The notes under the pieces are model-generated. The model ran no database searches, was not told the origin of the DNA, and saw only the letters and a program-made list of their open reading frames with translations. From a virus, in the UHGV virus genome UHGV-0179801: a DNA stretch of 43,982 nt. The stretch is one strand, 5' to 3'. The position numbers and the translations under genes were made by a program. Below, one piece after another: positions 1-43,982 of this stretch; the first letter of the stretch is position 1; each line of letters starts with the position of its first letter.

Positions 1-35
1 TCCACGAACTTAGAGACATCAAGCGCGAAACTCAT
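1..35 (-). CDS. 5' end of neck (HK97 gp10-like) gene that wraps the window ends; continues 43982->43619
   Basis: ATG 35..33 in ATGA overlap with stop of 32..391; 35+364=399 nt stays in frame: MSFALDVSKFVE/KAKKNPEKVMRQVSIKLF. Confidence 0.7.
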   Translation of the reverse strand, partial: MSFALDVSKFV

Positions 36-391
36 TTTCTCACCTGAATAAAGTAGGCTACGACATCATCGTTAACCATCTTCTTCTCAATGGCTTCGAT
101 GGACCATTGCTCGCCGCCGAATTGCACCTTGTCTTCCATCTTCGGAACGACGCTGCAATCGGCTTTAACAATCATGTCGCCCGCCTGAATCGTCGTACCG
201 TTTACCAGTCCCGCGTTTACCGGAACCGGAACAGCCTTCAACGGCAGCACTTCATCGTCAGACCAGACGTACTCGCCGAGAACTTCATCCCACACTTTCG
301 AGCCAGCGCGAATCAGCGACACCGTGCTGCCGAATTTGGTCAGCAGGCGTGTACCAACACCTTGCATACGTTTACTGAAAGCTGTACCCAT
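32..391 (-). CDS. head-closure / head-tail joining protein (by position)
   Basis: ORF 32..445 trimmed to ATG 391 (TAATG overlap with upstream stop); 119 aa; lies between adaptor-like gene and gp10-like neck gene. Confidence 0.5.
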   Translation of the reverse strand: MGTAFSKRMQGVGTRLLTKFGSTVSLIRAGSKVWDEVLGEYVWSDDEVLPLKAVPVPVNAGLVNGTTIQAGDMIVKADCSVVPKMEDKVQFGGEQWSIEAIEKKMVNDDVVAYFIQVRK

Positions 392-1005
392 TACGCGGCC
401 TCCAGTCTCGAAATAACCAGTAGCGCGGAAGGCGCGGCGCCCCATGCGGTTACGGTAGCGGCTTGCGGGTATACACCACCGAAGTTGCTTCCGGCGCTAT
501 CTCGCATAATCTGAACGGCAAACGTCTGGCCTGCGGTTGGGTTAATAACGACGCGAGACTCAATCGGGATTGTAATATCCGCGCTCACCAGTTTCGTGGC
601 GGCGGGCGAGCCGTACTGAGTACCGTTTACTAAAATACGTGATAGCAAGATTGATGTGCCACTTGCCCCTGTGCGACCCGCTTGTAACTTGATGCGAACG
701 GCGTAGTTACCCGCAGTGTTGAACGTAACCATACCCGCTGCATTAATCATTACCGGGTCAGATGCACTCCCCTGAGCGGAGCCGAAAGTTAACTGCAATG
801 CTGTGTCCGTCGCGGTTGGCGCTTGTATTACAGTGGACGCGGCGCGAAGAACTTCAACCTCTTTTACCCCAGGAGTGGCGTAAATAGGCGAGTCGGCCAT
901 CTGCGTCATTACCTCGCGTAACTTCGCGGGTGTGATAAGCCCGGTCGTGTTATCAGGGAGGTTCGCACCGATAAGGGTAAACATCTCTGTTTTAGTCTTC
1001 GCCAT
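391..1005 (-). CDS. virion-module protein of unknown function
   Basis: 204-aa ORF, ATG 1005, 2-nt gap to upstream gene; beta-rich C-terminal half; no motif I can name. Confidence 0.6.
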   Translation of the reverse strand: MAKTKTEMFTLIGANLPDNTTGLITPAKLREVMTQMADSPIYATPGVKEVEVLRAASTVIQAPTATDTALQLTFGSAQGSASDPVMINAAGMVTFNTAGNYAVRIKLQAGRTGASGTSILLSRILVNGTQYGSPAATKLVSADITIPIESRVVINPTAGQTFAVQIMRDSAGSNFGGVYPQAATVTAWGAAPSALLVISRLEAA

Positions 1006-1007
1006 TT

Positions 1008-1520
1008 TTAACCCCGGTACACGTTAAACGAGAAACCATTGTTAAGACCGCCGCACAGTAACGGGCGTAAGGCGTCGTCTGCGGCTGTAATAGCAGTTGT
1101 TGCTCCACTGCTGCCGTTGTTGAAGTAGGTAACGGTCACTGCACCCTCGACACGCTCGGTCTGCACGGAACGCCCATCAGTGTTAGCGCGAACATCAGTT
1201 CCAGCACCATATGTAGCGGCGGCGATTACCTGCGCAAGAATCACCTGTTTCGGGATGACATTGTTCGATACTGGGAAGCCATTCAACGTTACGCCGGCGC
1301 GTGGGTAAGCGAGAGACTGTTCAGCGGATACGCGACGACCGCACATCTGCGGTTCTGCAAGCCCGACATAAGTAGCACCGTTGCGCAGAGCTACTTCCGC
1401 GGCGGTATCGTCTTCTGGCAACTCCAGGCCATAATTAGCCGCTAACGCGCGGGCGTCAGCCAGACTAATGTAACTGTCGGCATTCGGTACGATTTCCCCT
1501 GTCTCCACGATTAGCGGCAT
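1008..1520 (-). CDS. head-tail adaptor/connector (gp6-like)
   Basis: 170 aa; N-terminus MPLIVETGEIVPNADSYISLADARALAANYG resembles gp6/DnaT_2-type adaptor N-termini; position after capsid genes. Confidence 0.55.
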   Translation of the reverse strand: MPLIVETGEIVPNADSYISLADARALAANYGLELPEDDTAAEVALRNGATYVGLAEPQMCGRRVSAEQSLAYPRAGVTLNGFPVSNNVIPKQVILAQVIAAATYGAGTDVRANTDGRSVQTERVEGAVTVTYFNNGSSGATTAITAADDALRPLLCGGLNNGFSFNVYRG

Positions 1521-1523
1521 AAA

Positions 1524-1703
1524 TTATTCCTCTGACTTACGGCGACGACGCTTAGTACCGCCACCGTTGTTGTGCGCTTCTTCGTTGTCCGGTTGTGTTG
1601 CAACCAGTTCTTCCGCTTCTACCGCACCGCGAACAGGCATCACCTGACCGTCAACAACATCAACGTGGGTGTACTTTTCGCGGATTACATAATTATCTGC
1701 CAT
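1524..1703 (-). CDS. small basic-tailed protein (59 aa)
   Basis: Hand-found ORF below track cutoff: ATG 1703 with AAGGAAAGG SD; MADNYVIREKY...GGGTKRRRRKSEE; TAA 1524. Confidence 0.5.
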   Translation of the reverse strand: MADNYVIREKYTHVDVVDGQVMPVRGAVEAEELVATQPDNEEAHNNGGGTKRRRRKSEE

Positions 1704-1739
1704 GACCTTTCCTTATTACGGCCCCGAAGGGCCGTTGTA

Positions 1740-2081
1740 TTAAGATACAGTTGCTACGGTGCTGCTGGAGATAATATTACCATACACATCGTGAACAACC
1801 ACTTTATACGTGCCTGAATCGGCGGTAGTGGTAGACGCTTTAGCATAGGTAGCTGCGGTAGCTCCGTCGATGGCGTTGTTGTTCTTATACCACTGGTAAG
1901 AATATGGCTCCAGACCGCCAGTTGCGACCACGGTCAGCGTCATAGTTTCACCTGCGGTTACCGAGGTAGTAGCGTTAAGCGGGGTAGAAAAAGACGCAGG
2001 TGAAATAGTCGCCATGTCAATCTTAGCACCTACGGTGTCCGCAGAGACGCCAGTGATGCGTCGTTTCAATACGTCTGCCAT
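1740..2081 (-). CDS. Ig-like domain protein (putative capsid decoration)
   Basis: 113 aa; I-set Ig pattern GETMTLTVVATGGLEPYSYQWYKNNNAI...DSGTYKVVVHD; directly downstream of major capsid gene. Confidence 0.6.
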   Translation of the reverse strand: MADVLKRRITGVSADTVGAKIDMATISPASFSTPLNATTSVTAGETMTLTVVATGGLEPYSYQWYKNNNAIDGATAATYAKASTTTADSGTYKVVVHDVYGNIISSSTVATVS

Positions 2082-2100
2082 TGGGGAATCCTCTTAGTAA

Positions 2101-2125
2101 ATGAAAAGAGGGACCGAAGTCCCTC
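2101..2125 (-). terminator. intrinsic terminator after major capsid gene
   Basis: Minus strand GAGGGAC-TTCG-GTCCCTC followed by TTTTCATTT, 18 nt after capsid stop. Confidence 0.55.
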
Positions 2126-2142
2126 TCGATTATAGCTTAACC

Positions 2143-3192
2143 TTAAGACCCGACACCAGTTACCAGGAAGGCAATCGGTACATGCTTACGTTCAACAACA
2201 CGGTTCCAGTTAGAGGCGTTCGCCAGGTCCTGCCAGGAAGCGGAGCGCGGGGTAGTCTCGGTGCCGTTGCCAGTGATTACTGCGCTGGTGAAGCTGTAGC
2301 CAAACGGATGCAGCAACCAGGTCTTACGGGTCCACAGGGTTTCAACGCCGCCGCCATTGCCGCGGGACTCTTCACGCTCATAGGCCAGCGGATTGGTTGG
2401 GTTGCCTTCACCATAACCGATAGCGCCGTTGCCGAAGATGATGGAGATGAACTTACGGCTAGGGCCAGTACCGACTACGGTCATGCTGTCGTCAACAATC
2501 ACGCGGTAGCCCTGGTAGGTGGCGAACAGGGTGTCGTTGTCAGCGTTTTTGATGAAGTCGATAAGCTGCTGCTTACGGGCCTGCGCGTATACGAAGCTGT
2601 GCATAGCGATAGTGCCCAGCACTTCACCACCGTTGCCCATCAGCGCGTCACCCATAGTCTGGGTAGCGTCGATGAACGCGCCTGCGTCGAAGCCCAGAGT
2701 AGAGGACACGTCGATTACCATGTCGTTCTGCTCGTGATATGCGTCGGTGGCGGCTACGTTGTCATTGTACAGACCGAGCGCGGTGGCGATCAGACGGCGT
2801 TGTGCCTGGCGCTGCCAGAAGTTATCCAGGCGGGATGCTACGGATTGCAGCGGGTTCTGGCTGGTCAGTTCTACCGTCAAATCCGCCTGACCAAAGCCTT
2901 CGTTCAGGTACGCAACGCGGGCCATCATCTCACCGGTCTGCACATTACGCGGGGTAGCGATGTCCTGGTATACGTCGTTCGAGTAGTTCGGCTCGATAGA
3001 GGTATCAATCGCTTTCCAGAAAGGAATATTAGCGATGTTGGACGGGCCGCGGGCAATCTCGGCAGCGTACGGAGTCGGAGTCAGAATACCGGACTGGAAG
3101 AACGCGGTTTTTTCTACCGGGTCCTCGGTCATATAAGATGCCAGGACCGGGATGTTGCCAGTTACGATATCGCCGATAGTGGTAATTGCCAT
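2143..3192 (-). CDS. major capsid protein
   Basis: 349 aa, follows scaffold gene with 2-nt gap, strong codon regularity (long in-phase antisense ORF), typical size/position for HK97-fold capsid protein. Confidence 0.8.
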   Translation of the reverse strand: MAITTIGDIVTGNIPVLASYMTEDPVEKTAFFQSGILTPTPYAAEIARGPSNIANIPFWKAIDTSIEPNYSNDVYQDIATPRNVQTGEMMARVAYLNEGFGQADLTVELTSQNPLQSVASRLDNFWQRQAQRRLIATALGLYNDNVAATDAYHEQNDMVIDVSSTLGFDAGAFIDATQTMGDALMGNGGEVLGTIAMHSFVYAQARKQQLIDFIKNADNDTLFATYQGYRVIVDDSMTVVGTGPSRKFISIIFGNGAIGYGEGNPTNPLAYEREESRGNGGGVETLWTRKTWLLHPFGYSFTSAVITGNGTETTPRSASWQDLANASNWNRVVERKHVPIAFLVTGVGS

Positions 3193-3194
3193 TA

Positions 3195-3896
3195 TTATTT
3201 CCTCAGGGCTTTAAGTTGCCGTTCAAATTCGGCAGGGTTCGATTTATACAGAGCTAAACGCTCCGCTTCACTCATGTCTTTAAACGCTGGTGCGGCCCCG
3301 CCGCCTTTGCTACCGGAAGCCCCGCCGCCGGAAGCTGCATTTGCTTTAATCAAATGCGAAAACGCTTTGTGTTCACGCAGATATTTGCGGAACTGTTCCG
3401 GGTCAGTCGTGATTACGTTACCGTCTGCGCTGACAAACTTAGTAACCACATCATCGCCTTCGAACTCAGTCTTAACGAACGGTGCAAGGATGTCCACTGC
3501 TTCCGGGGTGATAAAGTCACCTGCGAAAGAGCCTAACACCGCTTTACGTTCGCTACCGAGAATGCGCTCTGCCATTCTGGAGATGCGGCCATCTTTCTCG
3601 GCTAACACCGGGTCATACTGGCTACGAATCGTCTTTTCGAACTCGTCCATCTTACCAGCGGCTTTTAACGCCTCCTGGTGGGCACGCTGCCGTTCTTCTT
3701 CGGCCTCTTTTGCTTTACGAGCGGCTTCTTTCTTCTCCGCAAGTAATGCTTCCTGATTAGCCTTAAGCCCGGCAACTTCTTTCTCAATCAGCGCCTGAAC
3801 TTCTTCAGCGGTGAACATTTTCGGTGCGTCACCGCCGCCAGATTTATCTTCTGCTCCAGCTTCTTCCTGGAACGGATAACGTAAAAAACGATTCAT
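3195..3896 (-). CDS. scaffolding protein
   Basis: ORF 3195..3950 trimmed to ATG 3896; 233 aa, Ala/Glu/Lys-rich coiled coil (EALLAEKKEAARKAKEAEEERQRAHQEALKAAGK); immediately upstream of capsid gene. Confidence 0.7.
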   Translation of the reverse strand: MNRFLRYPFQEEAGAEDKSGGGDAPKMFTAEEVQALIEKEVAGLKANQEALLAEKKEAARKAKEAEEERQRAHQEALKAAGKMDEFEKTIRSQYDPVLAEKDGRISRMAERILGSERKAVLGSFAGDFITPEAVDILAPFVKTEFEGDDVVTKFVSADGNVITTDPEQFRKYLREHKAFSHLIKANAASGGGASGSKGGGAAPAFKDMSEAERLALYKSNPAEFERQLKALRK

Positions 3897-3978
3897 AGTC
3901 AGTATGTCCCCTGGACGTTGGAATCCGGGCCACCCGGATTTACATGTCAAGAATAAATTATTCCAACATGCAAGGCAA

Positions 3979-4242
3979 CTATTCCAGAATATTCCTCACA
4001 TAATCCTGCAACATGAACACTTTCAGTCTCAGTTGCCGTGCACATTCGGCATTCTGAACGTCGATAGCTAAATCCTCGTCCGCGTCGCTACTTGGCGGCG
4101 CCAGTTTGCACGGCGGCTGCATCATCGTCATATCCGGGGATGGAATTAGCGTTTGCGACGGCGCGGGACTTGAGCAGGACGCGAGCATCGTCGAAAGTGC
4201 ACACGCTGCGGCCAGGCGTTTTAATGTACTTAACGACTTCAC
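3979..4242 (-). CDS. o-spanin (Rz1-like outer-membrane lipoprotein)
   Basis: GTG 4242 with GAGGTG SD; signal + lipobox MLAS|C; Pro-rich; starts inside the i-spanin gene in another frame. Confidence 0.7.
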   Translation of the reverse strand: MKSLSTLKRLAAACALSTMLASCSSPAPSQTLIPSPDMTMMQPPCKLAPPSSDADEDLAIDVQNAECARQLRLKVFMLQDYVRNILE

Positions 4243-4474
4243 GGGTAATCACCTCTGATTTCGTCTTGCCTTCGTTGTCAGCGGCTGCGGCCTTTGATTC
4301 ATCCTGCTGCTGCCGTTGTGTTTTCTTTGCTAACTCGGTCTGTGCTTTCTGCTGTTGCTGCGAAACGAGATTCGCCCGGCCTTCGTTCCAGCCGCTGCGA
4401 TATTGGTAGATGCCGTGGGCGTAAGACAGGATGATGAAACATGCTCCTGCTACGACAGTTGCTTTAAGATTCAT
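4088..4474 (-). CDS. i-spanin (Rz-like)
   Basis: 128 aa; N-terminal TM (VVAGACFIILSYAHGIY), Gln/Lys-rich coiled coil; overlaps lipoprotein gene. Confidence 0.7.
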   Translation of the reverse strand: MNLKATVVAGACFIILSYAHGIYQYRSGWNEGRANLVSQQQQKAQTELAKKTQRQQQDESKAAAADNEGKTKSEVITREVVKYIKTPGRSVCTFDDARVLLKSRAVANANSIPGYDDDAAAVQTGAAK

Positions 4475-4498
4475 GTTTCTCCTTTCTCGATAAGTAAA

Positions 4499-4518
4499 GC
4501 CCCGCCATAAAGCGGGGC
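4499..4518 (-). terminator. hairpin (attenuator/terminator) 25 nt upstream of spanin start
   Basis: Minus strand GCCCCGC-TTTATG-GCGGGGC then CTTTACTTAT; imperfect U-tract. Confidence 0.4.
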
Positions 4519-4698
4519 GCTAGTCCTTATCATTTAAACATAGAAACGGCGTAATCTCAGTAAACCAGTTACTTTTTACACAAGCAATAGATTATGGCCC
4601 TTCCGAACGCGTCAGCGTAACTACACTCAGGACTTACGTCCCGCTCCGTTACCTGCCCGCGCCGCGGTCGCTTGTTCATACTTCACAAGCTCAGGTGG

Positions 4699-4727
4699 AG
4701 CTTAGCACATTTTTAGTGAAAAGTCAA
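4699..4727 (-). promoter_or_regulatory. candidate leftward promoter TTGACT-N17-TAAGCT
   Basis: -35 at 4727..4722, -10 at 4704..4699 (minus strand); abuts 16-bp palindrome; about 175-195 nt upstream of hairpin 4499..4518. Confidence 0.3.
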
Positions 4728-4741
4728 CTATTCGAATAGTT
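4726..4741. repeat. perfect 16-bp palindrome AACTATTCGAATAGTT
   Basis: Read directly; half-sites CTATT/AATAG are those of the promoter dyad but in swapped order; centre about -41.5 relative to the TSS predicted from 4699..4727. Confidence 0.8.
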
Positions 4742-4793
4742 TATTCCAAGATTTACAATTCGGTGGAATAACTGGGATACCTAACCAAATAGT

Positions 4794-4822
4794 TTGCACA
4801 CACCAATATAATAGGGTACTAT
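4794..4822 (+). promoter_or_regulatory. type-A promoter/operator cassette (TTGCAC-N17-TACTAT)
   Basis: TTGCACACACCAATATAATAGGGTACTAT; near-identical copies at 6601, 40223 and 18086(-); contains dyad AATAG-N4-CTATT. Confidence 0.6.
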
Positions 4823-4850
4823 TCATTACATCGAAACGAGGAGATGAAAA

Positions 4851-5024
4851 ATGTTCAAAGAAAAAGACATAATGCACGAAAACGGCAAATACTGGGTTCT
4901 AAATGATAAAGGAGTGTACTGCGTAATGATTTCCGGGTTTACCCACGCTAAAGCTGATAGTGCATACGCTAGTTTAGATTTAGCGATAGCCCGCTGTGAT
5001 TATCTGGCGAGTAGAGACGCATAA
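4851..5024 (+). CDS. small protein (57 aa), rightward island 1
   Basis: Hand-found ORF: AGGAGA SD, ATG 4851, MFKEKDIMHENGKYWVLNDKGVYCVMISGFTHAKADSAYASLDLAIARCDYLASRDA, TAA 5024; own promoter and terminator; AT-rich. Confidence 0.55.
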   Translation: MFKEKDIMHENGKYWVLNDKGVYCVMISGFTHAKADSAYASLDLAIARCDYLASRDA

Positions 5025-5027
5025 ACT

Positions 5028-5050
5028 AAGGCCCCGTAATGGGGCCTTTT
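5028..5050. terminator. bidirectional GC-hairpin terminator
   Basis: AAGGCCCC-GTAAT-GGGGCCTT + TTTT; between convergent genes 4851..5024(+) and 5052..5510(-). Confidence 0.7.
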
Positions 5051-5051
5051 A

Positions 5052-5510
5052 TCAATCTGGCTTAGTGACCTTCGCCGCCTTGCTTACCACCTCAACTCCA
5101 TCGGTATCAGTAACTTTAACGAAGTATTCGCCAGCTGCGTTAACCGACAGAGACAAAGCCTGTTCTGGTGCGTTAACCACTTCCTTACCGTCCTTGTACC
5201 AGGTCAGAGTATACGGCGCTTTACCCGCTTTAACTTCGACAGTGATAGTTGCGCTGCCGTCTGCCAGTTCGGCGTCCTGCGGTTGCACAGAGAAATACAC
5301 ATCGCCAGCATCAGCCAGATACGGAATCTCATAAAGCATACCCGCCGCCGGCAGCGCAATACCGGTTTTATCTGCAAACGGCATATCGTCTACGGGCGTA
5401 CCGAGTACACTTTCATCTTCAATAAATACCACGTTCTCGCCGGAGCCAGACACGCGGGCGTACTGGACTACGCGACGCGCGGGTACATCAGTTACTTTGA
5501 AAAAGCCCAT
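5052..5510 (-). CDS. Ig-like domain-containing virion protein
   Basis: 152 aa; C-terminal I-set Ig pattern ATITVEVKAGKAPYTLTWYKDGKEV...AGEYFVKVTD. Confidence 0.55.
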   Translation of the reverse strand: MGFFKVTDVPARRVVQYARVSGSGENVVFIEDESVLGTPVDDMPFADKTGIALPAAGMLYEIPYLADAGDVYFSVQPQDAELADGSATITVEVKAGKAPYTLTWYKDGKEVVNAPEQALSLSVNAAGEYFVKVTDTDGVEVVSKAAKVTKPD

Positions 5511-5512
5511 CG

Positions 5513-6556
5513 TTATTCCCCTTTCAGATAATCAGCAACACGTTTATCGAGTTCCGCCATCTGCTTAAGCGTCAGCGGATTCCCGAAACCATCTACAGAT
5601 ATTACGCGAAACTCTTCCGGTGATATACCGCTGTTACGGAAAATCTTACCGCGTGTCGGCCCGAGTGCTTCATCCTGAAACCATGCCGGTTGTTGTTTCA
5701 GGAACTCGTAATAGGTTGTGTCCGCGCTTACCTGAGTTCCTCCGTCTGCACCCTTAGCCGCACGTTTTGCGCCTTTATCGAGGAAGTCGAACTCCGAGCT
5801 AATTACCGGAGCCGTGCACGACCGGCAGTTCGGATGGGCGGGGGGCATCGGCCCTTTACCAATTTCCCACGTCATCCCGTCTCTGGCTCTGCAAATCGTA
5901 CTTGTACGGCTGTCGAGGGTGGATACCCACTCGTACTTCTCGATGATGTCGTCGTTCTGACGGTACGTCTCGTTACGTGCTTCGTTGGACACGTGGGACA
6001 GCGCGGTGCGTATTACAGTAGCCGCATTGCGCTCAGAGACATCGGCCAGGCCACCCGCGCCAACAACATTCTTAACAATCTGCCGTGTGGTTTGGCCTTG
6101 TACAAATCCCATCTTAACGCCCGTTACCAGGCGCGCGACCTCCGCTTCGCCCCAGCCATCCATCAGCTTGGTGAAATCGACAGGCTTGTCACTTAGTGAC
6201 AGAGGTTGAAACTCGGCAGCGGCCCACACCTGCTCAGCGGTAGGAGTAATAAATTCTGCGTTAACATTGGTCGTCAGTGTTTTTACGTTCCACTCAGCCT
6301 CATATGCCGCCAGTTCCTTAAGGTCTTCTGTCAGCTTTGTTTGCCAGTCACCTGTAAGGCCTGCCAGTGCTTCTTCGAGGTCGCGTAACAGTTTATTCAG
6401 TCTGGCGGTGCTGCGACCGTCGTCGCCGAATAACAGCACCTGCCGTTTTATTTCGTCACGCATCTCCTGAATGAACGGTGTGAGGTCTTTCACCTCGCCG
6501 GATGCGGTGCGTTGCAGCCATATCTGGTGGCTGATTAAGGATGTAAGTAAGCTCAT
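5513..6556 (-). CDS. head morphogenesis protein (SPP1 gp7 / Mu F-like)
   Basis: ORF 5513..6613 trimmed to ATG 6556 (AGGAGG SD); 347 aa; HPNCRSC motif typical of MuF family; downstream of portal. Confidence 0.75.
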   Translation of the reverse strand: MSLLTSLISHQIWLQRTASGEVKDLTPFIQEMRDEIKRQVLLFGDDGRSTARLNKLLRDLEEALAGLTGDWQTKLTEDLKELAAYEAEWNVKTLTTNVNAEFITPTAEQVWAAAEFQPLSLSDKPVDFTKLMDGWGEAEVARLVTGVKMGFVQGQTTRQIVKNVVGAGGLADVSERNAATVIRTALSHVSNEARNETYRQNDDIIEKYEWVSTLDSRTSTICRARDGMTWEIGKGPMPPAHPNCRSCTAPVISSEFDFLDKGAKRAAKGADGGTQVSADTTYYEFLKQQPAWFQDEALGPTRGKIFRNSGISPEEFRVISVDGFGNPLTLKQMAELDKRVADYLKGE

Positions 6557-6600
6557 ATGCCCTCCTGTAGTATCGACAGTGTAACGCATAAAAATAATAT

Positions 6601-6629
6601 TTGCAGACACCAATATAATAGGGTACTAT
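6601..6629 (+). promoter_or_regulatory. type-A promoter/operator cassette (TTGCAG-N17-TACTAT)
   Basis: TTGCAGACACCAATATAATAGGGTACTAT followed by the same leader ...CGAAACGAGGAGATGA.AAATG as copy 4794. Confidence 0.6.
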
Positions 6630-6656
6630 TCAGTTATCGAAACGAGGAGATGAGAA

Positions 6657-7178
6657 ATGGTTACTACAGTAATTACTTTCCCTGCGTATGTAGGGGCGAA
6701 AATCTGCAGGGCGAAAAATGATGTGCGCTATTATTTGAACGCTTTTTACATAGACCCTGAAGGATTGATAGTTTCTACGGATGGTCACAGATTGTTCTGC
6801 GACAACGTGAAGACAAACGTCGAAACTGGAGTTCTAATAGACATCAAAGGGAGGGAGCCTTCTAAATTTAACTACGCGGAGGTAGACCACGACAACGGTA
6901 GTGTTTCTTTCTATGACGATAGTAGTGCGCTTGTATGTACACTTCCTATTGAAGTTGTAGACGGGAGATTTCCTTACTGGAGACGTGTGGCCGGCATTAC
7001 GCCGGGTTCAGTCGATAGCATAGGGTTCTCTCTGCGCTATTTGGCGGACGCGTACAAGATTTCTAAGGCATACAAAAATGAAATTGCCCGTTTCGATTTC
7101 CAGGACCAAACAAACGGATGCAAAATATCATTTTCAAACACTGCATTTATGGTGCTAATGCCAGCGCGATTTAAATAA
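6657..7178 (+). CDS. truncated DnaN (beta sliding clamp)-like protein, rightward island 2
   Basis: 173 aa; blocks DVRYYLN, TDGHRL, VDGRFPYWRRV, IGFSLRY, LMPARF match E. coli DnaN domain II and C-terminal half of domain III (from memory of DnaN). Confidence 0.8.
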   Translation: MVTTVITFPAYVGAKICRAKNDVRYYLNAFYIDPEGLIVSTDGHRLFCDNVKTNVETGVLIDIKGREPSKFNYAEVDHDNGSVSFYDDSSALVCTLPIEVVDGRFPYWRRVAGITPGSVDSIGFSLRYLADAYKISKAYKNEIARFDFQDQTNGCKISFSNTAFMVLMPARFK

Positions 7179-7182
7179 AACT

Positions 7183-7206
7183 AAGGCCCCGAAAGGGGCC
7201 TTTTCT
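7183..7206. terminator. bidirectional GC-hairpin terminator
   Basis: AAGGCCCC-GAAA-GGGGCCTT + TTTC; between 6657..7178(+) and portal stop 7207(-). Confidence 0.7.
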
Positions 7207-8679
7207 TTACTCCTGTTGCTGCTGCGCCGACTGCGGAATCTCTCCTGCTACCTGAGTAACAGCACCCAATGGCAACGGTGCATCTTCGATAGCGTTCTGA
7301 ATATCCTCGTCGGTCCAGTCGGTCACACCTGCCTTACGCAACGCCGCATAGTAAGCGGTAGCCGGTAGCAGGCCCGCGTTAATGTCCGCCATCCACTGAG
7401 CGCGGTCCTGGGCGGTCATCGGTTGCAGGAAGAACTCCATATTCAGTTTGAACTCAATCTCTGTGCCTTCACGCAGCCCAAGCATCGCCGCTACCCAGCG
7501 CAACGCATCTGTATACGCCATGCTTACATTACGTGCGATTGTCGCCATGACGGACGTATCCGCACCACGTTGCAGGCGGGCTGATTCGGCGGTGATTTGC
7601 TGCGTCGGGGTGATAAGCTGTGCGCCAATCTGAATTGCCTGATTCTCTTTATCCAGCATGTTCTGTTTGGCGAGGTTGTTCTCTCCCGCCTGAACCAGAA
7701 ACGCATTGCCGCCGTAGCCGATGTTATGGCCTGAACGAGACCCCATGCGCACGCCGTGTGGGTTAGCTTCTTTCCACTGTTCCATGCTCATGTTCTCACC
7801 TGGCGCAATGAACAGAGTGGGCTGGCCTACAACGAAGCTGGACTCCTCATTGTCCGCGCTGTTGCGGAAATGTCCGATATTAAGCTCAGCCAACGGCAGC
7901 AAAGGTGCATCATCAATGGTTGCGTCGTTGTTGCTCGCCCCAATGAACGTGAACGGTATTTTACCGCGCAGCTGTTCTCCGAGTTCCGGGAAGATTTCGA
8001 TTACGTCACCCTGAGCACCACCTTCGGCGTCGAAGCGGTAAATGCGCTGGCGGTAGCGCCCGTCAATCAAATCGAGAACGCGGTATTGTTCGCCGAATTT
8101 TGTTTCGAACTCCGCGCCCGGTTCTGAGTATTCCCACACCTCACGCAGCACGACCGTTGTCACACGGTTAACAGAACCGATGCGTGTCAGTCGCCAGTTG
8201 ATGATGTTCTCTGCGGTATAGAATGCGATTACCGGGTTTAATAACCCCGCGTTCTGCTCTGCCGCCGTTGCCGCGGCTGTCTCTGGGGCGTCCACCAGCA
8301 ACCCGCCGCGGCCAACCGAGTCAATCTCCATCAGCGTGTCCTGCGCGTGCTGCCACAACCCGACACCAGAACCGTCGGCATTACGTAACAGGTACTCCAG
8401 TTCAGGCGGGATAATTTGCTCGGGGTCTTTACGCATCACTGACCCCACCATCCCGGCCAGAGTACGTTTGGTGAAGTTGTAGCAGATAGCGCCGTTCTCG
8501 TATTCTTCCTGGCGCTGCGCAGCGTAGGTAGGCTCCGGCTCGTTCTTCCCGACGTTGCGAAGATAGCGGATAAGGTCGCCTTCCAGCGCGTGGCGTACCT
8601 TCTGCCATTTATCGAAGTGATGCAGCCATTCCCGGTGTTTTGTTTTAACACCCTGATTCTGACCGTTCATAGTTAACAT
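7207..8679 (-). CDS. portal protein
   Basis: 490 aa, AAGAGGA SD before ATG 8679; immediately downstream of terminase large subunit; size typical. Confidence 0.8.
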   Translation of the reverse strand: MLTMNGQNQGVKTKHREWLHHFDKWQKVRHALEGDLIRYLRNVGKNEPEPTYAAQRQEEYENGAICYNFTKRTLAGMVGSVMRKDPEQIIPPELEYLLRNADGSGVGLWQHAQDTLMEIDSVGRGGLLVDAPETAAATAAEQNAGLLNPVIAFYTAENIINWRLTRIGSVNRVTTVVLREVWEYSEPGAEFETKFGEQYRVLDLIDGRYRQRIYRFDAEGGAQGDVIEIFPELGEQLRGKIPFTFIGASNNDATIDDAPLLPLAELNIGHFRNSADNEESSFVVGQPTLFIAPGENMSMEQWKEANPHGVRMGSRSGHNIGYGGNAFLVQAGENNLAKQNMLDKENQAIQIGAQLITPTQQITAESARLQRGADTSVMATIARNVSMAYTDALRWVAAMLGLREGTEIEFKLNMEFFLQPMTAQDRAQWMADINAGLLPATAYYAALRKAGVTDWTDEDIQNAIEDAPLPLGAVTQVAGEIPQSAQQQQE

Positions 8680-8691
8680 TGAATAATCCTC

Positions 8692-9963
8692 TTAAAGTGC
8701 GAAAGTCACCGGGACGTTAATAACTGGTTTGCGAATCGGCATTTCATACGCAATTGGGTATGTGGTTCCGTCATTCTGATGGTCCACGCCGCCAGATTTA
8801 TCCGGTTCGCCGTTCTTGTCGTAAGCCTGTTGCTCAAGGCATCGCGCCGTAACCGGACAAGCCTGCTCGTTAATCATGACCATACCAGATTCAAGCGCCT
8901 TATTCATCGCCGATACTCGGTCTTTAACCGGTGGGTTTGCCGATTTTGCACGCACTTCGAAACCGGCCTGCTGTAACTGGGCGATGTCTGATGTACTGGC
9001 GTTGTTGCTTTTACGGTTTTTGCCGCTGGCGTCAGGATACATAACAATATAGTGGCCTTTACTTTTCCATCGCTCTGTTATCGCCCGCACCACATCTGGC
9101 GTGTCGAACATATCAACCAACTCGGCAACAGCGTGCCAGACTTTACCACGTTGCACGTAAACTGTGCTCGCCATGTGACCTACGTTAAAATCCTGCCCAA
9201 TATACAGAGTCTCGCCAGGCTTGATTGTTTCGCGACTGCTGTTTTTCCTGCGGTCGTAAGCGTAATAGACCGTTCCGGCTGTGAGGTTTACGAACTCGCC
9301 GTTGATGTAGGCATCAATCAACTGCCCCGGGTAGGTGTCGCGCAATGACTGCACATAATCTTCTGGCAGGAACGGGTTAGACAGGGTGGATGCCTGAATC
9401 ATCTCGTAACCGGGATTCTTTTTGACCACCCAGCGGTCATGTACGAAACGGAATCCCTCCGGCGTAGTGAACACGGAAACGGTATTAGCCGGTTTAGGTG
9501 TAATAGGTTTATATGTCCGCGGCAACTGGCGGTTACGGGCGATGACTTTGTTCCACGCGTGCTCGGCGTGCTCCATGTTAAGGGTGTCCAACTCGTCGAT
9601 TTTTGCGCGAAACGATTCGTAGCCAACGATTCGTGCTGGATTATCGAGAGTACGCAGGACAAAATCCCCGAATTGTCCGGATGATGTATAGATTATGTTG
9701 TCGGACTTATTGTATTTGTACCTCACGCCCCAGTCGGTGAGTTTTTCTTCCATACGAGGCGCAAGGATGAGGCGCACCAGGTCGTATGTCGGCTCGTACA
9801 TGGCGATGATAGAATCGCTACCACCTTCCATGCTGTCGAGTAGTGCAGAGTTGCACATAACTTCGGATTTGCCAGTGCCAAATCCCGCCACGAATGCCGG
9901 AAACTTGCAGTGCATTCCGAGAAACGCGCCTTGCGGTTCTGTCGCCGTGATATTAACGTTCAC
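8692..9963 (-). CDS. terL: terminase large subunit
   Basis: 423 aa; GTG 9963 with AAGGTGG SD; Walker A-like GFGTGKS; overlaps terS stop. Confidence 0.85.
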   Translation of the reverse strand: MNVNITATEPQGAFLGMHCKFPAFVAGFGTGKSEVMCNSALLDSMEGGSDSIIAMYEPTYDLVRLILAPRMEEKLTDWGVRYKYNKSDNIIYTSSGQFGDFVLRTLDNPARIVGYESFRAKIDELDTLNMEHAEHAWNKVIARNRQLPRTYKPITPKPANTVSVFTTPEGFRFVHDRWVVKKNPGYEMIQASTLSNPFLPEDYVQSLRDTYPGQLIDAYINGEFVNLTAGTVYYAYDRRKNSSRETIKPGETLYIGQDFNVGHMASTVYVQRGKVWHAVAELVDMFDTPDVVRAITERWKSKGHYIVMYPDASGKNRKSNNASTSDIAQLQQAGFEVRAKSANPPVKDRVSAMNKALESGMVMINEQACPVTARCLEQQAYDKNGEPDKSGGVDHQNDGTTYPIAYEMPIRKPVINVPVTFAL

Positions 9964-10462
9964 CGGACACCACCTTAATTGTTACTTCACTGATTGGCTC
10001 GTCGCGTACTTCTTCGGGGGCAACAGTTTTATTCAGCCCCAGTTTCGCGGCAGCAAACGTAGCGGAGATACCGGCTGCGCCCGTCTCAGTGAAGTAGGCC
10101 TCTTCCAGCGCCTGTGCGGTTTCATAGGCTTCTGCAAATGCGGGAATCTCGCGCAGCCACAGTTTAATAATCGGGATAGTGACGCCGATGTGTAAGGCAA
10201 AGCGAGCCAGTGATGGGGGTTTATCCTGAATCAGCGGGCGCTCGTCACCCTTGGACGTAGGCACAAGTTCCCACGACGTGCGGTCGAAGAACTCGATTAA
10301 TTCGTCGCAATAGTCCGGGTCCCACAACGCGGCGGAATTACGGGATGATTGATAAAGGCTCTGTTTACCGTGCGGCCGCCTGCGGCGACGGTTTGCGCTA
10401 ACAGCTTCTTCATGTGCAGCTTGCACCACCTCTGGCGATGGCTGCTTGAGTTTCAGCTTCAT
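9953..10462 (-). CDS. terS: terminase small subunit (putative)
   Basis: ORF 9953..10501 trimmed to ATG 10462 (AAGGGGA SD); 169 aa; immediately upstream of and overlapping terL. Confidence 0.6.
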   Translation of the reverse strand: MKLKLKQPSPEVVQAAHEEAVSANRRRRRPHGKQSLYQSSRNSAALWDPDYCDELIEFFDRTSWELVPTSKGDERPLIQDKPPSLARFALHIGVTIPIIKLWLREIPAFAEAYETAQALEEAYFTETGAAGISATFAAAKLGLNKTVAPEEVRDEPISEVTIKVVSGER

Positions 10463-10527
10463 AGAATCCCCTTGCATATGCGTCTGACCATCAGAGCGCA
10501 CCAGACGCGCCCTACGCGTCTAAAGGG

Positions 10528-10557
10528 ATTATATAAGGGGATTGGGCGGGATGTACA
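10528..10557 (-). promoter_or_regulatory. candidate promoter TGTACA-N18-TATAAT upstream of terS
   Basis: Consensus TATAAT on minus strand (10533..10528); 7-bp hairpin AGACGCG/CGCGTCT (10503..10521) at predicted 5' end. Confidence 0.3.
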
Positions 10558-10585
10558 GAAAAGCACTCCGTAGAGTGCTTGTTGG

Positions 10586-10726
10586 TCAGGAGATGGCCTT
10601 AAATACGAAGGCTACTGTAACACACGCGGCAAAGAACGTAACGCAGTTCAACAACCATTGCACGACCCAATATCGGTGTGGTTTAGCTGCAATCCAGTCA
10701 CTTATTTTATCCAGAATATCTTTCAT
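10586..10726 (-). CDS. small membrane protein (46 aa)
   Basis: Hand-found: ATG 10726, MKDILDKISDWIAAKPHRYWVVQWLLNCVTFFAACVTVAFVFKAIS, TGA 10586; TATAAT 14 nt upstream of SD. Confidence 0.45.
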   Translation of the reverse strand: MKDILDKISDWIAAKPHRYWVVQWLLNCVTFFAACVTVAFVFKAIS

Positions 10727-10769
10727 CTCTCGCTCTCCAATCAATTATACAGGCCGTATCATGGTTATT

Positions 10770-11000
10770 TTACAGCTCTACAGACGCTAGACGACTGGCT
10801 GCGGCTTTAACCGTATCTTTAAGGTTATCATACGCGGAAGTAAAAGACGTATGCGCTCCTTTTGAGGCAACTGTAGCGCCGCCGTTAAAGTACGCTTTTG
10901 CTCTCCAGCTACCATTTACCTTATCAATAAGGATGTAGTGGCTACCTTCTTCCGTTACCGTAACTGTGTTTTCATCGATTACTTCAAATTTAGTATCCAT
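10770..11000 (-). CDS. hypothetical protein (76 aa)
   Basis: ORF track; ATG 11000; preceded by type-B promoter 11046..11074. Confidence 0.6.
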   Translation of the reverse strand: MDTKFEVIDENTVTVTEEGSHYILIDKVNGSWRAKAYFNGGATVASKGAHTSFTSAYDNLKDTVKAAASRLASVEL

Positions 11001-11045
11001 ATTTGCTCTCTCTCTGTTCGTTAAATTAGTGTATGAAGCGTTTTA

Positions 11046-11074
11046 ACTATACTAGCAGGCTATTCACGCGTCAA
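11046..11074 (-). promoter_or_regulatory. type-B promoter/operator (TTGACG-N17-TATAGT)
   Basis: Minus strand TTGACGCGTGAATAGCCTGCTAGTATAGT. Confidence 0.55.
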
Positions 11075-11089
11075 CAACTTCTGTCTGTA

Positions 11090-11191
11090 TCAGTTATATA
11101 GGCCGTGGCGTGGTGCTCTTTTACCGTCGCCACCGTAATGGTCGTTAGCTACGGCTATAACCCAGGCGTTTTGGATGATTAGCATTCTCAT
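11090..11191 (-). CDS. possible 33-aa peptide
   Basis: ATGA-coupled to upstream gene; MRMLIIQNAWVIAVANDHYGGDGKRAPRHGLYN; no other support. Confidence 0.3.
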   Translation of the reverse strand: MRMLIIQNAWVIAVANDHYGGDGKRAPRHGLYN

Positions 11192-11367
11192 TTCAAGAAT
11201 CTCAACAGGGCATCGGCAATACCTGATGTTACCAGTCCGAAAAACATAGGCCACCAGATATATCCGGGCAGATTGGTAAATGTTTCTGGCTTAGTACAGA
11301 AAGCCAGTAAAAACGCGAACCAAAACACTATATAACTAATGCTGCTGAGTAATTCTAAAATGCTCAT
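11188..11367 (-). CDS. small membrane protein (59 aa)
   Basis: Hand-found, ATGA-coupled to 11364..11600; MSILELLSSISYIVFWFAFLLAFC...FFGLVTSGIADALLRFLK (2 TM). Confidence 0.5.
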   Translation of the reverse strand: MSILELLSSISYIVFWFAFLLAFCTKPETFTNLPGYIWWPMFFGLVTSGIADALLRFLK

Positions 11368-11600
11368 TCCCCACCCTCCCCTTTAGCAATACGTTGCTCT
11401 GTTTTAGTGATACCGCGGCGCGTGAATAACACCGGGCTTGTCTTAACGTGCGTCATCAGACGGTTGTTATAAATTACGTGGCGCTCGCAATCAACGTCTT
11501 TGCTGTACTTTGCAATCGTCATTTCGTTGATGCCGGTTTGTCGACATGTCTCCGCCATTGTGCCGAATTCTTTGATCAGGTTCGGAATGCTGGTAATCAA
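11364..11600 (-). CDS. HTH DNA-binding protein (78 aa)
   Basis: TTG 11600 with AAGGAGAG SD, TTGA coupling; HTH-like GTMAETCRQTGINEMTIAKY. Confidence 0.55.
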   Translation of the reverse strand: MITSIPNLIKEFGTMAETCRQTGINEMTIAKYSKDVDCERHVIYNNRLMTHVKTSPVLFTRRGITKTEQRIAKGEGGE

Positions 11601-11878
11601 TTTGTCTCTCCTTTAGTGACAGTAATGTCTTTCTTATCCAGGTCTACAAAAATCGTATGTGCACCGCTTGTGTAAATGTGGCACCGCGGGATGAGGCTTT
11701 CTGTGGTCCATAAAAACTCGTGCGGACGACCGGCGCGCACTCTCCTGATTTCAAACTTGCCGTATTTAATAATAACCCCGTAGTTATGTGTCGCAGATGG
11801 GTTACAGAATTTGCTATAAACAGCTTCTTCTATCGCGGATTCAATATCAGTGAATCTCGATGCAACAGTGCGCGCCAT
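11597..11878 (-). CDS. hypothetical protein (93 aa)
   Basis: ORF track, ATG 11878. Confidence 0.6.
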   Translation of the reverse strand: MARTVASRFTDIESAIEEAVYSKFCNPSATHNYGVIIKYGKFEIRRVRAGRPHEFLWTTESLIPRCHIYTSGAHTIFVDLDKKDITVTKGETN

Positions 11879-11881
11879 TAT

Positions 11882-12145
11882 TTACAACTCCACATACCCA
11901 ATACCCCACATAACTAACATCCCAACCGCCACACCAATCAGAATCGATACAGTGGTATTAGTCCACGCCCGCTGGCTACGCAAAGTTTCTGCGTTCTCCA
12001 GAATGTCACGAACACGCGTTAAGTGTGCAATCTCCAGTTTCGCAGCGGTCAGCTCCTGAGTTGATTTTGAATACTTACCGTTAATCTTGTCCAATGCCTT
12101 CTTAAGGTCTTTGTTGTTCTTCTTGAGTTGCTCAATCTGTTCCAT
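11882..12145 (-). CDS. coiled-coil protein with C-terminal TM anchor (87 aa)
   Basis: ORF track; heptad-rich N-terminus, C-terminal VSILIGVAVGMLVMWGIGYV. Confidence 0.6.
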   Translation of the reverse strand: MEQIEQLKKNNKDLKKALDKINGKYSKSTQELTAAKLEIAHLTRVRDILENAETLRSQRAWTNTTVSILIGVAVGMLVMWGIGYVEL

Positions 12146-12160
12146 AACTACCCCACTATC

Positions 12161-12325
12161 TCATCGCCTAGCCGTTTCTCGTATATCGTCTACCACACAA
12201 GCGGCGTGCTCACGGCTAATTGCAAAAATGTAGAAGCTGAACTTCTTCCCGTCGGCGTCGATGTGGCTAACAGAGTATGGTTTCCACAGGACGCCATCGA
12301 TAACTACTGGCTCAGGCGTCCCCAT
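12161..12325 (-). CDS. hypothetical protein (54 aa)
   Basis: Hand-found: ATG 12325, MGTPEPVVIDGVLWKPYSVSHIDADGKKFSFYIFAISREHAACVVDDIRETARR, TGA 12161. Confidence 0.45.
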   Translation of the reverse strand: MGTPEPVVIDGVLWKPYSVSHIDADGKKFSFYIFAISREHAACVVDDIRETARR

Positions 12326-12548
12326 ACGCTTTACCACATTTAACGCATGTCACTCGATGTACCCCATCAAAATGTATGTAGTAGTCGTGCTCGCAAGGCT
12401 TTTCGTCCGCTTTCAACTTATCAAGCAACAACTTAAACGCCTCCAGTTGAAACTCTCCGTTAATCGACAGTTGTCCGCCTAACGTCTGTTTCTCCGACTC
12501 AAGCACCAGAATACGGCGCTCTAGTGATGCGATTGTGATTTTAGGCAT
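12312..12548 (-). CDS. coiled-coil + zinc-ribbon protein
   Basis: ORF 12312..12557 (GTG) or ATG 12548 with GGTGG SD; C-terminal CEHDYYIHFDGVHRVTCVKCG. Confidence 0.6.
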   Translation of the reverse strand: MPKITIASLERRILVLESEKQTLGGQLSINGEFQLEAFKLLLDKLKADEKPCEHDYYIHFDGVHRVTCVKCGKAYGDA

Positions 12549-12726
12549 TGGCGCCACCTTTGTTCAGGTTAAAGCGGTTAATCAGTTCACGGCGTGTCTC
12601 GTAAAGCGACTCAACCATTTGCTCGGCTACAGCGATTTTAGTATTCAGGACGTGCATAACATGGCTTATGTCTACGCCGCTGGCAACAGCCTCAACCATC
12701 ATCTTTTCGTATTCGCGGTCAGTCAT
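12541..12726 (-). CDS. hypothetical protein (61 aa)
   Basis: ORF track; ATGA coupling at 12726. Confidence 0.55.
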   Translation of the reverse strand: MTDREYEKMMVEAVASGVDISHVMHVLNTKIAVAEQMVESLYETRRELINRFNLNKGGANA

Positions 12727-12881
12727 TCTTTACGCTCTCCCCACATGCGATTGAGATACTTGTTCTTGTCCGGCCCCGGGAAACTGTTACGTTTCATCAG
12801 TTCCTCGCGTGACGGGAACGGGGTGTTACTGACCTTACGGCCTACTCGTAACGGCTGGCTCACTGGACCTTGTTCGCTCAT
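12723..12881 (-). CDS. hypothetical protein (52 aa)
   Basis: ORF 12723..12998 trimmed to ATG 12881 (AGGAGAGAAGAA SD region); MSEQGPVSQPLRVGRKV... Confidence 0.5.
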   Translation of the reverse strand: MSEQGPVSQPLRVGRKVSNTPFPSREELMKRNSFPGPDKNKYLNRMWGERKE

Positions 12882-13069
12882 TTCTTCTCTCCTGCGAGTT
12901 CCATATTGAATACAATACGAACGTTTTCCAGGGGCGTAGTACCTACTAGCTTTGCCGCGTAAGCCCCCGCATCTCCAGATTGGTGAAACTGGCCGCAATC
13001 AACATACTCATCCCCGTTGAAAAAAAGAAACAACGAAACAACCTTTACCAACTTCCGTAACTATATTTT

Positions 13070-13225
13070 TCATTTCTTCTCTCCTACATAAGCTGCTTTC
13101 AGTGTCTGCATCGCGGCGAACCAGAACGCGTCCGCGGGGATGCTGTTGCTCAGGTTACTGACGGCGATGCGTGCCATTAGTTGTGCGTCTTTGAATGCTT
13201 CGATGTCTGTGATTTTCATATTCAT
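13070..13225 (-). CDS. hypothetical protein (51 aa)
   Basis: Hand-found: ATG 13225 (TAATG overlap), MNMKITDIEAFKDAQLMARIAVSNLSNSIPADAFWFAAMQTLKAAYVGEKK. Confidence 0.45.
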   Translation of the reverse strand: MNMKITDIEAFKDAQLMARIAVSNLSNSIPADAFWFAAMQTLKAAYVGEKK

Positions 13226-13437
13226 TATCCTGCGTTGAATGAACCTAGTACGATGCCACTTTCTTTTGGTTTCTTGATTTCGGTAACTTTTACGTTATCG
13301 TTGAAGTTATTCATGGTTGTCGGGTCATCCTTAGCGCGTACCAGGCTCAATGCTTCATCCGGGTACTTAGCCCACACCACAAAAGAATCGTATTGGTCAT
13401 AGTCGCACCAGTCAGCTTCTACTAAATATAATTTCAT
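13225..13437 (-). CDS. hypothetical protein (70 aa)
   Basis: ORF 13225..13500 trimmed to ATG 13437 (GGAG SD); the longer form would include promoter 13472..13500. Confidence 0.55.
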   Translation of the reverse strand: MKLYLVEADWCDYDQYDSFVVWAKYPDEALSLVRAKDDPTTMNNFNDNVKVTEIKKPKESGIVLGSFNAG

Positions 13438-13471
13438 CTTCTCTACTCCGTTCTCGTTGTCGATGAAAGTA

Positions 13472-13500
13472 AATATAGTAGGGTCGAGGATAATAGTCAA
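13472..13500 (-). promoter_or_regulatory. promoter TTGACT-N17-TATATT
   Basis: Minus strand TTGACTATTATCCTCGACCCTACTATATT, just after the endolysin terminator; leader contains CAACGAGAACGGAG. Confidence 0.5.
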
Positions 13501-13521
13501 CTAGTCATTACAGAAAATAGA

Positions 13522-13554
13522 TAAAAAAAATCCCGGCTGGGTCAGGGCCGGGAT
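13522..13554 (-). terminator. intrinsic terminator after endolysin
   Basis: Minus strand TCCCGGC-loop-GCCGGGA followed by T8. Confidence 0.75.
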
Positions 13555-13618
13555 AAAACCGGAGAGCAGAGGAATGGAACAGGAGGTGATTTAAGTATCG
13601 TCGGATTAGTCTCAGGTG

Positions 13619-14125
13619 TCAACCTTTCACCGCGCGCCCAATAGCCTCAGCCTCTTGCCACGATTTACCGTCGAACAGCGCCAGACGTCCGGCAACACGT
13701 CGGCGTAGGCCAAGCACAGGCTCAAGTTTACCGGTTTTCGGGTTACGCTGGTTGATGAACTGACTCATCTTGTGCCGTAAGGTAGGGATGTCTCCCTGCC
13801 GTAGTGCCTTACCGGTACCGGTCGTCGCCGCGATAACACCAGTTCCGGCGTTAAACACCAGGTCGACAACGGCATCAAACTGAGCCTGGGTCAGTGAGGG
13901 ATGTGCGACTTCATCAACTGCTTTCACCGCCCACTGCATATCGCGGTTCAGTAACAGCAGCCCCTGGCCCTCGGTAATCTTCTGCCCTTCATACACATCC
14001 GGCCCGGTATGACCCCAGCCTATAGTCCAGTATTTCTCGTTCTTTGTGGCTTTGTATGCAGTTCCGCGAAACTTCTCCCACGCTTTCTTGAACTGCAACC
14101 CATTATCTGAAATGTTTCGAGACAC
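13619..14125 (-). CDS. endolysin, GH24 (T4/lambda-type lysozyme)
   Basis: ORF 13619..14176; likely GTG 14125 with GGAGGA SD 7 nt upstream; WEKFRGTAYKATKNEKYWTIGWGHTG matches E..x..TIGxGH lysozyme signature. Confidence 0.8.
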   Translation of the reverse strand: MSRNISDNGLQFKKAWEKFRGTAYKATKNEKYWTIGWGHTGPDVYEGQKITEGQGLLLLNRDMQWAVKAVDEVAHPSLTQAQFDAVVDLVFNAGTGVIAATTGTGKALRQGDIPTLRHKMSQFINQRNPKTGKLEPVLGLRRRVAGRLALFDGKSWQEAEAIGRAVKG

Positions 14126-14375
14126 GCTTATGTCCTCCGTATGACAGCCACGCCTGGCGAATTTGACGCAGCGCAACTAATGTGATTAACGTCTCGGGCA
14201 ACGTCGGCGACATGCTGCCCTGTAACAGGTGGATGCATCCGGCGGCGCAGACGATAGCGGTCAGGATATAGAGCACCCGGCCAAATATCCCGTCGTCCAC
14301 ACTCGGATGATACACATTAAACAGCGATGTGCCTCCGATTGCCAGCATACCGCCGAACCAGAATAACTCATTCAT
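14103..14375 (-). CDS. second lysis-cassette membrane protein (holin/antiholin-like, 2 TM)
   Basis: ORF 14103..14555 trimmed to ATG 14375 (GAGGAGG SD); MNELFWFGGMLAIGGTSLF...ILTAIVCAAGCIHLL; overlaps both neighbours. Confidence 0.55.
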   Translation of the reverse strand: MNELFWFGGMLAIGGTSLFNVYHPSVDDGIFGRVLYILTAIVCAAGCIHLLQGSMSPTLPETLITLVALRQIRQAWLSYGGHKRVSKHFR

Positions 14376-14676
14376 CCGGGCCTCCTCGACGTGCAATGTA
14401 TTCTCCGGCGACGATGCCAGAAAGGCGGGAATAAATAGGCATCCAGAGAACGGCAATGATAAAGCCCAGGCCCGCGATTTCACGGTCGCCCGTGATGCCG
14501 AACCATTGAGCCGCGAGAGGTGCGCCAAATACGGCGCAGGTGAAGCCGGTTGCAATAAAGCAGAATCCGTCGATAGGGCCAGAAATAACGGACTTATGTT
14601 GCCTTAGTCCGATGACCCCACCGGCGAGTGCGGCAGCGAGAAGCCAGCCTGTCACTGTTTCAGTAAATTTATCCAA
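14368..14676 (-). CDS. holin (3 predicted TM)
   Basis: 102 aa; TTG 14676 with GGAGGA SD; three hydrophobic segments, charged C-terminus; upstream of endolysin. Confidence 0.65.
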   Translation of the reverse strand: MDKFTETVTGWLLAAALAGGVIGLRQHKSVISGPIDGFCFIATGFTCAVFGAPLAAQWFGITGDREIAGLGFIIAVLWMPIYSRLSGIVAGEYIARRGGPDE

Positions 14677-14735
14677 GATGAATCCTCCAGGTGCGTATTA
14701 AGTATGCAGTAACTGGAGGATACCACGGGTAGGAA

Positions 14736-15173
14736 TTATCCTAATAGTTGTTTGGTAATAATCTTGCCACCTGTGTTAGCGTCAAACTTCGATGCAACGG
14801 CTACACCGCCATGTGCTGAATACCCACATTCCATAGCCGCGAGTGCATAAGGAGAACCGGAACCAACGGCAGCAAAGCTATCAGCAATCGGAATAACCGA
14901 ACTAAGAGCACAATCCCATGATTTACAGAACTCCACCTTACACAACGTTTCGATGTCTCTAACCCACACCAAAGCAGAGAAATCAAAATCGTAGTGTTTA
15001 GGCACTAAAATACTATCGTCCTTCACTAAAAGGATACCAACTCCAGCGTCACCCGCTACACCGATAACAACAAACTCGTTCTCGTATATCTTAGTGTCAG
15101 TGTTGTATATATGACTTCCCGATACACGCGTGTCACACGCCATTGTCTTTCCGTCAAACGCGATAGTAGTCAT
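14736..15173 (-). CDS. HslV / proteasome beta-like Ntn hydrolase
   Basis: 145 aa; MTTIAFDGK... (Thr2 nucleophile position), VIGVAGDAG, AVGSGSPYALAA cf. HslV MTTIVSV / AGFAGGTAD / AIGSGGPYAQAAA; AT-rich. Confidence 0.65.
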   Translation of the reverse strand: MTTIAFDGKTMACDTRVSGSHIYNTDTKIYENEFVVIGVAGDAGVGILLVKDDSILVPKHYDFDFSALVWVRDIETLCKVEFCKSWDCALSSVIPIADSFAAVGSGSPYALAAMECGYSAHGGVAVASKFDANTGGKIITKQLLG

Positions 15174-15463
15174 TTGTGTCTCCAGATGTATTGTCGTCTC
15201 TGCGGTTTCGTCGGAATACCCTCGTATCCCAGAGATTTCCAGTAGTTAAATAGCCGATTAGCGATTGCTGCGCGTTCCTTTGTCTTGAACTCACCGAGAT
15301 TCACGGCCTTACCGTTCTGGAATCCACAGGCGCGGACAGCTTTGCGTCGGGCCTGAATCTCTGGGTACAGCGCATTACGGCGGCGCTTGTATATCCGTGT
15401 TTTAGCTCTCGGTGCCAGCGGCGCAAGGCCGCTTCGTTTCAGGATGTCAGTTGCAAGAGACAT
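15170..15463 (-). CDS. AP2-like DNA-binding protein (97 aa)
   Basis: ORF 15170..15508 trimmed to ATG 15463; GKAVNLGEFKTKERAAIANRLFNYW resembles AP2 domain of phage HNH/AP2 proteins; no nuclease motif. Confidence 0.45.
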   Translation of the reverse strand: MSLATDILKRSGLAPLAPRAKTRIYKRRRNALYPEIQARRKAVRACGFQNGKAVNLGEFKTKERAAIANRLFNYWKSLGYEGIPTKPQRRQYIWRHK

Positions 15464-15738
15464 CACTCCACCCCTCCCACATATGTAACTAACCCACAGT
15501 TCGCGCACTCGACGTAATCAGGGAACTGGTCTTTGTATTTCTGTAACTCGGCGTTTACTTCTGCCAGTCTAGACACAAGCCTCTCTATCTCCTCTTCGGC
15601 GTCGGCGAGGCGTTCCTGGTAATAGTCATCCAGTTCCTTGTAGCTGTCGTACTCTACATAATCGCCATATGCGTACTCAGCCATCTCAGGCTCTGGAAGG
15701 CCCCACGCGTTTACCTCATATCTCTGTACCATAATCAC
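15463..15738 (-). CDS. acidic coiled-coil protein (91 aa)
   Basis: ORF track; C-terminal CANCG. Confidence 0.55.
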   Translation of the reverse strand: MIMVQRYEVNAWGLPEPEMAEYAYGDYVEYDSYKELDDYYQERLADAEEEIERLVSRLAEVNAELQKYKDQFPDYVECANCGLVTYVGGVE

Positions 15739-15938
15739 TTCTCCTGTTTACCAAGTCGCTTAGGTGAGCAGATAGCGCGTACCTCTGAATCGTTGGGCTT
15801 GTCACCCTGAAACAAGAAATGCGCGTTCTCTGCGGCGCGTGCCGCTGACTGGCACGCCTCCATCGAGTAAAACGTTTCTGATGCCGCCAGGTGCATCTGG
15901 CCTGCGGACAGTACCCAGATAAAGAGGATGCTGGTCAT
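15735..15938 (-). CDS. small secreted/membrane protein (67 aa)
   Basis: ORF 15735..15995 trimmed to ATG 15938 (ATGA coupling); signal-like MTSILFIWVLSAGQMHLAA. Confidence 0.5.
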   Translation of the reverse strand: MTSILFIWVLSAGQMHLAASETFYSMEACQSAARAAENAHFLFQGDKPNDSEVRAICSPKRLGKQEK

Positions 15939-16417
15939 TTCTTTAACCCGCATTTCTTGCACATCATCGATGTGCCTATATCGTAAAAGTACCAATCGTG
16001 TTCACACTCGCTGGATTTAGTCACGCCGCAATTAATACATACGGCGTGAGCCTTGCCGTTAACAAATCGCCAGTTATGGTGACATTCCTGCGTATCCTCT
16101 TTACGGCAACCAGATTGCTCCGGCAGTACCGGCGTCGGGATACACCGACAATTTACCGTTGCCCCGGGCACGTGTTCGCCCACCACGTAGCGCTGACCCG
16201 CGGGAATGTATCCACCCTTGCGGATAAATTTATATGCCTCAACGTCCCCGTTCATTAACGTTATTGTCCCCATCAACTCGTCCACCAGCTCCGACATATC
16301 ACGTAGCTGATTCTTAAGTGACTGCACCTCCTGCGCCAGGTCTTCGCACTGGTTGTTATTTACCTGCTGCCGTAGCTGGTCAATCAGGTACTCGAATACT
16401 TCGTTTTTGTTACTCAT
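15935..16417 (-). CDS. coiled-coil + double zinc-ribbon protein (160 aa)
   Basis: ORF 15935..16450 trimmed to ATG 16417 (GAGAGGAGAG SD); NCRC motif; CHHNW..CINCG and CEHDW..CKKCG. Confidence 0.6.
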   Translation of the reverse strand: MSNKNEVFEYLIDQLRQQVNNNQCEDLAQEVQSLKNQLRDMSELVDELMGTITLMNGDVEAYKFIRKGGYIPAGQRYVVGEHVPGATVNCRCIPTPVLPEQSGCRKEDTQECHHNWRFVNGKAHAVCINCGVTKSSECEHDWYFYDIGTSMMCKKCGLKK

Positions 16418-16436
16418 CTTCTGTCTCTCCTCTCGT

Positions 16437-16709
16437 TTACTCAACAGCACCTGTTATTGCTATAAGCCCAGTTTTACCCCGGCGGCGGTACTTACGAATC
16501 ACCGTTTTAAGTTCGTCATTACTACTCTGATGCCCAAAAGTGATCGGCAACTCTTCCCCACCTGTCATACCAAACTCGGTGTCTGTCGGTTTGTTCCGCC
16601 ACCCCTGAATAAAACCGAAACGGTCGCGAGTTATATACCGGTAGTTGTTAGGGAGGGGCAATTCCAGCCCCTCAAAATCAACGGTAACGGTGTAGCTGCT
16701 AAAATTCAT
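16437..16709 (-). CDS. hypothetical protein (90 aa)
   Basis: ORF 16437..16715 (TTG) trimmed to ATG 16709. Confidence 0.55.
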   Translation of the reverse strand: MNFSSYTVTVDFEGLELPLPNNYRYITRDRFGFIQGWRNKPTDTEFGMTGGEELPITFGHQSSNDELKTVIRKYRRRGKTGLIAITGAVE

Positions 16710-16848
16710 AGTCAATTACCCCGAACTCGTTGATGATTTGCGCCTTGTAGAAGTTGCCGTTTGAGGCCAGGTGATACGCCTGCGCCATAGTCATCTCGCG
16801 ATAAGTTGCGGTGCTATTTTCAAACTCCATAACCATCAAAGTAACCAT
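16699..16848 (-). CDS. hypothetical protein (49 aa)
   Basis: Hand-found: ATG 16848 behind 24-nt leader identical to that of 16417; MVTLMVMEFENSTATYREMTMAQAYHLASNGNFYKAQIINEFGVIDYEF. Confidence 0.5.
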   Translation of the reverse strand: MVTLMVMEFENSTATYREMTMAQAYHLASNGNFYKAQIINEFGVIDYEF

Positions 16849-16879
16849 CTTCTGTCTCTCCTCTCGTTTGTGCAAATGA

Positions 16880-16908
16880 ATAGTAACCTATTCTATCCCA
16901 GTGAGCAA
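16880..16908 (-). promoter_or_regulatory. type-A promoter variant (TTGCTC-N17-TACTAT)
   Basis: Minus strand TTGCTCACTGGGATAGAATAGGTTACTATTCA. Confidence 0.5.
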
Positions 16909-16979
16909 GTAAATTTTATTGGTGTTTTAAAGATAATCGTTCGCTACTAATCCAGTAGTACCTCGGGCGTCGCGCCCAC

Positions 16980-17216
16980 TTACGCACCAACCACCCCACA
17001 AAAAGAAACGCCTGGTTTAAGTTTCAGGTTACGTACAACCACCATCTCTACTGAATGGATTGATTCATACCTCGAGTGTCCTCTTCCGTGGCCAAGTTTA
17101 ACCATGCCGCCAGCGACTTCGGTTACTAGCCTCTTCCTCCCGTTGACCAGGACGACATCACTCGGGCGCACATCAGGATGTTTAAGTCTAGCCAGTCTCT
17201 CTTCATATCTGCTCAT
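16980..17216 (-). CDS. hypothetical protein (78 aa)
   Basis: ORF 16980..17240 trimmed to ATG 17216 (AGGAGA SD). Confidence 0.55.
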   Translation of the reverse strand: MSRYEERLARLKHPDVRPSDVVLVNGRKRLVTEVAGGMVKLGHGRGHSRYESIHSVEMVVVRNLKLKPGVSFCGVVGA

Positions 17217-17271
17217 TGCTGCATCTCCTGCAATAGTCACTTCGATTGTTGCGTTTGGTGAAATAGAACAA

Positions 17272-17306
17272 AAATGAGAAAAATGGTACGCTGCTGTGTA
17301 GCAGCG
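17272..17306 (-). terminator. possible terminator hairpin
   Basis: Minus strand CGCTGCT-ACAC-AGCAGCG then TACCATTTTTCTCATTTTT. Confidence 0.4.
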
Positions 17307-17330
17307 TAAGTCACAAAGCCAAATAGTAAC

Positions 17331-17492
17331 CTATTGACCTATTACACCACCTGTTACACCAGCGCGAAATTGCACACCAGCTTTCCACGCCCGCCACGCG
17401 AGACGCGTCTTAACGTTCAGGTACTCTTTCTTCGAACCTTTGTTAACCGGCAGACCCTCTACGACGGCCCACCGTTCAAATGCTTCTCTCAT
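17331..17492 (-). CDS. hypothetical protein (53 aa)
   Basis: Hand-found, ATGA-coupled at 17492; MREAFERWAVVEGLPVNKGSKKEYLNVKTRLAWRAWKAGVQFRAGVTGGVIGQ. Confidence 0.45.
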   Translation of the reverse strand: MREAFERWAVVEGLPVNKGSKKEYLNVKTRLAWRAWKAGVQFRAGVTGGVIGQ

Positions 17493-17683
17493 AACTTAAC
17501 CCCATGGTGTTTAAGGAAACTGGTTAACTTGTACTCCCGGTACTGCGCTACCGCCTTAGCGTGAGCCAAATGCCACGACTTCCAGGGTGTGTATTTCGCC
17601 TTTTCCCAGCATTCAACACCAAACTCAGCGGCCCGCAGACCACCAACAAGACGGCGTAAGCGGAATTCGTTATACGGACTCAC
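17489..17683 (-). CDS. hypothetical protein (64 aa)
   Basis: ORF track 17489..17713 starts at TTG; GTG 17683 is GTGA-coupled to the upstream peptide gene, which I prefer. Confidence 0.5.
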   Translation of the reverse strand: MSPYNEFRLRRLVGGLRAAEFGVECWEKAKYTPWKSWHLAHAKAVAQYREYKLTSFLKHHGVKL

Positions 17684-17751
17684 ACCAACCCCCACAACGC
17701 GTGCATCACACAAACGGCGATGACAATTAAAATAAACAGGTAATTATTCAC
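17680..17751 (-). CDS. 23-aa hydrophobic peptide
   Basis: GTG 17751 with GAGGGAGG SD 5 nt upstream; (M)NNYLFILIVIAVCVMHALWGLV. Confidence 0.4.
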   Translation of the reverse strand: MNNYLFILIVIAVCVMHALWGLV

Positions 17752-17804
17752 GGCAACCTCCCTCAGAGTCGTCGGCACTGGCATCATGATTCGACGCCGT
17801 GGTT

Positions 17805-18023
17805 TTATTTAAAGTAGATAGCGAATTTCTTGTAACCCGCAGGCTCGTTACGAAGCCCTTTACCATTAGCGAAACGTTGTACGTTGTTAAAATCATTTTC
17901 ATCCATTCCGTCGGTGTCGAACGTAAAGAAGTTGCGTTTGTTCCTGATAATTACGCGCTCTGAAATATCGATACCGTAAACTTCTTTGATTGCTGAAACT
18001 ACGCTTGCAGTCGCTTTGTTCAT
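17805..18023 (-). CDS. first leftward early gene, hypothetical (72 aa)
   Basis: ORF track; AAGGA SD; 35 nt downstream of type-A promoter 18058..18086. Confidence 0.65.
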   Translation of the reverse strand: MNKATASVVSAIKEVYGIDISERVIIRNKRNFFTFDTDGMDENDFNNVQRFANGKGLRNEPAGYKKFAIYFK

Positions 18024-18057
18024 CTTTAAATTCCTTATGTCTCGTTGCTATAAGTGA

Positions 18058-18086
18058 ATAGTATCCTATTATATTGGTGTGTGCAA
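18058..18086 (-). promoter_or_regulatory. type-A promoter/operator cassette, leftward early
   Basis: Minus strand TTGCACACACCAATATAATAGGATACTAT; plus strand also reads TTGCTA-N16-TATTAT (18045..18072). Confidence 0.6.
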
Positions 18087-18158
18087 GAGAGTAGTTACGC
18101 TGCCGTTGTGATTCTTCAGGTAGGGTTGTGCCTTTATTCTTATTACTTGGTAACTAAA

Positions 18159-18179
18159 GGGCAGGCCTTAAGCCTGCCC
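18159..18179. other. 8-bp GC hairpin in control region
   Basis: GGGCAGGC-CTTAA-GCCTGCCC; only weak T-tracts on either strand. Confidence 0.5.
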
Positions 18180-18267
18180 GGTAAGGGTTACATTTTTACG
18201 GTTGCGAATCTACGGCACTTTAATAAAATCAGATACTTAAGAGATATGCCGCCGATGAAAATAGAGC

Positions 18268-18280
18268 TTGCCCAGGGCAA
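18268..18280. repeat. 13-bp palindrome TTGCCCAGGGCAA
   Basis: Read directly in non-coding control region. Confidence 0.7.
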
Positions 18281-18334
18281 CCGGAGATACTTAGAAAGGA
18301 AAGTTACGATAATTCTTGTGTTCAGTAAACTTTC

Positions 18335-18367
18335 GCTTAACCCTTTGCTTAACGCACGGTTTAAGCG
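18335..18367. repeat. GCTTAAC x2 direct plus inverted TTAAGCG
   Basis: 18335..18341, 18347..18353, 18361..18367; could form alternative hairpins or act as iterons. Confidence 0.5.
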
Positions 18368-18456
18368 GTTTTACAAGGTGAACAAGAATCAAAGTAACTA
18401 AGATATAGAAGCACCTTAAACGAAGATTTTCATAATGTCAATAGGTGTGATTATGT

Positions 18457-18485
18457 TTGATTTCCCATTATTCGCAATGTATACT
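18457..18485 (+). promoter_or_regulatory. rightward early promoter TTGATT-N17-TATACT
   Basis: Good sigma70 match about 30 nt upstream of the first rightward gene. Confidence 0.55.
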
Positions 18486-18517
18486 CGATTTTGTTAACTG
18501 ATAATGAGGGTTTGAGA

Positions 18518-18688
18518 ATGACACAGAATGAAGTAGCCGAGCGTATCGGTGTTACTCGTCGCACGCTGAATAACTGGTTAAAGAGTGGGAAGTTCCCTGA
18601 TTGTTGTATTCGCATTATGGGCCGCCGTCAGCCAGGTACGTTTGACCGGGAGAAAGTGGAAGCGTGGATTAAGGAGAACGTGAAATGA
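18518..18688 (+). CDS. small HTH DNA-binding protein (56 aa, AlpA/excisionase-like fold)
   Basis: ORF 18491..18688 trimmed to ATG 18518 (GAGGG SD); MTQNEVAERIGVTRRTLNNWLKSGKFP. Confidence 0.65.
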   Translation: MTQNEVAERIGVTRRTLNNWLKSGKFPDCCIRIMGRRQPGTFDREKVEAWIKENVK

Positions 18689-18918
18689 CCGAGTTTCAGT
18701 CACGGGTATTTACGGCGGTCGTTTCGTTAACGCATAAAAAAGGGTCGTGCAGCGTTATGGACTTGCGCCGTAGTTATTTTAGGTACTATAGTTCCGCCAT
18801 TATTGAAGGGTCGTTACGTGTACTGGTTAAATCTGGTGTCGTGAAAAACGTTGGCGGGAAATATAGTGCCGTTGCCGAAGTTCGCGGAATGACATCTACT
18901 TTAGAAGACCTGGAATAA
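18685..18918 (+). CDS. hypothetical protein (77 aa) ending ...STLEDLE
   Basis: ORF track, ATGA coupling; shares C-terminal EDLE with two replication proteins. Confidence 0.6.
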   Translation: MTEFQSRVFTAVVSLTHKKGSCSVMDLRRSYFRYYSSAIIEGSLRVLVKSGVVKNVGGKYSAVAEVRGMTSTLEDLE

Positions 18919-18976
18919 AAGAAAGCCCCGACGCGGTGAACGCCGAGGCCAAATTACTTGCTGAAGGAATTATAAT

Positions 18977-21244
18977 ATGTCCGATGTAATTTTATCCTAC
19001 TCGTGGTCCCGCCGCAACGCGCGGGCGGAGAAAAAGGATATAAACGTCAGAACCACACACATGGCAACACTGGACGACCTGAAAGAGTTAATCCAGCCGC
19101 TTGATGCCGTGCGTGACGGGATTAACCCGAAGACAGCGCCCGGCTATATCACTGCCGCGTGCGACTCAACGCACAGCACCGTAAAAGACCCGGAAACAGG
19201 TGACTTTAAGCAGGCGCGTAAAGGTTTCTTTTATCGCTGTGACGCGTCTGTAAGCAAATCGTCGCTGGCGTATCTGGACTTCGACAGTGCAACACCGGAA
19301 GAGTATCAGGAAGCGGTGCGCCTGGTTAAGCGCAGCCGCCAGGCTATGTGCCTCTATACCACGGCATCTCATACCGATGAGTCTCCGCGCTTTCGTGTCG
19401 TCATGCCGCTGGCGCGCCCGGTTGAAGGCGGAGACATCATCCGAGTTCGCCACGGATTGCTGGAGCACTTCTTCAAAGGCATGGGCGCGGACCGCAGCGG
19501 GTTTACCTTGTCGCAGCCGATGTACCTGCCGCCGGTTGGTGCTACTGTTATCTGGTCGCGCCGCAACGACCTGATTGACCCGGACGAGTTACTGGAAGGC
19601 ATCCCGGATTACGAGGTGAGCAGCGCATCGGATTACCAGATACCAGAGGAACTGCGCACCGCGTTTACTGACGCGTTCGAGGCACTGGCGTTTGAGTACG
19701 GCGGCATCATGACACCACGCGGCCTTAAGATGCCAGCTACACCGAAACACGCAGAGAACTACAGCGACCCGACGCCGAGGCCAGATGACTTCCTGCTGTG
19801 CTTCCCGCGCGAAGGGTACGAAGCGCCGAACGTAACAATGATTCACGACACCGACATTACAGCAACCGAAGGCATGTTGCCGAAAGAGGTGTGGAAATAC
19901 GCGTGCGATGCGACCGGGCTGCCGTTCAGTGAAGTCGCAGAGGCCATCGGCTGGGGTGCACGAGAATCTGTCTCATGCAGCCTGGACGACCTGGAAGACG
20001 AGGATGACTCAGAGGAGGACGAGCTACCGGAACCGGTAAAGGCTGATTTCGTCGTAGAAGGGTACATGCCGTCGGATTGCATATGGGATATCGTCGGGGA
20101 ATCTGGCACGTACAAATCGTTCTATACTCTGGGGATGATGTACCTTAGCGCCGCCGGATACCGGTTCGCAGGGGCTGATACCCAGCGTTGCCACCATTTC
20201 TATATTGATGGTGAAGGTGGTGCGGCTACACGTACACGTATTGACGCACTCGCCGCTAAATATGGTGAGGAAGGTAAAGATTATGTACACGTCATCGACA
20301 TGGGTGAAGTCGGAAAACTGAAAAGCCTGATTAAGCTGATGCGAGAAACTGCGGGTGACGAGCCAATTGGGATGGTCGCGTTTGATACCCTCAACCAGAC
20401 GCTGGCCCTGACGATTGATAAGTTCGACGAGAACAGTTCGTCAACGGCAATCGGCATGGGTAAAGTTATCGCCATCCTGAAAGAAGTACGCGATGCAACT
20501 AAAGCCGCGGTAGGCGTCGTACACCATACGCCGAAGGGTGGAAAGAAAGCCCGCGGCAGCGGGGCATTGTATGCAGGTGTTGATGTGGAACTGACAATCG
20601 AACGTGCTACCGACCGCCAGATAAACGTATACCACTCGAAATTTAAGCACGGGCCACAACAGAAAACGGTTGGGATGGTGCTCGAGTCGGTACAGTTCCG
20701 TGAAGCGCCGCCGCCGAAAGAGTACCGCGCGGTTGAGTTCATCGGTAACACAGAGGAATATGGAACAATCGTAAACCTAGACTTGCCCGAGCCGCACAAA
20801 GCGCTTGTTCTGATGCCGTGGGGCTTCGAGCCGTTCAAAACTGACGAGGAGAAAGAGCGGGAAGAAGGGCTGACGAAGGAAGGTAAAGAAAACGTACGTA
20901 AAACCGTAGAGAACGTCGTCAACAGTTCGGAGGCCACGATACTGGCAGCGTTTGAACTGGCGGAAGGAACCTACAACGGCAACGAAGGTATCACGGTAGC
21001 CGCAGCTAATAAGCTCGCACAGTCCGACCCCAACGCAAAGGCGTTTAACTCCAAAGAAGCTATAGAACGTGGGAAGATTAAGAAAATGGTTGAGGCTGGA
21101 TATCTTGTTCCGGGGACTGACGAAAACAATCAGATAATCCCAGGCCGTTACAGGCTGAACACCCGAATAACCGATAACAAGATTCCGAAGACAATATACG
21201 AACCGAATGAAATGTTAACAGTGACAGAGGAGGATTTGGAATGA
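18977..21244 (+). CDS. primase/helicase (primase-polymerase-like N-domain + RecA/RepA-type ATPase)
   Basis: 755 aa; YLDFDS and RFRVVMPLARP in N-half; Walker A GESGTYKS, Walker B VAFDTLNQ, VHHTPKGG; acidic linker; ends EEDLE. Confidence 0.8.
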   Translation: MSDVILSYSWSRRNARAEKKDINVRTTHMATLDDLKELIQPLDAVRDGINPKTAPGYITAACDSTHSTVKDPETGDFKQARKGFFYRCDASVSKSSLAYLDFDSATPEEYQEAVRLVKRSRQAMCLYTTASHTDESPRFRVVMPLARPVEGGDIIRVRHGLLEHFFKGMGADRSGFTLSQPMYLPPVGATVIWSRRNDLIDPDELLEGIPDYEVSSASDYQIPEELRTAFTDAFEALAFEYGGIMTPRGLKMPATPKHAENYSDPTPRPDDFLLCFPREGYEAPNVTMIHDTDITATEGMLPKEVWKYACDATGLPFSEVAEAIGWGARESVSCSLDDLEDEDDSEEDELPEPVKADFVVEGYMPSDCIWDIVGESGTYKSFYTLGMMYLSAAGYRFAGADTQRCHHFYIDGEGGAATRTRIDALAAKYGEEGKDYVHVIDMGEVGKLKSLIKLMRETAGDEPIGMVAFDTLNQTLALTIDKFDENSSSTAIGMGKVIAILKEVRDATKAAVGVVHHTPKGGKKARGSGALYAGVDVELTIERATDRQINVYHSKFKHGPQQKTVGMVLESVQFREAPPPKEYRAVEFIGNTEEYGTIVNLDLPEPHKALVLMPWGFEPFKTDEEKEREEGLTKEGKENVRKTVENVVNSSEATILAAFELAEGTYNGNEGITVAAANKLAQSDPNAKAFNSKEAIERGKIKKMVEAGYLVPGTDENNQIIPGRYRLNTRITDNKIPKTIYEPNEMLTVTEEDLE

Positions 21245-21555
21245 ATATTTACGATTTTATAGATAATCCGTTTAGAGCAGTGAAGGCAGGATACCGCCCA
21301 TCGTACCTGACTTGTGTTTCTTGTGTAGCTCACCAATGGGGTGCTGTTTGCAAGCTGGCGCTAGAGGAAGTTACAGAATTGCGTCATGTTATGGATATGA
21401 CGTTAAAGGAAATTGTAGCGTGTACCGTCCACATTGTTTTCAGAACTGCAGCTGTGGTTAGTTTTCCGTTAAGCGTATGGCTTTTTGCGTGGATTCAGTA
21501 CCTGAACGTGCAACACACGATTAAGAATATGGAAGAGCTCGATAAGTTGCTATAA
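21241..21555 (+). CDS. membrane-associated hypothetical protein (104 aa)
   Basis: ORF track, ATGA coupling; hydrophobic VHIVFRTAAVVSFPLSVWLFAWI. Confidence 0.55.
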   Translation: MNIYDFIDNPFRAVKAGYRPSYLTCVSCVAHQWGAVCKLALEEVTELRHVMDMTLKEIVACTVHIVFRTAAVVSFPLSVWLFAWIQYLNVQHTIKNMEELDKLL

Positions 21556-21584
21556 AAAAAAAATAAAGGGGCGTTAAGCCCCTT
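21553..21584 (-). terminator. intrinsic terminator of the Cro-like gene
   Basis: Minus strand AAGGGGC-TTAAC-GCCCCTT followed by TTTATTTTTTTTTT; 5' arm overlaps the last codons. Confidence 0.75.
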
Positions 21585-21789
21585 CACCAAACGCCAGCCA
21601 CTTTGCGTCTACTTGCAGCACTTCCGCCAGCTTGAACAGCGTCGCTGGACGTACGTCCTGAGTTACCCCAAGTGCCAGCTGGTTAATCGCGCCCTGGGAA
21701 ACACCGGCCAGGACAGCCAGACGGCGCTGGGAGATGCCGAGTTCTTTGCGGCGTTGTTCTACACGGATGCCTAGTTCAGATGGTTGCAT
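21574..21789 (-). CDS. XRE/Cro-CI-type HTH transcriptional regulator (71 aa)
   Basis: RRKELGISQRRLAVLAGVSQGAINQLALG is a classic HTH_3 pattern; only minus-strand gene within the rightward arm. Confidence 0.8.
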   Translation of the reverse strand: MQPSELGIRVEQRRKELGISQRRLAVLAGVSQGAINQLALGVTQDVRPATLFKLAEVLQVDAKWLAFGEGA

Positions 21790-21820
21790 GTCAATTACTC
21801 CTTAGTTAGTTGATATGTGA

Positions 21821-21849
21821 ATAGTACCATATTAATTATTTTAGAAAAG
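21821..21849 (-). promoter_or_regulatory. degenerate type-A promoter of the Cro-like gene
   Basis: -10 TACTAT with ...AATATGGTACTATTCAC; -35 poor (TTTTCT/CTTTTC); half-degenerate dyad AATAGtaccATATT 21820..21833. Confidence 0.35.
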
Positions 21850-21853
21850 CCCA

Positions 21854-21883
21854 TTGACATCATGAATAGTTCGCTATTATAGT
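21854..21883 (+). promoter_or_regulatory. type-B promoter/operator (TTGACA-N18-TATAGT)
   Basis: TTGACATCATGAATAGTTCGCTATTATAGT; dyad AATAG-N4-CTATT at 21865..21878. Confidence 0.6.
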
Positions 21884-21913
21884 TAGCCCATACCAAACGA
21901 GAGGAGAGACAAA

Positions 21914-22063
21914 ATGATTAACAACCGCAAAGCAAAGATTCTGTTAGGCCTTGATATTGCATTTGGGGCTAAAGAAACCGCACGCTATCGCGTAAGCAAC
22001 AATCGTGTGGGCTTCTTCGACAAAGCAACAGGCCAGTTAGTTAAAACCGTTAAGTATAAATAA
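21914..22063 (+). CDS. hypothetical protein (49 aa)
   Basis: Hand-found: GAGAGGAGAG SD, ATG 21914, MINNRKAKILLGLDIAFGAKETARYRVSNNRVGFFDKATGQLVKTVKYK. Confidence 0.5.
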   Translation: MINNRKAKILLGLDIAFGAKETARYRVSNNRVGFFDKATGQLVKTVKYK

Positions 22064-22078
22064 ACAGGAGAGAAACAA

Positions 22079-22531
22079 ATGTTAGAACAATTTCTTAAAT
22101 TACTGGAACGTTTCGTAGTTGCACATGAACTGATTGCCGCGAACAGTGTGAAACAAGTTGTCGTTGCTGAAACTGCAACAATCGCGCCTACTGTTGCAAC
22201 AAAAGAAATCCCGGTCGAAGGTGAAGACGTAGTTGACACTAAACCGGCAGAAGAAGAGAAGCCGAAACGCAAGCCGCGTAAAGCTAAAGTAGAGGAACCT
22301 ACGCCAGAGCCAGAAGAAGAAGTCGACTACCAGTCTCTGCGCGACCAGATTCAGGCTATCGATGATGCCATTAACGAAGGTCCGAGCGATGCCGCGTGCG
22401 ACGATTCTGATGAACTGCTGGAAGAGTTCACGGGTAAGAAGATGAAGATTGCTGCGATTAAAGACGAAGACCTGGCCGAGTACCTGGAGCGCCTGACGGC
22501 AATCAAGAACAAGTATTTCGAAGAAGAATAA
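22079..22531 (+). CDS. strongly acidic protein (150 aa)
   Basis: ORF track; AGGAGA SD; Glu/Asp-rich, ends KYFEEE. Confidence 0.65.
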   Translation: MLEQFLKLLERFVVAHELIAANSVKQVVVAETATIAPTVATKEIPVEGEDVVDTKPAEEEKPKRKPRKAKVEEPTPEPEEEVDYQSLRDQIQAIDDAINEGPSDAACDDSDELLEEFTGKKMKIAAIKDEDLAEYLERLTAIKNKYFEEE

Positions 22532-22535
22532 CTAT

Positions 22536-22557
22536 CCCGCGGCCTTCGGGCCGCTTT
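22536..22557 (+). terminator. hairpin terminator
   Basis: GCGGCC-TTCG-GGCCGC then TTTAAA. Confidence 0.45.
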
Positions 22558-22574
22558 AAATGAGGGTCGGAATT

Positions 22575-22910
22575 ATGAACTACGAAAATTTAACAGACAT
22601 AGAAATTAATGCACGCGTCAGCCGCGAGCTATACGGCAATGTTTCGCGAGGGCATCAGATGGAATTAGCTTCTGGTGATGTTGATTATTGCAACCGCGTT
22701 GAAGACGCATGGCCTGTTATCACCGGTAACAACATCTCGATTGTAGCTACCGATTCAGAATGGATTGCTTTACCGGATAATGCGGTTATTGACGGTATTA
22801 CCGGAGACGCCACCAGTATGATTTACGTTGGTGACGAATGCGTTATCGGCGAAAACCCTCTACGCGCCGCCATGATTGTATTTCTGAAAATGCGGGAGAA
22901 GGCGCAATGA
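22575..22910 (+). CDS. DUF2591 / NinX-like protein (111 aa)
   Basis: ORF 22560..22910 trimmed to ATG 22575; N-terminus MNYENLTDIEINARVSRELYG resembles NinX-family starts (memory). Confidence 0.5.
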   Translation: MNYENLTDIEINARVSRELYGNVSRGHQMELASGDVDYCNRVEDAWPVITGNNISIVATDSEWIALPDNAVIDGITGDATSMIYVGDECVIGENPLRAAMIVFLKMREKAQ

Positions 22911-23179
22911 TTTACCAACTCTACCGCGCCGTAGACAGGCGGGATAACACAGAGGCGCTATGGCTGTTACGTGCGCCGTCAGGGGCGCACCTGATGGAAG
23001 AGATGGCGTACTTAGGCAAAGTACCTCGGCCTAAAGATATAGGCCGTCACGTGTCGCAGATTAAGCGCACGACTTTCGCAAAACCTGACTTCTATGTCTT
23101 CGAGTCGATGTACAGCTGGGCCTTGCATTGCGACCATAAGACACAGCATTTAATCGACCAGTGGGAGAACAGGGTATGA
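22907..23179 (+). CDS. hypothetical protein (90 aa)
   Basis: ORF 22838..23179 trimmed to ATG 22907 (ATGA coupling). Confidence 0.55.
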   Translation: MIYQLYRAVDRRDNTEALWLLRAPSGAHLMEEMAYLGKVPRPKDIGRHVSQIKRTTFAKPDFYVFESMYSWALHCDHKTQHLIDQWENRV

Positions 23180-24417
23180 TTCTAAAAGAACGCGGCGGCA
23201 ATAACGATGTGCACGCCTTATTGTCACCATCAGGCGCTAAAAAGTGGTTAAGTTGCGCCGCATCACTGGCCTGTGAAAAAGATATTCCTAACACGTCCGG
23301 TAAAGCAGCCGTTACAGGAACCGCGTGTCACACTATAGCTGAGGTCCATCTAAACCAGTACATCAAAGGCACTGCGCTGCCGTTAGAGCGTGAAGTCGGT
23401 GCCTACGTGCTGGATGAGGGTAAAGGCCAGATTAAGGCGCTAATCAGCCCGATGAAAGGCGCTGTACTGATTACGGCGGACATGATTGAGCAAGTGCGCA
23501 AGTACACCGACTACTGCAAACCGATTATTGACGTCGCGACTTATGCCAAGCTGGAAATGCGCGTCAATCTTACTGAGGTATTGCATCCTGGTTATGAAGA
23601 CGTCGAGACGTTCGGGACAGCCGACCTTGTTGCCGTTCAGGAGCTGGCTAACTCCGACGAGCACATGCTTATCGTCGGCGACCTTAAAACCGGACGGCAT
23701 CGTGTCGAAGCGAAAGAAAACAAACAGCTTATGCTATACGCTCTCGGTGTTTATCGCCGACTCAAGAGACGTTATAACATCACCGTGGTTCGTCTGGTCA
23801 TCTTCCAGCCCTACGCTGGTGGTGCGTCGGAGTGGGACATCTCGGTTGAAGGCCTTGAACTGTTCGCTAAGTTTGCGCAGAAACGCGCACTGTTAGCTCT
23901 TGATGCGTATTTCCGTGGTAAGAAGAACCTGAAAGCATCGGATTTCAAGCCGTCTGTCGATGGTTGTCAGTGGTGTCGGTTCTCTGAACAATGCGCCGCG
24001 CGTACAAAGACGGTTAATTCTGTACTGGCAGAAGAACTGGAAGACGACTTTGCGCTGGAACTTACACCAGAGCAACTCGTAGCTGAGTATGAGAAGTTGC
24101 CGTTGTTGCGCCAGCACATCGACAAGGTTGAGAAAGCTATGGCCGCCGCGTTGCATTCCGGTAAGAAAGTGCCAGGGTACAAGCTGGTTGAAGGTAAGAT
24201 GGGCAACCGTGCGTGGAAAGACGCGGAGAAAGTGGCAGAACTGTACGGCGACAAGCTGACTAAAGAAGTGCTCATGACACCGACCGAAGCGGTTAAAGTA
24301 ATACCGGAAGAAGAACTGAAAGACTTCATTACCCGTAAGCCTGGCGCGCCATGCGTCGCAACGGCAGACGACAAACGGCCTGAATGGAATCAGGTTAGTG
24401 AAGAAGATTTGGAATAA
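23176..24417 (+). CDS. DUF2800 PD-(D/E)XK, Cas4-like nuclease
   Basis: ATG 23176 (ATGA coupling); LSPSGAKKWLSCAASL N-terminus, DLKTGRH..EAKENKQL core, CQWCRFSEQC Cys cluster; ends SEEDLE. Confidence 0.75.
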   Translation: MILKERGGNNDVHALLSPSGAKKWLSCAASLACEKDIPNTSGKAAVTGTACHTIAEVHLNQYIKGTALPLEREVGAYVLDEGKGQIKALISPMKGAVLITADMIEQVRKYTDYCKPIIDVATYAKLEMRVNLTEVLHPGYEDVETFGTADLVAVQELANSDEHMLIVGDLKTGRHRVEAKENKQLMLYALGVYRRLKRRYNITVVRLVIFQPYAGGASEWDISVEGLELFAKFAQKRALLALDAYFRGKKNLKASDFKPSVDGCQWCRFSEQCAARTKTVNSVLAEELEDDFALELTPEQLVAEYEKLPLLRQHIDKVEKAMAAALHSGKKVPGYKLVEGKMGNRAWKDAEKVAELYGDKLTKEVLMTPTEAVKVIPEEELKDFITRKPGAPCVATADDKRPEWNQVSEEDLE

Positions 24418-24421
24418 AGTG

Positions 24422-24450
24422 TTGACACCTGAATAGTTAGCTATTATATT
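24422..24450 (+). promoter_or_regulatory. type-B promoter/operator (TTGACA-N17-TATATT)
   Basis: TTGACACCTGAATAGTTAGCTATTATATT. Confidence 0.6.
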
Positions 24451-24516
24451 CTAATCACTGGCCGGGCAGCTCCCGGAGTAAACTTTGAAATATAAACTGA
24501 AAAGCGAGAAATCAAG

Positions 24517-25146
24517 ATGGGCATTAAACTGAATCTGCGTAAAGTAAACACTGCATGGGTTAACGTATTCGAACGCGCTGCCGACTCTGAGGACAAGAAA
24601 ACCGGTAAACTGATTAAGGGTAAATACCAGGTTACGGTTCTTATGCAGCCTGACCACCCTCAAATCGACGCGCTTTACGACACCGCGCTGGAAGTTGTAA
24701 CAGAGGCAATCGGGACCGCTGCTGCTGAAAAATGGATGAAGGCCAACTACGGTGTAGACCACCACGCAGATAAATGCTGCGTCCGTGACCTGGCAATGCG
24801 GGATAATCCGATTGAGGATTTTGAAGAAGGTCTGTATTTCCGCGCCACTAACAACCGTCAACCGGTGATTATGACATCGGCTAAAGGTGAAAAACAAACC
24901 GAGCCTGATTTCAACATCGATGGGCAGGAAGTAGAAGGCGAGCAGGTGTACAGCGGGTGTGTAGCAAACGTATCTGTAGAGTTATGGTGGCACAAAGAAT
25001 GGAAAAACCTGTGCGCTACCATCCTCGGCATCAAGTATGCTGGTGAAGGTAAACGCTTCGGCGGCTCCAGTGTAGTAGCGAGCACCGACGACCTGGAAGA
25101 CGACGAAGAAGATGGAGCACCACGCCGCGAACGTCGCCGTCGTTAA
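24517..25146 (+). CDS. DUF2815 ssDNA-binding-like protein
   Basis: 209 aa; position between DUF2800 nuclease and PolA as in the known module; tail STDDLEDDEEDGAPRRERRRR. Confidence 0.65.
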   Translation: MGIKLNLRKVNTAWVNVFERAADSEDKKTGKLIKGKYQVTVLMQPDHPQIDALYDTALEVVTEAIGTAAAEKWMKANYGVDHHADKCCVRDLAMRDNPIEDFEEGLYFRATNNRQPVIMTSAKGEKQTEPDFNIDGQEVEGEQVYSGCVANVSVELWWHKEWKNLCATILGIKYAGEGKRFGGSSVVASTDDLEDDEEDGAPRRERRRR

Positions 25147-25165
25147 TATCTGAATCAATTTTACT

Positions 25166-25188
25166 AAGGCCCTTCATTGGGCCTTTTT
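25166..25188 (+). terminator. intrinsic terminator
   Basis: AAGGCCC-TTCATT-GGGCCTT + TTTT. Confidence 0.65.
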
Positions 25189-25202
25189 ACTAAGGGTCGA
25201 AA

Positions 25203-25361
25203 ATGATGTTTTTCTGTAAGCACGTTTATCGCTATATGAAACCGCTTCCGTGGTACGCGGATGAGTACCGGGCCGGGTACGGGCATGTGTGGATTTGCCG
25301 TGATTGTATGAAAATAAGACTCAGCGAAACGAAGGCACTGGATTTAAGGAAAAAGAAATGA
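25203..25361 (+). CDS. small Cys-rich (zinc-ribbon-like) protein (52 aa)
   Basis: Hand-found: ATG 25203, MMFFCKHVYRYMKPLPWYADEYRAGYGHVWICRDCMKIRLSETKALDLRKKK; ATGA-coupled to polymerase start. Confidence 0.45.
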   Translation: MMFFCKHVYRYMKPLPWYADEYRAGYGHVWICRDCMKIRLSETKALDLRKKK

Positions 25362-27559
25362 GCTATTTATACCTGGACTTTGAAACATTCTCCGAGGCCG
25401 ATTTGAAGAAAGTCGGTTCCTACGCTTACGCCGAACACCCAACCACAGAAGTGCTTATCTGTACCTATGCTTTTGACGACGAGCCTGTGCAGGTATGGGA
25501 TTGCACCGACGGCAGCGACATGCCAGGTGATTTACACCGCGCGTTACGCCGTCTGGTGAAGCTGAACAGCCACATTAAGATGGTGTGGCATAACGGCTCA
25601 ATGTTCGATCGCCTCATCATGAAACACTGCTGGGGTTTTGATATTCCGGTAAGCAACACCATTGATACGATGATTTGGGCGTTTCGTCACGCGCTGCCGG
25701 GTTCTCTTGATGCGTTGTGCGAAGTGCTTGGCGTATCTGCTGACAACGCGAAAGACAAACGAGGCAAGGCGCTGATTCAGCGTTTTTCTAAACCGACACC
25801 GAAGAACTACAAAATCCGCCGTTACACCGCAGAAACACACCCGGACGAGTGGGCGTTGTTCATCAAGTACGCTGTGAGTGACATCACCGCGATGCGCGAA
25901 GTATTCCATAAGCTGCCGCGTTGGGGTAACTCAGAGTTTGAAGACCGTGTACTGGAACTGGACCAGCTAATCAACGACCGCGGGTTTAAGGTTGACGTCG
26001 CACTGGCAGAAGCCGCGATTGAAGCCGTGGAGAAACACAAGGCACAGTTACAGGAAGAAGCCCAACGTAAATACGGCGGCTCGCTTACCGGAAATGACTT
26101 CCTTCCGATTCTGCGTGAACTCGCACCGGCGCACCGTATTCACAACGCGCAGAAGTCTACACTTAACGACCTGCTGGCGGACGATGATTTACCTGACGAC
26201 GCCCGGACGATTATCGAAATGCGCCTCGGGGCGGCGTCTACTGCGTCAACGAAATATAACCCGCTGCTGTTGGGTCGCTCGTCTGACGACCGTCGTCGCG
26301 GTTGCTTGCAGTACGGTGGGGCGAAACGTACTCTGCGATGGGCAGGTAAAGGCTTCCAGCCGCAGAACCTGGCACGCGGTTACTATCACGATGATGAGCT
26401 GGATAAAGGCATTTCGGCGTTACTTAAGGGCCGCGCCCATCGCCGTTTCGATGTAGCCAAGCTAACGGCATCGACGGTTCGTAGTTGCATCATACCGGAA
26501 GCCGGGCACAAGTTTGTCGTAGCTGATTACTCTAACGTCGAAGGTCGGGGGCTTGCGTGGTTGGCTGGTGAAGAAACCGCGCTCGATACCTTCCGCGCCG
26601 GGTTGGATATTTACTGCGTAACCGCGGGCAAGATGTTCGGCATGGACCCTGATGACATTAAGAAAAACTTCAAGGAAATCAGACAGATAGGCAAGGCATG
26701 CGAACTTGGCCTCGGCTACGAGGGGGGCGTAGGTGCTTTCGTTACGTTTGCTAAAAACTTAGGTCTTGACCTTATTGAGATGGCAAAAACAATGGACGGG
26801 ACTTTCCCCGACCACATCTGGGCTGCTACCGCACGTGGGTATGAGTGGGCGCGTATACAAGAAGCAAAGCGCCCTCCACATCCAGGTGAAAAGGATGACA
26901 GACCATCGTATATTCTGGACAAGAAAGTGTGGCGCACATGCGATGCGATCAAGCGTATGTGGCGCGAGTCACACCCGGAAACAGTAGCGTTCTGGCGCGA
27001 CCTTAAAGACGGAATCTTAGCCGCTGTTCGTAATCCTGGACGTGAATTTTGGGCGGGGGCACACTTGCGCAGGAATGGGGAAAGGGCGATCCGCATATGG
27101 CGTAATGTAGAATTTGATTCGTCCGGTAGGAAGGTTCCGGGTTGGTGGTTGTGTGTGGAGTTGCCGTCAGGCCGTATCCTCTCGTATCCGGGAATTGGGG
27201 TTAGTGTGACAAAGGAAACAGACGAGGACGGACGGGTGAACACGAATGTGCGAATCAAGTATCAAGGCGAAAACCAGTTAACCCGCCAATGGACCACCCT
27301 GTACACACACGGCGGCAAAGCCTGTGAAAACATTGTCCAGGCGCTGTGCCGTGATTTACTCGCATATGCGATGATTAATGTTGAGGGCGGCGGGTACCCC
27401 ATCGTGCTTTCGGTACACGATGAACTGGTATGTGAAACTCCAGATACAGCGGATTACACGGTACATGATCTGGAAAAATTAATGTGCGCGTTGCCTAAGT
27501 GGGCAGAAGGCTTCCCTCTTGTAGCGGAAGGTCAGGAGTTAAAACGCTATGCTAAGTAA
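25358..27559 (+). CDS. family-A DNA polymerase with 3'-5' exonuclease domain
   Basis: ORF 25304 (TTG) trimmed to ATG 25358 (AAGGA SD); 733 aa; Exo I YLDFETFS; SVHDELV motif C-like. Confidence 0.9.
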   Translation: MSYLYLDFETFSEADLKKVGSYAYAEHPTTEVLICTYAFDDEPVQVWDCTDGSDMPGDLHRALRRLVKLNSHIKMVWHNGSMFDRLIMKHCWGFDIPVSNTIDTMIWAFRHALPGSLDALCEVLGVSADNAKDKRGKALIQRFSKPTPKNYKIRRYTAETHPDEWALFIKYAVSDITAMREVFHKLPRWGNSEFEDRVLELDQLINDRGFKVDVALAEAAIEAVEKHKAQLQEEAQRKYGGSLTGNDFLPILRELAPAHRIHNAQKSTLNDLLADDDLPDDARTIIEMRLGAASTASTKYNPLLLGRSSDDRRRGCLQYGGAKRTLRWAGKGFQPQNLARGYYHDDELDKGISALLKGRAHRRFDVAKLTASTVRSCIIPEAGHKFVVADYSNVEGRGLAWLAGEETALDTFRAGLDIYCVTAGKMFGMDPDDIKKNFKEIRQIGKACELGLGYEGGVGAFVTFAKNLGLDLIEMAKTMDGTFPDHIWAATARGYEWARIQEAKRPPHPGEKDDRPSYILDKKVWRTCDAIKRMWRESHPETVAFWRDLKDGILAAVRNPGREFWAGAHLRRNGERAIRIWRNVEFDSSGRKVPGWWLCVELPSGRILSYPGIGVSVTKETDEDGRVNTNVRIKYQGENQLTRQWTTLYTHGGKACENIVQALCRDLLAYAMINVEGGGYPIVLSVHDELVCETPDTADYTVHDLEKLMCALPKWAEGFPLVAEGQELKRYAK

Positions 27560-27680
27560 ACTGATTATCGCGATACTGGCGGGATTCGCCGCTGGTGTCT
27601 ACTGTCACGAGGGTCAATACGGCATGATTGTCGCCGTGTTAGGTATGTTCATCGCAATTTATCTGTGGGTGCTGGAATGA
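27549..27680 (+). CDS. small membrane protein (43 aa)
   Basis: Hand-found: MLSKLIIAILAGFAAGVYCHEGQYGMIVAVLGMFIAIYLWVLE; overlaps polymerase stop. Confidence 0.4.
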   Translation: MLSKLIIAILAGFAAGVYCHEGQYGMIVAVLGMFIAIYLWVLE

Positions 27681-27775
27681 AAATTTACTTGTTCTACGAA
27701 GAAGACTGCCGAATCTGTCCGCGCTGCGGGATTGAACATACAAAACGGGAGGGGTGCGTAGATGAGCACGCCTGA
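27677..27775 (+). CDS. possible 32-aa zinc-ribbon peptide
   Basis: ATGA-coupled; MKIYLFYEEDCRICPRCGIEHTKREGCVDEHA. Confidence 0.35.
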   Translation: MKIYLFYEEDCRICPRCGIEHTKREGCVDEHA

Positions 27776-28067
27776 GGGCCGCGTACAGAAATACGCAAAG
27801 GAGCGATTCGAGGCCATTGGTGGCCTCGTTAGAAAGCTGTCTTATGAGGGTAGAAACGGAGCGCCTGACCTGCTGGTAGTCCTTCCGGGAGGGGTGATAT
27901 GGTTCGTCGAGGTGAAGAAAGACGAAAACACGGAACCGGAGGCCCATCAGTTGCGGGAACACAAACGGCTTCGTAAACGTGACGCAAATGTTTTTGTAGT
28001 AGGAACAAAAGAAGAGGTTGACACCCTAATAGCGAACTATTATAGTAGCCATACACCAACAATATAA
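27762..28067 (+). CDS. VRR-NUC domain nuclease
   Basis: 101 aa; GAPDLLVVLPGGVIWFVEVKKDE...QLREHKRL = PD..(D/E)xK VRR-NUC pattern. Confidence 0.8.
   Translation: MSTPEGRVQKYAKERFEAIGGLVRKLSYEGRNGAPDLLVVLPGGVIWFVEVKKDENTEPEAHQLREHKRLRKRDANVFVVGTKEEVDTLIANYYSSHTPTI
28018..28046 (+). promoter_or_regulatory. type-B promoter/operator (TTGACA-N17-TATAGT) inside 3' end of VRR-NUC gene
   Basis: TTGACACCCTAATAGCGAACTATTATAGT; leader ACACCAACAAT shared with copy 40223. Confidence 0.55.
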
Positions 28068-28078
28068 GGAATTGAGAA

Positions 28079-28270
28079 ATGAAATACGAATATGACCGTA
28101 AACCAGCACGTGACATCGTACCTGGCGACATGATTTTCAATGTTAAGACCCGCCGTCCTGTTGCCGTTGATACGGTGTACGTAGAGTCGAACGGTAAACT
28201 GGTTATCGAAGATGTAACCGGTAATATTACGGCGTTTGGGCGTAAAGAGTTAGTTCTGGTGGCGAAATGA
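28079..28270 (+). CDS. hypothetical protein (63 aa)
   Basis: ORF track; AAGGA SD. Confidence 0.6.
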   Translation: MKYEYDRKPARDIVPGDMIFNVKTRRPVAVDTVYVESNGKLVIEDVTGNITAFGRKELVLVAK

Positions 28271-29211
28271 ACTATTACAATGAATGGGATAAAGGCGCTG
28301 CCGCGTGGCTGCGTGAATTAATAAAACAGGGGCACATACCTTTTGGAGTTGTAGATGAAAGAAGTATTACCGAAGTTAAGCCAGAAGACCTCGACGGATT
28401 CACCCAGTGTCATTTTTTCGCTGGTATCGGCGGCTGGCCTCTCGCGCTCAGACTTGCGGGAGTTCCGGAAGATGCGCCTCTCTGGACGGGAAGCCCGCCT
28501 TGCCAACCGTTTAGCGCGGCGGGAAAGCAACTTGGACAGTTCGACCCGAGACACCTCGCGCCAGTCTTCCTCGACCTCATCAGCGAGTGCCGCCCTCCAG
28601 TCCTCTTTGGGGAACAGGTTGCGCCAGCAATTGCAAAATCGTGGATGTGCGATTTACAAACTCATCTGGAAGGAGAAGACTACGCCGTCGGGTTTGCTGT
28701 ACTCCCAGCTTGTAGCGTCGGCGCACCGCACAAAAGAGAACGACTCTTCTTTGGTGCGCACGAATTGGCCTACACCGACAGCGAACGACTACAAGGGGAG
28801 TGGAGAGACAGTGATTCGCAAGGACGGGAAGGACAGAACATTCGACAGGCTGGACTACTCAACGGAGCAGGGGCTGAAACTGACGAGTTGGCCTACTCCT
28901 CGCAGTGCGGACGGAGAAAAGAACGTGAGAACATTAGAGGGGTCGCTATCAGAGATTCGGAGGAAGGGTGGGCCTCAGGACGTAGCGCAAGCTGCTGCAA
29001 TAACACAGCCAATCCGCATCACGGCTTCTGGTCAGACGCTGACTGGCTTGGATGCAGGGACGGAAAGTTCAGGCCAGTTGAATCCGGCACATTCCCGCTG
29101 GCTAATGGGATACCCGCCAGAGTGGGACGATTGCGCGGTTACGGCAATGCCATCGTCCCGCAAGTAGCCGCTGAATTTATAAAGGCGTTCATGGGGGCTG
29201 TAAATGAGTAA
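28267..29211 (+). CDS. DNA (cytosine-5) methyltransferase, frame A
   Basis: 314 aa; motifs I FAGIGG (28417), IV SPPCQPFS (28492), VI FGEQV (28606), VIII GAPHKRERLFF (28720), X GYGNAIVPQ (29137). Confidence 0.85.
   Translation: MNYYNEWDKGAAAWLRELIKQGHIPFGVVDERSITEVKPEDLDGFTQCHFFAGIGGWPLALRLAGVPEDAPLWTGSPPCQPFSAAGKQLGQFDPRHLAPVFLDLISECRPPVLFGEQVAPAIAKSWMCDLQTHLEGEDYAVGFAVLPACSVGAPHKRERLFFGAHELAYTDSERLQGEWRDSDSQGREGQNIRQAGLLNGAGAETDELAYSSQCGRRKERENIRGVAIRDSEEGWASGRSASCCNNTANPHHGFWSDADWLGCRDGKFRPVESGTFPLANGIPARVGRLRGYGNAIVPQVAAEFIKAFMGAVNE
28355..29167 (+). CDS. overlapping +1-frame ORF with MTase TRD/C-terminal-type motifs (frame B)
   Basis: 270 aa, ATG 28355 with GGAG 6 nt upstream; YKLIWKEKTTPSG, NWPTPTANDYKG, SWPTPRSADGEKN, QLNPAHSRWLMGYPPEWDDC; expression unproven. 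Confidence 0.45.
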   Translation: MKEVLPKLSQKTSTDSPSVIFSLVSAAGLSRSDLREFRKMRLSGREARLANRLARRESNLDSSTRDTSRQSSSTSSASAALQSSLGNRLRQQLQNRGCAIYKLIWKEKTTPSGLLYSQLVASAHRTKENDSSLVRTNWPTPTANDYKGSGETVIRKDGKDRTFDRLDYSTEQGLKLTSWPTPRSADGEKNVRTLEGSLSEIRRKGGPQDVAQAAAITQPIRITASGQTLTGLDAGTESSGQLNPAHSRWLMGYPPEWDDCAVTAMPSSRK

Positions 29212-30628
29212 GTTTCAAAGGCGCGAGTACCAAAAGCTCATGACCTCGTTCATGTTGCGGCATCATCGATGCAACATATGGGCAAGCATGGGCGCCGGGA
29301 AGACTGGCAGCGTACTGTGGGCTTTAAACCGACTGTTCCGCAACGGCCAACTTAATGACGACGACCGCGTGTTAATCCTTGCCCCGCTGCGCGTTGCATC
29401 AGGTACATGGCCGGCAGAACAAGAGAAATGGCAATTCCCATGTCTGAGCGTCGTAGATGCGACAGGTTCAGAGAAGCGCCGCATCGCGGCGCTGGAGTCT
29501 GACGCTAACGTGGTATGCACGAACCACGAAGTTATCGAGTGGCTGATTGACTACTACGGCAAGGATGACTGGCCCTTCACGGTTATCGTCGCAGACGAGA
29601 GCACGAAGCTGAAATCATTTCGTAGCCGTTCGGGTGGCAGCAAGCGGGCGAAAGCGCTCAGCAAAGTGGCGTTCGGAAAGGTTAAGCGCTTCATCAACCT
29701 GACTGGTACACCGTCGCCGAACGGCCTCAAAGATTTGTGGGGCCAAAACTGGTTTATAGACGCGGGCGAGCGTCTTGGTTCTTCATACACGGCATTCACC
29801 GACCGATGGTTTAACTCGGTACAGAAAGGTAAGTCAGCGATGGACCGTGAGTATCACGCACGCCCAGGCGCAGATAACGAGATTCATCAGAAGATGAAGG
29901 ACATTAGTCTCACGATTGACGCTGCCGAGTGGTTCGGTTGCGAAGCGCCGATTATTGTACCGGTTGAAATCGACCTGCCGAAGAAAGCGCGCCAGGCGTA
30001 CGTCGATATGGAGGAGAAGTTATTTGCGGAACTCGAGAGCGGAGAAGTTGAAGCCGCTAATGCGGCAGCGAAGACATCGAAGTGTCTCCAGATTGCATCA
30101 GGTGCCGTGTATGTATCAGGGCCCGACGGTGAAGCAACGAAAGACTGGGAGAAAGTGCACGACACGAAACTGGATGCGCTGGAGTCCATTGTCGAGGAGT
30201 TGCAGGGTGCGCCGTTGCTGGTGGCCTATCAGTTTAAGCACGAACTGGAGCGTATCCTTAAGCGATTCCCGCAGGCGCAGGCGTTTGCAAAAGGCGCTAA
30301 GGGTAATAAGCAGATGGAAGCGTGGAACCGCGGGGAAATCGAAATCTTATGCGTACACCCTGCGTCAGCCGGGCACGGCCTCAATTTACAGGACGGTGGG
30401 CACCACCTGGCGTTCATATCGCAAGGCTGGAACCTTGAGCACTATTTGCAGGTTGTTGAGCGCATAGGCCCGGTACGCCAGAAACAGGCAGGCCACGAGC
30501 GCCCGGTGTTCCTGTATCACATCGTCGCTAAAGATACGCTGGACGAGGTTGTTGCTGCGCGTACGGACGAGAAGAAATCGGTACAGGAAGAGTTGCTTAA
30601 TTACATGAAGAGACGAGGTAAGAAATGA
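29204..30628 (+). CDS. SNF2-family helicase
   Basis: 474 aa; Walker A GAGKTGS, DESTKLK (DExx), HPASAGHGLNLQ motif VI-like. Confidence 0.85.
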   Translation: MSKFQRREYQKLMTSFMLRHHRCNIWASMGAGKTGSVLWALNRLFRNGQLNDDDRVLILAPLRVASGTWPAEQEKWQFPCLSVVDATGSEKRRIAALESDANVVCTNHEVIEWLIDYYGKDDWPFTVIVADESTKLKSFRSRSGGSKRAKALSKVAFGKVKRFINLTGTPSPNGLKDLWGQNWFIDAGERLGSSYTAFTDRWFNSVQKGKSAMDREYHARPGADNEIHQKMKDISLTIDAAEWFGCEAPIIVPVEIDLPKKARQAYVDMEEKLFAELESGEVEAANAAAKTSKCLQIASGAVYVSGPDGEATKDWEKVHDTKLDALESIVEELQGAPLLVAYQFKHELERILKRFPQAQAFAKGAKGNKQMEAWNRGEIEILCVHPASAGHGLNLQDGGHHLAFISQGWNLEHYLQVVERIGPVRQKQAGHERPVFLYHIVAKDTLDEVVAARTDEKKSVQEELLNYMKRRGKK

Positions 30629-30762
30629 ACATCATAGCCCCGATTCCGGCATTGCAAAAACGTATCAAGGAACTTGAAGAGGAGGTTCTACGACTACGAC
30701 AGCAGAGAGATGCCGCTAATGCGCAACTGGCGTTTGTACTGGAGAAGTTATCCGAAGAGTAG
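30625..30762 (+). CDS. small coiled-coil protein (45 aa)
   Basis: Hand-found, ATGA-coupled; MNIIAPIPALQKRIKELEEEVLRLRQQRDAANAQLAFVLEKLSEE. Confidence 0.45.
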   Translation: MNIIAPIPALQKRIKELEEEVLRLRQQRDAANAQLAFVLEKLSEE

Positions 30763-30766
30763 AGAA

Positions 30767-30792
30767 AAGGCCCCAAACGGGGCCTTAGTTTT
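30767..30792. terminator. bidirectional terminator where the two arms converge
   Basis: AAGGCCCC-AAAC-GGGGCCTT + AGTTTT; A-run on the other side. Confidence 0.75.
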
Positions 30793-30795
30793 ATG

Positions 30796-32985
30796 CTAAT
30801 TATTATCCTCCACCACCTCAAGAACGCCATTGTTAGAGCGAAGTCTTTTATATGCATTATCACCTACATCACGAACAATAACACCACCAGATGCATACAC
30901 AGTATTGAATCTACCATCCACACCACCGAGGTTCTGAACATTATCGGCAACAGGCGTCAATACACCAGCAACACGATTAGCTTTACGGGCATACCAGACA
31001 TTCTTGCCAACATCTTTATCCATCGGGGTATCAAAGTTAAAACTGGTGCTGTTAGTGGAGAGTCCTGATTCAGATGCAGATGAAGTATCAACAATTAACT
31101 TGAGTGTTCCGCCAGTAAGCCCATCAGACGCAACATACAATTCTGCATTCTTAAAGTTACTTAACCCACCTAACCCATTAGCAAACGTAACCTTGCTGGC
31201 ATCCCCATAAACAATCAGTCTGTTCTCTTTAAACCTTTCAGCATATAACCCGAACGCCACCCCGTCCTGATCATGGATGTCGATGGTTGCATGAGTAATA
31301 TTAATAGTGGGTGGGATACCAAATGTAATGGTGTTCCCTCTAAACTCTTTAACTTTGAAGTTCAAACGATACTCATTGGCATAGTCATTTGCATACCTGT
31401 TCTGAAATTCACAGTCAATGAAGCTATAGCATTCAAGACCCATAGGAGCTGGTGAGCCGGTATCAATAACGCTGCCTATAATGGTTGTACCTACAAACTT
31501 AATATTGCGCGCATTACCTGCGTTAAATACAGCACCGTCAGAGTGCATACTATGTAGCACACCACCAACAACCGTAATATCGTTAACAGTACCTGGTACG
31601 GATACAGTCTGTAATGCACCCTTACCTGTGTTAACAATTTTAGGGTTAATGATTCTAATGTTGTAAGGGTTGCCTCCTTCAGCCTCAATATCAATACCTG
31701 CTTCTGGACCAGAGAAGTGCGTACCAATGCCTGTTGCCAGACGACCAGATCTGGTAATGATTGGATTGATAATGTCAATGTTTGCACCGCCGGTTAATGA
31801 ATAGCAATTACGCCCACAATCCTGAAACACGCAGGTGTCCACTACTGTATTAGGGATGATGTCAAGAAAACTTCTTTCACCAGTGGCTTGCATATGAAGA
31901 CCATCAACAGCGGAGTTTTTAAAGGTGTGTCGCGCTATCTGAAATCCTTCTGACTGATTCACCCACATGTTATATGCTGGCACTTGATACCCTGTATTGC
32001 CGTACTTCCCACCCCACTGAAGGTTAACAAGGTTTCCATCTGTAGCACCGTTTTTTATTTCCACATTAGGCGCAAGATAAATTTTTATCAGATAACCAGT
32101 TGATGCGAGGTAATTTGCATCAGGAGTCTCAGAAACAACATCGGATGCAGGATTTCCGGTTACAGGGTCGTAAGCGCCTACCCTAAGCCCACTATTTAAT
32201 TTCAAGGTCCATCCCGACATATCCAAAATTATTTTTTGATTTGTTTGCGCGACGGAAAACCACCCCATAGCAGAAGGATCTGACCATGAACGAGATTGAT
32301 AAGATGGCCGGTATGAATACCCCAATCCATATGCACCAGCTAATTGCTGAGAGCCTACGAGACTGACACCTGAAGGAAATACTACGTATAGAGGCTCTGT
32401 GGATGAGGATAAATATTGACCTAGCGCCCAAAGAGCGTCTGCATTGTCGGAAGAATCAGTTTTTACACCAAAATCCTCTGCATAGATGACTCGGATATTT
32501 ATTTTATCCAATGCGGCAGTGACTGTTTCTGCAATTAACGATTTGGGGTTTTTGTACCCTATCAACGACCCGCCGTCAGGGGCCTCCGTAGACGATAATT
32601 GTGATCGTAAATCAGGGTCTGTCTGCGGTTTCCAGTCCGCATTACCAACAGGGTTAAAACCAGCCGGAACCGTAACTGGAAGCGTACCTGCATACGAATA
32701 CCACGTTTTACTTACAGGGTCGTAGACAACTTTGCCTCGGTCGTTAGCCGTGAGAGTGCCTCCGGCGGAAAAGTCCCACGACACAGGCGAAAAGCCAGCG
32801 TCGCGCAACACGGCAGGGAGTGTCTTCTGTGTCTGCCCCGTAACGGCGTTTGTCGCGTAGTCGATATCTGCGCCACCAGCAACACCCCCGGATTTACCTG
32901 TAATAACCTCGGCTTCGAAAATCTGGTGTTTCTTGGCGGTCTGTAAATCCGCCAGGCTTAAAACGTCACCACATCCGCTTGACAT
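30796..32985 (-). CDS. tailspike / receptor-binding depolymerase (beta-helix type)
   Basis: 729 aa, last gene of tail module; conserved-looking N-terminal ~130 aa, then Gly/Asn/Val/Ile-rich repeats typical of right-handed beta-helix; lower GC. Confidence 0.7.
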   Translation of the reverse strand: MSSGCGDVLSLADLQTAKKHQIFEAEVITGKSGGVAGGADIDYATNAVTGQTQKTLPAVLRDAGFSPVSWDFSAGGTLTANDRGKVVYDPVSKTWYSYAGTLPVTVPAGFNPVGNADWKPQTDPDLRSQLSSTEAPDGGSLIGYKNPKSLIAETVTAALDKINIRVIYAEDFGVKTDSSDNADALWALGQYLSSSTEPLYVVFPSGVSLVGSQQLAGAYGLGYSYRPSYQSRSWSDPSAMGWFSVAQTNQKIILDMSGWTLKLNSGLRVGAYDPVTGNPASDVVSETPDANYLASTGYLIKIYLAPNVEIKNGATDGNLVNLQWGGKYGNTGYQVPAYNMWVNQSEGFQIARHTFKNSAVDGLHMQATGERSFLDIIPNTVVDTCVFQDCGRNCYSLTGGANIDIINPIITRSGRLATGIGTHFSGPEAGIDIEAEGGNPYNIRIINPKIVNTGKGALQTVSVPGTVNDITVVGGVLHSMHSDGAVFNAGNARNIKFVGTTIIGSVIDTGSPAPMGLECYSFIDCEFQNRYANDYANEYRLNFKVKEFRGNTITFGIPPTINITHATIDIHDQDGVAFGLYAERFKENRLIVYGDASKVTFANGLGGLSNFKNAELYVASDGLTGGTLKLIVDTSSASESGLSTNSTSFNFDTPMDKDVGKNVWYARKANRVAGVLTPVADNVQNLGGVDGRFNTVYASGGVIVRDVGDNAYKRLRSNNGVLEVVEDNN

Positions 32986-32997
32986 ATAGAGTCCTCT

Positions 32998-35553
32998 TTA
33001 ATAAAAACCGTTGCTGAATCCGTCGGAGAAACCGCGACCTAAAGGCGCGACGCCGTCGTATTTGTAGAATCCGTCGTCATAGTTGTAACCAGTAATCTTG
33101 ACCGTGCGGTCGTCGCCCGGGTCGATTGAAGAAACAACTATCTTCTGAGCATTATGCCTTGCTTCGTTGCCGAATGAAAACTCAGTTTTTAGTGCGCTAT
33201 TCCCCGTGTAGATTGCTTCCTCCGGCGCGGAGAGCATAATCACCTCGCGGTCATGGCTTCCTTTGATAACAGAGATACTCTGCACCGAGCCGTCGCGCTT
33301 CTTGAGGATGATGGAGTGGTCGTCTCCAGGGGTAAACGTAACAGGCTGAGACAACGTCAGGGTAAGCCCATTAACAGCAACGACATAGCCGTCCTGGGGC
33401 GCAATACGCGAACCTTTAACCACGCTGATTACACCACCTGGGGTAGCAAGAGCGCCTTCTTCCGTAGCTTCGAATTCTACGACAACTTTACTTAACGCGT
33501 TGCGCTGATAGCGACGCCACGCCAGCCAATATGCCTGTTGGTAGTTACGCACGCCCTTTGATTCGTATTCCTCCGTATTTGCGCCCAGTTCTTCCGGGAT
33601 ATAAATCGTTTCCTGTACGTTAGTATCCGGGTCGATGTATGAGAATGACAAGCTATCGTAGGTTGTCGAATCGTTGAACGTGCGCGTCCATTTCTCGGTA
33701 CCGGTAGTTTTGCTGCGGTGGGTGAACACCATTTCAGGCCCCGCGACAGGACGGTCGAATCGCAGCATAATATCTGCGCCTTTACGGTACGCAGTACAGA
33801 ACACGGCTTCCGCTATGGTCTGGACTATGTCCTGCATCGTGGTATCGTAGTCGTCGAACGTATAGCAGAATTGTCCGGCTAATTCGCTGCCAAAATAGGA
33901 CTCAATTTCTTCCTGCACAGCGAGTAACTTATCCATATTTGCCGTTGTCAGTTCCAGATTACCCACCGCCGGGTCTCGAGCCAGTCTGATTAGTGACTGC
34001 ACCGCCTGTGTATTAGGCGTCATTACCGTATCAAATACCCCATTGCCTAAGTATTTGTAGCACATCTCGGTCGCAATCATGCGCAGTTCCGGGTTGTCGA
34101 TACTGGCGGCACGCGGTGTCTGTTTACGGGCACAATGTACGGTAGTTCGGTTTCCGTAATGCGGGGTAGTGTCCAGTGACTGACCGTACAGGTTGATGAA
34201 CGTTATTTCGTCGCTTACCGTTCCGTCGTAGTCCTTGTCGAAATTAGTTATACGGCGCATACGGGCGCGGAAACGAGATGCGGTCGGAAACTGCCCGTAG
34301 ATAGACGTACCGACGTAATCCGTATTATTGCCTGTAATTGTGGCCTGTACCGTGTAAATGTCGCTCAAAGGGTTGCGTTGAGAGTCAATCATCTGGTACT
34401 GGAGTTCTACGGTTACGCTGGTGCGGTTATAGCCGCCGTCGTATTTGTAGAGGCCATTCTGCCCCGCGACGTTAGCAAGCACACGGTCAACCTCTCCGCG
34501 CACCATGTAGTACCAGTCTGTCAGGGATACATCATAGGTGTTGCTCGGGCCGATAAACGTATCTGAACGCTCTGTTAGGGTGTACGTCTGTCCGCTGGTC
34601 AACGCCGCCCAGTTAGACGCACCGTTTACAGCTAATCTTACTTCGAAGTCGTCAACGTATAAAACCTCAAACGAGCCGTTCAGGTTAGTGACGTCCTTAA
34701 CGTCAAAGTTGCTCAGCACCGCGATATCGCCAACGCTAAGAAACTCAGAAAAAGCAGAGTCGCCCGACGGGTCATAGATGTAGCCGGTGGTTGAAATACG
34801 TTTGGCGGTGCCACCGGCGCTTGGGTTAGCCCCAATGTCGTTGGGTGCTTTCAGTACAATACCGTCAACGTCGTCGTTGGAGTATGTTACATAAAGTTTC
34901 TGGTCAATTACGTCGCCGATTTGTAGTTGCGGTGAAGTGGTGTTGTTAGGTGATGTATACGGCGCATACACGGCAACAGAGGAGCCTGTGATGTCGCTTA
35001 TCAGGGTGTCACCCTCGGTTACACCATCCGCCTCAATATGCAGATGCCCGCGCCCTGCGTCGTAGTACGAATACTCCAGCAAAGCACCAGTGGAGTTGAA
35101 CGCCTTATACGTCTGCATAAGGTCGTTGGGGATTGTCTGCACAGTCCCGCAGATGTCATAAGAGCGCTCGTAAGGACGCGGCTTGTTGGAGCGGTCTGTT
35201 AGGCTGTTATTCGGTGACGTTGTCTGGTTGTTAGTCGCCGTGTAGTTGGCGTTGGCGGCCGTGTTCAGGCCAAACAACTTGGCGATTGGCTTAAGGATAA
35301 AACCAAACACCTTACTAACCGCACCGAGCGCCCCGCTACCCGCGCCCTCAATAATGTGGTACACGGCATCTTCGTCTTTAAGCGCATCGAAGTCGTCCGT
35401 TACGTCTGTATCATCGCCAATCTCGCCGAGGTAGACGCGCACCGGCACGCCGTCCGGGATACGGTTAACGACAAACTCCATCGGCATCCCGACGTGTTTT
35501 GTACGGTCGAAAACGCCATCAGCGTTCCGCGTGTAGTGCAGGATTATCGCCAA
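32998..35553 (-). CDS. central tail fibre / host-specificity protein (J-like)
   Basis: 851 aa; TTG 35553 with GGAG SD; follows K-like NlpC/P60 gene as in lambda-type tip modules. Confidence 0.6.
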   Translation of the reverse strand: MAIILHYTRNADGVFDRTKHVGMPMEFVVNRIPDGVPVRVYLGEIGDDTDVTDDFDALKDEDAVYHIIEGAGSGALGAVSKVFGFILKPIAKLFGLNTAANANYTATNNQTTSPNNSLTDRSNKPRPYERSYDICGTVQTIPNDLMQTYKAFNSTGALLEYSYYDAGRGHLHIEADGVTEGDTLISDITGSSVAVYAPYTSPNNTTSPQLQIGDVIDQKLYVTYSNDDVDGIVLKAPNDIGANPSAGGTAKRISTTGYIYDPSGDSAFSEFLSVGDIAVLSNFDVKDVTNLNGSFEVLYVDDFEVRLAVNGASNWAALTSGQTYTLTERSDTFIGPSNTYDVSLTDWYYMVRGEVDRVLANVAGQNGLYKYDGGYNRTSVTVELQYQMIDSQRNPLSDIYTVQATITGNNTDYVGTSIYGQFPTASRFRARMRRITNFDKDYDGTVSDEITFINLYGQSLDTTPHYGNRTTVHCARKQTPRAASIDNPELRMIATEMCYKYLGNGVFDTVMTPNTQAVQSLIRLARDPAVGNLELTTANMDKLLAVQEEIESYFGSELAGQFCYTFDDYDTTMQDIVQTIAEAVFCTAYRKGADIMLRFDRPVAGPEMVFTHRSKTTGTEKWTRTFNDSTTYDSLSFSYIDPDTNVQETIYIPEELGANTEEYESKGVRNYQQAYWLAWRRYQRNALSKVVVEFEATEEGALATPGGVISVVKGSRIAPQDGYVVAVNGLTLTLSQPVTFTPGDDHSIILKKRDGSVQSISVIKGSHDREVIMLSAPEEAIYTGNSALKTEFSFGNEARHNAQKIVVSSIDPGDDRTVKITGYNYDDGFYKYDGVAPLGRGFSDGFSNGFY

Positions 35554-35909
35554 AATTCAATCTCCGTGTACGTGTCTCTGAGGTCTGCCAGCCTGTCAAG
35601 CCGTACCTGACGTGACGCAAGTTCACAATGACTCACCATCCCGTCGAAGTAAACTCCTGCGTGCCACACGATACGGCCCCCGCGGCGATACCCCATAAGC
35701 ACCGCACAAAAGTTTTCAGGCTTATCAATTTTTGTAAGCCCCTTCGTGTCACGGTGGCCTTCGTCAAACGCTTCGTTAATTGCCGTTGGGCTTGTAACGT
35801 CGAACGCCGGGGTTTCTAACCCGGCATCCGCGCGGACAATGCGCACATGGTGCCAGCAATTACGTTTGCGAAAGTCGTAAGGTATTCCCGTGTAGTCGTT
35901 AATATTCAT
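35544..35909 (-). CDS. tail tip assembly protein, NlpC/P60 (lambda K-like)
   Basis: 121 aa; Cys in RKRNCWHH and His in VWHAGVY. Confidence 0.6.
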   Translation of the reverse strand: MNINDYTGIPYDFRKRNCWHHVRIVRADAGLETPAFDVTSPTAINEAFDEGHRDTKGLTKIDKPENFCAVLMGYRRGGRIVWHAGVYFDGMVSHCELASRQVRLDRLADLRDTYTEIEFWR

Positions 35910-36421
35910 GTGGTCAACAGGCCGCGCAATAACGGTATCTCTTTAGGTGTCATCAGTATACCAGTGCTCCGTTGGTTCAGCATAGGTGTACCGACATCCG
36001 CAGAGAACTCGCCTTTCTCCTGGTTGATAGCCTGTAACTCGTACACGACCGGGCCGTCAGCCGGATAAGACAGGTCGGTGCTGACATACCGGCGGAATAC
36101 GAACTTCGGCAACTCAGTGTTACTCATCGGGATTTTATCCATCTCATCATCAAGTTGATTGAGAATATCCGGTAAAGTAAATGTTGTCGTCTGGTCCATA
36201 TCACTGTTGTTAGCAGCCCCTGACGCCTCCATCGGGGTTGGCTCGAATGTTATTGTTTCGCCCGTCTCCAGTGTTGCCGTAAGTTCCTGTAGCCCGCGCA
36301 CAAGATAGTACGTCTTCGACAGCAACGGGTGGCTGATTTGCAACGTGATGTAGTCCATCTCGCCGTCGGGGTTTGAGGCCAGCTTACGGCGATAGGCGGC
36401 TTCTACTGATTCCTGGCTCAT
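35906..36421 (-). CDS. minor tail protein (L position)
   Basis: ORF 35906..36436 trimmed to ATG 36421 (ATGA coupling); call by position. Confidence 0.5.
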   Translation of the reverse strand: MSQESVEAAYRRKLASNPDGEMDYITLQISHPLLSKTYYLVRGLQELTATLETGETITFEPTPMEASGAANNSDMDQTTTFTLPDILNQLDDEMDKIPMSNTELPKFVFRRYVSTDLSYPADGPVVYELQAINQEKGEFSADVGTPMLNQRSTGILMTPKEIPLLRGLLTT

Positions 36422-36918
36422 TGCATCGGGTCCCAAATTCGAGGAAACGTTGATTGCGCAGTTCCGTAGGCTTTAAGGAGGCACCCCAGCACATCACCAT
36501 AGCAACCATACAAATCTGGCAGATTGTTAACAAGGCACTGATTATCTTCGTCCTGAAACGGCGATTTCTCGGCGGTTGCCGTGAAAGTAATCGTCCAGTT
36601 AATACCGTCTTCGGTGGCCTCGGCGATGGTGGATGTGATCGTTACCTGATAGTCCTCAATACCCATGCCGAAGTCGTGCGCCATCCAGAAACTTGACGCA
36701 CCGCCATCGACTTTCTCAAGGAACGACAGGAACGCCTGCCGCCCTAGTGCAGATGTAATCAGGGTTACGCTTATCGGAAACACGTCGTAATATGTGTCAC
36801 GGCCCTGACGCACCCCGCCACCGGCTAAATCGACACTCCAGACGTTGTTACGTCTGGTCATTGAGTAGCCTTTTGACACCACCGGCTTAAGGCTACGTGG
36901 AAAGTATAAGTCAGTCAT
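36418..36918 (-). CDS. minor/distal tail protein (M position)
   Basis: 166 aa, TAATG overlap with tape-measure stop; call by position. Confidence 0.5.
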   Translation of the reverse strand: MTDLYFPRSLKPVVSKGYSMTRRNNVWSVDLAGGGVRQGRDTYYDVFPISVTLITSALGRQAFLSFLEKVDGGASSFWMAHDFGMGIEDYQVTITSTIAEATEDGINWTITFTATAEKSPFQDEDNQCLVNNLPDLYGCYGDVLGCLLKAYGTAQSTFPRIWDPMQ

Positions 36919-39341
36919 TATTTAAACCCCGGCGCGTTTCTTGTGGCCTTGCGGGCCTTGCTAATCTTACTGTTGCTGTTCTGCAAAGACGCAGCCACTT
37001 GCTCTTCGATGATGATACGCAGACGTCCTTCGTCATCTTGTTCAGTAGACACATTGCCAATCTGACTCGATGTGTTATTTACGATGGTAACATTAGATGG
37101 GCCACTATTTCCGCTATTATTGCCGTTTAACTGCTGCCGTGTTTGGCTTGCGTTTACCGCGCGCCCCGCCCCCGCCATCTTGATAATCTCTGGGCCGCGC
37201 TCACCGACAAGATAGCTGCCGCCAGCGTTCATTTGCCCGCCCTGTTCGCGGAATCCGGTTAAGGCTAACGCTTGGGTACTCGCAACCGTTGATGTGATGC
37301 CCGCCATCGCCGGTGCGCTGTTTGTCCCTAGGGTAGCCAGGGACGCCATAGCTGCAGCGGGGGCATACGCTGCAGCAATCGCCGCTCCGGTAGCCGATGC
37401 TGTCGCGATGGACGCCGCGGATGCCGTTTGGCCTGTAATCATGTTTTTCAGGTACTCCACCCCCATCTGTGTTAGCCCTGAAACGACCGATGACAGGATT
37501 GCGTTGCCGAGGTTTGCCATTGCTTCGCTAGCGGTCTGAGTACCATTAATAAGTCCGACTATGGAGCTGGACGCGGAAGCACCCACAGCGTCCAGGGAGT
37601 CCATAAGCATATTGTTCCACTCGGATTGGTTGCGGAAACGCTCCTCGGCAGCGGCAGCCAGCCCATCGTTATATTGCTTGTCCAGTTCCGCCCGTGCCTG
37701 CAACGCGACTTCATGCACGGAGTTTTCTTGTGCCTCGTACTCCTCTATAACCGCAAGCCTTTTCTGCCGCTCGAGCTGTAAGTTAGCGATAGGGTCTATT
37801 GACGCCAGAACCGCCACACCTTGTTGCAGTTTTTTCTGTTCCTCGGCTAACTCTTTATCAATAGCGTCTTGTCGTTTTTGCCCGTATTGAAGAACTATTG
37901 CTGTTTTCGCCTTTTCGTATTCTTCAGCAGTTAGCGCCCCTTCTTTTCGGTATTTAGCGGCCTCCTTAAGTTTCTGCTGTTCCTGCGCGTTAATAGCCTT
38001 TAACTCATCGTTGTTCTGACGAGCCAAAGTGTCGAGATAATCTTGCGCCTGTTTACGCAATTGCTCCGCTTTCTTAGCGGCGGCTTTCGCGTCTTTGTCG
38101 TTGGTGTTTCCTGTCCCACCAGTCCCGCCCTTTTTATTAACAAGGCTGGCCAAGTCAATTTCTTGCTTCCTGCGCTCGTCGTACTGCTTGCGCTGCTCCT
38201 CAATTTCTTTCTTGCGCTGCTTAGACCTGTTGGTAATGGCCTGTGATTCGGCCTCTGCACGTTTTATGCTAGCGTCATACGCGGCGTCAGCCTCTGCGGT
38301 CAGGTTTTTAAATGTGAGCGCTGCCGTTTTGCTCGGGTCAAACACGTCGGCAAGGGTCTGGCCAAGCGCTACGGCGTAATCGTCAATGCGCTGGAACCAC
38401 GCAATAACCTCGTGGAATGTCTGCTGAATGTCAGGCAACCATTCACGGATAGCATCTGGAATAGTCCCCAGCGAGTCTGACATATCCGCGGATTTGTCCT
38501 CGGTATCGAATGCCAGGTCATTCAGGGCATCAGAAATAAACTTGAACGACTCATTGAACAGCGTCACCCAATCCTGGAGCGTGGCTGCTATCTCATTAGA
38601 CACTATAGCGTCGGTGAGCGCCGTTACTGCGTCTTCTGCCAACGCAGCTTGTTCGCCTACGGCGTCGCCAAAACCAGACTGCGCTACCGCAAGAACAAGG
38701 CCGTCGAAGGAGTCGGCGAGGCTCGACAACTGACCATCTAATGTCTTCGAGCGCGTCTCCATCGCCCCGGCGAAATCGGTGTTGCCGATGTTTAACAGAT
38801 ATTTCTGAATCTCTTCGGAGTTCTTTTTAACCGTGGTGGTAACGCCGCGGAACGTGAACGACACTGTATCCGCCTGTTGCGACGACTTGATGCCAAACTC
38901 TTTTAGTCGCTCAAACTCAAAGGTACTGGCGTCGGCAACTGCCTCAATCATCTGATTAAGGTCTTTACCCATAGCCGCCGCGGTGTTGCCGTAGGAGATT
39001 AATGCCTCTTTGCTGGGGTTCAGGCCCAGAGCCACCAGCTTAGTAAAGCCTTCCACCGCCTGATTAAGCCCGTATGGTGTTTCTTTTGCGAACTGTTGCA
39101 GGACGCTGAAAGCCTTAGCGGCATTCTCAGCGCTCCCGGTCATCGTGATGAGGCCAGAGTTCAGCTTATCGAAGTTTCGCTGGGATGCCACCAGCGCACT
39201 GAACACCTGCTTGGCGGTTTCCAGGCTGACAACGGCAGCGGCGGCCGCCCCCGCCGCCTTAGTAAGCCCGTTCAGTTGGGATGTGGTTTTATCGACGCCG
39301 GTCGATGATACTCGTACTATCAAGCTAGCGGTATCAGCCAT
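36918..39341 (-). CDS. tail tape measure protein
   Basis: ORF 36918..39356 (TTG) trimmed to ATG 39341; 807 aa, long Ala/Gln/Lys/Glu coiled-coil centre, follows G/GT chaperones. Confidence 0.85.
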   Translation of the reverse strand: MADTASLIVRVSSTGVDKTTSQLNGLTKAAGAAAAAVVSLETAKQVFSALVASQRNFDKLNSGLITMTGSAENAAKAFSVLQQFAKETPYGLNQAVEGFTKLVALGLNPSKEALISYGNTAAAMGKDLNQMIEAVADASTFEFERLKEFGIKSSQQADTVSFTFRGVTTTVKKNSEEIQKYLLNIGNTDFAGAMETRSKTLDGQLSSLADSFDGLVLAVAQSGFGDAVGEQAALAEDAVTALTDAIVSNEIAATLQDWVTLFNESFKFISDALNDLAFDTEDKSADMSDSLGTIPDAIREWLPDIQQTFHEVIAWFQRIDDYAVALGQTLADVFDPSKTAALTFKNLTAEADAAYDASIKRAEAESQAITNRSKQRKKEIEEQRKQYDERRKQEIDLASLVNKKGGTGGTGNTNDKDAKAAAKKAEQLRKQAQDYLDTLARQNNDELKAINAQEQQKLKEAAKYRKEGALTAEEYEKAKTAIVLQYGQKRQDAIDKELAEEQKKLQQGVAVLASIDPIANLQLERQKRLAVIEEYEAQENSVHEVALQARAELDKQYNDGLAAAAEERFRNQSEWNNMLMDSLDAVGASASSSIVGLINGTQTASEAMANLGNAILSSVVSGLTQMGVEYLKNMITGQTASAASIATASATGAAIAAAYAPAAAMASLATLGTNSAPAMAGITSTVASTQALALTGFREQGGQMNAGGSYLVGERGPEIIKMAGAGRAVNASQTRQQLNGNNSGNSGPSNVTIVNNTSSQIGNVSTEQDDEGRLRIIIEEQVAASLQNSNSKISKARKATRNAPGFK

Positions 39342-39666
39342 GATTTCTACCTTCAAAGATTGCTTCTAAGCCCATGATAATGTCTATCTCGAACAGGCTA
39401 AGCTGTTTTTGCGTAACATCGAGATAGGCTTTCAGGTCTTGCCACGTAACGGATTCTCTTGCAAACAATACTACAGCGTCCTCGCGCACGTGTCGCGTAA
39501 ACTTAATGTCACAGTACGTCTCAAAGGTGGATATAAAAAGGGGCGGGCATTCTAGCCCACCCCGTCGCGCTGCACGTTTTTTCTTATCGATTACACCCAT
39601 CGCGATAAGCGCCTGTTCGTGTCCGTCAGCTATAGAATCAAACTCTCTGATTTTATGCTTGTCCAC
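39334..39666 (-). CDS. T-part of tail assembly chaperone (probably made as G-T fusion by -1 frameshift)
   Basis: -1 frame relative to 39699..40115 is open from the G stop through 39334; candidate slip at G GAA AAG|TAG (39702..39708). Confidence 0.5.
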   Translation of the reverse strand: MDKHKIREFDSIADGHEQALIAMGVIDKKKRAARRGGLECPPLFISTFETYCDIKFTRHVREDAVVLFARESVTWQDLKAYLDVTQKQLSLFEIDIIMGLEAIFEGRNHG

Positions 39667-39698
39667 AAACTCATAGGTGGCGAACCTGTACAGCGCGT

Positions 39699-40115
39699 CT
39701 ACTTTTCCTGTAATGCTTTGCGCTCAGCGTTATGGAACGCAGCTACCTGGGTTCCAAGCCCTTTGAACTGGTCCAGCAATTTGTTAAATGCTTCTTTAGA
39801 GAAAGGCTCATCAAAACTCCAGCCGTTTACTACTTCTGCCGCGAGTTGTCGGTTGAGATCTTCCGCCAGTTCGTTAACCGCCAGGTTATATTCAGTATAG
39901 TCGCCGGATTTTTTGGCGGCTTTTTCCAGTTCTTCGAAACGCGCCAGCCCGCGGCGGTACGCGATAATGAAAGCACGCCCGGCTTTAACGGCGGCATCCG
40001 CATCCGGATTTACAACGTTAAGCCACTCCCCTGAGTCTTCACCATTTGGTAGGAGAATGGGCATCTTCTTGCCTACCAGTGCTTTCTCTTCGAAATAAAA
40101 ATCAGAAAGTTTCAT
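39699..40115 (-). CDS. tail assembly chaperone (G-like)
   Basis: 138 aa, AAAGGA SD; position immediately upstream of tape measure. Confidence 0.65.
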   Translation of the reverse strand: MKLSDFYFEEKALVGKKMPILLPNGEDSGEWLNVVNPDADAAVKAGRAFIIAYRRGLARFEELEKAAKKSGDYTEYNLAVNELAEDLNRQLAAEVVNGWSFDEPFSKEAFNKLLDQFKGLGTQVAAFHNAERKALQEK

Positions 40116-40222
40116 TCTTTGATCCTTTGGTTAAGAGGTTACAGGTTAAGGGAAATGCGCCAGACGGGAACCACCCGCTTTTCGTGTGCGACACTAGGCG
40201 CAAACTTATTCTAGCACACTAC

Positions 40223-40251
40223 TTGCACACCCCAATATAATAGGGTACTAT
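40223..40251 (+). promoter_or_regulatory. type-A promoter/operator cassette (TTGCAC-N17-TACTAT)
   Basis: TTGCACACCCCAATATAATAGGGTACTAT; opposite strand offers TTGGTG-N16-TATTAT towards chaperone gene. Confidence 0.6.
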
Positions 40252-40281
40252 TCACTTACACCAACAATGGAGGAGTTTAAA

Positions 40282-40473
40282 ATGTCAAGTTTACCAGTTT
40301 CCTTAATTCTGTTTGCACTACTCGCTTATTTTGCGCCTTTCCTGGTTGCATATTTCCGCAACCATAAAGCGAAGTTAGCGATATTCATGGCTAACCTGTT
40401 TCTTGGCTGGATTCTGCTGCCGTGGGTATTTATTTTAATCTGGGCTTGCAACTCGAATGTCAAAGAGAAGTGA
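40282..40473 (+). CDS. superinfection-immunity-like membrane protein (Imm_superinfect type)
   Basis: ORF 40267 trimmed to ATG 40282 (GGAGG SD); 2 TM; YFAPFLVAYFRNHKAKLAIFMANLFLGWILLPW resembles the Imm family motif (memory). Confidence 0.6.
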   Translation: MSSLPVSLILFALLAYFAPFLVAYFRNHKAKLAIFMANLFLGWILLPWVFILIWACNSNVKEK

Positions 40474-40510
40474 GCTAGTATAGGACAAATCCTAAGCACG
40501 AGGAATAAGC

Positions 40511-41641
40511 ATGGCCAGGAAGAAAATAACCGACGAACAGTTGCAGGAAGAATTGAACGCCGGTATGAAGAATATCGACATCGCTCGTAAATACGGCATC
40601 TCAGACCGCGTTATTCGCATCCGTAAAGCGAAGCTGGCAAAGAAAGGCGTAGGTCATGGGCGCGACGTTAGCCACCTTGTGCCAGATGGCTACAAGATTA
40701 AAGGAACGTCGTCACTTGTCGATGAGTTCGGCAACACTAAATTGCAATGGGTTAAGACCGACACCGATGCTGAACGTCAGGTTGAACTGATGAAAGCCGT
40801 GGTTGAAGGTATGAAGTCAGAGATTACCCCGGTTGCGCCTGTTAAAGCGACTCGAGCCAAACGTGACGATAAACTGCTCAATCTTTACACTGTGTCTGAT
40901 TTCCATCTCGGTATGCTTGCATGGGCCGACGAGAGTGGCGACGACTGGGACATGAAGATTGCAGAAGACCTGTTCTCTCGCTGGTTCGACGCAGCGTTTC
41001 AGAAAGCGCCGGACGCAGGAACGGGCGTTATTAACCTGCTTGGTGACCTTGCGCACTTCGATAGTCTGGATGCCGTTACGCCGGCAAGCGGTCATGTTCT
41101 TGACGCAGACACGCGCTATCAGAAACTGGTCCGCTACATGATTCGTATGGTCCGCCGTGTCGTTGATATGGCCCTTGTTAAGCATAAAAATGTTCGCTTG
41201 CTTATTGTGCAAGGGAACCACGACGAGAGTGGCATGATTTGGCTGGCTGAGATGTTCAGTACGCTATACGACAACGAGCCGCGTGTGTTCGTCGATACGT
41301 CACCGGATGTTTACAAGATGGCGCGACACGGCAAAACAACGTTGTTCTTTCACCATGGACATAAAGCACGCTTCGACGCTATCGAGCCGGTTATGATTGC
41401 CAAGTTCCGCAAAGCGTTCGGCGAGAGTGTTTACAGCTACGCTCACGTAGGGCACCTGCACCATCAGAAGATTGTAGAAAGCCGTAACATGATTGTTGAG
41501 CAGCACCGCACTTTAGCGGCTAAAGATGCCTACGCCTCCCGCGGCGGATGGATGTCAGGCCGTAGTGCAAACGTAATTACTTATAGCGCCGAATATGGCG
41601 AGGTCGCGCGTTTAACTATTTCACCGGAGATGCTGGGATGA
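40511..41641 (+). CDS. HTH + calcineurin-like metallophosphoesterase
   Basis: 376 aa; N-terminal HTH NIDIARKYGISDRVIRIR; DFHLG, GDLAHFD, GNHD, HHGH, GHLHH metallophosphatase motifs. Confidence 0.75.
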   Translation: MARKKITDEQLQEELNAGMKNIDIARKYGISDRVIRIRKAKLAKKGVGHGRDVSHLVPDGYKIKGTSSLVDEFGNTKLQWVKTDTDAERQVELMKAVVEGMKSEITPVAPVKATRAKRDDKLLNLYTVSDFHLGMLAWADESGDDWDMKIAEDLFSRWFDAAFQKAPDAGTGVINLLGDLAHFDSLDAVTPASGHVLDADTRYQKLVRYMIRMVRRVVDMALVKHKNVRLLIVQGNHDESGMIWLAEMFSTLYDNEPRVFVDTSPDVYKMARHGKTTLFFHHGHKARFDAIEPVMIAKFRKAFGESVYSYAHVGHLHHQKIVESRNMIVEQHRTLAAKDAYASRGGWMSGRSANVITYSAEYGEVARLTISPEMLG

Positions 41642-41868
41642 CTTCAAAATACAACCGCACAATGACAAACACTCACGGTAGCACTATGACAGTAGATGTT
41701 TACGATGTGCTACGTGCCTTCGACATCCGCGACCCGGCGTTGCAACACGCATTGAAGAAACTATTGTGCATGGGCTTGCGGGGGCACAAGGACACCGGAA
41801 CAGACTTAGCGGAAGCAATTGAAAGTCTGGAGAAGTTACGGGAATATCGAAGCAATATTGACGAATAA
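41638..41868 (+). CDS. DUF3310-like small protein (76 aa)
   Basis: ATGA-coupled; VDVYDVLRAF...HALKKLLCMGLRGHKDTGTDLAEAIESLEKL resembles DUF3310 core (memory). Confidence 0.45.
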   Translation: MTSKYNRTMTNTHGSTMTVDVYDVLRAFDIRDPALQHALKKLLCMGLRGHKDTGTDLAEAIESLEKLREYRSNIDE

Positions 41869-41882
41869 CTACTAGGTATTTT

Positions 41883-42005
41883 ATGAAACTAATTATTAAC
41901 TTCTTTAAAGCCTTAACAGGTAACGATTTTGAGATCGACGGAGGTTGGCTAGTGTATGACCCTACTTTTGATACTTGGTTGTGGCATAAAGAGAAACCTC
42001 GATGA
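41883..42005 (+). CDS. possible 40-aa protein
   Basis: Hand-found ORF MKLIINFFKALTGNDFEIDGGWLVYDPTFDTWLWHKEKPR; no clear SD. Confidence 0.3.
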   Translation: MKLIINFFKALTGNDFEIDGGWLVYDPTFDTWLWHKEKPR

Positions 42006-42009
42006 GAAA

Positions 42010-42035
42010 AAGGCCCCTTTCGGGGCCTTAGTTTT
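42010..42035. terminator. bidirectional GC-hairpin terminator
   Basis: AAGGCCCC-TTTC-GGGGCCTT + AGTTTT; on minus strand followed by TTTTT right after tail-tube stop. Confidence 0.75.
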
Positions 42036-43203
42036 ATGCGTAGGTGATGCGCTGGATAACAATAGACGACTGATATTGGTTGCCGGTAGCCTGGCCTTCG
42101 ATGGACTGAGTGATTGACTCTGGTCCGCCAATCTCAGGCGTAACCGCCGTAAGCTCTGCGCGTTTCAAACTGAAAGACATAACCCCGTTTACCCCCGCCA
42201 GAATAGAGTTAATCTCTACCTGCTGTTCATTGATAAACTTCTGAATCATCGCCATGTCGTACAGCTTGCCGGAGATGGAGAAGGTGTTAGCCGCGCGACC
42301 ACGTTCCACGAACGCAACGCTACTGTTCCCTAGTTCAAACTGAGCGGATGCGCCGTTGTCGTTGGTGATGGTCAGAGTATCGCAACGCAACGGCGTAGAA
42401 CCGTCGAACACGGACACATCTACAGAAGAGAACGGCTCGTCAGTGAACGTCACCTGGGAGAAATCAGAGCCAGACGGCGGCGCGGTAAGAATCTCCTGAC
42501 TCAGACCGATGAATGGGAAGCTCCCCGTTACCATCGCGTTAACAGCCTGCTCGATAGTAAAACCGGAGATTTCCACGCCTTTGGTCAACATGTACGCGTC
42601 CGGGTTCCCGCACTGACCTTTGAACCATGTCAGGATGGAGAAAGTCTTACATGCATTACCGGTTTCCAGTTTGTCACCGGTTTTTCCATCGGTCTCAATA
42701 GGGCCTTCGGCGGTAAGGGTGTGCTGAATGCCGGCGCCAGTAACCACAGTAGCTGTTACGGCAGTAACGATGAACGGCTTAGAGTTATCGCCAGTTAAAG
42801 CGTCAAAATACAGAAGGTCCCCGACCTCTACACCGTCAGTAATGAAACTGCCAGTGTTGCGGGTGAAAGTTTTTGCTACCGGGTCTACCGTAATACCAAC
42901 AGCGGATAAGGTTACCCCATCCTGCCACGTAGATGTCATCGCACCAGCAAGGAAATCATCCTGACTACGGGAGCTAAGCTCAATGGCATACTCCCCGCTA
43001 ACCTGTTTGTTACCGGTGCGGATAGATGTAGTTTCACGGCTGCCGTCCAGTTCGTTGGAAGTCAGCGCATCGCGGGTTACAGCGGGAACACCGCCGGTGT
43101 TACGCAACGGCGACCATACCGGGTTACTTGGTGTTACGCCAGGGGTCACTTCCGCCACATAGAATTGCGCGGTATTCGCGCCCTTAAAAGGAGTTGTAGC
43201 CAT
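42034..43203 (-). CDS. major tail (tube) protein
   Basis: ORF 42034..43209 (GTG) trimmed to ATG 43203 (AAGAGG SD); 389 aa; after tail-terminator-like gene; own terminator. Confidence 0.75.
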   Translation of the reverse strand: MATTPFKGANTAQFYVAEVTPGVTPSNPVWSPLRNTGGVPAVTRDALTSNELDGSRETTSIRTGNKQVSGEYAIELSSRSQDDFLAGAMTSTWQDGVTLSAVGITVDPVAKTFTRNTGSFITDGVEVGDLLYFDALTGDNSKPFIVTAVTATVVTGAGIQHTLTAEGPIETDGKTGDKLETGNACKTFSILTWFKGQCGNPDAYMLTKGVEISGFTIEQAVNAMVTGSFPFIGLSQEILTAPPSGSDFSQVTFTDEPFSSVDVSVFDGSTPLRCDTLTITNDNGASAQFELGNSSVAFVERGRAANTFSISGKLYDMAMIQKFINEQQVEINSILAGVNGVMSFSLKRAELTAVTPEIGGPESITQSIEGQATGNQYQSSIVIQRITYA

Positions 43204-43205
43204 AT

Positions 43206-43622
43206 TCACAGCCTCTTGGTGAATGCAATAAAGTTAATTGACAATGGTCGTTTGGCCCATCCGTTTTCTACAATCAGCGGCCCCAGGCTAACCGATTGAA
43301 CCTCGGCGCAGATGTCGTTACGTGAAAATGACTTACCTGCTTTAAACGCCGTGTTAAGTAAGTCTGCCATTTTATTGATTGGCGCGCTACCTTTCACCGA
43401 TGCATAGTTAATGTCGACCTGATAAATACCGGAGCGTTGTTCCGTGAAGAACAAATCCGCCTGTTCCGTATCCGCAAGTAGCATGTAACTAGCCAGATAC
43501 GGCGTATCGGTTGACGTCGGCGCGTCGATGTTTTCAAGTGCTACCTTGATGCCGTTGGCGGTTCCGAAGGCTACCAGCGGCACATCAAACGCTTTTGTTA
43601 AGTCCTCAAAGTAGCCCATCAT
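43206..43622 (-). CDS. tail terminator / tail completion protein
   Basis: 138 aa, ATGA coupling; position between gp10-like gene and tube gene. Confidence 0.55.
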   Translation of the reverse strand: MMGYFEDLTKAFDVPLVAFGTANGIKVALENIDAPTSTDTPYLASYMLLADTEQADLFFTEQRSGIYQVDINYASVKGSAPINKMADLLNTAFKAGKSFSRNDICAEVQSVSLGPLIVENGWAKRPLSINFIAFTKRL

Positions 43623-43982
43623 TTCACCTTGTTGGCTTCTTCGTTAATGAGTTGCTGGAAGCGGGACACATTTATCCTGACCATGCCTTGTGGGGCCTGT
43701 TTCGACCAATGGCCGTACTCCAACCGTTGCGCATACGGCAGGTTGTTTGTCAGCGTGAACTCGTGCCAGTCTGCTGCTTTCAGTACGAAACTCGTAGCGT
43801 TTCCGATAGCTATGTTTCCTGATTTATCCGTAGCGTCCGTAATCCCGGGGGCAGGAATGCCACCAGACGCCATCCAGTTCATACGAAAGCGGCCCGTATC
43901 TACCGGACTCGCCTTTATGATAGCGGAAAACAGCTTGATAGACACCTGACGCATAACCTTCTCAGGGTTCTTCTTCGCCTTT
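43619..43982 (-). CDS. HK97 gp10-like neck protein (3' part; 5' end at 35..1)
   Basis: PVDTGRFRMNW motif; frame open to window end (..KAKKNPEKVMRQV) and continues in frame from 35..1. Confidence 0.7.
   Translation of the reverse strand, partial: KAKKNPEKVMRQVSIKLFSAIIKASPVDTGRFRMNWMASGGIPAPGITDATDKSGNIAIGNATSFVLKAADWHEFTLTNNLPYAQRLEYGHWSKQAPQGMVRINVSRFQQLINEEANKVK

Follow-up and report, generated by a model that had tools for sequence, protein, structure and literature searches.

The window analysed here, a stretch of 43,982 nt from the viral genome UHGV-0179801, is that of a Kagunavirus-like siphophage. In a six-frame search of these 44 kb, [ED]DLE is found at exactly five sites, every one of them in replication genes on the + strand, as are all features described below. 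Three of the sites are C-termini (of a 77-aa protein, the primase-helicase and the DUF2800 nuclease) and two are internal (in the primase linker and the DUF2815 SSB). The 77-aa protein (ORF 18685..18918, phrog_5169) ends ...TSTLEDLE, with the motif TLEDLE at 18898-18915. Its AF2 model (pLDDT 85) has helices at residues 3-19, 24-30 and 37-50 and a hairpin at 53-62, followed by low pLDDT at residues 63-77; the best Foldseek matches are winged-helix proteins (MotA, LexA N-terminal domain, MarR/IclR; TM 0.6-0.74, with weak E-values). The protein is modelled as a winged-helix domain plus a disordered C-terminal tail, which Kaguna/Jersey relatives keep as T[LP]EDLE with differing codons. The replicative primase-helicase (18977..21244, phrog_3228; Pfam and PHROGs matches, AAA_25 at residues 348-522) carries the motif twice. 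The internal copy, SLDDLEDEDD (19979..20008), is in the acidic linker separating the primase and helicase domains, and C[ST]x[ED]DL recurs at this position in relatives (Jersey TCDEEDLADEE, Smarc3 CTLEDLDD, L022 CQDEDLMDE and Dhillonvirus CTDADLDNE). The C-terminal copy, TEEDLE (21224..21241, in the end ...TVTEEDLE), is also conserved in relatives, among which its Leu codon is TTG, TTA, CTG or CTC and its stop TGA, TAG or TAA. In the window the TEEDLE codons also include the Shine-Dalgarno sequence (GAGGA) of the following gene and part of its ATG (21241).

The third C-terminal copy is on a DUF2800 / PD-(D/E)XK (Cas4- or AddB-like) nuclease (23161..24417; Pfam PF10926, four invariant Cys), the true start of which is probably the ATG at 23176. 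Its ORF ends ...VSEEDLE, with SEEDLE at 24397-24414. As PF10926 spans residues 18-407, this tail is outside the domain; D416 and L417 do not vary among 11 sequences at 40-59% identity. Next to the nuclease is a T7-type SSB / annealing protein (gp2.5/Enc34-like, DUF2815; 24517..25146; Pfam PF10991, E 1.3e-10), in which the motif copy STDDLEDDEEDG (25081-25116) is followed directly by a basic terminus, APRRERRRR (25117-25143). A family A DNA polymerase with a 3'-5' exonuclease domain (PolA; 25304..27559, Pfam) is adjacent in turn, its likely start being the ATG at 25358. These three neighbours make up the duf2800-gp2.5-polA module, described under this name in PMC8093625, and their order is repeated in loci L001-L084. 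PolA or a polymerase-like substitute adjoins the SSB gene in the loci that reach far enough. The motif is never on PolA, which ends RYAK or YRYRKD in all loci and whose residues 148-173 (counted from the 25304 start) form a basic, conserved stretch.

The peptides quoted in the first-pass annotation, from the 77-aa protein, primase-helicase, nuclease, primase linker, SSB and an acidic 150-aa protein, are all present where it had placed them. Its internal copies stand for the primase linker and the SSB, but that of the 150-aa protein (22079..22531, PHROGs family phrog_3127) is doubtful: KDEDLAEY (22460-22483) is apparently within a helical domain and reads EDDDVEDF or DDDQVDEF in other lineages. 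A better candidate in this protein is DDSDELLEEF (22400-22429), the counterpart of which in relatives is A.DEFDDLLE.F. The 150-aa protein also has a conserved C-terminus, KY[FY]EEE. The sharing of tails is real and far beyond chance. The pattern GARGAYYTGGAATRA has three matches against 0.06 expected, a number reached in 0/100 shuffles, and in none of 20,000 residue shuffles of 79 likely genes did any three proteins have a C-terminal tetrapeptide in common (permutation probability ~0).

The tails are kept in orthologues at 30-60% identity. In L-type lineages, those with Leu as the hydrophobic residue of the motif, 66/989 likely genes end xDL(x0-3), and 65 of these 66 encode DUF2800 (29), primase-helicase (28) or the 77-aa protein (8). 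This end is found in 28/28 primase-helicase ORFs matched in L-type loci, and in only 13/3339 shadow ORFs (non-coding frames overlapping real genes). Across relatives the motif Leu is encoded by TTG, TTA, CTG, CTT or CTC, and the Asp/Glu codons and stops also vary while the peptide is kept. The motif is thus specific to these proteins and under selection as a peptide, being neither a DNA signal nor a product of chance.

The SSB family profile matches PDB 4JG2, 4KLK and 5ODJ at E 1e-32 to 1e-38, and together with the Pfam match this places the protein in the gp2.5 / T7-type OB-fold family. In the profile alignment the SSB motif falls on AADDFTTIE (4JG2), AESDFGD (4KLK) and TSDAYDEDE (5ODJ), and in every lineage aligned it comes after the conserved DGEAFGG block. 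Its hydrophobic residue is Leu in Kaguna, Jersey, Smarc3 and Dhillon phages, the other lineages having a Phe-type motif. Across the module the general form is typically [AS]x[DE][DE]Φ[DE][DE], where Φ is F, L, Y or W. Judged by sequence, this module-wide SSB-tail motif has its local Leu-type form in the ...[ST]x[ED]DLE tails, which are homologous to it and are not primarily the terminal pentapeptide as which they had first been read. Two hubs proposed with that reading are also not supported. The basic terminus of the SSB is lineage-specific and is therefore ruled out as a general hub. As for a DnaN fragment, a non-exhaustive scan of 20 replication-arm and early-region ORFs found no DnaN-like gene.

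In the nuclease family 150 representatives were examined. An acid-flanked F/Y/W/L is present in the last 25 aa of 81% of 145 full-length DUF2800 representatives versus 32% of internal control windows (44% of C-termini versus 4.6% under a strict definition). The motif is also on Prim-Pol/PriCT_2/D5_N (SF3-type) primase-helicases, the Pfam domains of which are unlike the AAA_25 type here, although iterated HMM searches still connect the two types (1e-12 to 1e-36). This recurrence on a differing architecture fits a shared docking peptide. XRE-type HTH proteins carry the motif in six loci, and a SNF2 helicase does so in Enc34-like phages. It is found in phages of Proteobacteria, Firmicutes and probably other phyla, and persists despite changed gene order and strand.

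Within one phage the tails co-vary, the nuclease and primase-helicase (and further proteins in some lineages) repeating the lineage-specific variant of the SSB. In Scapp the SSB has DDFDEL, the nuclease SDFENLE and the primase EEFEELE, and in Dhillonvirus the corresponding peptides are SDEDLDN, TDEDLSNE and TDDDLKD. SSB and nuclease pair as DDFDDV..AESLI and NDFDDVEAAESLI in L047, as DAQYLDD and DADYLTD in L073, and as AEDDFDEL and AEDDFDKL in Staphylococcus SAP8. Enc34-like Stilesk has DAWDEDDD..DDEV on the SSB, GAFDDEDDDDDEV on the nuclease, SPFDDED on the primase and EVWDDEE on the SNF2 helicase. The mean likeness score of nuclease and SSB tails is 24.6 for the same locus versus 20.4 across loci, and a mean as high as the observed one came up in 0/20,000 re-pairings. 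Part of this co-variation could be due to common ancestry or to gene conversion between tails. Among the E. coli phages Kagunavirus, Dhillonvirus and T7, the variant differs by genus but is consistent inside each phage, suggesting from these sequences that the receptor is probably phage-encoded.

The copies do not have the features of several known peptide signals. The beta-clamp binding motif is QL[SD]LF-like, with Gln at position 1 and a hydrophobic LxLF core; the Gln and the second hydrophobic residue are absent from all five copies. C-terminal degrons (ssrA-like LAA, MuA-like) have a non-polar or basic C-terminal tripeptide, and the termini here are acidic (DLE). The bacterial SSB C-terminal tip (DDDIPF) is a hub signal in replication, repair and recombination, and like the present motif is a short acidic-hydrophobic peptide on a disordered tail. 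However, the tails here end EDLE, and the SSB has its copy internally, with RRERRRR at its own terminus. The consensus and the SSB fold type are also different, and in bacteria the SSB bears the peptide and the enzymes bear pockets, whereas here the enzymes bear the SSB-like peptide.

A valid precedent, cited in the first-pass annotation, is phage T7: its gp2.5-type SSB and bifunctional primase-helicase bear similar disordered acidic tails with a conserved key hydrophobic residue (gp2.5 ESWDEDDEE...DGDF, gp4 STDWSNDTDF; each with a Trp and ending Asp-Phe), thought to compete for one receptor and to coordinate the replisome. The gp4 tails bind basic patches on the front and thioredoxin-binding domain (TBD) of gp5, and the gp2.5 tail competes (bioRxiv 10.64898/2026.05.20.726333; PMC13402713). 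The present system would be a further variant of this principle. It differs in having Leu and a last Glu where T7 has a terminal Phe, in the internal position of the SSB copy before a basic extension, in the second copy in the primase linker, and in the presence of the motif on the nuclease and a small winged-helix protein, while the T7 gp6 exonuclease is without it.

We infer that the motif is a binding peptide, and also the identity of its receptor. That it is a shared docking motif is probable. On balance the sequence comparisons favour interchangeable docking peptides for a phage-encoded receptor, for which the SSB OB domain is the most likely candidate; the OB domain as the main receptor is proposed more tentatively. 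This candidate, absent from the first-pass annotation, is favoured by published crystal contacts. In the Enc34 SSB crystal, TSDAYD is the last ordered tail segment and is inserted into a groove of the neighbouring SSB, and the same paper reports similar tail contacts for 4JG2, 4KLK and T7 gp2.5; these contacts, known here from the paper's text, are crystal packing, the biological role of which its authors left open. Enc34 ORF6, 4JG2 and 4KLK are of the same SSB family, with TSDAYD, AADDFTT and AESDFGD corresponding to STDDLED here. The DUF2815 crystal papers concern the SSB's own tail, and the same motif on the nuclease, primase-helicase and others is not reported in them. As Leu and a terminal Glu stand here in place of the aromatic residues of solved SSBs, docking in the same pocket is an extrapolation.

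Under this OB-domain model, the motif would have originated in the disordered C-terminal tail of the T7-type SSB (DUF2815), and its five copies (on the SSB, twice on the primase-helicase, on the nuclease and on the winged-helix protein) would compete for one phage-encoded receptor site. On the OB domain, the site would be the groove in which tails bind, located on the concave beta-sheet / N-terminal strands; tails of neighbouring SSB molecules dock on this surface in crystals. Helicase-primase, resection nuclease and DNA-binding protein would be tethered in this way to SSB or SSB-coated DNA, and could pass SSB along to new ssDNA. PolA may be a second receptor, as in T7.

Two observations count against an OB-domain receptor. 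The biochemically established receptors of such tails, those of T7, are basic patches on the polymerase, and PolA is the sole core replisome protein that never bears the motif, as would be expected of a hub. SSB and PolA receptors are not mutually exclusive.

The strongest rival, which we consider rather unlikely, is a T7-like hub, the phage's own family A polymerase, with basic patches to which all tails would bind; this would recruit or exchange polymerases at the fork and at recombination intermediates. The competing, related tails of gp2.5 and gp4, with their Trp and Asp-Phe ends, and the motif-free polymerase beside the SSB gene are consistent with it, and the conserved basic stretch of PolA offers a lead. 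However, this stretch could simply bind DNA, any equivalent of the thioredoxin-binding domain would be putative, docking of a nuclease or HTH protein on a polymerase has no known precedent, and the contacts seen in three DUF2815 crystal structures speak instead for the SSB.

Autoinhibitory DNA mimicry in cis, in which each tail folds onto its own DNA-binding surface as in gp2.5/gp32 and the likeness reflects a need for charge, is improbable. Every carrier is a DNA-binding protein, deletion of the Enc34 ORF6 tail unmasks dsDNA binding (PMC5686142), and in T7 gp2.5 the tail and ssDNA compete for the OB fold. Generic charge, however, predicts neither an invariant hydrophobic residue nor the fixed [ST]x[DE]DΦ register, nor the sharing of one lineage-specific variant by three or four unrelated folds of a single phage. 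Capture of a host protein by tails that imitate a peptide of the host, such as its SSB C-terminus, is very improbable. Some distant SSB/nuclease tails end DLF, DDLF or EDFPF, resembling bacterial SSB C-termini (DDDIPF), but the EDLE tail is without a Pro-Phe terminus, the variants of E. coli phages differ from one another while being consistent within each phage, and the motif spans phages of more than one phylum. Finally, a regulatory, RBS or recombination element in the shared 15-mer, or mere coincidence, has a negligible probability: the three DNA copies are similar and the primase copy overlaps the next gene's SD and ATG, but the next start codon comes 59 and 100 nt after the copies of the 77-aa protein and nuclease, the motif stays where gene order and strand differ, the permutation result argues against chance, and the free variation of codons and stops refutes a DNA-level signal.

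A broader extension of the OB-domain model, of rather low probability, is a module-wide "SSB-tail code", with the T7-type SSB as both bearer and receptor and every enzyme that makes or processes ssDNA copying the SSB tail. Its bearers would include primase-helicases of two architectures, the resection nuclease and the SNF2 helicase of Enc34-like phages; carrying SSB-tail copies, these could therefore cap, nucleate or ride the SSB filament. The tailed winged-helix/HTH proteins (77-aa and XRE-type) would be origin- or promoter-bound initiators seeding the replisome by means of the peptide or, alternatively, decoys timing a replication-recombination switch. The SSB extension of Leu-type lineages, alternately acidic and basic, might contribute a multivalent, condensate-like assembly.

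As in lambda Exo-Red beta and RecE-RecT, a resection nuclease gene stands here beside the gene of an ssDNA-annealing SSB, and physical coupling is expected. In the literature searched, no description was found of coupling in duf2800-gp2.5-polA through a shared SSB-tail-like peptide. The module, which occurs in Enterobacteria, Staphylococcus, Streptococcus, Bacteroides and others, is among the most widespread replication/recombination cassettes of tailed phages and prophages. One short motif provides a map of replisome membership that can be read from sequence, points to a probable function in replication for small proteins lacking annotation, the 77-aa protein among them, and would extend the T7 tail-competition principle to recombination nucleases. 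As a DUF2800 nuclease and T7 SSB are among the triggers of retron defence, the interaction peptide may also help to explain sensing and escape.

The tetrapeptide [ED]DLE occurs exactly five times in a six-frame scan of the 44 kb, always in plus-strand replication genes. Three copies are C-terminal, on a 77-aa protein (18685-18918, +; phrog_5169, without family annotation), the replicative primase-helicase (18977-21244, +; phrog_3228, AAA_25 domain) and a DUF2800 / PD-(D/E)XK nuclease assigned with Pfam (23161-24417, +). Two are internal, in the primase linker and in the DUF2815 protein, an Enc34 / T7 gp2.5-type SSB (24517-25146, +; PF10991). A C-terminal tetrapeptide common to three proteins was obtained in 0 of 20,000 residue shuffles (79 likely genes), and the DNA pattern GARGAYYTGGAATRA has 3 matches against 0.06 expected. 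The peptides quoted in the first-pass annotation, which had proposed a tail shared by three proteins together with internal copies, were all found in the window; one of the supposed internal copies, KDEDLAEY of a 150-aa acidic protein, is unlikely to be genuine. At the level of sequence, the shared motif is real and well supported. The window represents a Kagunavirus-like siphophage, and its 7-kb replication arm shares ~88-92% identity with many E. coli, Shigella and Klebsiella phages and also matches Salmonella Jerseyvirus. The GC and AT skews reverse sign near 18 kb (window ~18000), where genes switch from the minus to the plus strand. A promoter or an origin could plausibly lie in the intergenic stretch 18024-18490, which precedes the HTH and 77-aa genes.

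The tail, whose retention in orthologues the first-pass annotation had named as a check, is kept: nuclease residues D416 and L417 are invariant in 11 sequences of 40-59% identity. Primase-helicase and nuclease end, respectively, in THEDLE and SDEDLA in Serratia phage Smarc3, in TDDDLKD and TDEDLSNE in Dhillonvirus, and in EEFEELE and SDFENLE in Serratia phage Scapp. The primase linker copy is likewise conserved, in the form C[ST]x[ED]DL. As the nuclease matches listed (at least 120) are all 95-98% identical to the window protein, 150 representatives clustered at 50% identity were compared. In most of these a conserved DKRPA is followed by a short variable linker and then an acid-flanked hydrophobic motif, which in close relatives reads [ST]D[DE]DL and in distant ones D[DE]F[DE]D[LVI]. 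An acid-flanked F/Y/W/L lies within the last 25 residues of 81% of the representatives (145 full-length), compared with 32% of internal control windows (44% versus 4.6% with a strict definition). The nuclease tail is outside the domain, since the Pfam model stops at residue 407 of 418, and the start is probably ATG 23176 rather than GTG 23161, because relatives are 413 aa long. Cysteines C32, C269, C272 and C278 are invariant family-wide, an Fe-S cluster pattern as in Cas4/AddB-type nucleases, and a Bas14 homologue triggers a type IX retron, according to a 2026 report. A metagenomic representative (P0133, 758 aa) has an extra 350-residue N-terminal region without Pfam match and keeps the tail (TDDDLSD); a search for Rosetta-stone fusions in this and other long DUF2800 proteins recognised no domain except DUF2800.

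Across 79 viral loci and five individual phage records, the SSB motif stands immediately after a conserved DGEAFGG block in every lineage: VASTDDLEDDEED in the window, CSDEDLDN in Dhillonvirus, ANDDDLDD in locus L018, NADDFDELDE in Scapp and ASEDDFEDLS in distant lineages. Thus, the Leu of DDLE takes the place of the Phe in DDFED. The same variant recurs on different proteins of one phage, for example SSB DDFDDV..AESLI with nuclease NDFDDVEAAESLI in locus L047, SSB DAQYLDD with nuclease DADYLTD in L073, and, in the Enc34-like phage Stilesk, SSB DAWDEDDD..DDEV with nuclease GAFDDEDDDDDEV, primase SPFDDED and SNF2 helicase EVWDDEE. Staphylococcus phage SAP8 has a like pattern of one variant on its proteins. 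Nuclease-SSB tail scores average 24.6 within a locus versus 20.4 between loci, and the observed mean was reached in 0 of 20,000 re-pairings. In Providencia phage Stilesk (L083; Casjensviridae, 972-10774), the SSB, exonuclease, primase and SNF2-type helicase all carry an aromatic + D[DE]ED end, the SSB and exonuclease have a terminal DDEV in common, and a hypothetical protein of 125 aa has the C-terminus DDDEEI. The SSB tail extension consists of one to four alternating acidic/basic blocks, e.g. DEDDE-PRKRRR, in Leu-type lineages and Scapp (L001, L003, L018-L030); the window has one block, PRRERRRR (25117-25143), and Phe-type lineages have no extension. This extension might contribute to DNA binding or allow multivalent self-association.

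The favoured candidate for the receptor of the motif is the OB domain of the SSB. A single-sequence phmmer search of the SSB against the PDB gave no match; the family profile aligns the motif to TSDAYDEDE of Enc34 ORF6 (5ODJ), AADDFTTIE of 4JG2 and AESDFGD of 4KLK. The final 11 residues of the Enc34 SSB are disordered, the visible chain stopping at TSDAYD, and its tail inserts into a groove of a neighbouring SSB, a contact in which the N-terminal strands take part and which is compatible with bound ssDNA; similar contacts are described for other DUF2815 structures and T7 gp2.5 (PMC5686142). Because the motif aligns to tail segments of solved SSBs with such contacts, the OB domain is structurally supported by homology. 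The family A polymerase PolA (25304-27559, +) is a rival receptor. In T7, two basic patches of gp5 are bound by gp4 tails, with which the gp2.5 tail competes (bioRxiv 10.64898/2026.05.20.726333; PMC13402713), the T7 tails are related (gp2.5 ESWDEDDEE...DGDF, gp4 STDWSNDTDF), and the PolA family conserves a basic stretch at residues 148-173. The motif itself was never found on PolA in the loci compared. Loci without a PolA match encode, in the same position after the SSB gene, a polymerase-like protein of 590-620 aa (L045 12645-14414, L050 11841-13637, L062 10371-12236), presumably a divergent polymerase, with only a weak PolB-exo2-like match in L045 and L062 and no Pfam match in L050. Besides PolA, the first-pass annotation had offered two other hubs. 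The basic SSB terminus PRRERRRR cannot be a general one, since it is confined to Leu-type lineages and most lineages with the motif lack it, and no DnaN fragment was found among 20 replication-arm and early-region ORFs scanned. E. coli phages of different genera carry differing motif variants, each consistent within one phage, which favours a receptor encoded by the phage over one from the host.

A DNA-level signal or ribosome binding site as the cause of the shared tail is ruled out by codon variation. In relatives the peptide is kept with Leu encoded by TTG, TTA, CTG, CTT or CTC, with differing Asp/Glu codons and with TAA, TAG or TGA stops. At the primase-helicase end (21224-21255; GAG GAT TTG GAA TGA), the tail codons include a Shine-Dalgarno sequence (GAGGA) and run into the start codon (ATG, 21241) of the following gene, which encodes a 104-aa protein (phrog_2638). 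Only the primase copy overlaps in this way, the other two C-terminal copies lying 59 and 100 nt from the next gene. Relatives, with TAG or TAA stops, do not conserve this overlap, and the motif remains when the primase gene lies on the other strand.

AF2 models the 77-aa protein with confidence as a winged-helix domain of three helices plus a hairpin (residues 1-62), which Foldseek matches to winged-helix domains (TM 0.6-0.74), followed by a low-confidence tail (residues 63-77). Composition and variability suggest that the linker and tail of the primase-helicase are disordered. Its single-sequence AF2 model (mean pLDDT 33) exceeds pLDDT 55 only at residues ~700-727 (window 20990-21160), where a helix and two strands directly precede the tail and look similar to the recognition-helix-plus-wing end of the 77-aa protein. 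The two regions were set in that same register by hhalign at a non-significant probability of 3.5%, and BLASTP found nothing; a paralogous relationship between the 77-aa protein and the C-terminal domain plus tail of the primase-helicase is not supported.

Among 989 likely genes of Leu-type lineages, 66 have an xDL(x0-3) C-terminus, compared with only 13 of 3339 shadow ORFs, and 65 of the 66 encode the nuclease (29), primase-helicase (28) or 77-aa protein (8). Prim-Pol/PriCT_2/D5_N (SF3-type) primase-helicases of distant lineages, which differ in domain architecture from the AAA_25 type of the window, carry the motif at their C-terminus. Six loci (L035, L037-L040, L053) conserve an XRE-type HTH protein of 83-96 aa (around 8150-8490, minus strand, adjoining the primase gene) with C-termini such as TEGYFEDLTQEENAE, SEDDFEDLTQEENAE and PKEFDDLSESK. 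This is a second small DNA-binding protein with a replisome tail, parallel to the winged-helix 77-aa protein. The 150-aa acidic protein (phrog_3127, 22079-22531) carries an internal A.DEFDDLLE.F in Dhillonvirus, Smarc3 and L018-L031 relatives, the same form as the Phe-type SSB-tail motif (DDSDELLEEF in the window, 22400-22429), and all lineages keep its aromatic-acidic C-terminus KY[FY]EEE / YFELED (window 22508-22528). It may be a further client or competitor at the same receptor.

The literature searched gives no account of a motif shared module-wide by these proteins, of a second copy in the primase linker or of a Leu-type variant with terminal Glu. A motif common to the SSB, DUF2800 nuclease, primase-helicases of two architectures, SNF2 helicase and small DNA-binding proteins thus appears to be newly described. 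The principle is that of the bacterial SSB C-terminus with the direction reversed, and is the same as in T7, where replisome proteins with a shared acidic-hydrophobic tail compete for one site.

Follow-up and report, generated by a model that had tools for sequence, protein, structure and literature searches.

The 71-aa HTH_3 regulator of this Kagunavirus genome (Guernseyvirinae; an E. coli phage) is most likely a genome-wide repressor, i.e., a brake on the phage's own transcription, rather than a leftover lysogeny switch or a local immunity switch. The window, by which we mean the whole 43,982-nt stretch of DNA that was analysed, contains nine exact copies of the 14-bp dyad AATAG-N4-CTATT where 0.03 are expected, and none of 100 shuffles produced more than one. 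At least four further copies differ by one mismatch, bringing the total to at least 13, spread from 4.7 to 40.2 kb. A preliminary description of this DNA had listed the regulator gene together with its terminator, a promoter for it whose -35 is weak and two nearby dyads, all of which lie where it placed them, and had compared the two dyads to a miniature immunity region. That comparison does not hold: with the same 14-bp dyad recurring within about a dozen promoters, the local pair would simply be the part of a genome-wide regulon that lies at the regulator's own locus, as judged from the sequence.

A dyad in promoters across the genome

Twelve of the 13 dyads overlap a sigma-70-like promoter core, the exception being the copy at 17322, which is present in some relatives and missing from others. 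The dyads fall into three registers: over the -10 in class A promoters, in the spacer and abutting the -10 in class B promoters, and over the -35 in two leftward late promoters. Such variation in placement with respect to the -35 and -10 means that the dyad is not an RNA polymerase recognition element, and all three positions would occlude the promoter. Activation was also considered and rejected. MerR-type activation from a spacer dyad is out because the spacers already have the optimal length of 17–18 bp, and class I and class II activation are out given that the sites are centred at approximately -12.5 and -18.5.

Three promoters share the genome's best sigma-70 score (11/12), including that at 21854..21883, and all three bear a dyad. 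In the replication arm, a single clear promoter (18457..18485) lacks a dyad; it is conserved, with a variable spacer. The promoter at 16879 heads a leftward block which, by synteny with Shashou, leads into the holin and endolysin genes. Coordinates are given in the table. Genome-wide k-mer motif discovery was swamped by repeats within coding sequence.

Table. Features of the window, in order of position
Feature	Position	Strand	Remarks
One-mismatch dyad	4719..4732		over TTGACT -35 of putative leftward late promoter; conserved in CP088689.1
Exact dyad in class A promoter	4810..4823		drives lone plus-strand gene 4851..5024, against late leftward operon
Exact dyad in class A promoter	6617..6630		drives RusA-like gene 6657..7178 (+)
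One-mismatch dyad	11051..11064		AATAGCCTGCTAGT on minus strand; class B TTGACG-17-TATAGT, heads terminase/structural operon
One-mismatch dyad	13492..13505		over -35 TTGACT of leftward promoter 13500..13472; mismatch conserved
Exact dyad over -10	16879..16892		leftward class-A-like TTGCTC-17-TACTAT
Exact dyad, no convincing promoter	17322..17335		beside terminator 17287..17308
Exact dyad over -10	18057..18070		leftward class A TTGCAC-17-TACTAT, drives 18023..17805
Early rightward promoter, dyad-free	18457..18485	+	TTGATT-17-TATACT; drives HTH_17, 77-aa protein, helicase-primase
HTH_17 gene, disfavoured rival candidate binder	18518..18688	+	56 aa; Pfam
Intrinsic terminator of regulator gene	21545..21588	- only	11-bp stem, 5-nt loop, U-run
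HTH_3 regulator gene, 434-Cro-like	21574..21789	-	ORF, 71 aa; Pfam HTH_3
Candidate weak operator O_H	21820..21833		AATAGTACCATATT, 1 mismatch; over regulator's own -10, centre ~-12.5
Regulator's own promoter	21821..21849	-	extended -10 TGgTACTAT, non-consensus -35
Class B promoter	21854..21883	+	TTGACA-18-TATAGT, 11/12 match
Candidate strong operator O_B	21865..21878		AATAGTTCGCTATT, exact; class B spacer, touching -10, centre ~-18.5
Exact dyad in class B promoter 24422..24450	24432..24445		drives ssDNA-binding protein and DNA polymerase
Exact dyad in class B promoter 28018..28046	28028..28041		drives 63-aa protein, C5 methylase, helicase-like gene
Exact dyad in class A promoter	40239..40252		drives superinfection-immunity gene 40282..40473 and downstream genes

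The dyad is also found in relatives: 38 Kagunavirus loci together contain 171 exact copies, and 13 Jerseyvirus loci contain 42. When orthologous sites are compared, variable columns make up 6/70 of the half-sites, 16/28 of the central bases and 52/140 of the flanks, a pattern that is the predicted signature of an operator for a dimeric HTH protein. Cornellvirus has an HTH_3 orthologue of 39% identity and related promoter-embedded elements of the form A[AT]TA[CG]-N4-[CG]TA[AT]T (five copies vs 0.52 expected). As a positive control, Klebsiella phage klb_E encodes a 434-like recognition helix (TKQQTIQQ) and carries ACAA-N6-TTGT operators directly upstream of its gene. A scan of viral contigs for TGAATAGNNNNCTATTATA returned many single matches in contigs not otherwise Kagunavirus, which we read as chance. 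All multi-copy matches that could be placed were on known Kagunavirus contigs, and there was additionally one two-copy contig of 9.8 kb.

The regulator and its divergent promoters

The 71-aa product matches Pfam HTH_3 with an E-value of 1.2e-12 (48.1 bits against a cut-off of 23). By sequence, its best match among solved structures and known regulators is 434 Cro (E 4.9e-7), which is also 71 aa long. The AlphaFold2 model (pLDDT 79) is a five-helix globular fold (residues 5–17, 21–28, 32–39, 48–57 and 62–66) in which helices 2 and 3 form the HTH. The top PDB fold matches of this model are 2cro, 1pra and 3cro, the best being 2cro (TM 0.73/0.79, approximately 40% identity), so 434 Cro is the closest solved structure and the earlier assignment of a Cro-type gene is upheld. 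The HTH domain spans all 71 aa, i.e., the protein is a single domain with neither a C-terminal S24 peptidase nor an oligomerisation domain, making it Cro-type and not CI. The operators that 434 Cro recognises as a dimer are 14 bp long and, by analogy, the 71-aa product probably binds the AATAG-N4-CTATT dyad in the same way.

The predicted recognition helix comprises residues 31–38 (SQGAINQL), and GVSQGAINQLALGVTQDV is unchanged among variants that are otherwise 77–86% identical. Searching 5.8 billion proteins for the same recognition helix recovered Kagunavirus-type relatives only (at least 77% identical over their full length, plus four truncated fragments), with no homologues beyond the family. 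Orthologues occur in 568 phage records. That of Shashou (gp50) is labelled "transcriptional regulator cro", and those of GenBank relatives are labelled "Cro" or "transcriptional repressor". The literature searched (Guernseyvirinae, Jerseyvirus, Kagunavirus and phage MB78) yielded no functional study of the gene or the operator set and no binding or expression experiment. Work from the 1990s on the related phage MB78 reportedly described a strong promoter that lacks a -35 and interacts with a phage-specific factor. In a coarse RNA-seq time course of a relative, the homologue K1B4_004 is grouped with the "middle" genes, with no hint of shut-off (PMC12645636).

The regulator gene was said to have its own strong terminator, and it does: the stem-loop (21562..21588) overlaps the stop codon, is followed by a U-run (21545..21561) and folds with -19.6 kcal/mol (z = -2.95). 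After the hairpin, the minus strand reads UUUAUUUUUUUUUU and the plus strand CACCAAACG, so the terminator is unidirectional. The same terminator is annotated in SETP3 and Shashou. The gene is probably also, as claimed, the only one on the minus strand of the rightward arm, since the other minus-strand ORFs called there are either contained in a 474-aa plus-strand ORF (29204..30628) or, in the case of 27639..27962, score poorly for a ribosome-binding site and lack further support. "Lone" is accurate in one sense only: it is the sole HTH_3 gene, with no second HTH_3 or S24 protein among the window proteins scanned with Pfam, but the genome also contains the HTH_17 gene and a weak NinH-like match at 11364..11600.

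The regulator's own promoter has a good -10 and a poor -35, as described. The -10 (TACTAT, 21826..21821 on the minus strand) is extended by a TG at 21829..21828, and at the -35 position (21844..21849) the sequence CTTTTC agrees with the consensus at 1/6 bases. The promoter is a class-A-type core in which TTGCAC has been lost; its SETP3 counterpart has the full TTGCAC-17-TACTAT. Its dyad, AATAGtaccATATT as read, had been called half-degenerate. The single mismatch is real, but the asymmetry is largely promoter mechanics, in that the intact half is the -10 and the base that makes the dyad "degenerate" is the same one that creates the extended -10 TG. Relatives retain the TG, with G, A or C as the next base. 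The O_H half-sites are identical in 36/36 distinct Kagunavirus upstream sequences, and changes occur only in the central bases (the alignment held 37 distinct sequences, the 37th, L041, being an unrelated outgroup with 40% identity). A conserved, weakened copy of the dyad is found at the regulator's own promoter in both Kagunavirus and Jerseyvirus. Even so, this "weak operator" may be merely a -10 plus a TG.

The divergent promoter drives 21914..24417, which encodes a 49-aa protein, a 150-aa protein, NinX, a 90-aa protein and a DUF2800 exonuclease. Its dyad reads AATAGttcgCTATT and is exact, so the earlier picture, in which one of the two divergent promoters has a strong dyad and the other a weakened one, is correct. 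Relatives show no change in the O_B half-sites, with CGAA, CTAA, TGAA, CAAA, CGAG or CTAG as the central 4 bp. The starts of the two dyads are 45 bp apart. The alignment of relatives shows a 1-bp indel between the -35 and the dyad of the divergent promoter; read off this alignment, the start-to-start spacing would be 44 or 45 bp.

A proposed genome-wide brake and its alternatives

We lean towards a model in which the gene, its extended -10 promoter and its terminator together form an autonomous Cro-type cassette. The product would repress most phage promoters through occlusion, and the operators at the late promoters and at its own promoter would be weaker. A dimer bound at any of the three dyad positions would exclude RNA polymerase. 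We infer that the operators are graded: exact operators would control the promoters of replication, recombination and accessory genes, and one-mismatch operators would control the promoter of the structural genes, a further two leftward late promoters and the promoter of the regulator itself. As the regulator accumulates, early and middle units would be turned down first, and late units and the regulator itself last. The weak operator at its own promoter would then provide weak negative autoregulation. The evidence fits a Cro-like shut-off with autoregulation, which was also the preferred idea of the preliminary description. However, a brake on nearly all promoters, including that of the lysis-gene unit (16879), has no obvious benefit to a lytic phage.

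The anatomy, the statistics, the pattern of conservation and the fold are observed, whereas repression upon binding, the order in time and the identity of the binder are inferred. The model depends on the Cro-like protein being the binder. The dyads could instead be operators of some other factor, be it the NinH-like protein, a host regulator or a small phage protein that escaped recognition, with the Cro-like protein acting on, e.g., host genes or resident prophages. We consider this rather unlikely. One point in its favour is that the recognition helices of Kagunavirus (SQGAINQ) and Jerseyvirus (SQSLITH) differ at 4/7 positions despite an identical dyad, which weakens any simple protein-to-site link; lambda cI and Cro show that differing recognition helices can go with the same site. 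Many small ORFs are also unannotated, and the Pfam scans covered part of the window proteins. The HTH_17 protein was an obvious candidate, being 87–91% identical between Kagunavirus and Jerseyvirus and missing from Cornellvirus, which parallels the distribution of the dyad. Natural gene replacements rule it out: two Kagunavirus loci (L029 and L016) have replaced HTH_17 yet keep all dyads, and this retention of every dyad by HTH_17-less phages favours the Cro-like protein as binder. The NinH-like gene occurs in each of the three genera, but the Kagunavirus protein shares 69% identity with that of Cornellvirus and 59% with that of Jerseyvirus, opposite to the operator pattern. Moreover, 5-N4-5 is a 434-type geometry, and the genome's sole 434-type protein is the Cro-like one. 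To our knowledge, the dyad is unlike the E. coli consensuses with which it was compared: FNR (TTGAT-N4-ATCAA), OxyR (ATAG-N7-CTAT), the ARG box and TrpR.

Lysogeny is unlikely, because the group is described as strictly lytic (PMC13216507; bioRxiv 10.1101/2024.09.12.612763) and a search of 5,426 complete E. coli genomes for a phage or prophage copy gave zero matches. Clear plaques have also been reported for the group (PMC13216507). Pfam found no integrase, S24-type repressor, ParA/B or plasmid Rep among all window proteins scanned, in agreement with the earlier statement that the genome has no integrase and no CI-sized repressor with a peptidase domain.

A carrier-state role had also been raised in the preliminary description, and the locus might be a remnant of, or a working switch for, non-integrative dormancy (carrier state or pseudolysogeny), in which silencing of nearly the whole genome would allow the phage to persist in some cells. 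Candidate operators do lie over almost all promoters, and full silencing is conceivable. There is also one anecdotal hint: a complete Kagunavirus genome from a blood isolate, with the same nine dyads, was deposited as circular "plasmid pC16EC0033-2". This single record could, however, reflect contamination or an ongoing lytic infection of the culture. With no integrase, partition or plasmid-replication genes among the proteins scanned, a Cro-sized protein devoid of oligomerisation and S24 domains, an early helicase-primase promoter that has no operator, a group reported as strictly lytic and clear-plaqued, and no match in the E. coli genomes, we judge dormancy of this kind very unlikely. CP088689.1 holds the same dyad set as the window. 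Samples containing the regulator protein are mostly sewage metagenomes, which are uninformative on carriage.

A broader version of this idea is that a master Cro-type repressor lets a "lytic" siphophage silence nearly its whole genome and so enter a reversible dormant or carrier state that needs neither integrase nor partition genes, and that, at the level of transcription, it could also confer cross-immunity against superinfecting relatives. The cross-immunity is conceivable because Kagunavirus and Jerseyvirus share the operator, and we regard the proposal as a whole as quite improbable.

Finally, the dyad could be a by-product of promoter symmetry (overlapping TATAAT/TACTAT -10-like elements), leaving the HTH protein as a local regulator or none, and the half-site CTATT is indeed part of the -10 in class A promoters, with TATA-like flanks (TATAATAG...CTATTATA), but this is very unlikely given that the class B dyad lies in a spacer unread by RNA polymerase and has invariant half-sites around a drifting centre, that there are three registers relative to the -10 and -35, and that promoters in the reverse direction would have no usable -35.

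Comparison with known repressor systems

Among known systems, the regulator is closest to 434 Cro and to the DNA-binding domain of the 434 repressor. It resembles 434 Cro in length, in being its best match by sequence and fold, and in lying at a divergent promoter region, and its candidate operator is likewise 14 bp with outer half-sites and a non-conserved centre, as in 434's ACAA-N6-TTGT. It differs from 434 in having no partner CI gene and no OR1-OR2-OR3 triplet, in its half-site (AATAG vs ACAA) and recognition helix (SQGAINQ vs KQQSIQL), and in its candidate operators being dispersed over approximately 12 promoters genome-wide. The gene also comes with a terminator of its own and, far from leading the replication operon, is read in the opposite direction. 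Compared with a lambdoid immunity region, the divergent unit opens with a 49-aa protein followed by replication genes and has no CI-type gene, there are two sites, one per promoter, instead of a shared tandem array of three, and the Pfam scans found no integrase or other prophage maintenance function.

Another comparison is with the dispersed-operator regulons of temperate phages, exemplified by P1 C1, the stoperators of mycobacteriophage L5 gp71 and the phiC31 c repressor, in which the repressor serves to keep the prophage state; the sites of both P1 and L5 are asymmetric. The likeness is that one small regulator goes with many copies of a short site, many of them at promoters, and the window has such copies at or near promoters (nine exact and at least four with one mismatch). 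The differences are that the present phage belongs to a lytic group, its site is a symmetric 14-mer and its protein is Cro-sized.

Kagunavirus and Jerseyvirus phages are widely isolated, are included in phage-therapy and biocontrol cocktails and have been proposed as small engineering chassis. The group is routinely called safe for want of lysogeny genes, though many records label the gene "repressor". If the proposed brake is real, it would account for a "repressor" gene in a strictly lytic phage and give a simple model of temporal control for a group whose transcription programme is essentially unstudied. Synthetic biology would also gain a compact repressor/operator set whose promoters are graded in strength, and therapy would face a question, namely transient silencing or cross-immunity among related phages in one cocktail.

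The searched literature contained no description of the candidate operator set, and Guernseyvirinae records annotate only the gene. Its orthologues Shashou gp50 and SETP3 gp43 occupy the same position beside the helicase-primase gene and have the same terminator.

Dyad copies and the promoters that carry them

The 14-bp dyad AATAG-N4-CTATT, a candidate operator, occurs in nine exact copies in the window (0.03 expected; 0/100 shuffles contained more than one), with one-mismatch copies at 21820, 11051, 13492 and 4719. Read in their sequence context, these copies reveal three promoter types (see table), and the top three sigma-70 promoter scores in the genome belong to the plus-strand class B promoters. 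The dyad might itself have been a recognition element for RNA polymerase, but this is ruled out by its three registers and by the core TGAATAGnnnnCTATTATA, which is common to classes A and B but is oriented towards the gene in one class and away from it in the other. A protein bound in any of the three registers would block polymerase.

One clear exception, without a dyad, is the early rightward promoter, which drives the helicase-primase gene together with a 77-aa gene and HTH_17, another small HTH gene; a leftward candidate promoter (10/12 match) also lacks one. The exact dyad next to a terminator has no convincing promoter; some relatives share it, and in others it is replaced. Short plus-strand units for a 57-aa protein, a RusA-like resolvase and a superinfection-immunity protein are driven by class A promoters. 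Late genes may be subject to interference by convergent transcription, because these units are embedded against or beside leftward late operons.

Positions of the features discussed in the text
Feature	Position	Strand or direction	Remarks
Lysis and structural arm	about 0-18 kb	leftward	
Replication arm	18.3-30.8 kb	rightward	
Tail genes	30.8-40.1 kb	leftward	
Short unit	40.3-42.0 kb	rightward	leftward tail genes resume beyond
Class A promoters	dyads at 4810+, 6617+, 40239+, 18057-, 16879-		TTGCACacaccaatatAATAGggTACTATTca; right dyad half is the -10
Class B promoters	dyads at 21865+, 24432+, 28028+, 11051-		TTGACA-N4/5-AATAGnnnnCTATTATAGT; dyad fills spacer
Leftward late promoters	13492, 4719	leftward	positions are of the dyads; TTGACT inside dyad; dyad covers -35
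HTH_3 regulator gene	21574..21789	-	71 aa
Regulator -10	21826..21821	-	TACTAT
Weak dyad	21820..21833		one mismatch
Strong dyad	21865..21878		exact
Divergent promoter	21854..21883	+	TTGACA-18-TATAGT
HTH_17 gene	18518..18688	+	56 aa
NinH-like gene	11364..11600		
Early rightward promoter	18457	rightward	TTGATT-17-TATACT
Leftward candidate promoter	13622..13594	leftward	TTGACA-17-GATACT
Dyad next to terminator	17322..17335		exact; terminator 17287..17308
57-aa protein unit	4851..5024	+	
RusA-like resolvase unit	6657..7178	+	
Superinfection-immunity unit	40282..40473	+	
Repeated hairpins	7183, 25166, 30767, 42010		AAGGCCC-N6-GGGCCTT
551-aa open frame	2101..3756	+	
Major capsid and scaffold genes	2143..3192, 3195..3950	-	
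145-aa protein gene	14736..15173	-	

Exact dyads number 171 in 38 Kagunavirus loci, 42 in 13 Jerseyvirus loci and 0 in Cornellvirus and outgroup loci. CP088689.1, a second complete Kagunavirus genome, has nine, most at corresponding promoters, and shares the one-mismatch sites at the regulator promoter and at the counterparts of the leftward late promoters 13492 and 4719. The half-sites of the strong dyad are unchanged throughout the intergenic alignment, while its centre reads CGAA, CTAA, TGAA, CAAA, CGAG or CTAG. Over seven orthologous promoter sets, variable columns amount to 6/70 in the half-sites, 16/28 in the centre and 52/140 in the flanks, a pattern that would be expected for a dimeric HTH protein reading two outer half-sites.

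The regulator cassette

All elements that the preliminary description listed at the regulator locus are present, including a gene with a clear HTH_3 domain and a strong terminator (an 11-bp stem over the stop codon, then a long U-run on the minus strand; -19.6 kcal/mol, z = -2.95). On the plus strand this hairpin has no U-tract, so the regulator transcript is ended while rightward helicase-primase transcripts probably pass, and the regulator gene is therefore transcribed head-on against that operon. In Cornellvirus vB_CECAV_044 (10587..13631), the orthologous HTH gene lies upstream of the helicase-primase gene on the same strand and is followed by its own terminator-like hairpin; the promoter-gene-terminator cassette is retained there, with its orientation to the replication genes inverted relative to the window.

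The regulator promoter, described as having a poor -35, has no usable one. It is a class A core without a -35 and reads TGgTACTAT, an extended -10 whose TG is kept in relatives (the next base is G, A or C). The dyad there, earlier called half-degenerate, has a single mismatched base, the T of this TG. The divergent promoter does carry a full dyad and matches the consensus at 11/12 positions.

The gene is already annotated, conserved and a member of a very well-known family, so it is not itself new. In the searchable literature we found no account of its candidate operator lying within some dozen promoters in a strictly lytic phage, nor of its own promoter being a copy of one promoter class that is weakened and converted to TG.

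Candidate readers of the dyad

Scanning the small proteins against Pfam gave just three DNA-binding candidates: HTH_3, HTH_17 and a sub-threshold NinH-like protein. We lean towards the HTH_3 protein as the dyad-binding repressor. Its closest solved relative by sequence is 434 Cro, likewise 71 aa (E 4.9e-7), and on the basis of similarity to 434 Cro the phage Shashou record gives the orthologue the name "transcriptional regulator cro". In the AlphaFold2 model (pLDDT 79) all five helices of the 434 Cro fold are present. The top PDB match of the model is 434 Cro (TM 0.73/0.79, about 40% identity), with the 434 repressor domain, HipB, SinR, C-proteins and P22 c2 ranking next. Operators of 434 Cro are 14 bp long, with the outer bases contacted and the centre uncontacted, and the window dyad has the same geometry. 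The segment GVSQGAINQLALGVTQDV is invariant among Kagunavirus-type HTH_3 proteins that are only 77-86% identical overall. Cornellvirus keeps an HTH_3 orthologue (39% identity) and has related elements, A[AT]TA[CG]-N4-[CG]TA[AT]T, also 14 bp, at the same promoter positions (5 copies vs 0.52 expected). As a control, the gene for a 434-like Cro in Klebsiella phage klb_E (34077..34330, helix TKQQTIQQ) is immediately preceded by two ACAA-N6-TTGT operators and so forms a textbook 434-type module; this phage has no dyads and no match to the HTH_17 or NinH-like genes.

The main weakness of this assignment remains the Jerseyvirus orthologue, which is 51% identical and has the helix SQSLITH instead of SQGAINQ, with an identical dyad. 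Different helices can read one operator, as in lambda cI and Cro.

HTH_17, an excisionase/MerR-like protein encoded by the first gene of the early rightward operon, initially seemed a plausible reader, being strongly conserved from Kagunavirus to Jerseyvirus and missing from Cornellvirus. However, two Kagunavirus loci in which HTH_17 and its 77-aa neighbour are replaced by an unrelated 47-aa CxxC...CxxC protein and a 149-aa protein keep every dyad, which rejects it. The NinH-like protein is disfavoured, as its identity pattern (Kagunavirus-Cornellvirus 69%, Kagunavirus-Jerseyvirus 59%) is opposite to that of the operators.

Proposed timing, lifestyle and genome context

With the HTH_3 protein as repressor, the cassette would make it from a -35-independent promoter. 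From binding onward, we infer that exact operators would be occupied first, at replication, recombination and accessory-gene promoters, including those of the plus-strand genes at 4810 and 6617 that fire against late leftward operons. At a higher protein level, one-mismatch operators would follow (those at the regulator's own promoter, at the structural promoter and at two further leftward late promoters), so that early and middle transcription would be turned down in the manner of Cro, with weak autoregulation. Such a scheme resembles the Cro-like shut-off preferred in the preliminary description, although its scale would be genome-wide. A clean early-to-late switch does not fit the exact operator at 16879, since the unit concerned apparently extends into the holin and endolysin genes. 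In the only transcriptome for a relative, the HTH_3 orthologue K1B4_004 (assigned from its size and position) counts as "middle" and the positional HTH_17 homologue K1B4_008 as one of just four "early" genes; the RNA-seq time points are too coarse for shut-off to show (PMC12645636).

The 2.4 kb surrounding the regulator gene has matches in 444 phage records (80-95% identity). Nearly all of these are Guernseyvirinae, either Kagunavirus (E. coli) or Jerseyvirus (Salmonella), and the window is about the length of one whole genome of such phages (about 44 kb). Kagunavirus/Guernseyvirinae phages are described as strictly lytic (PMC13216507; bioRxiv 10.1101/2024.09.12.612763). As reported earlier, the Pfam-scanned proteins of the window yielded neither an integrase nor a CI-sized repressor nor a partition gene product, and 5,426 complete RefSeq E. 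coli genomes contain no copy of the region. CP088689.1 (44,086 bp) was deposited as circular "plasmid pC16EC0033-2" from a human blood E. coli isolate, a record that could stem from contamination, from infection still under way in the culture or from a genuine carrier state; this single anecdote keeps the earlier carrier-state caveat alive.

Each of four near-identical hairpins directly follows the final gene in a plus-strand transcription unit, and the four therefore look like a reused terminator cassette. The 551-aa frame, which overlaps the major capsid and scaffold genes on the opposite strand, has no match in Pfam and can almost certainly be dismissed as spurious. The 145-aa protein, encoded upstream of the holins within the leftward block, has a weak proteasome/HslV-like match, and its counterpart in phage Shashou is annotated "ATP-dependent protease".
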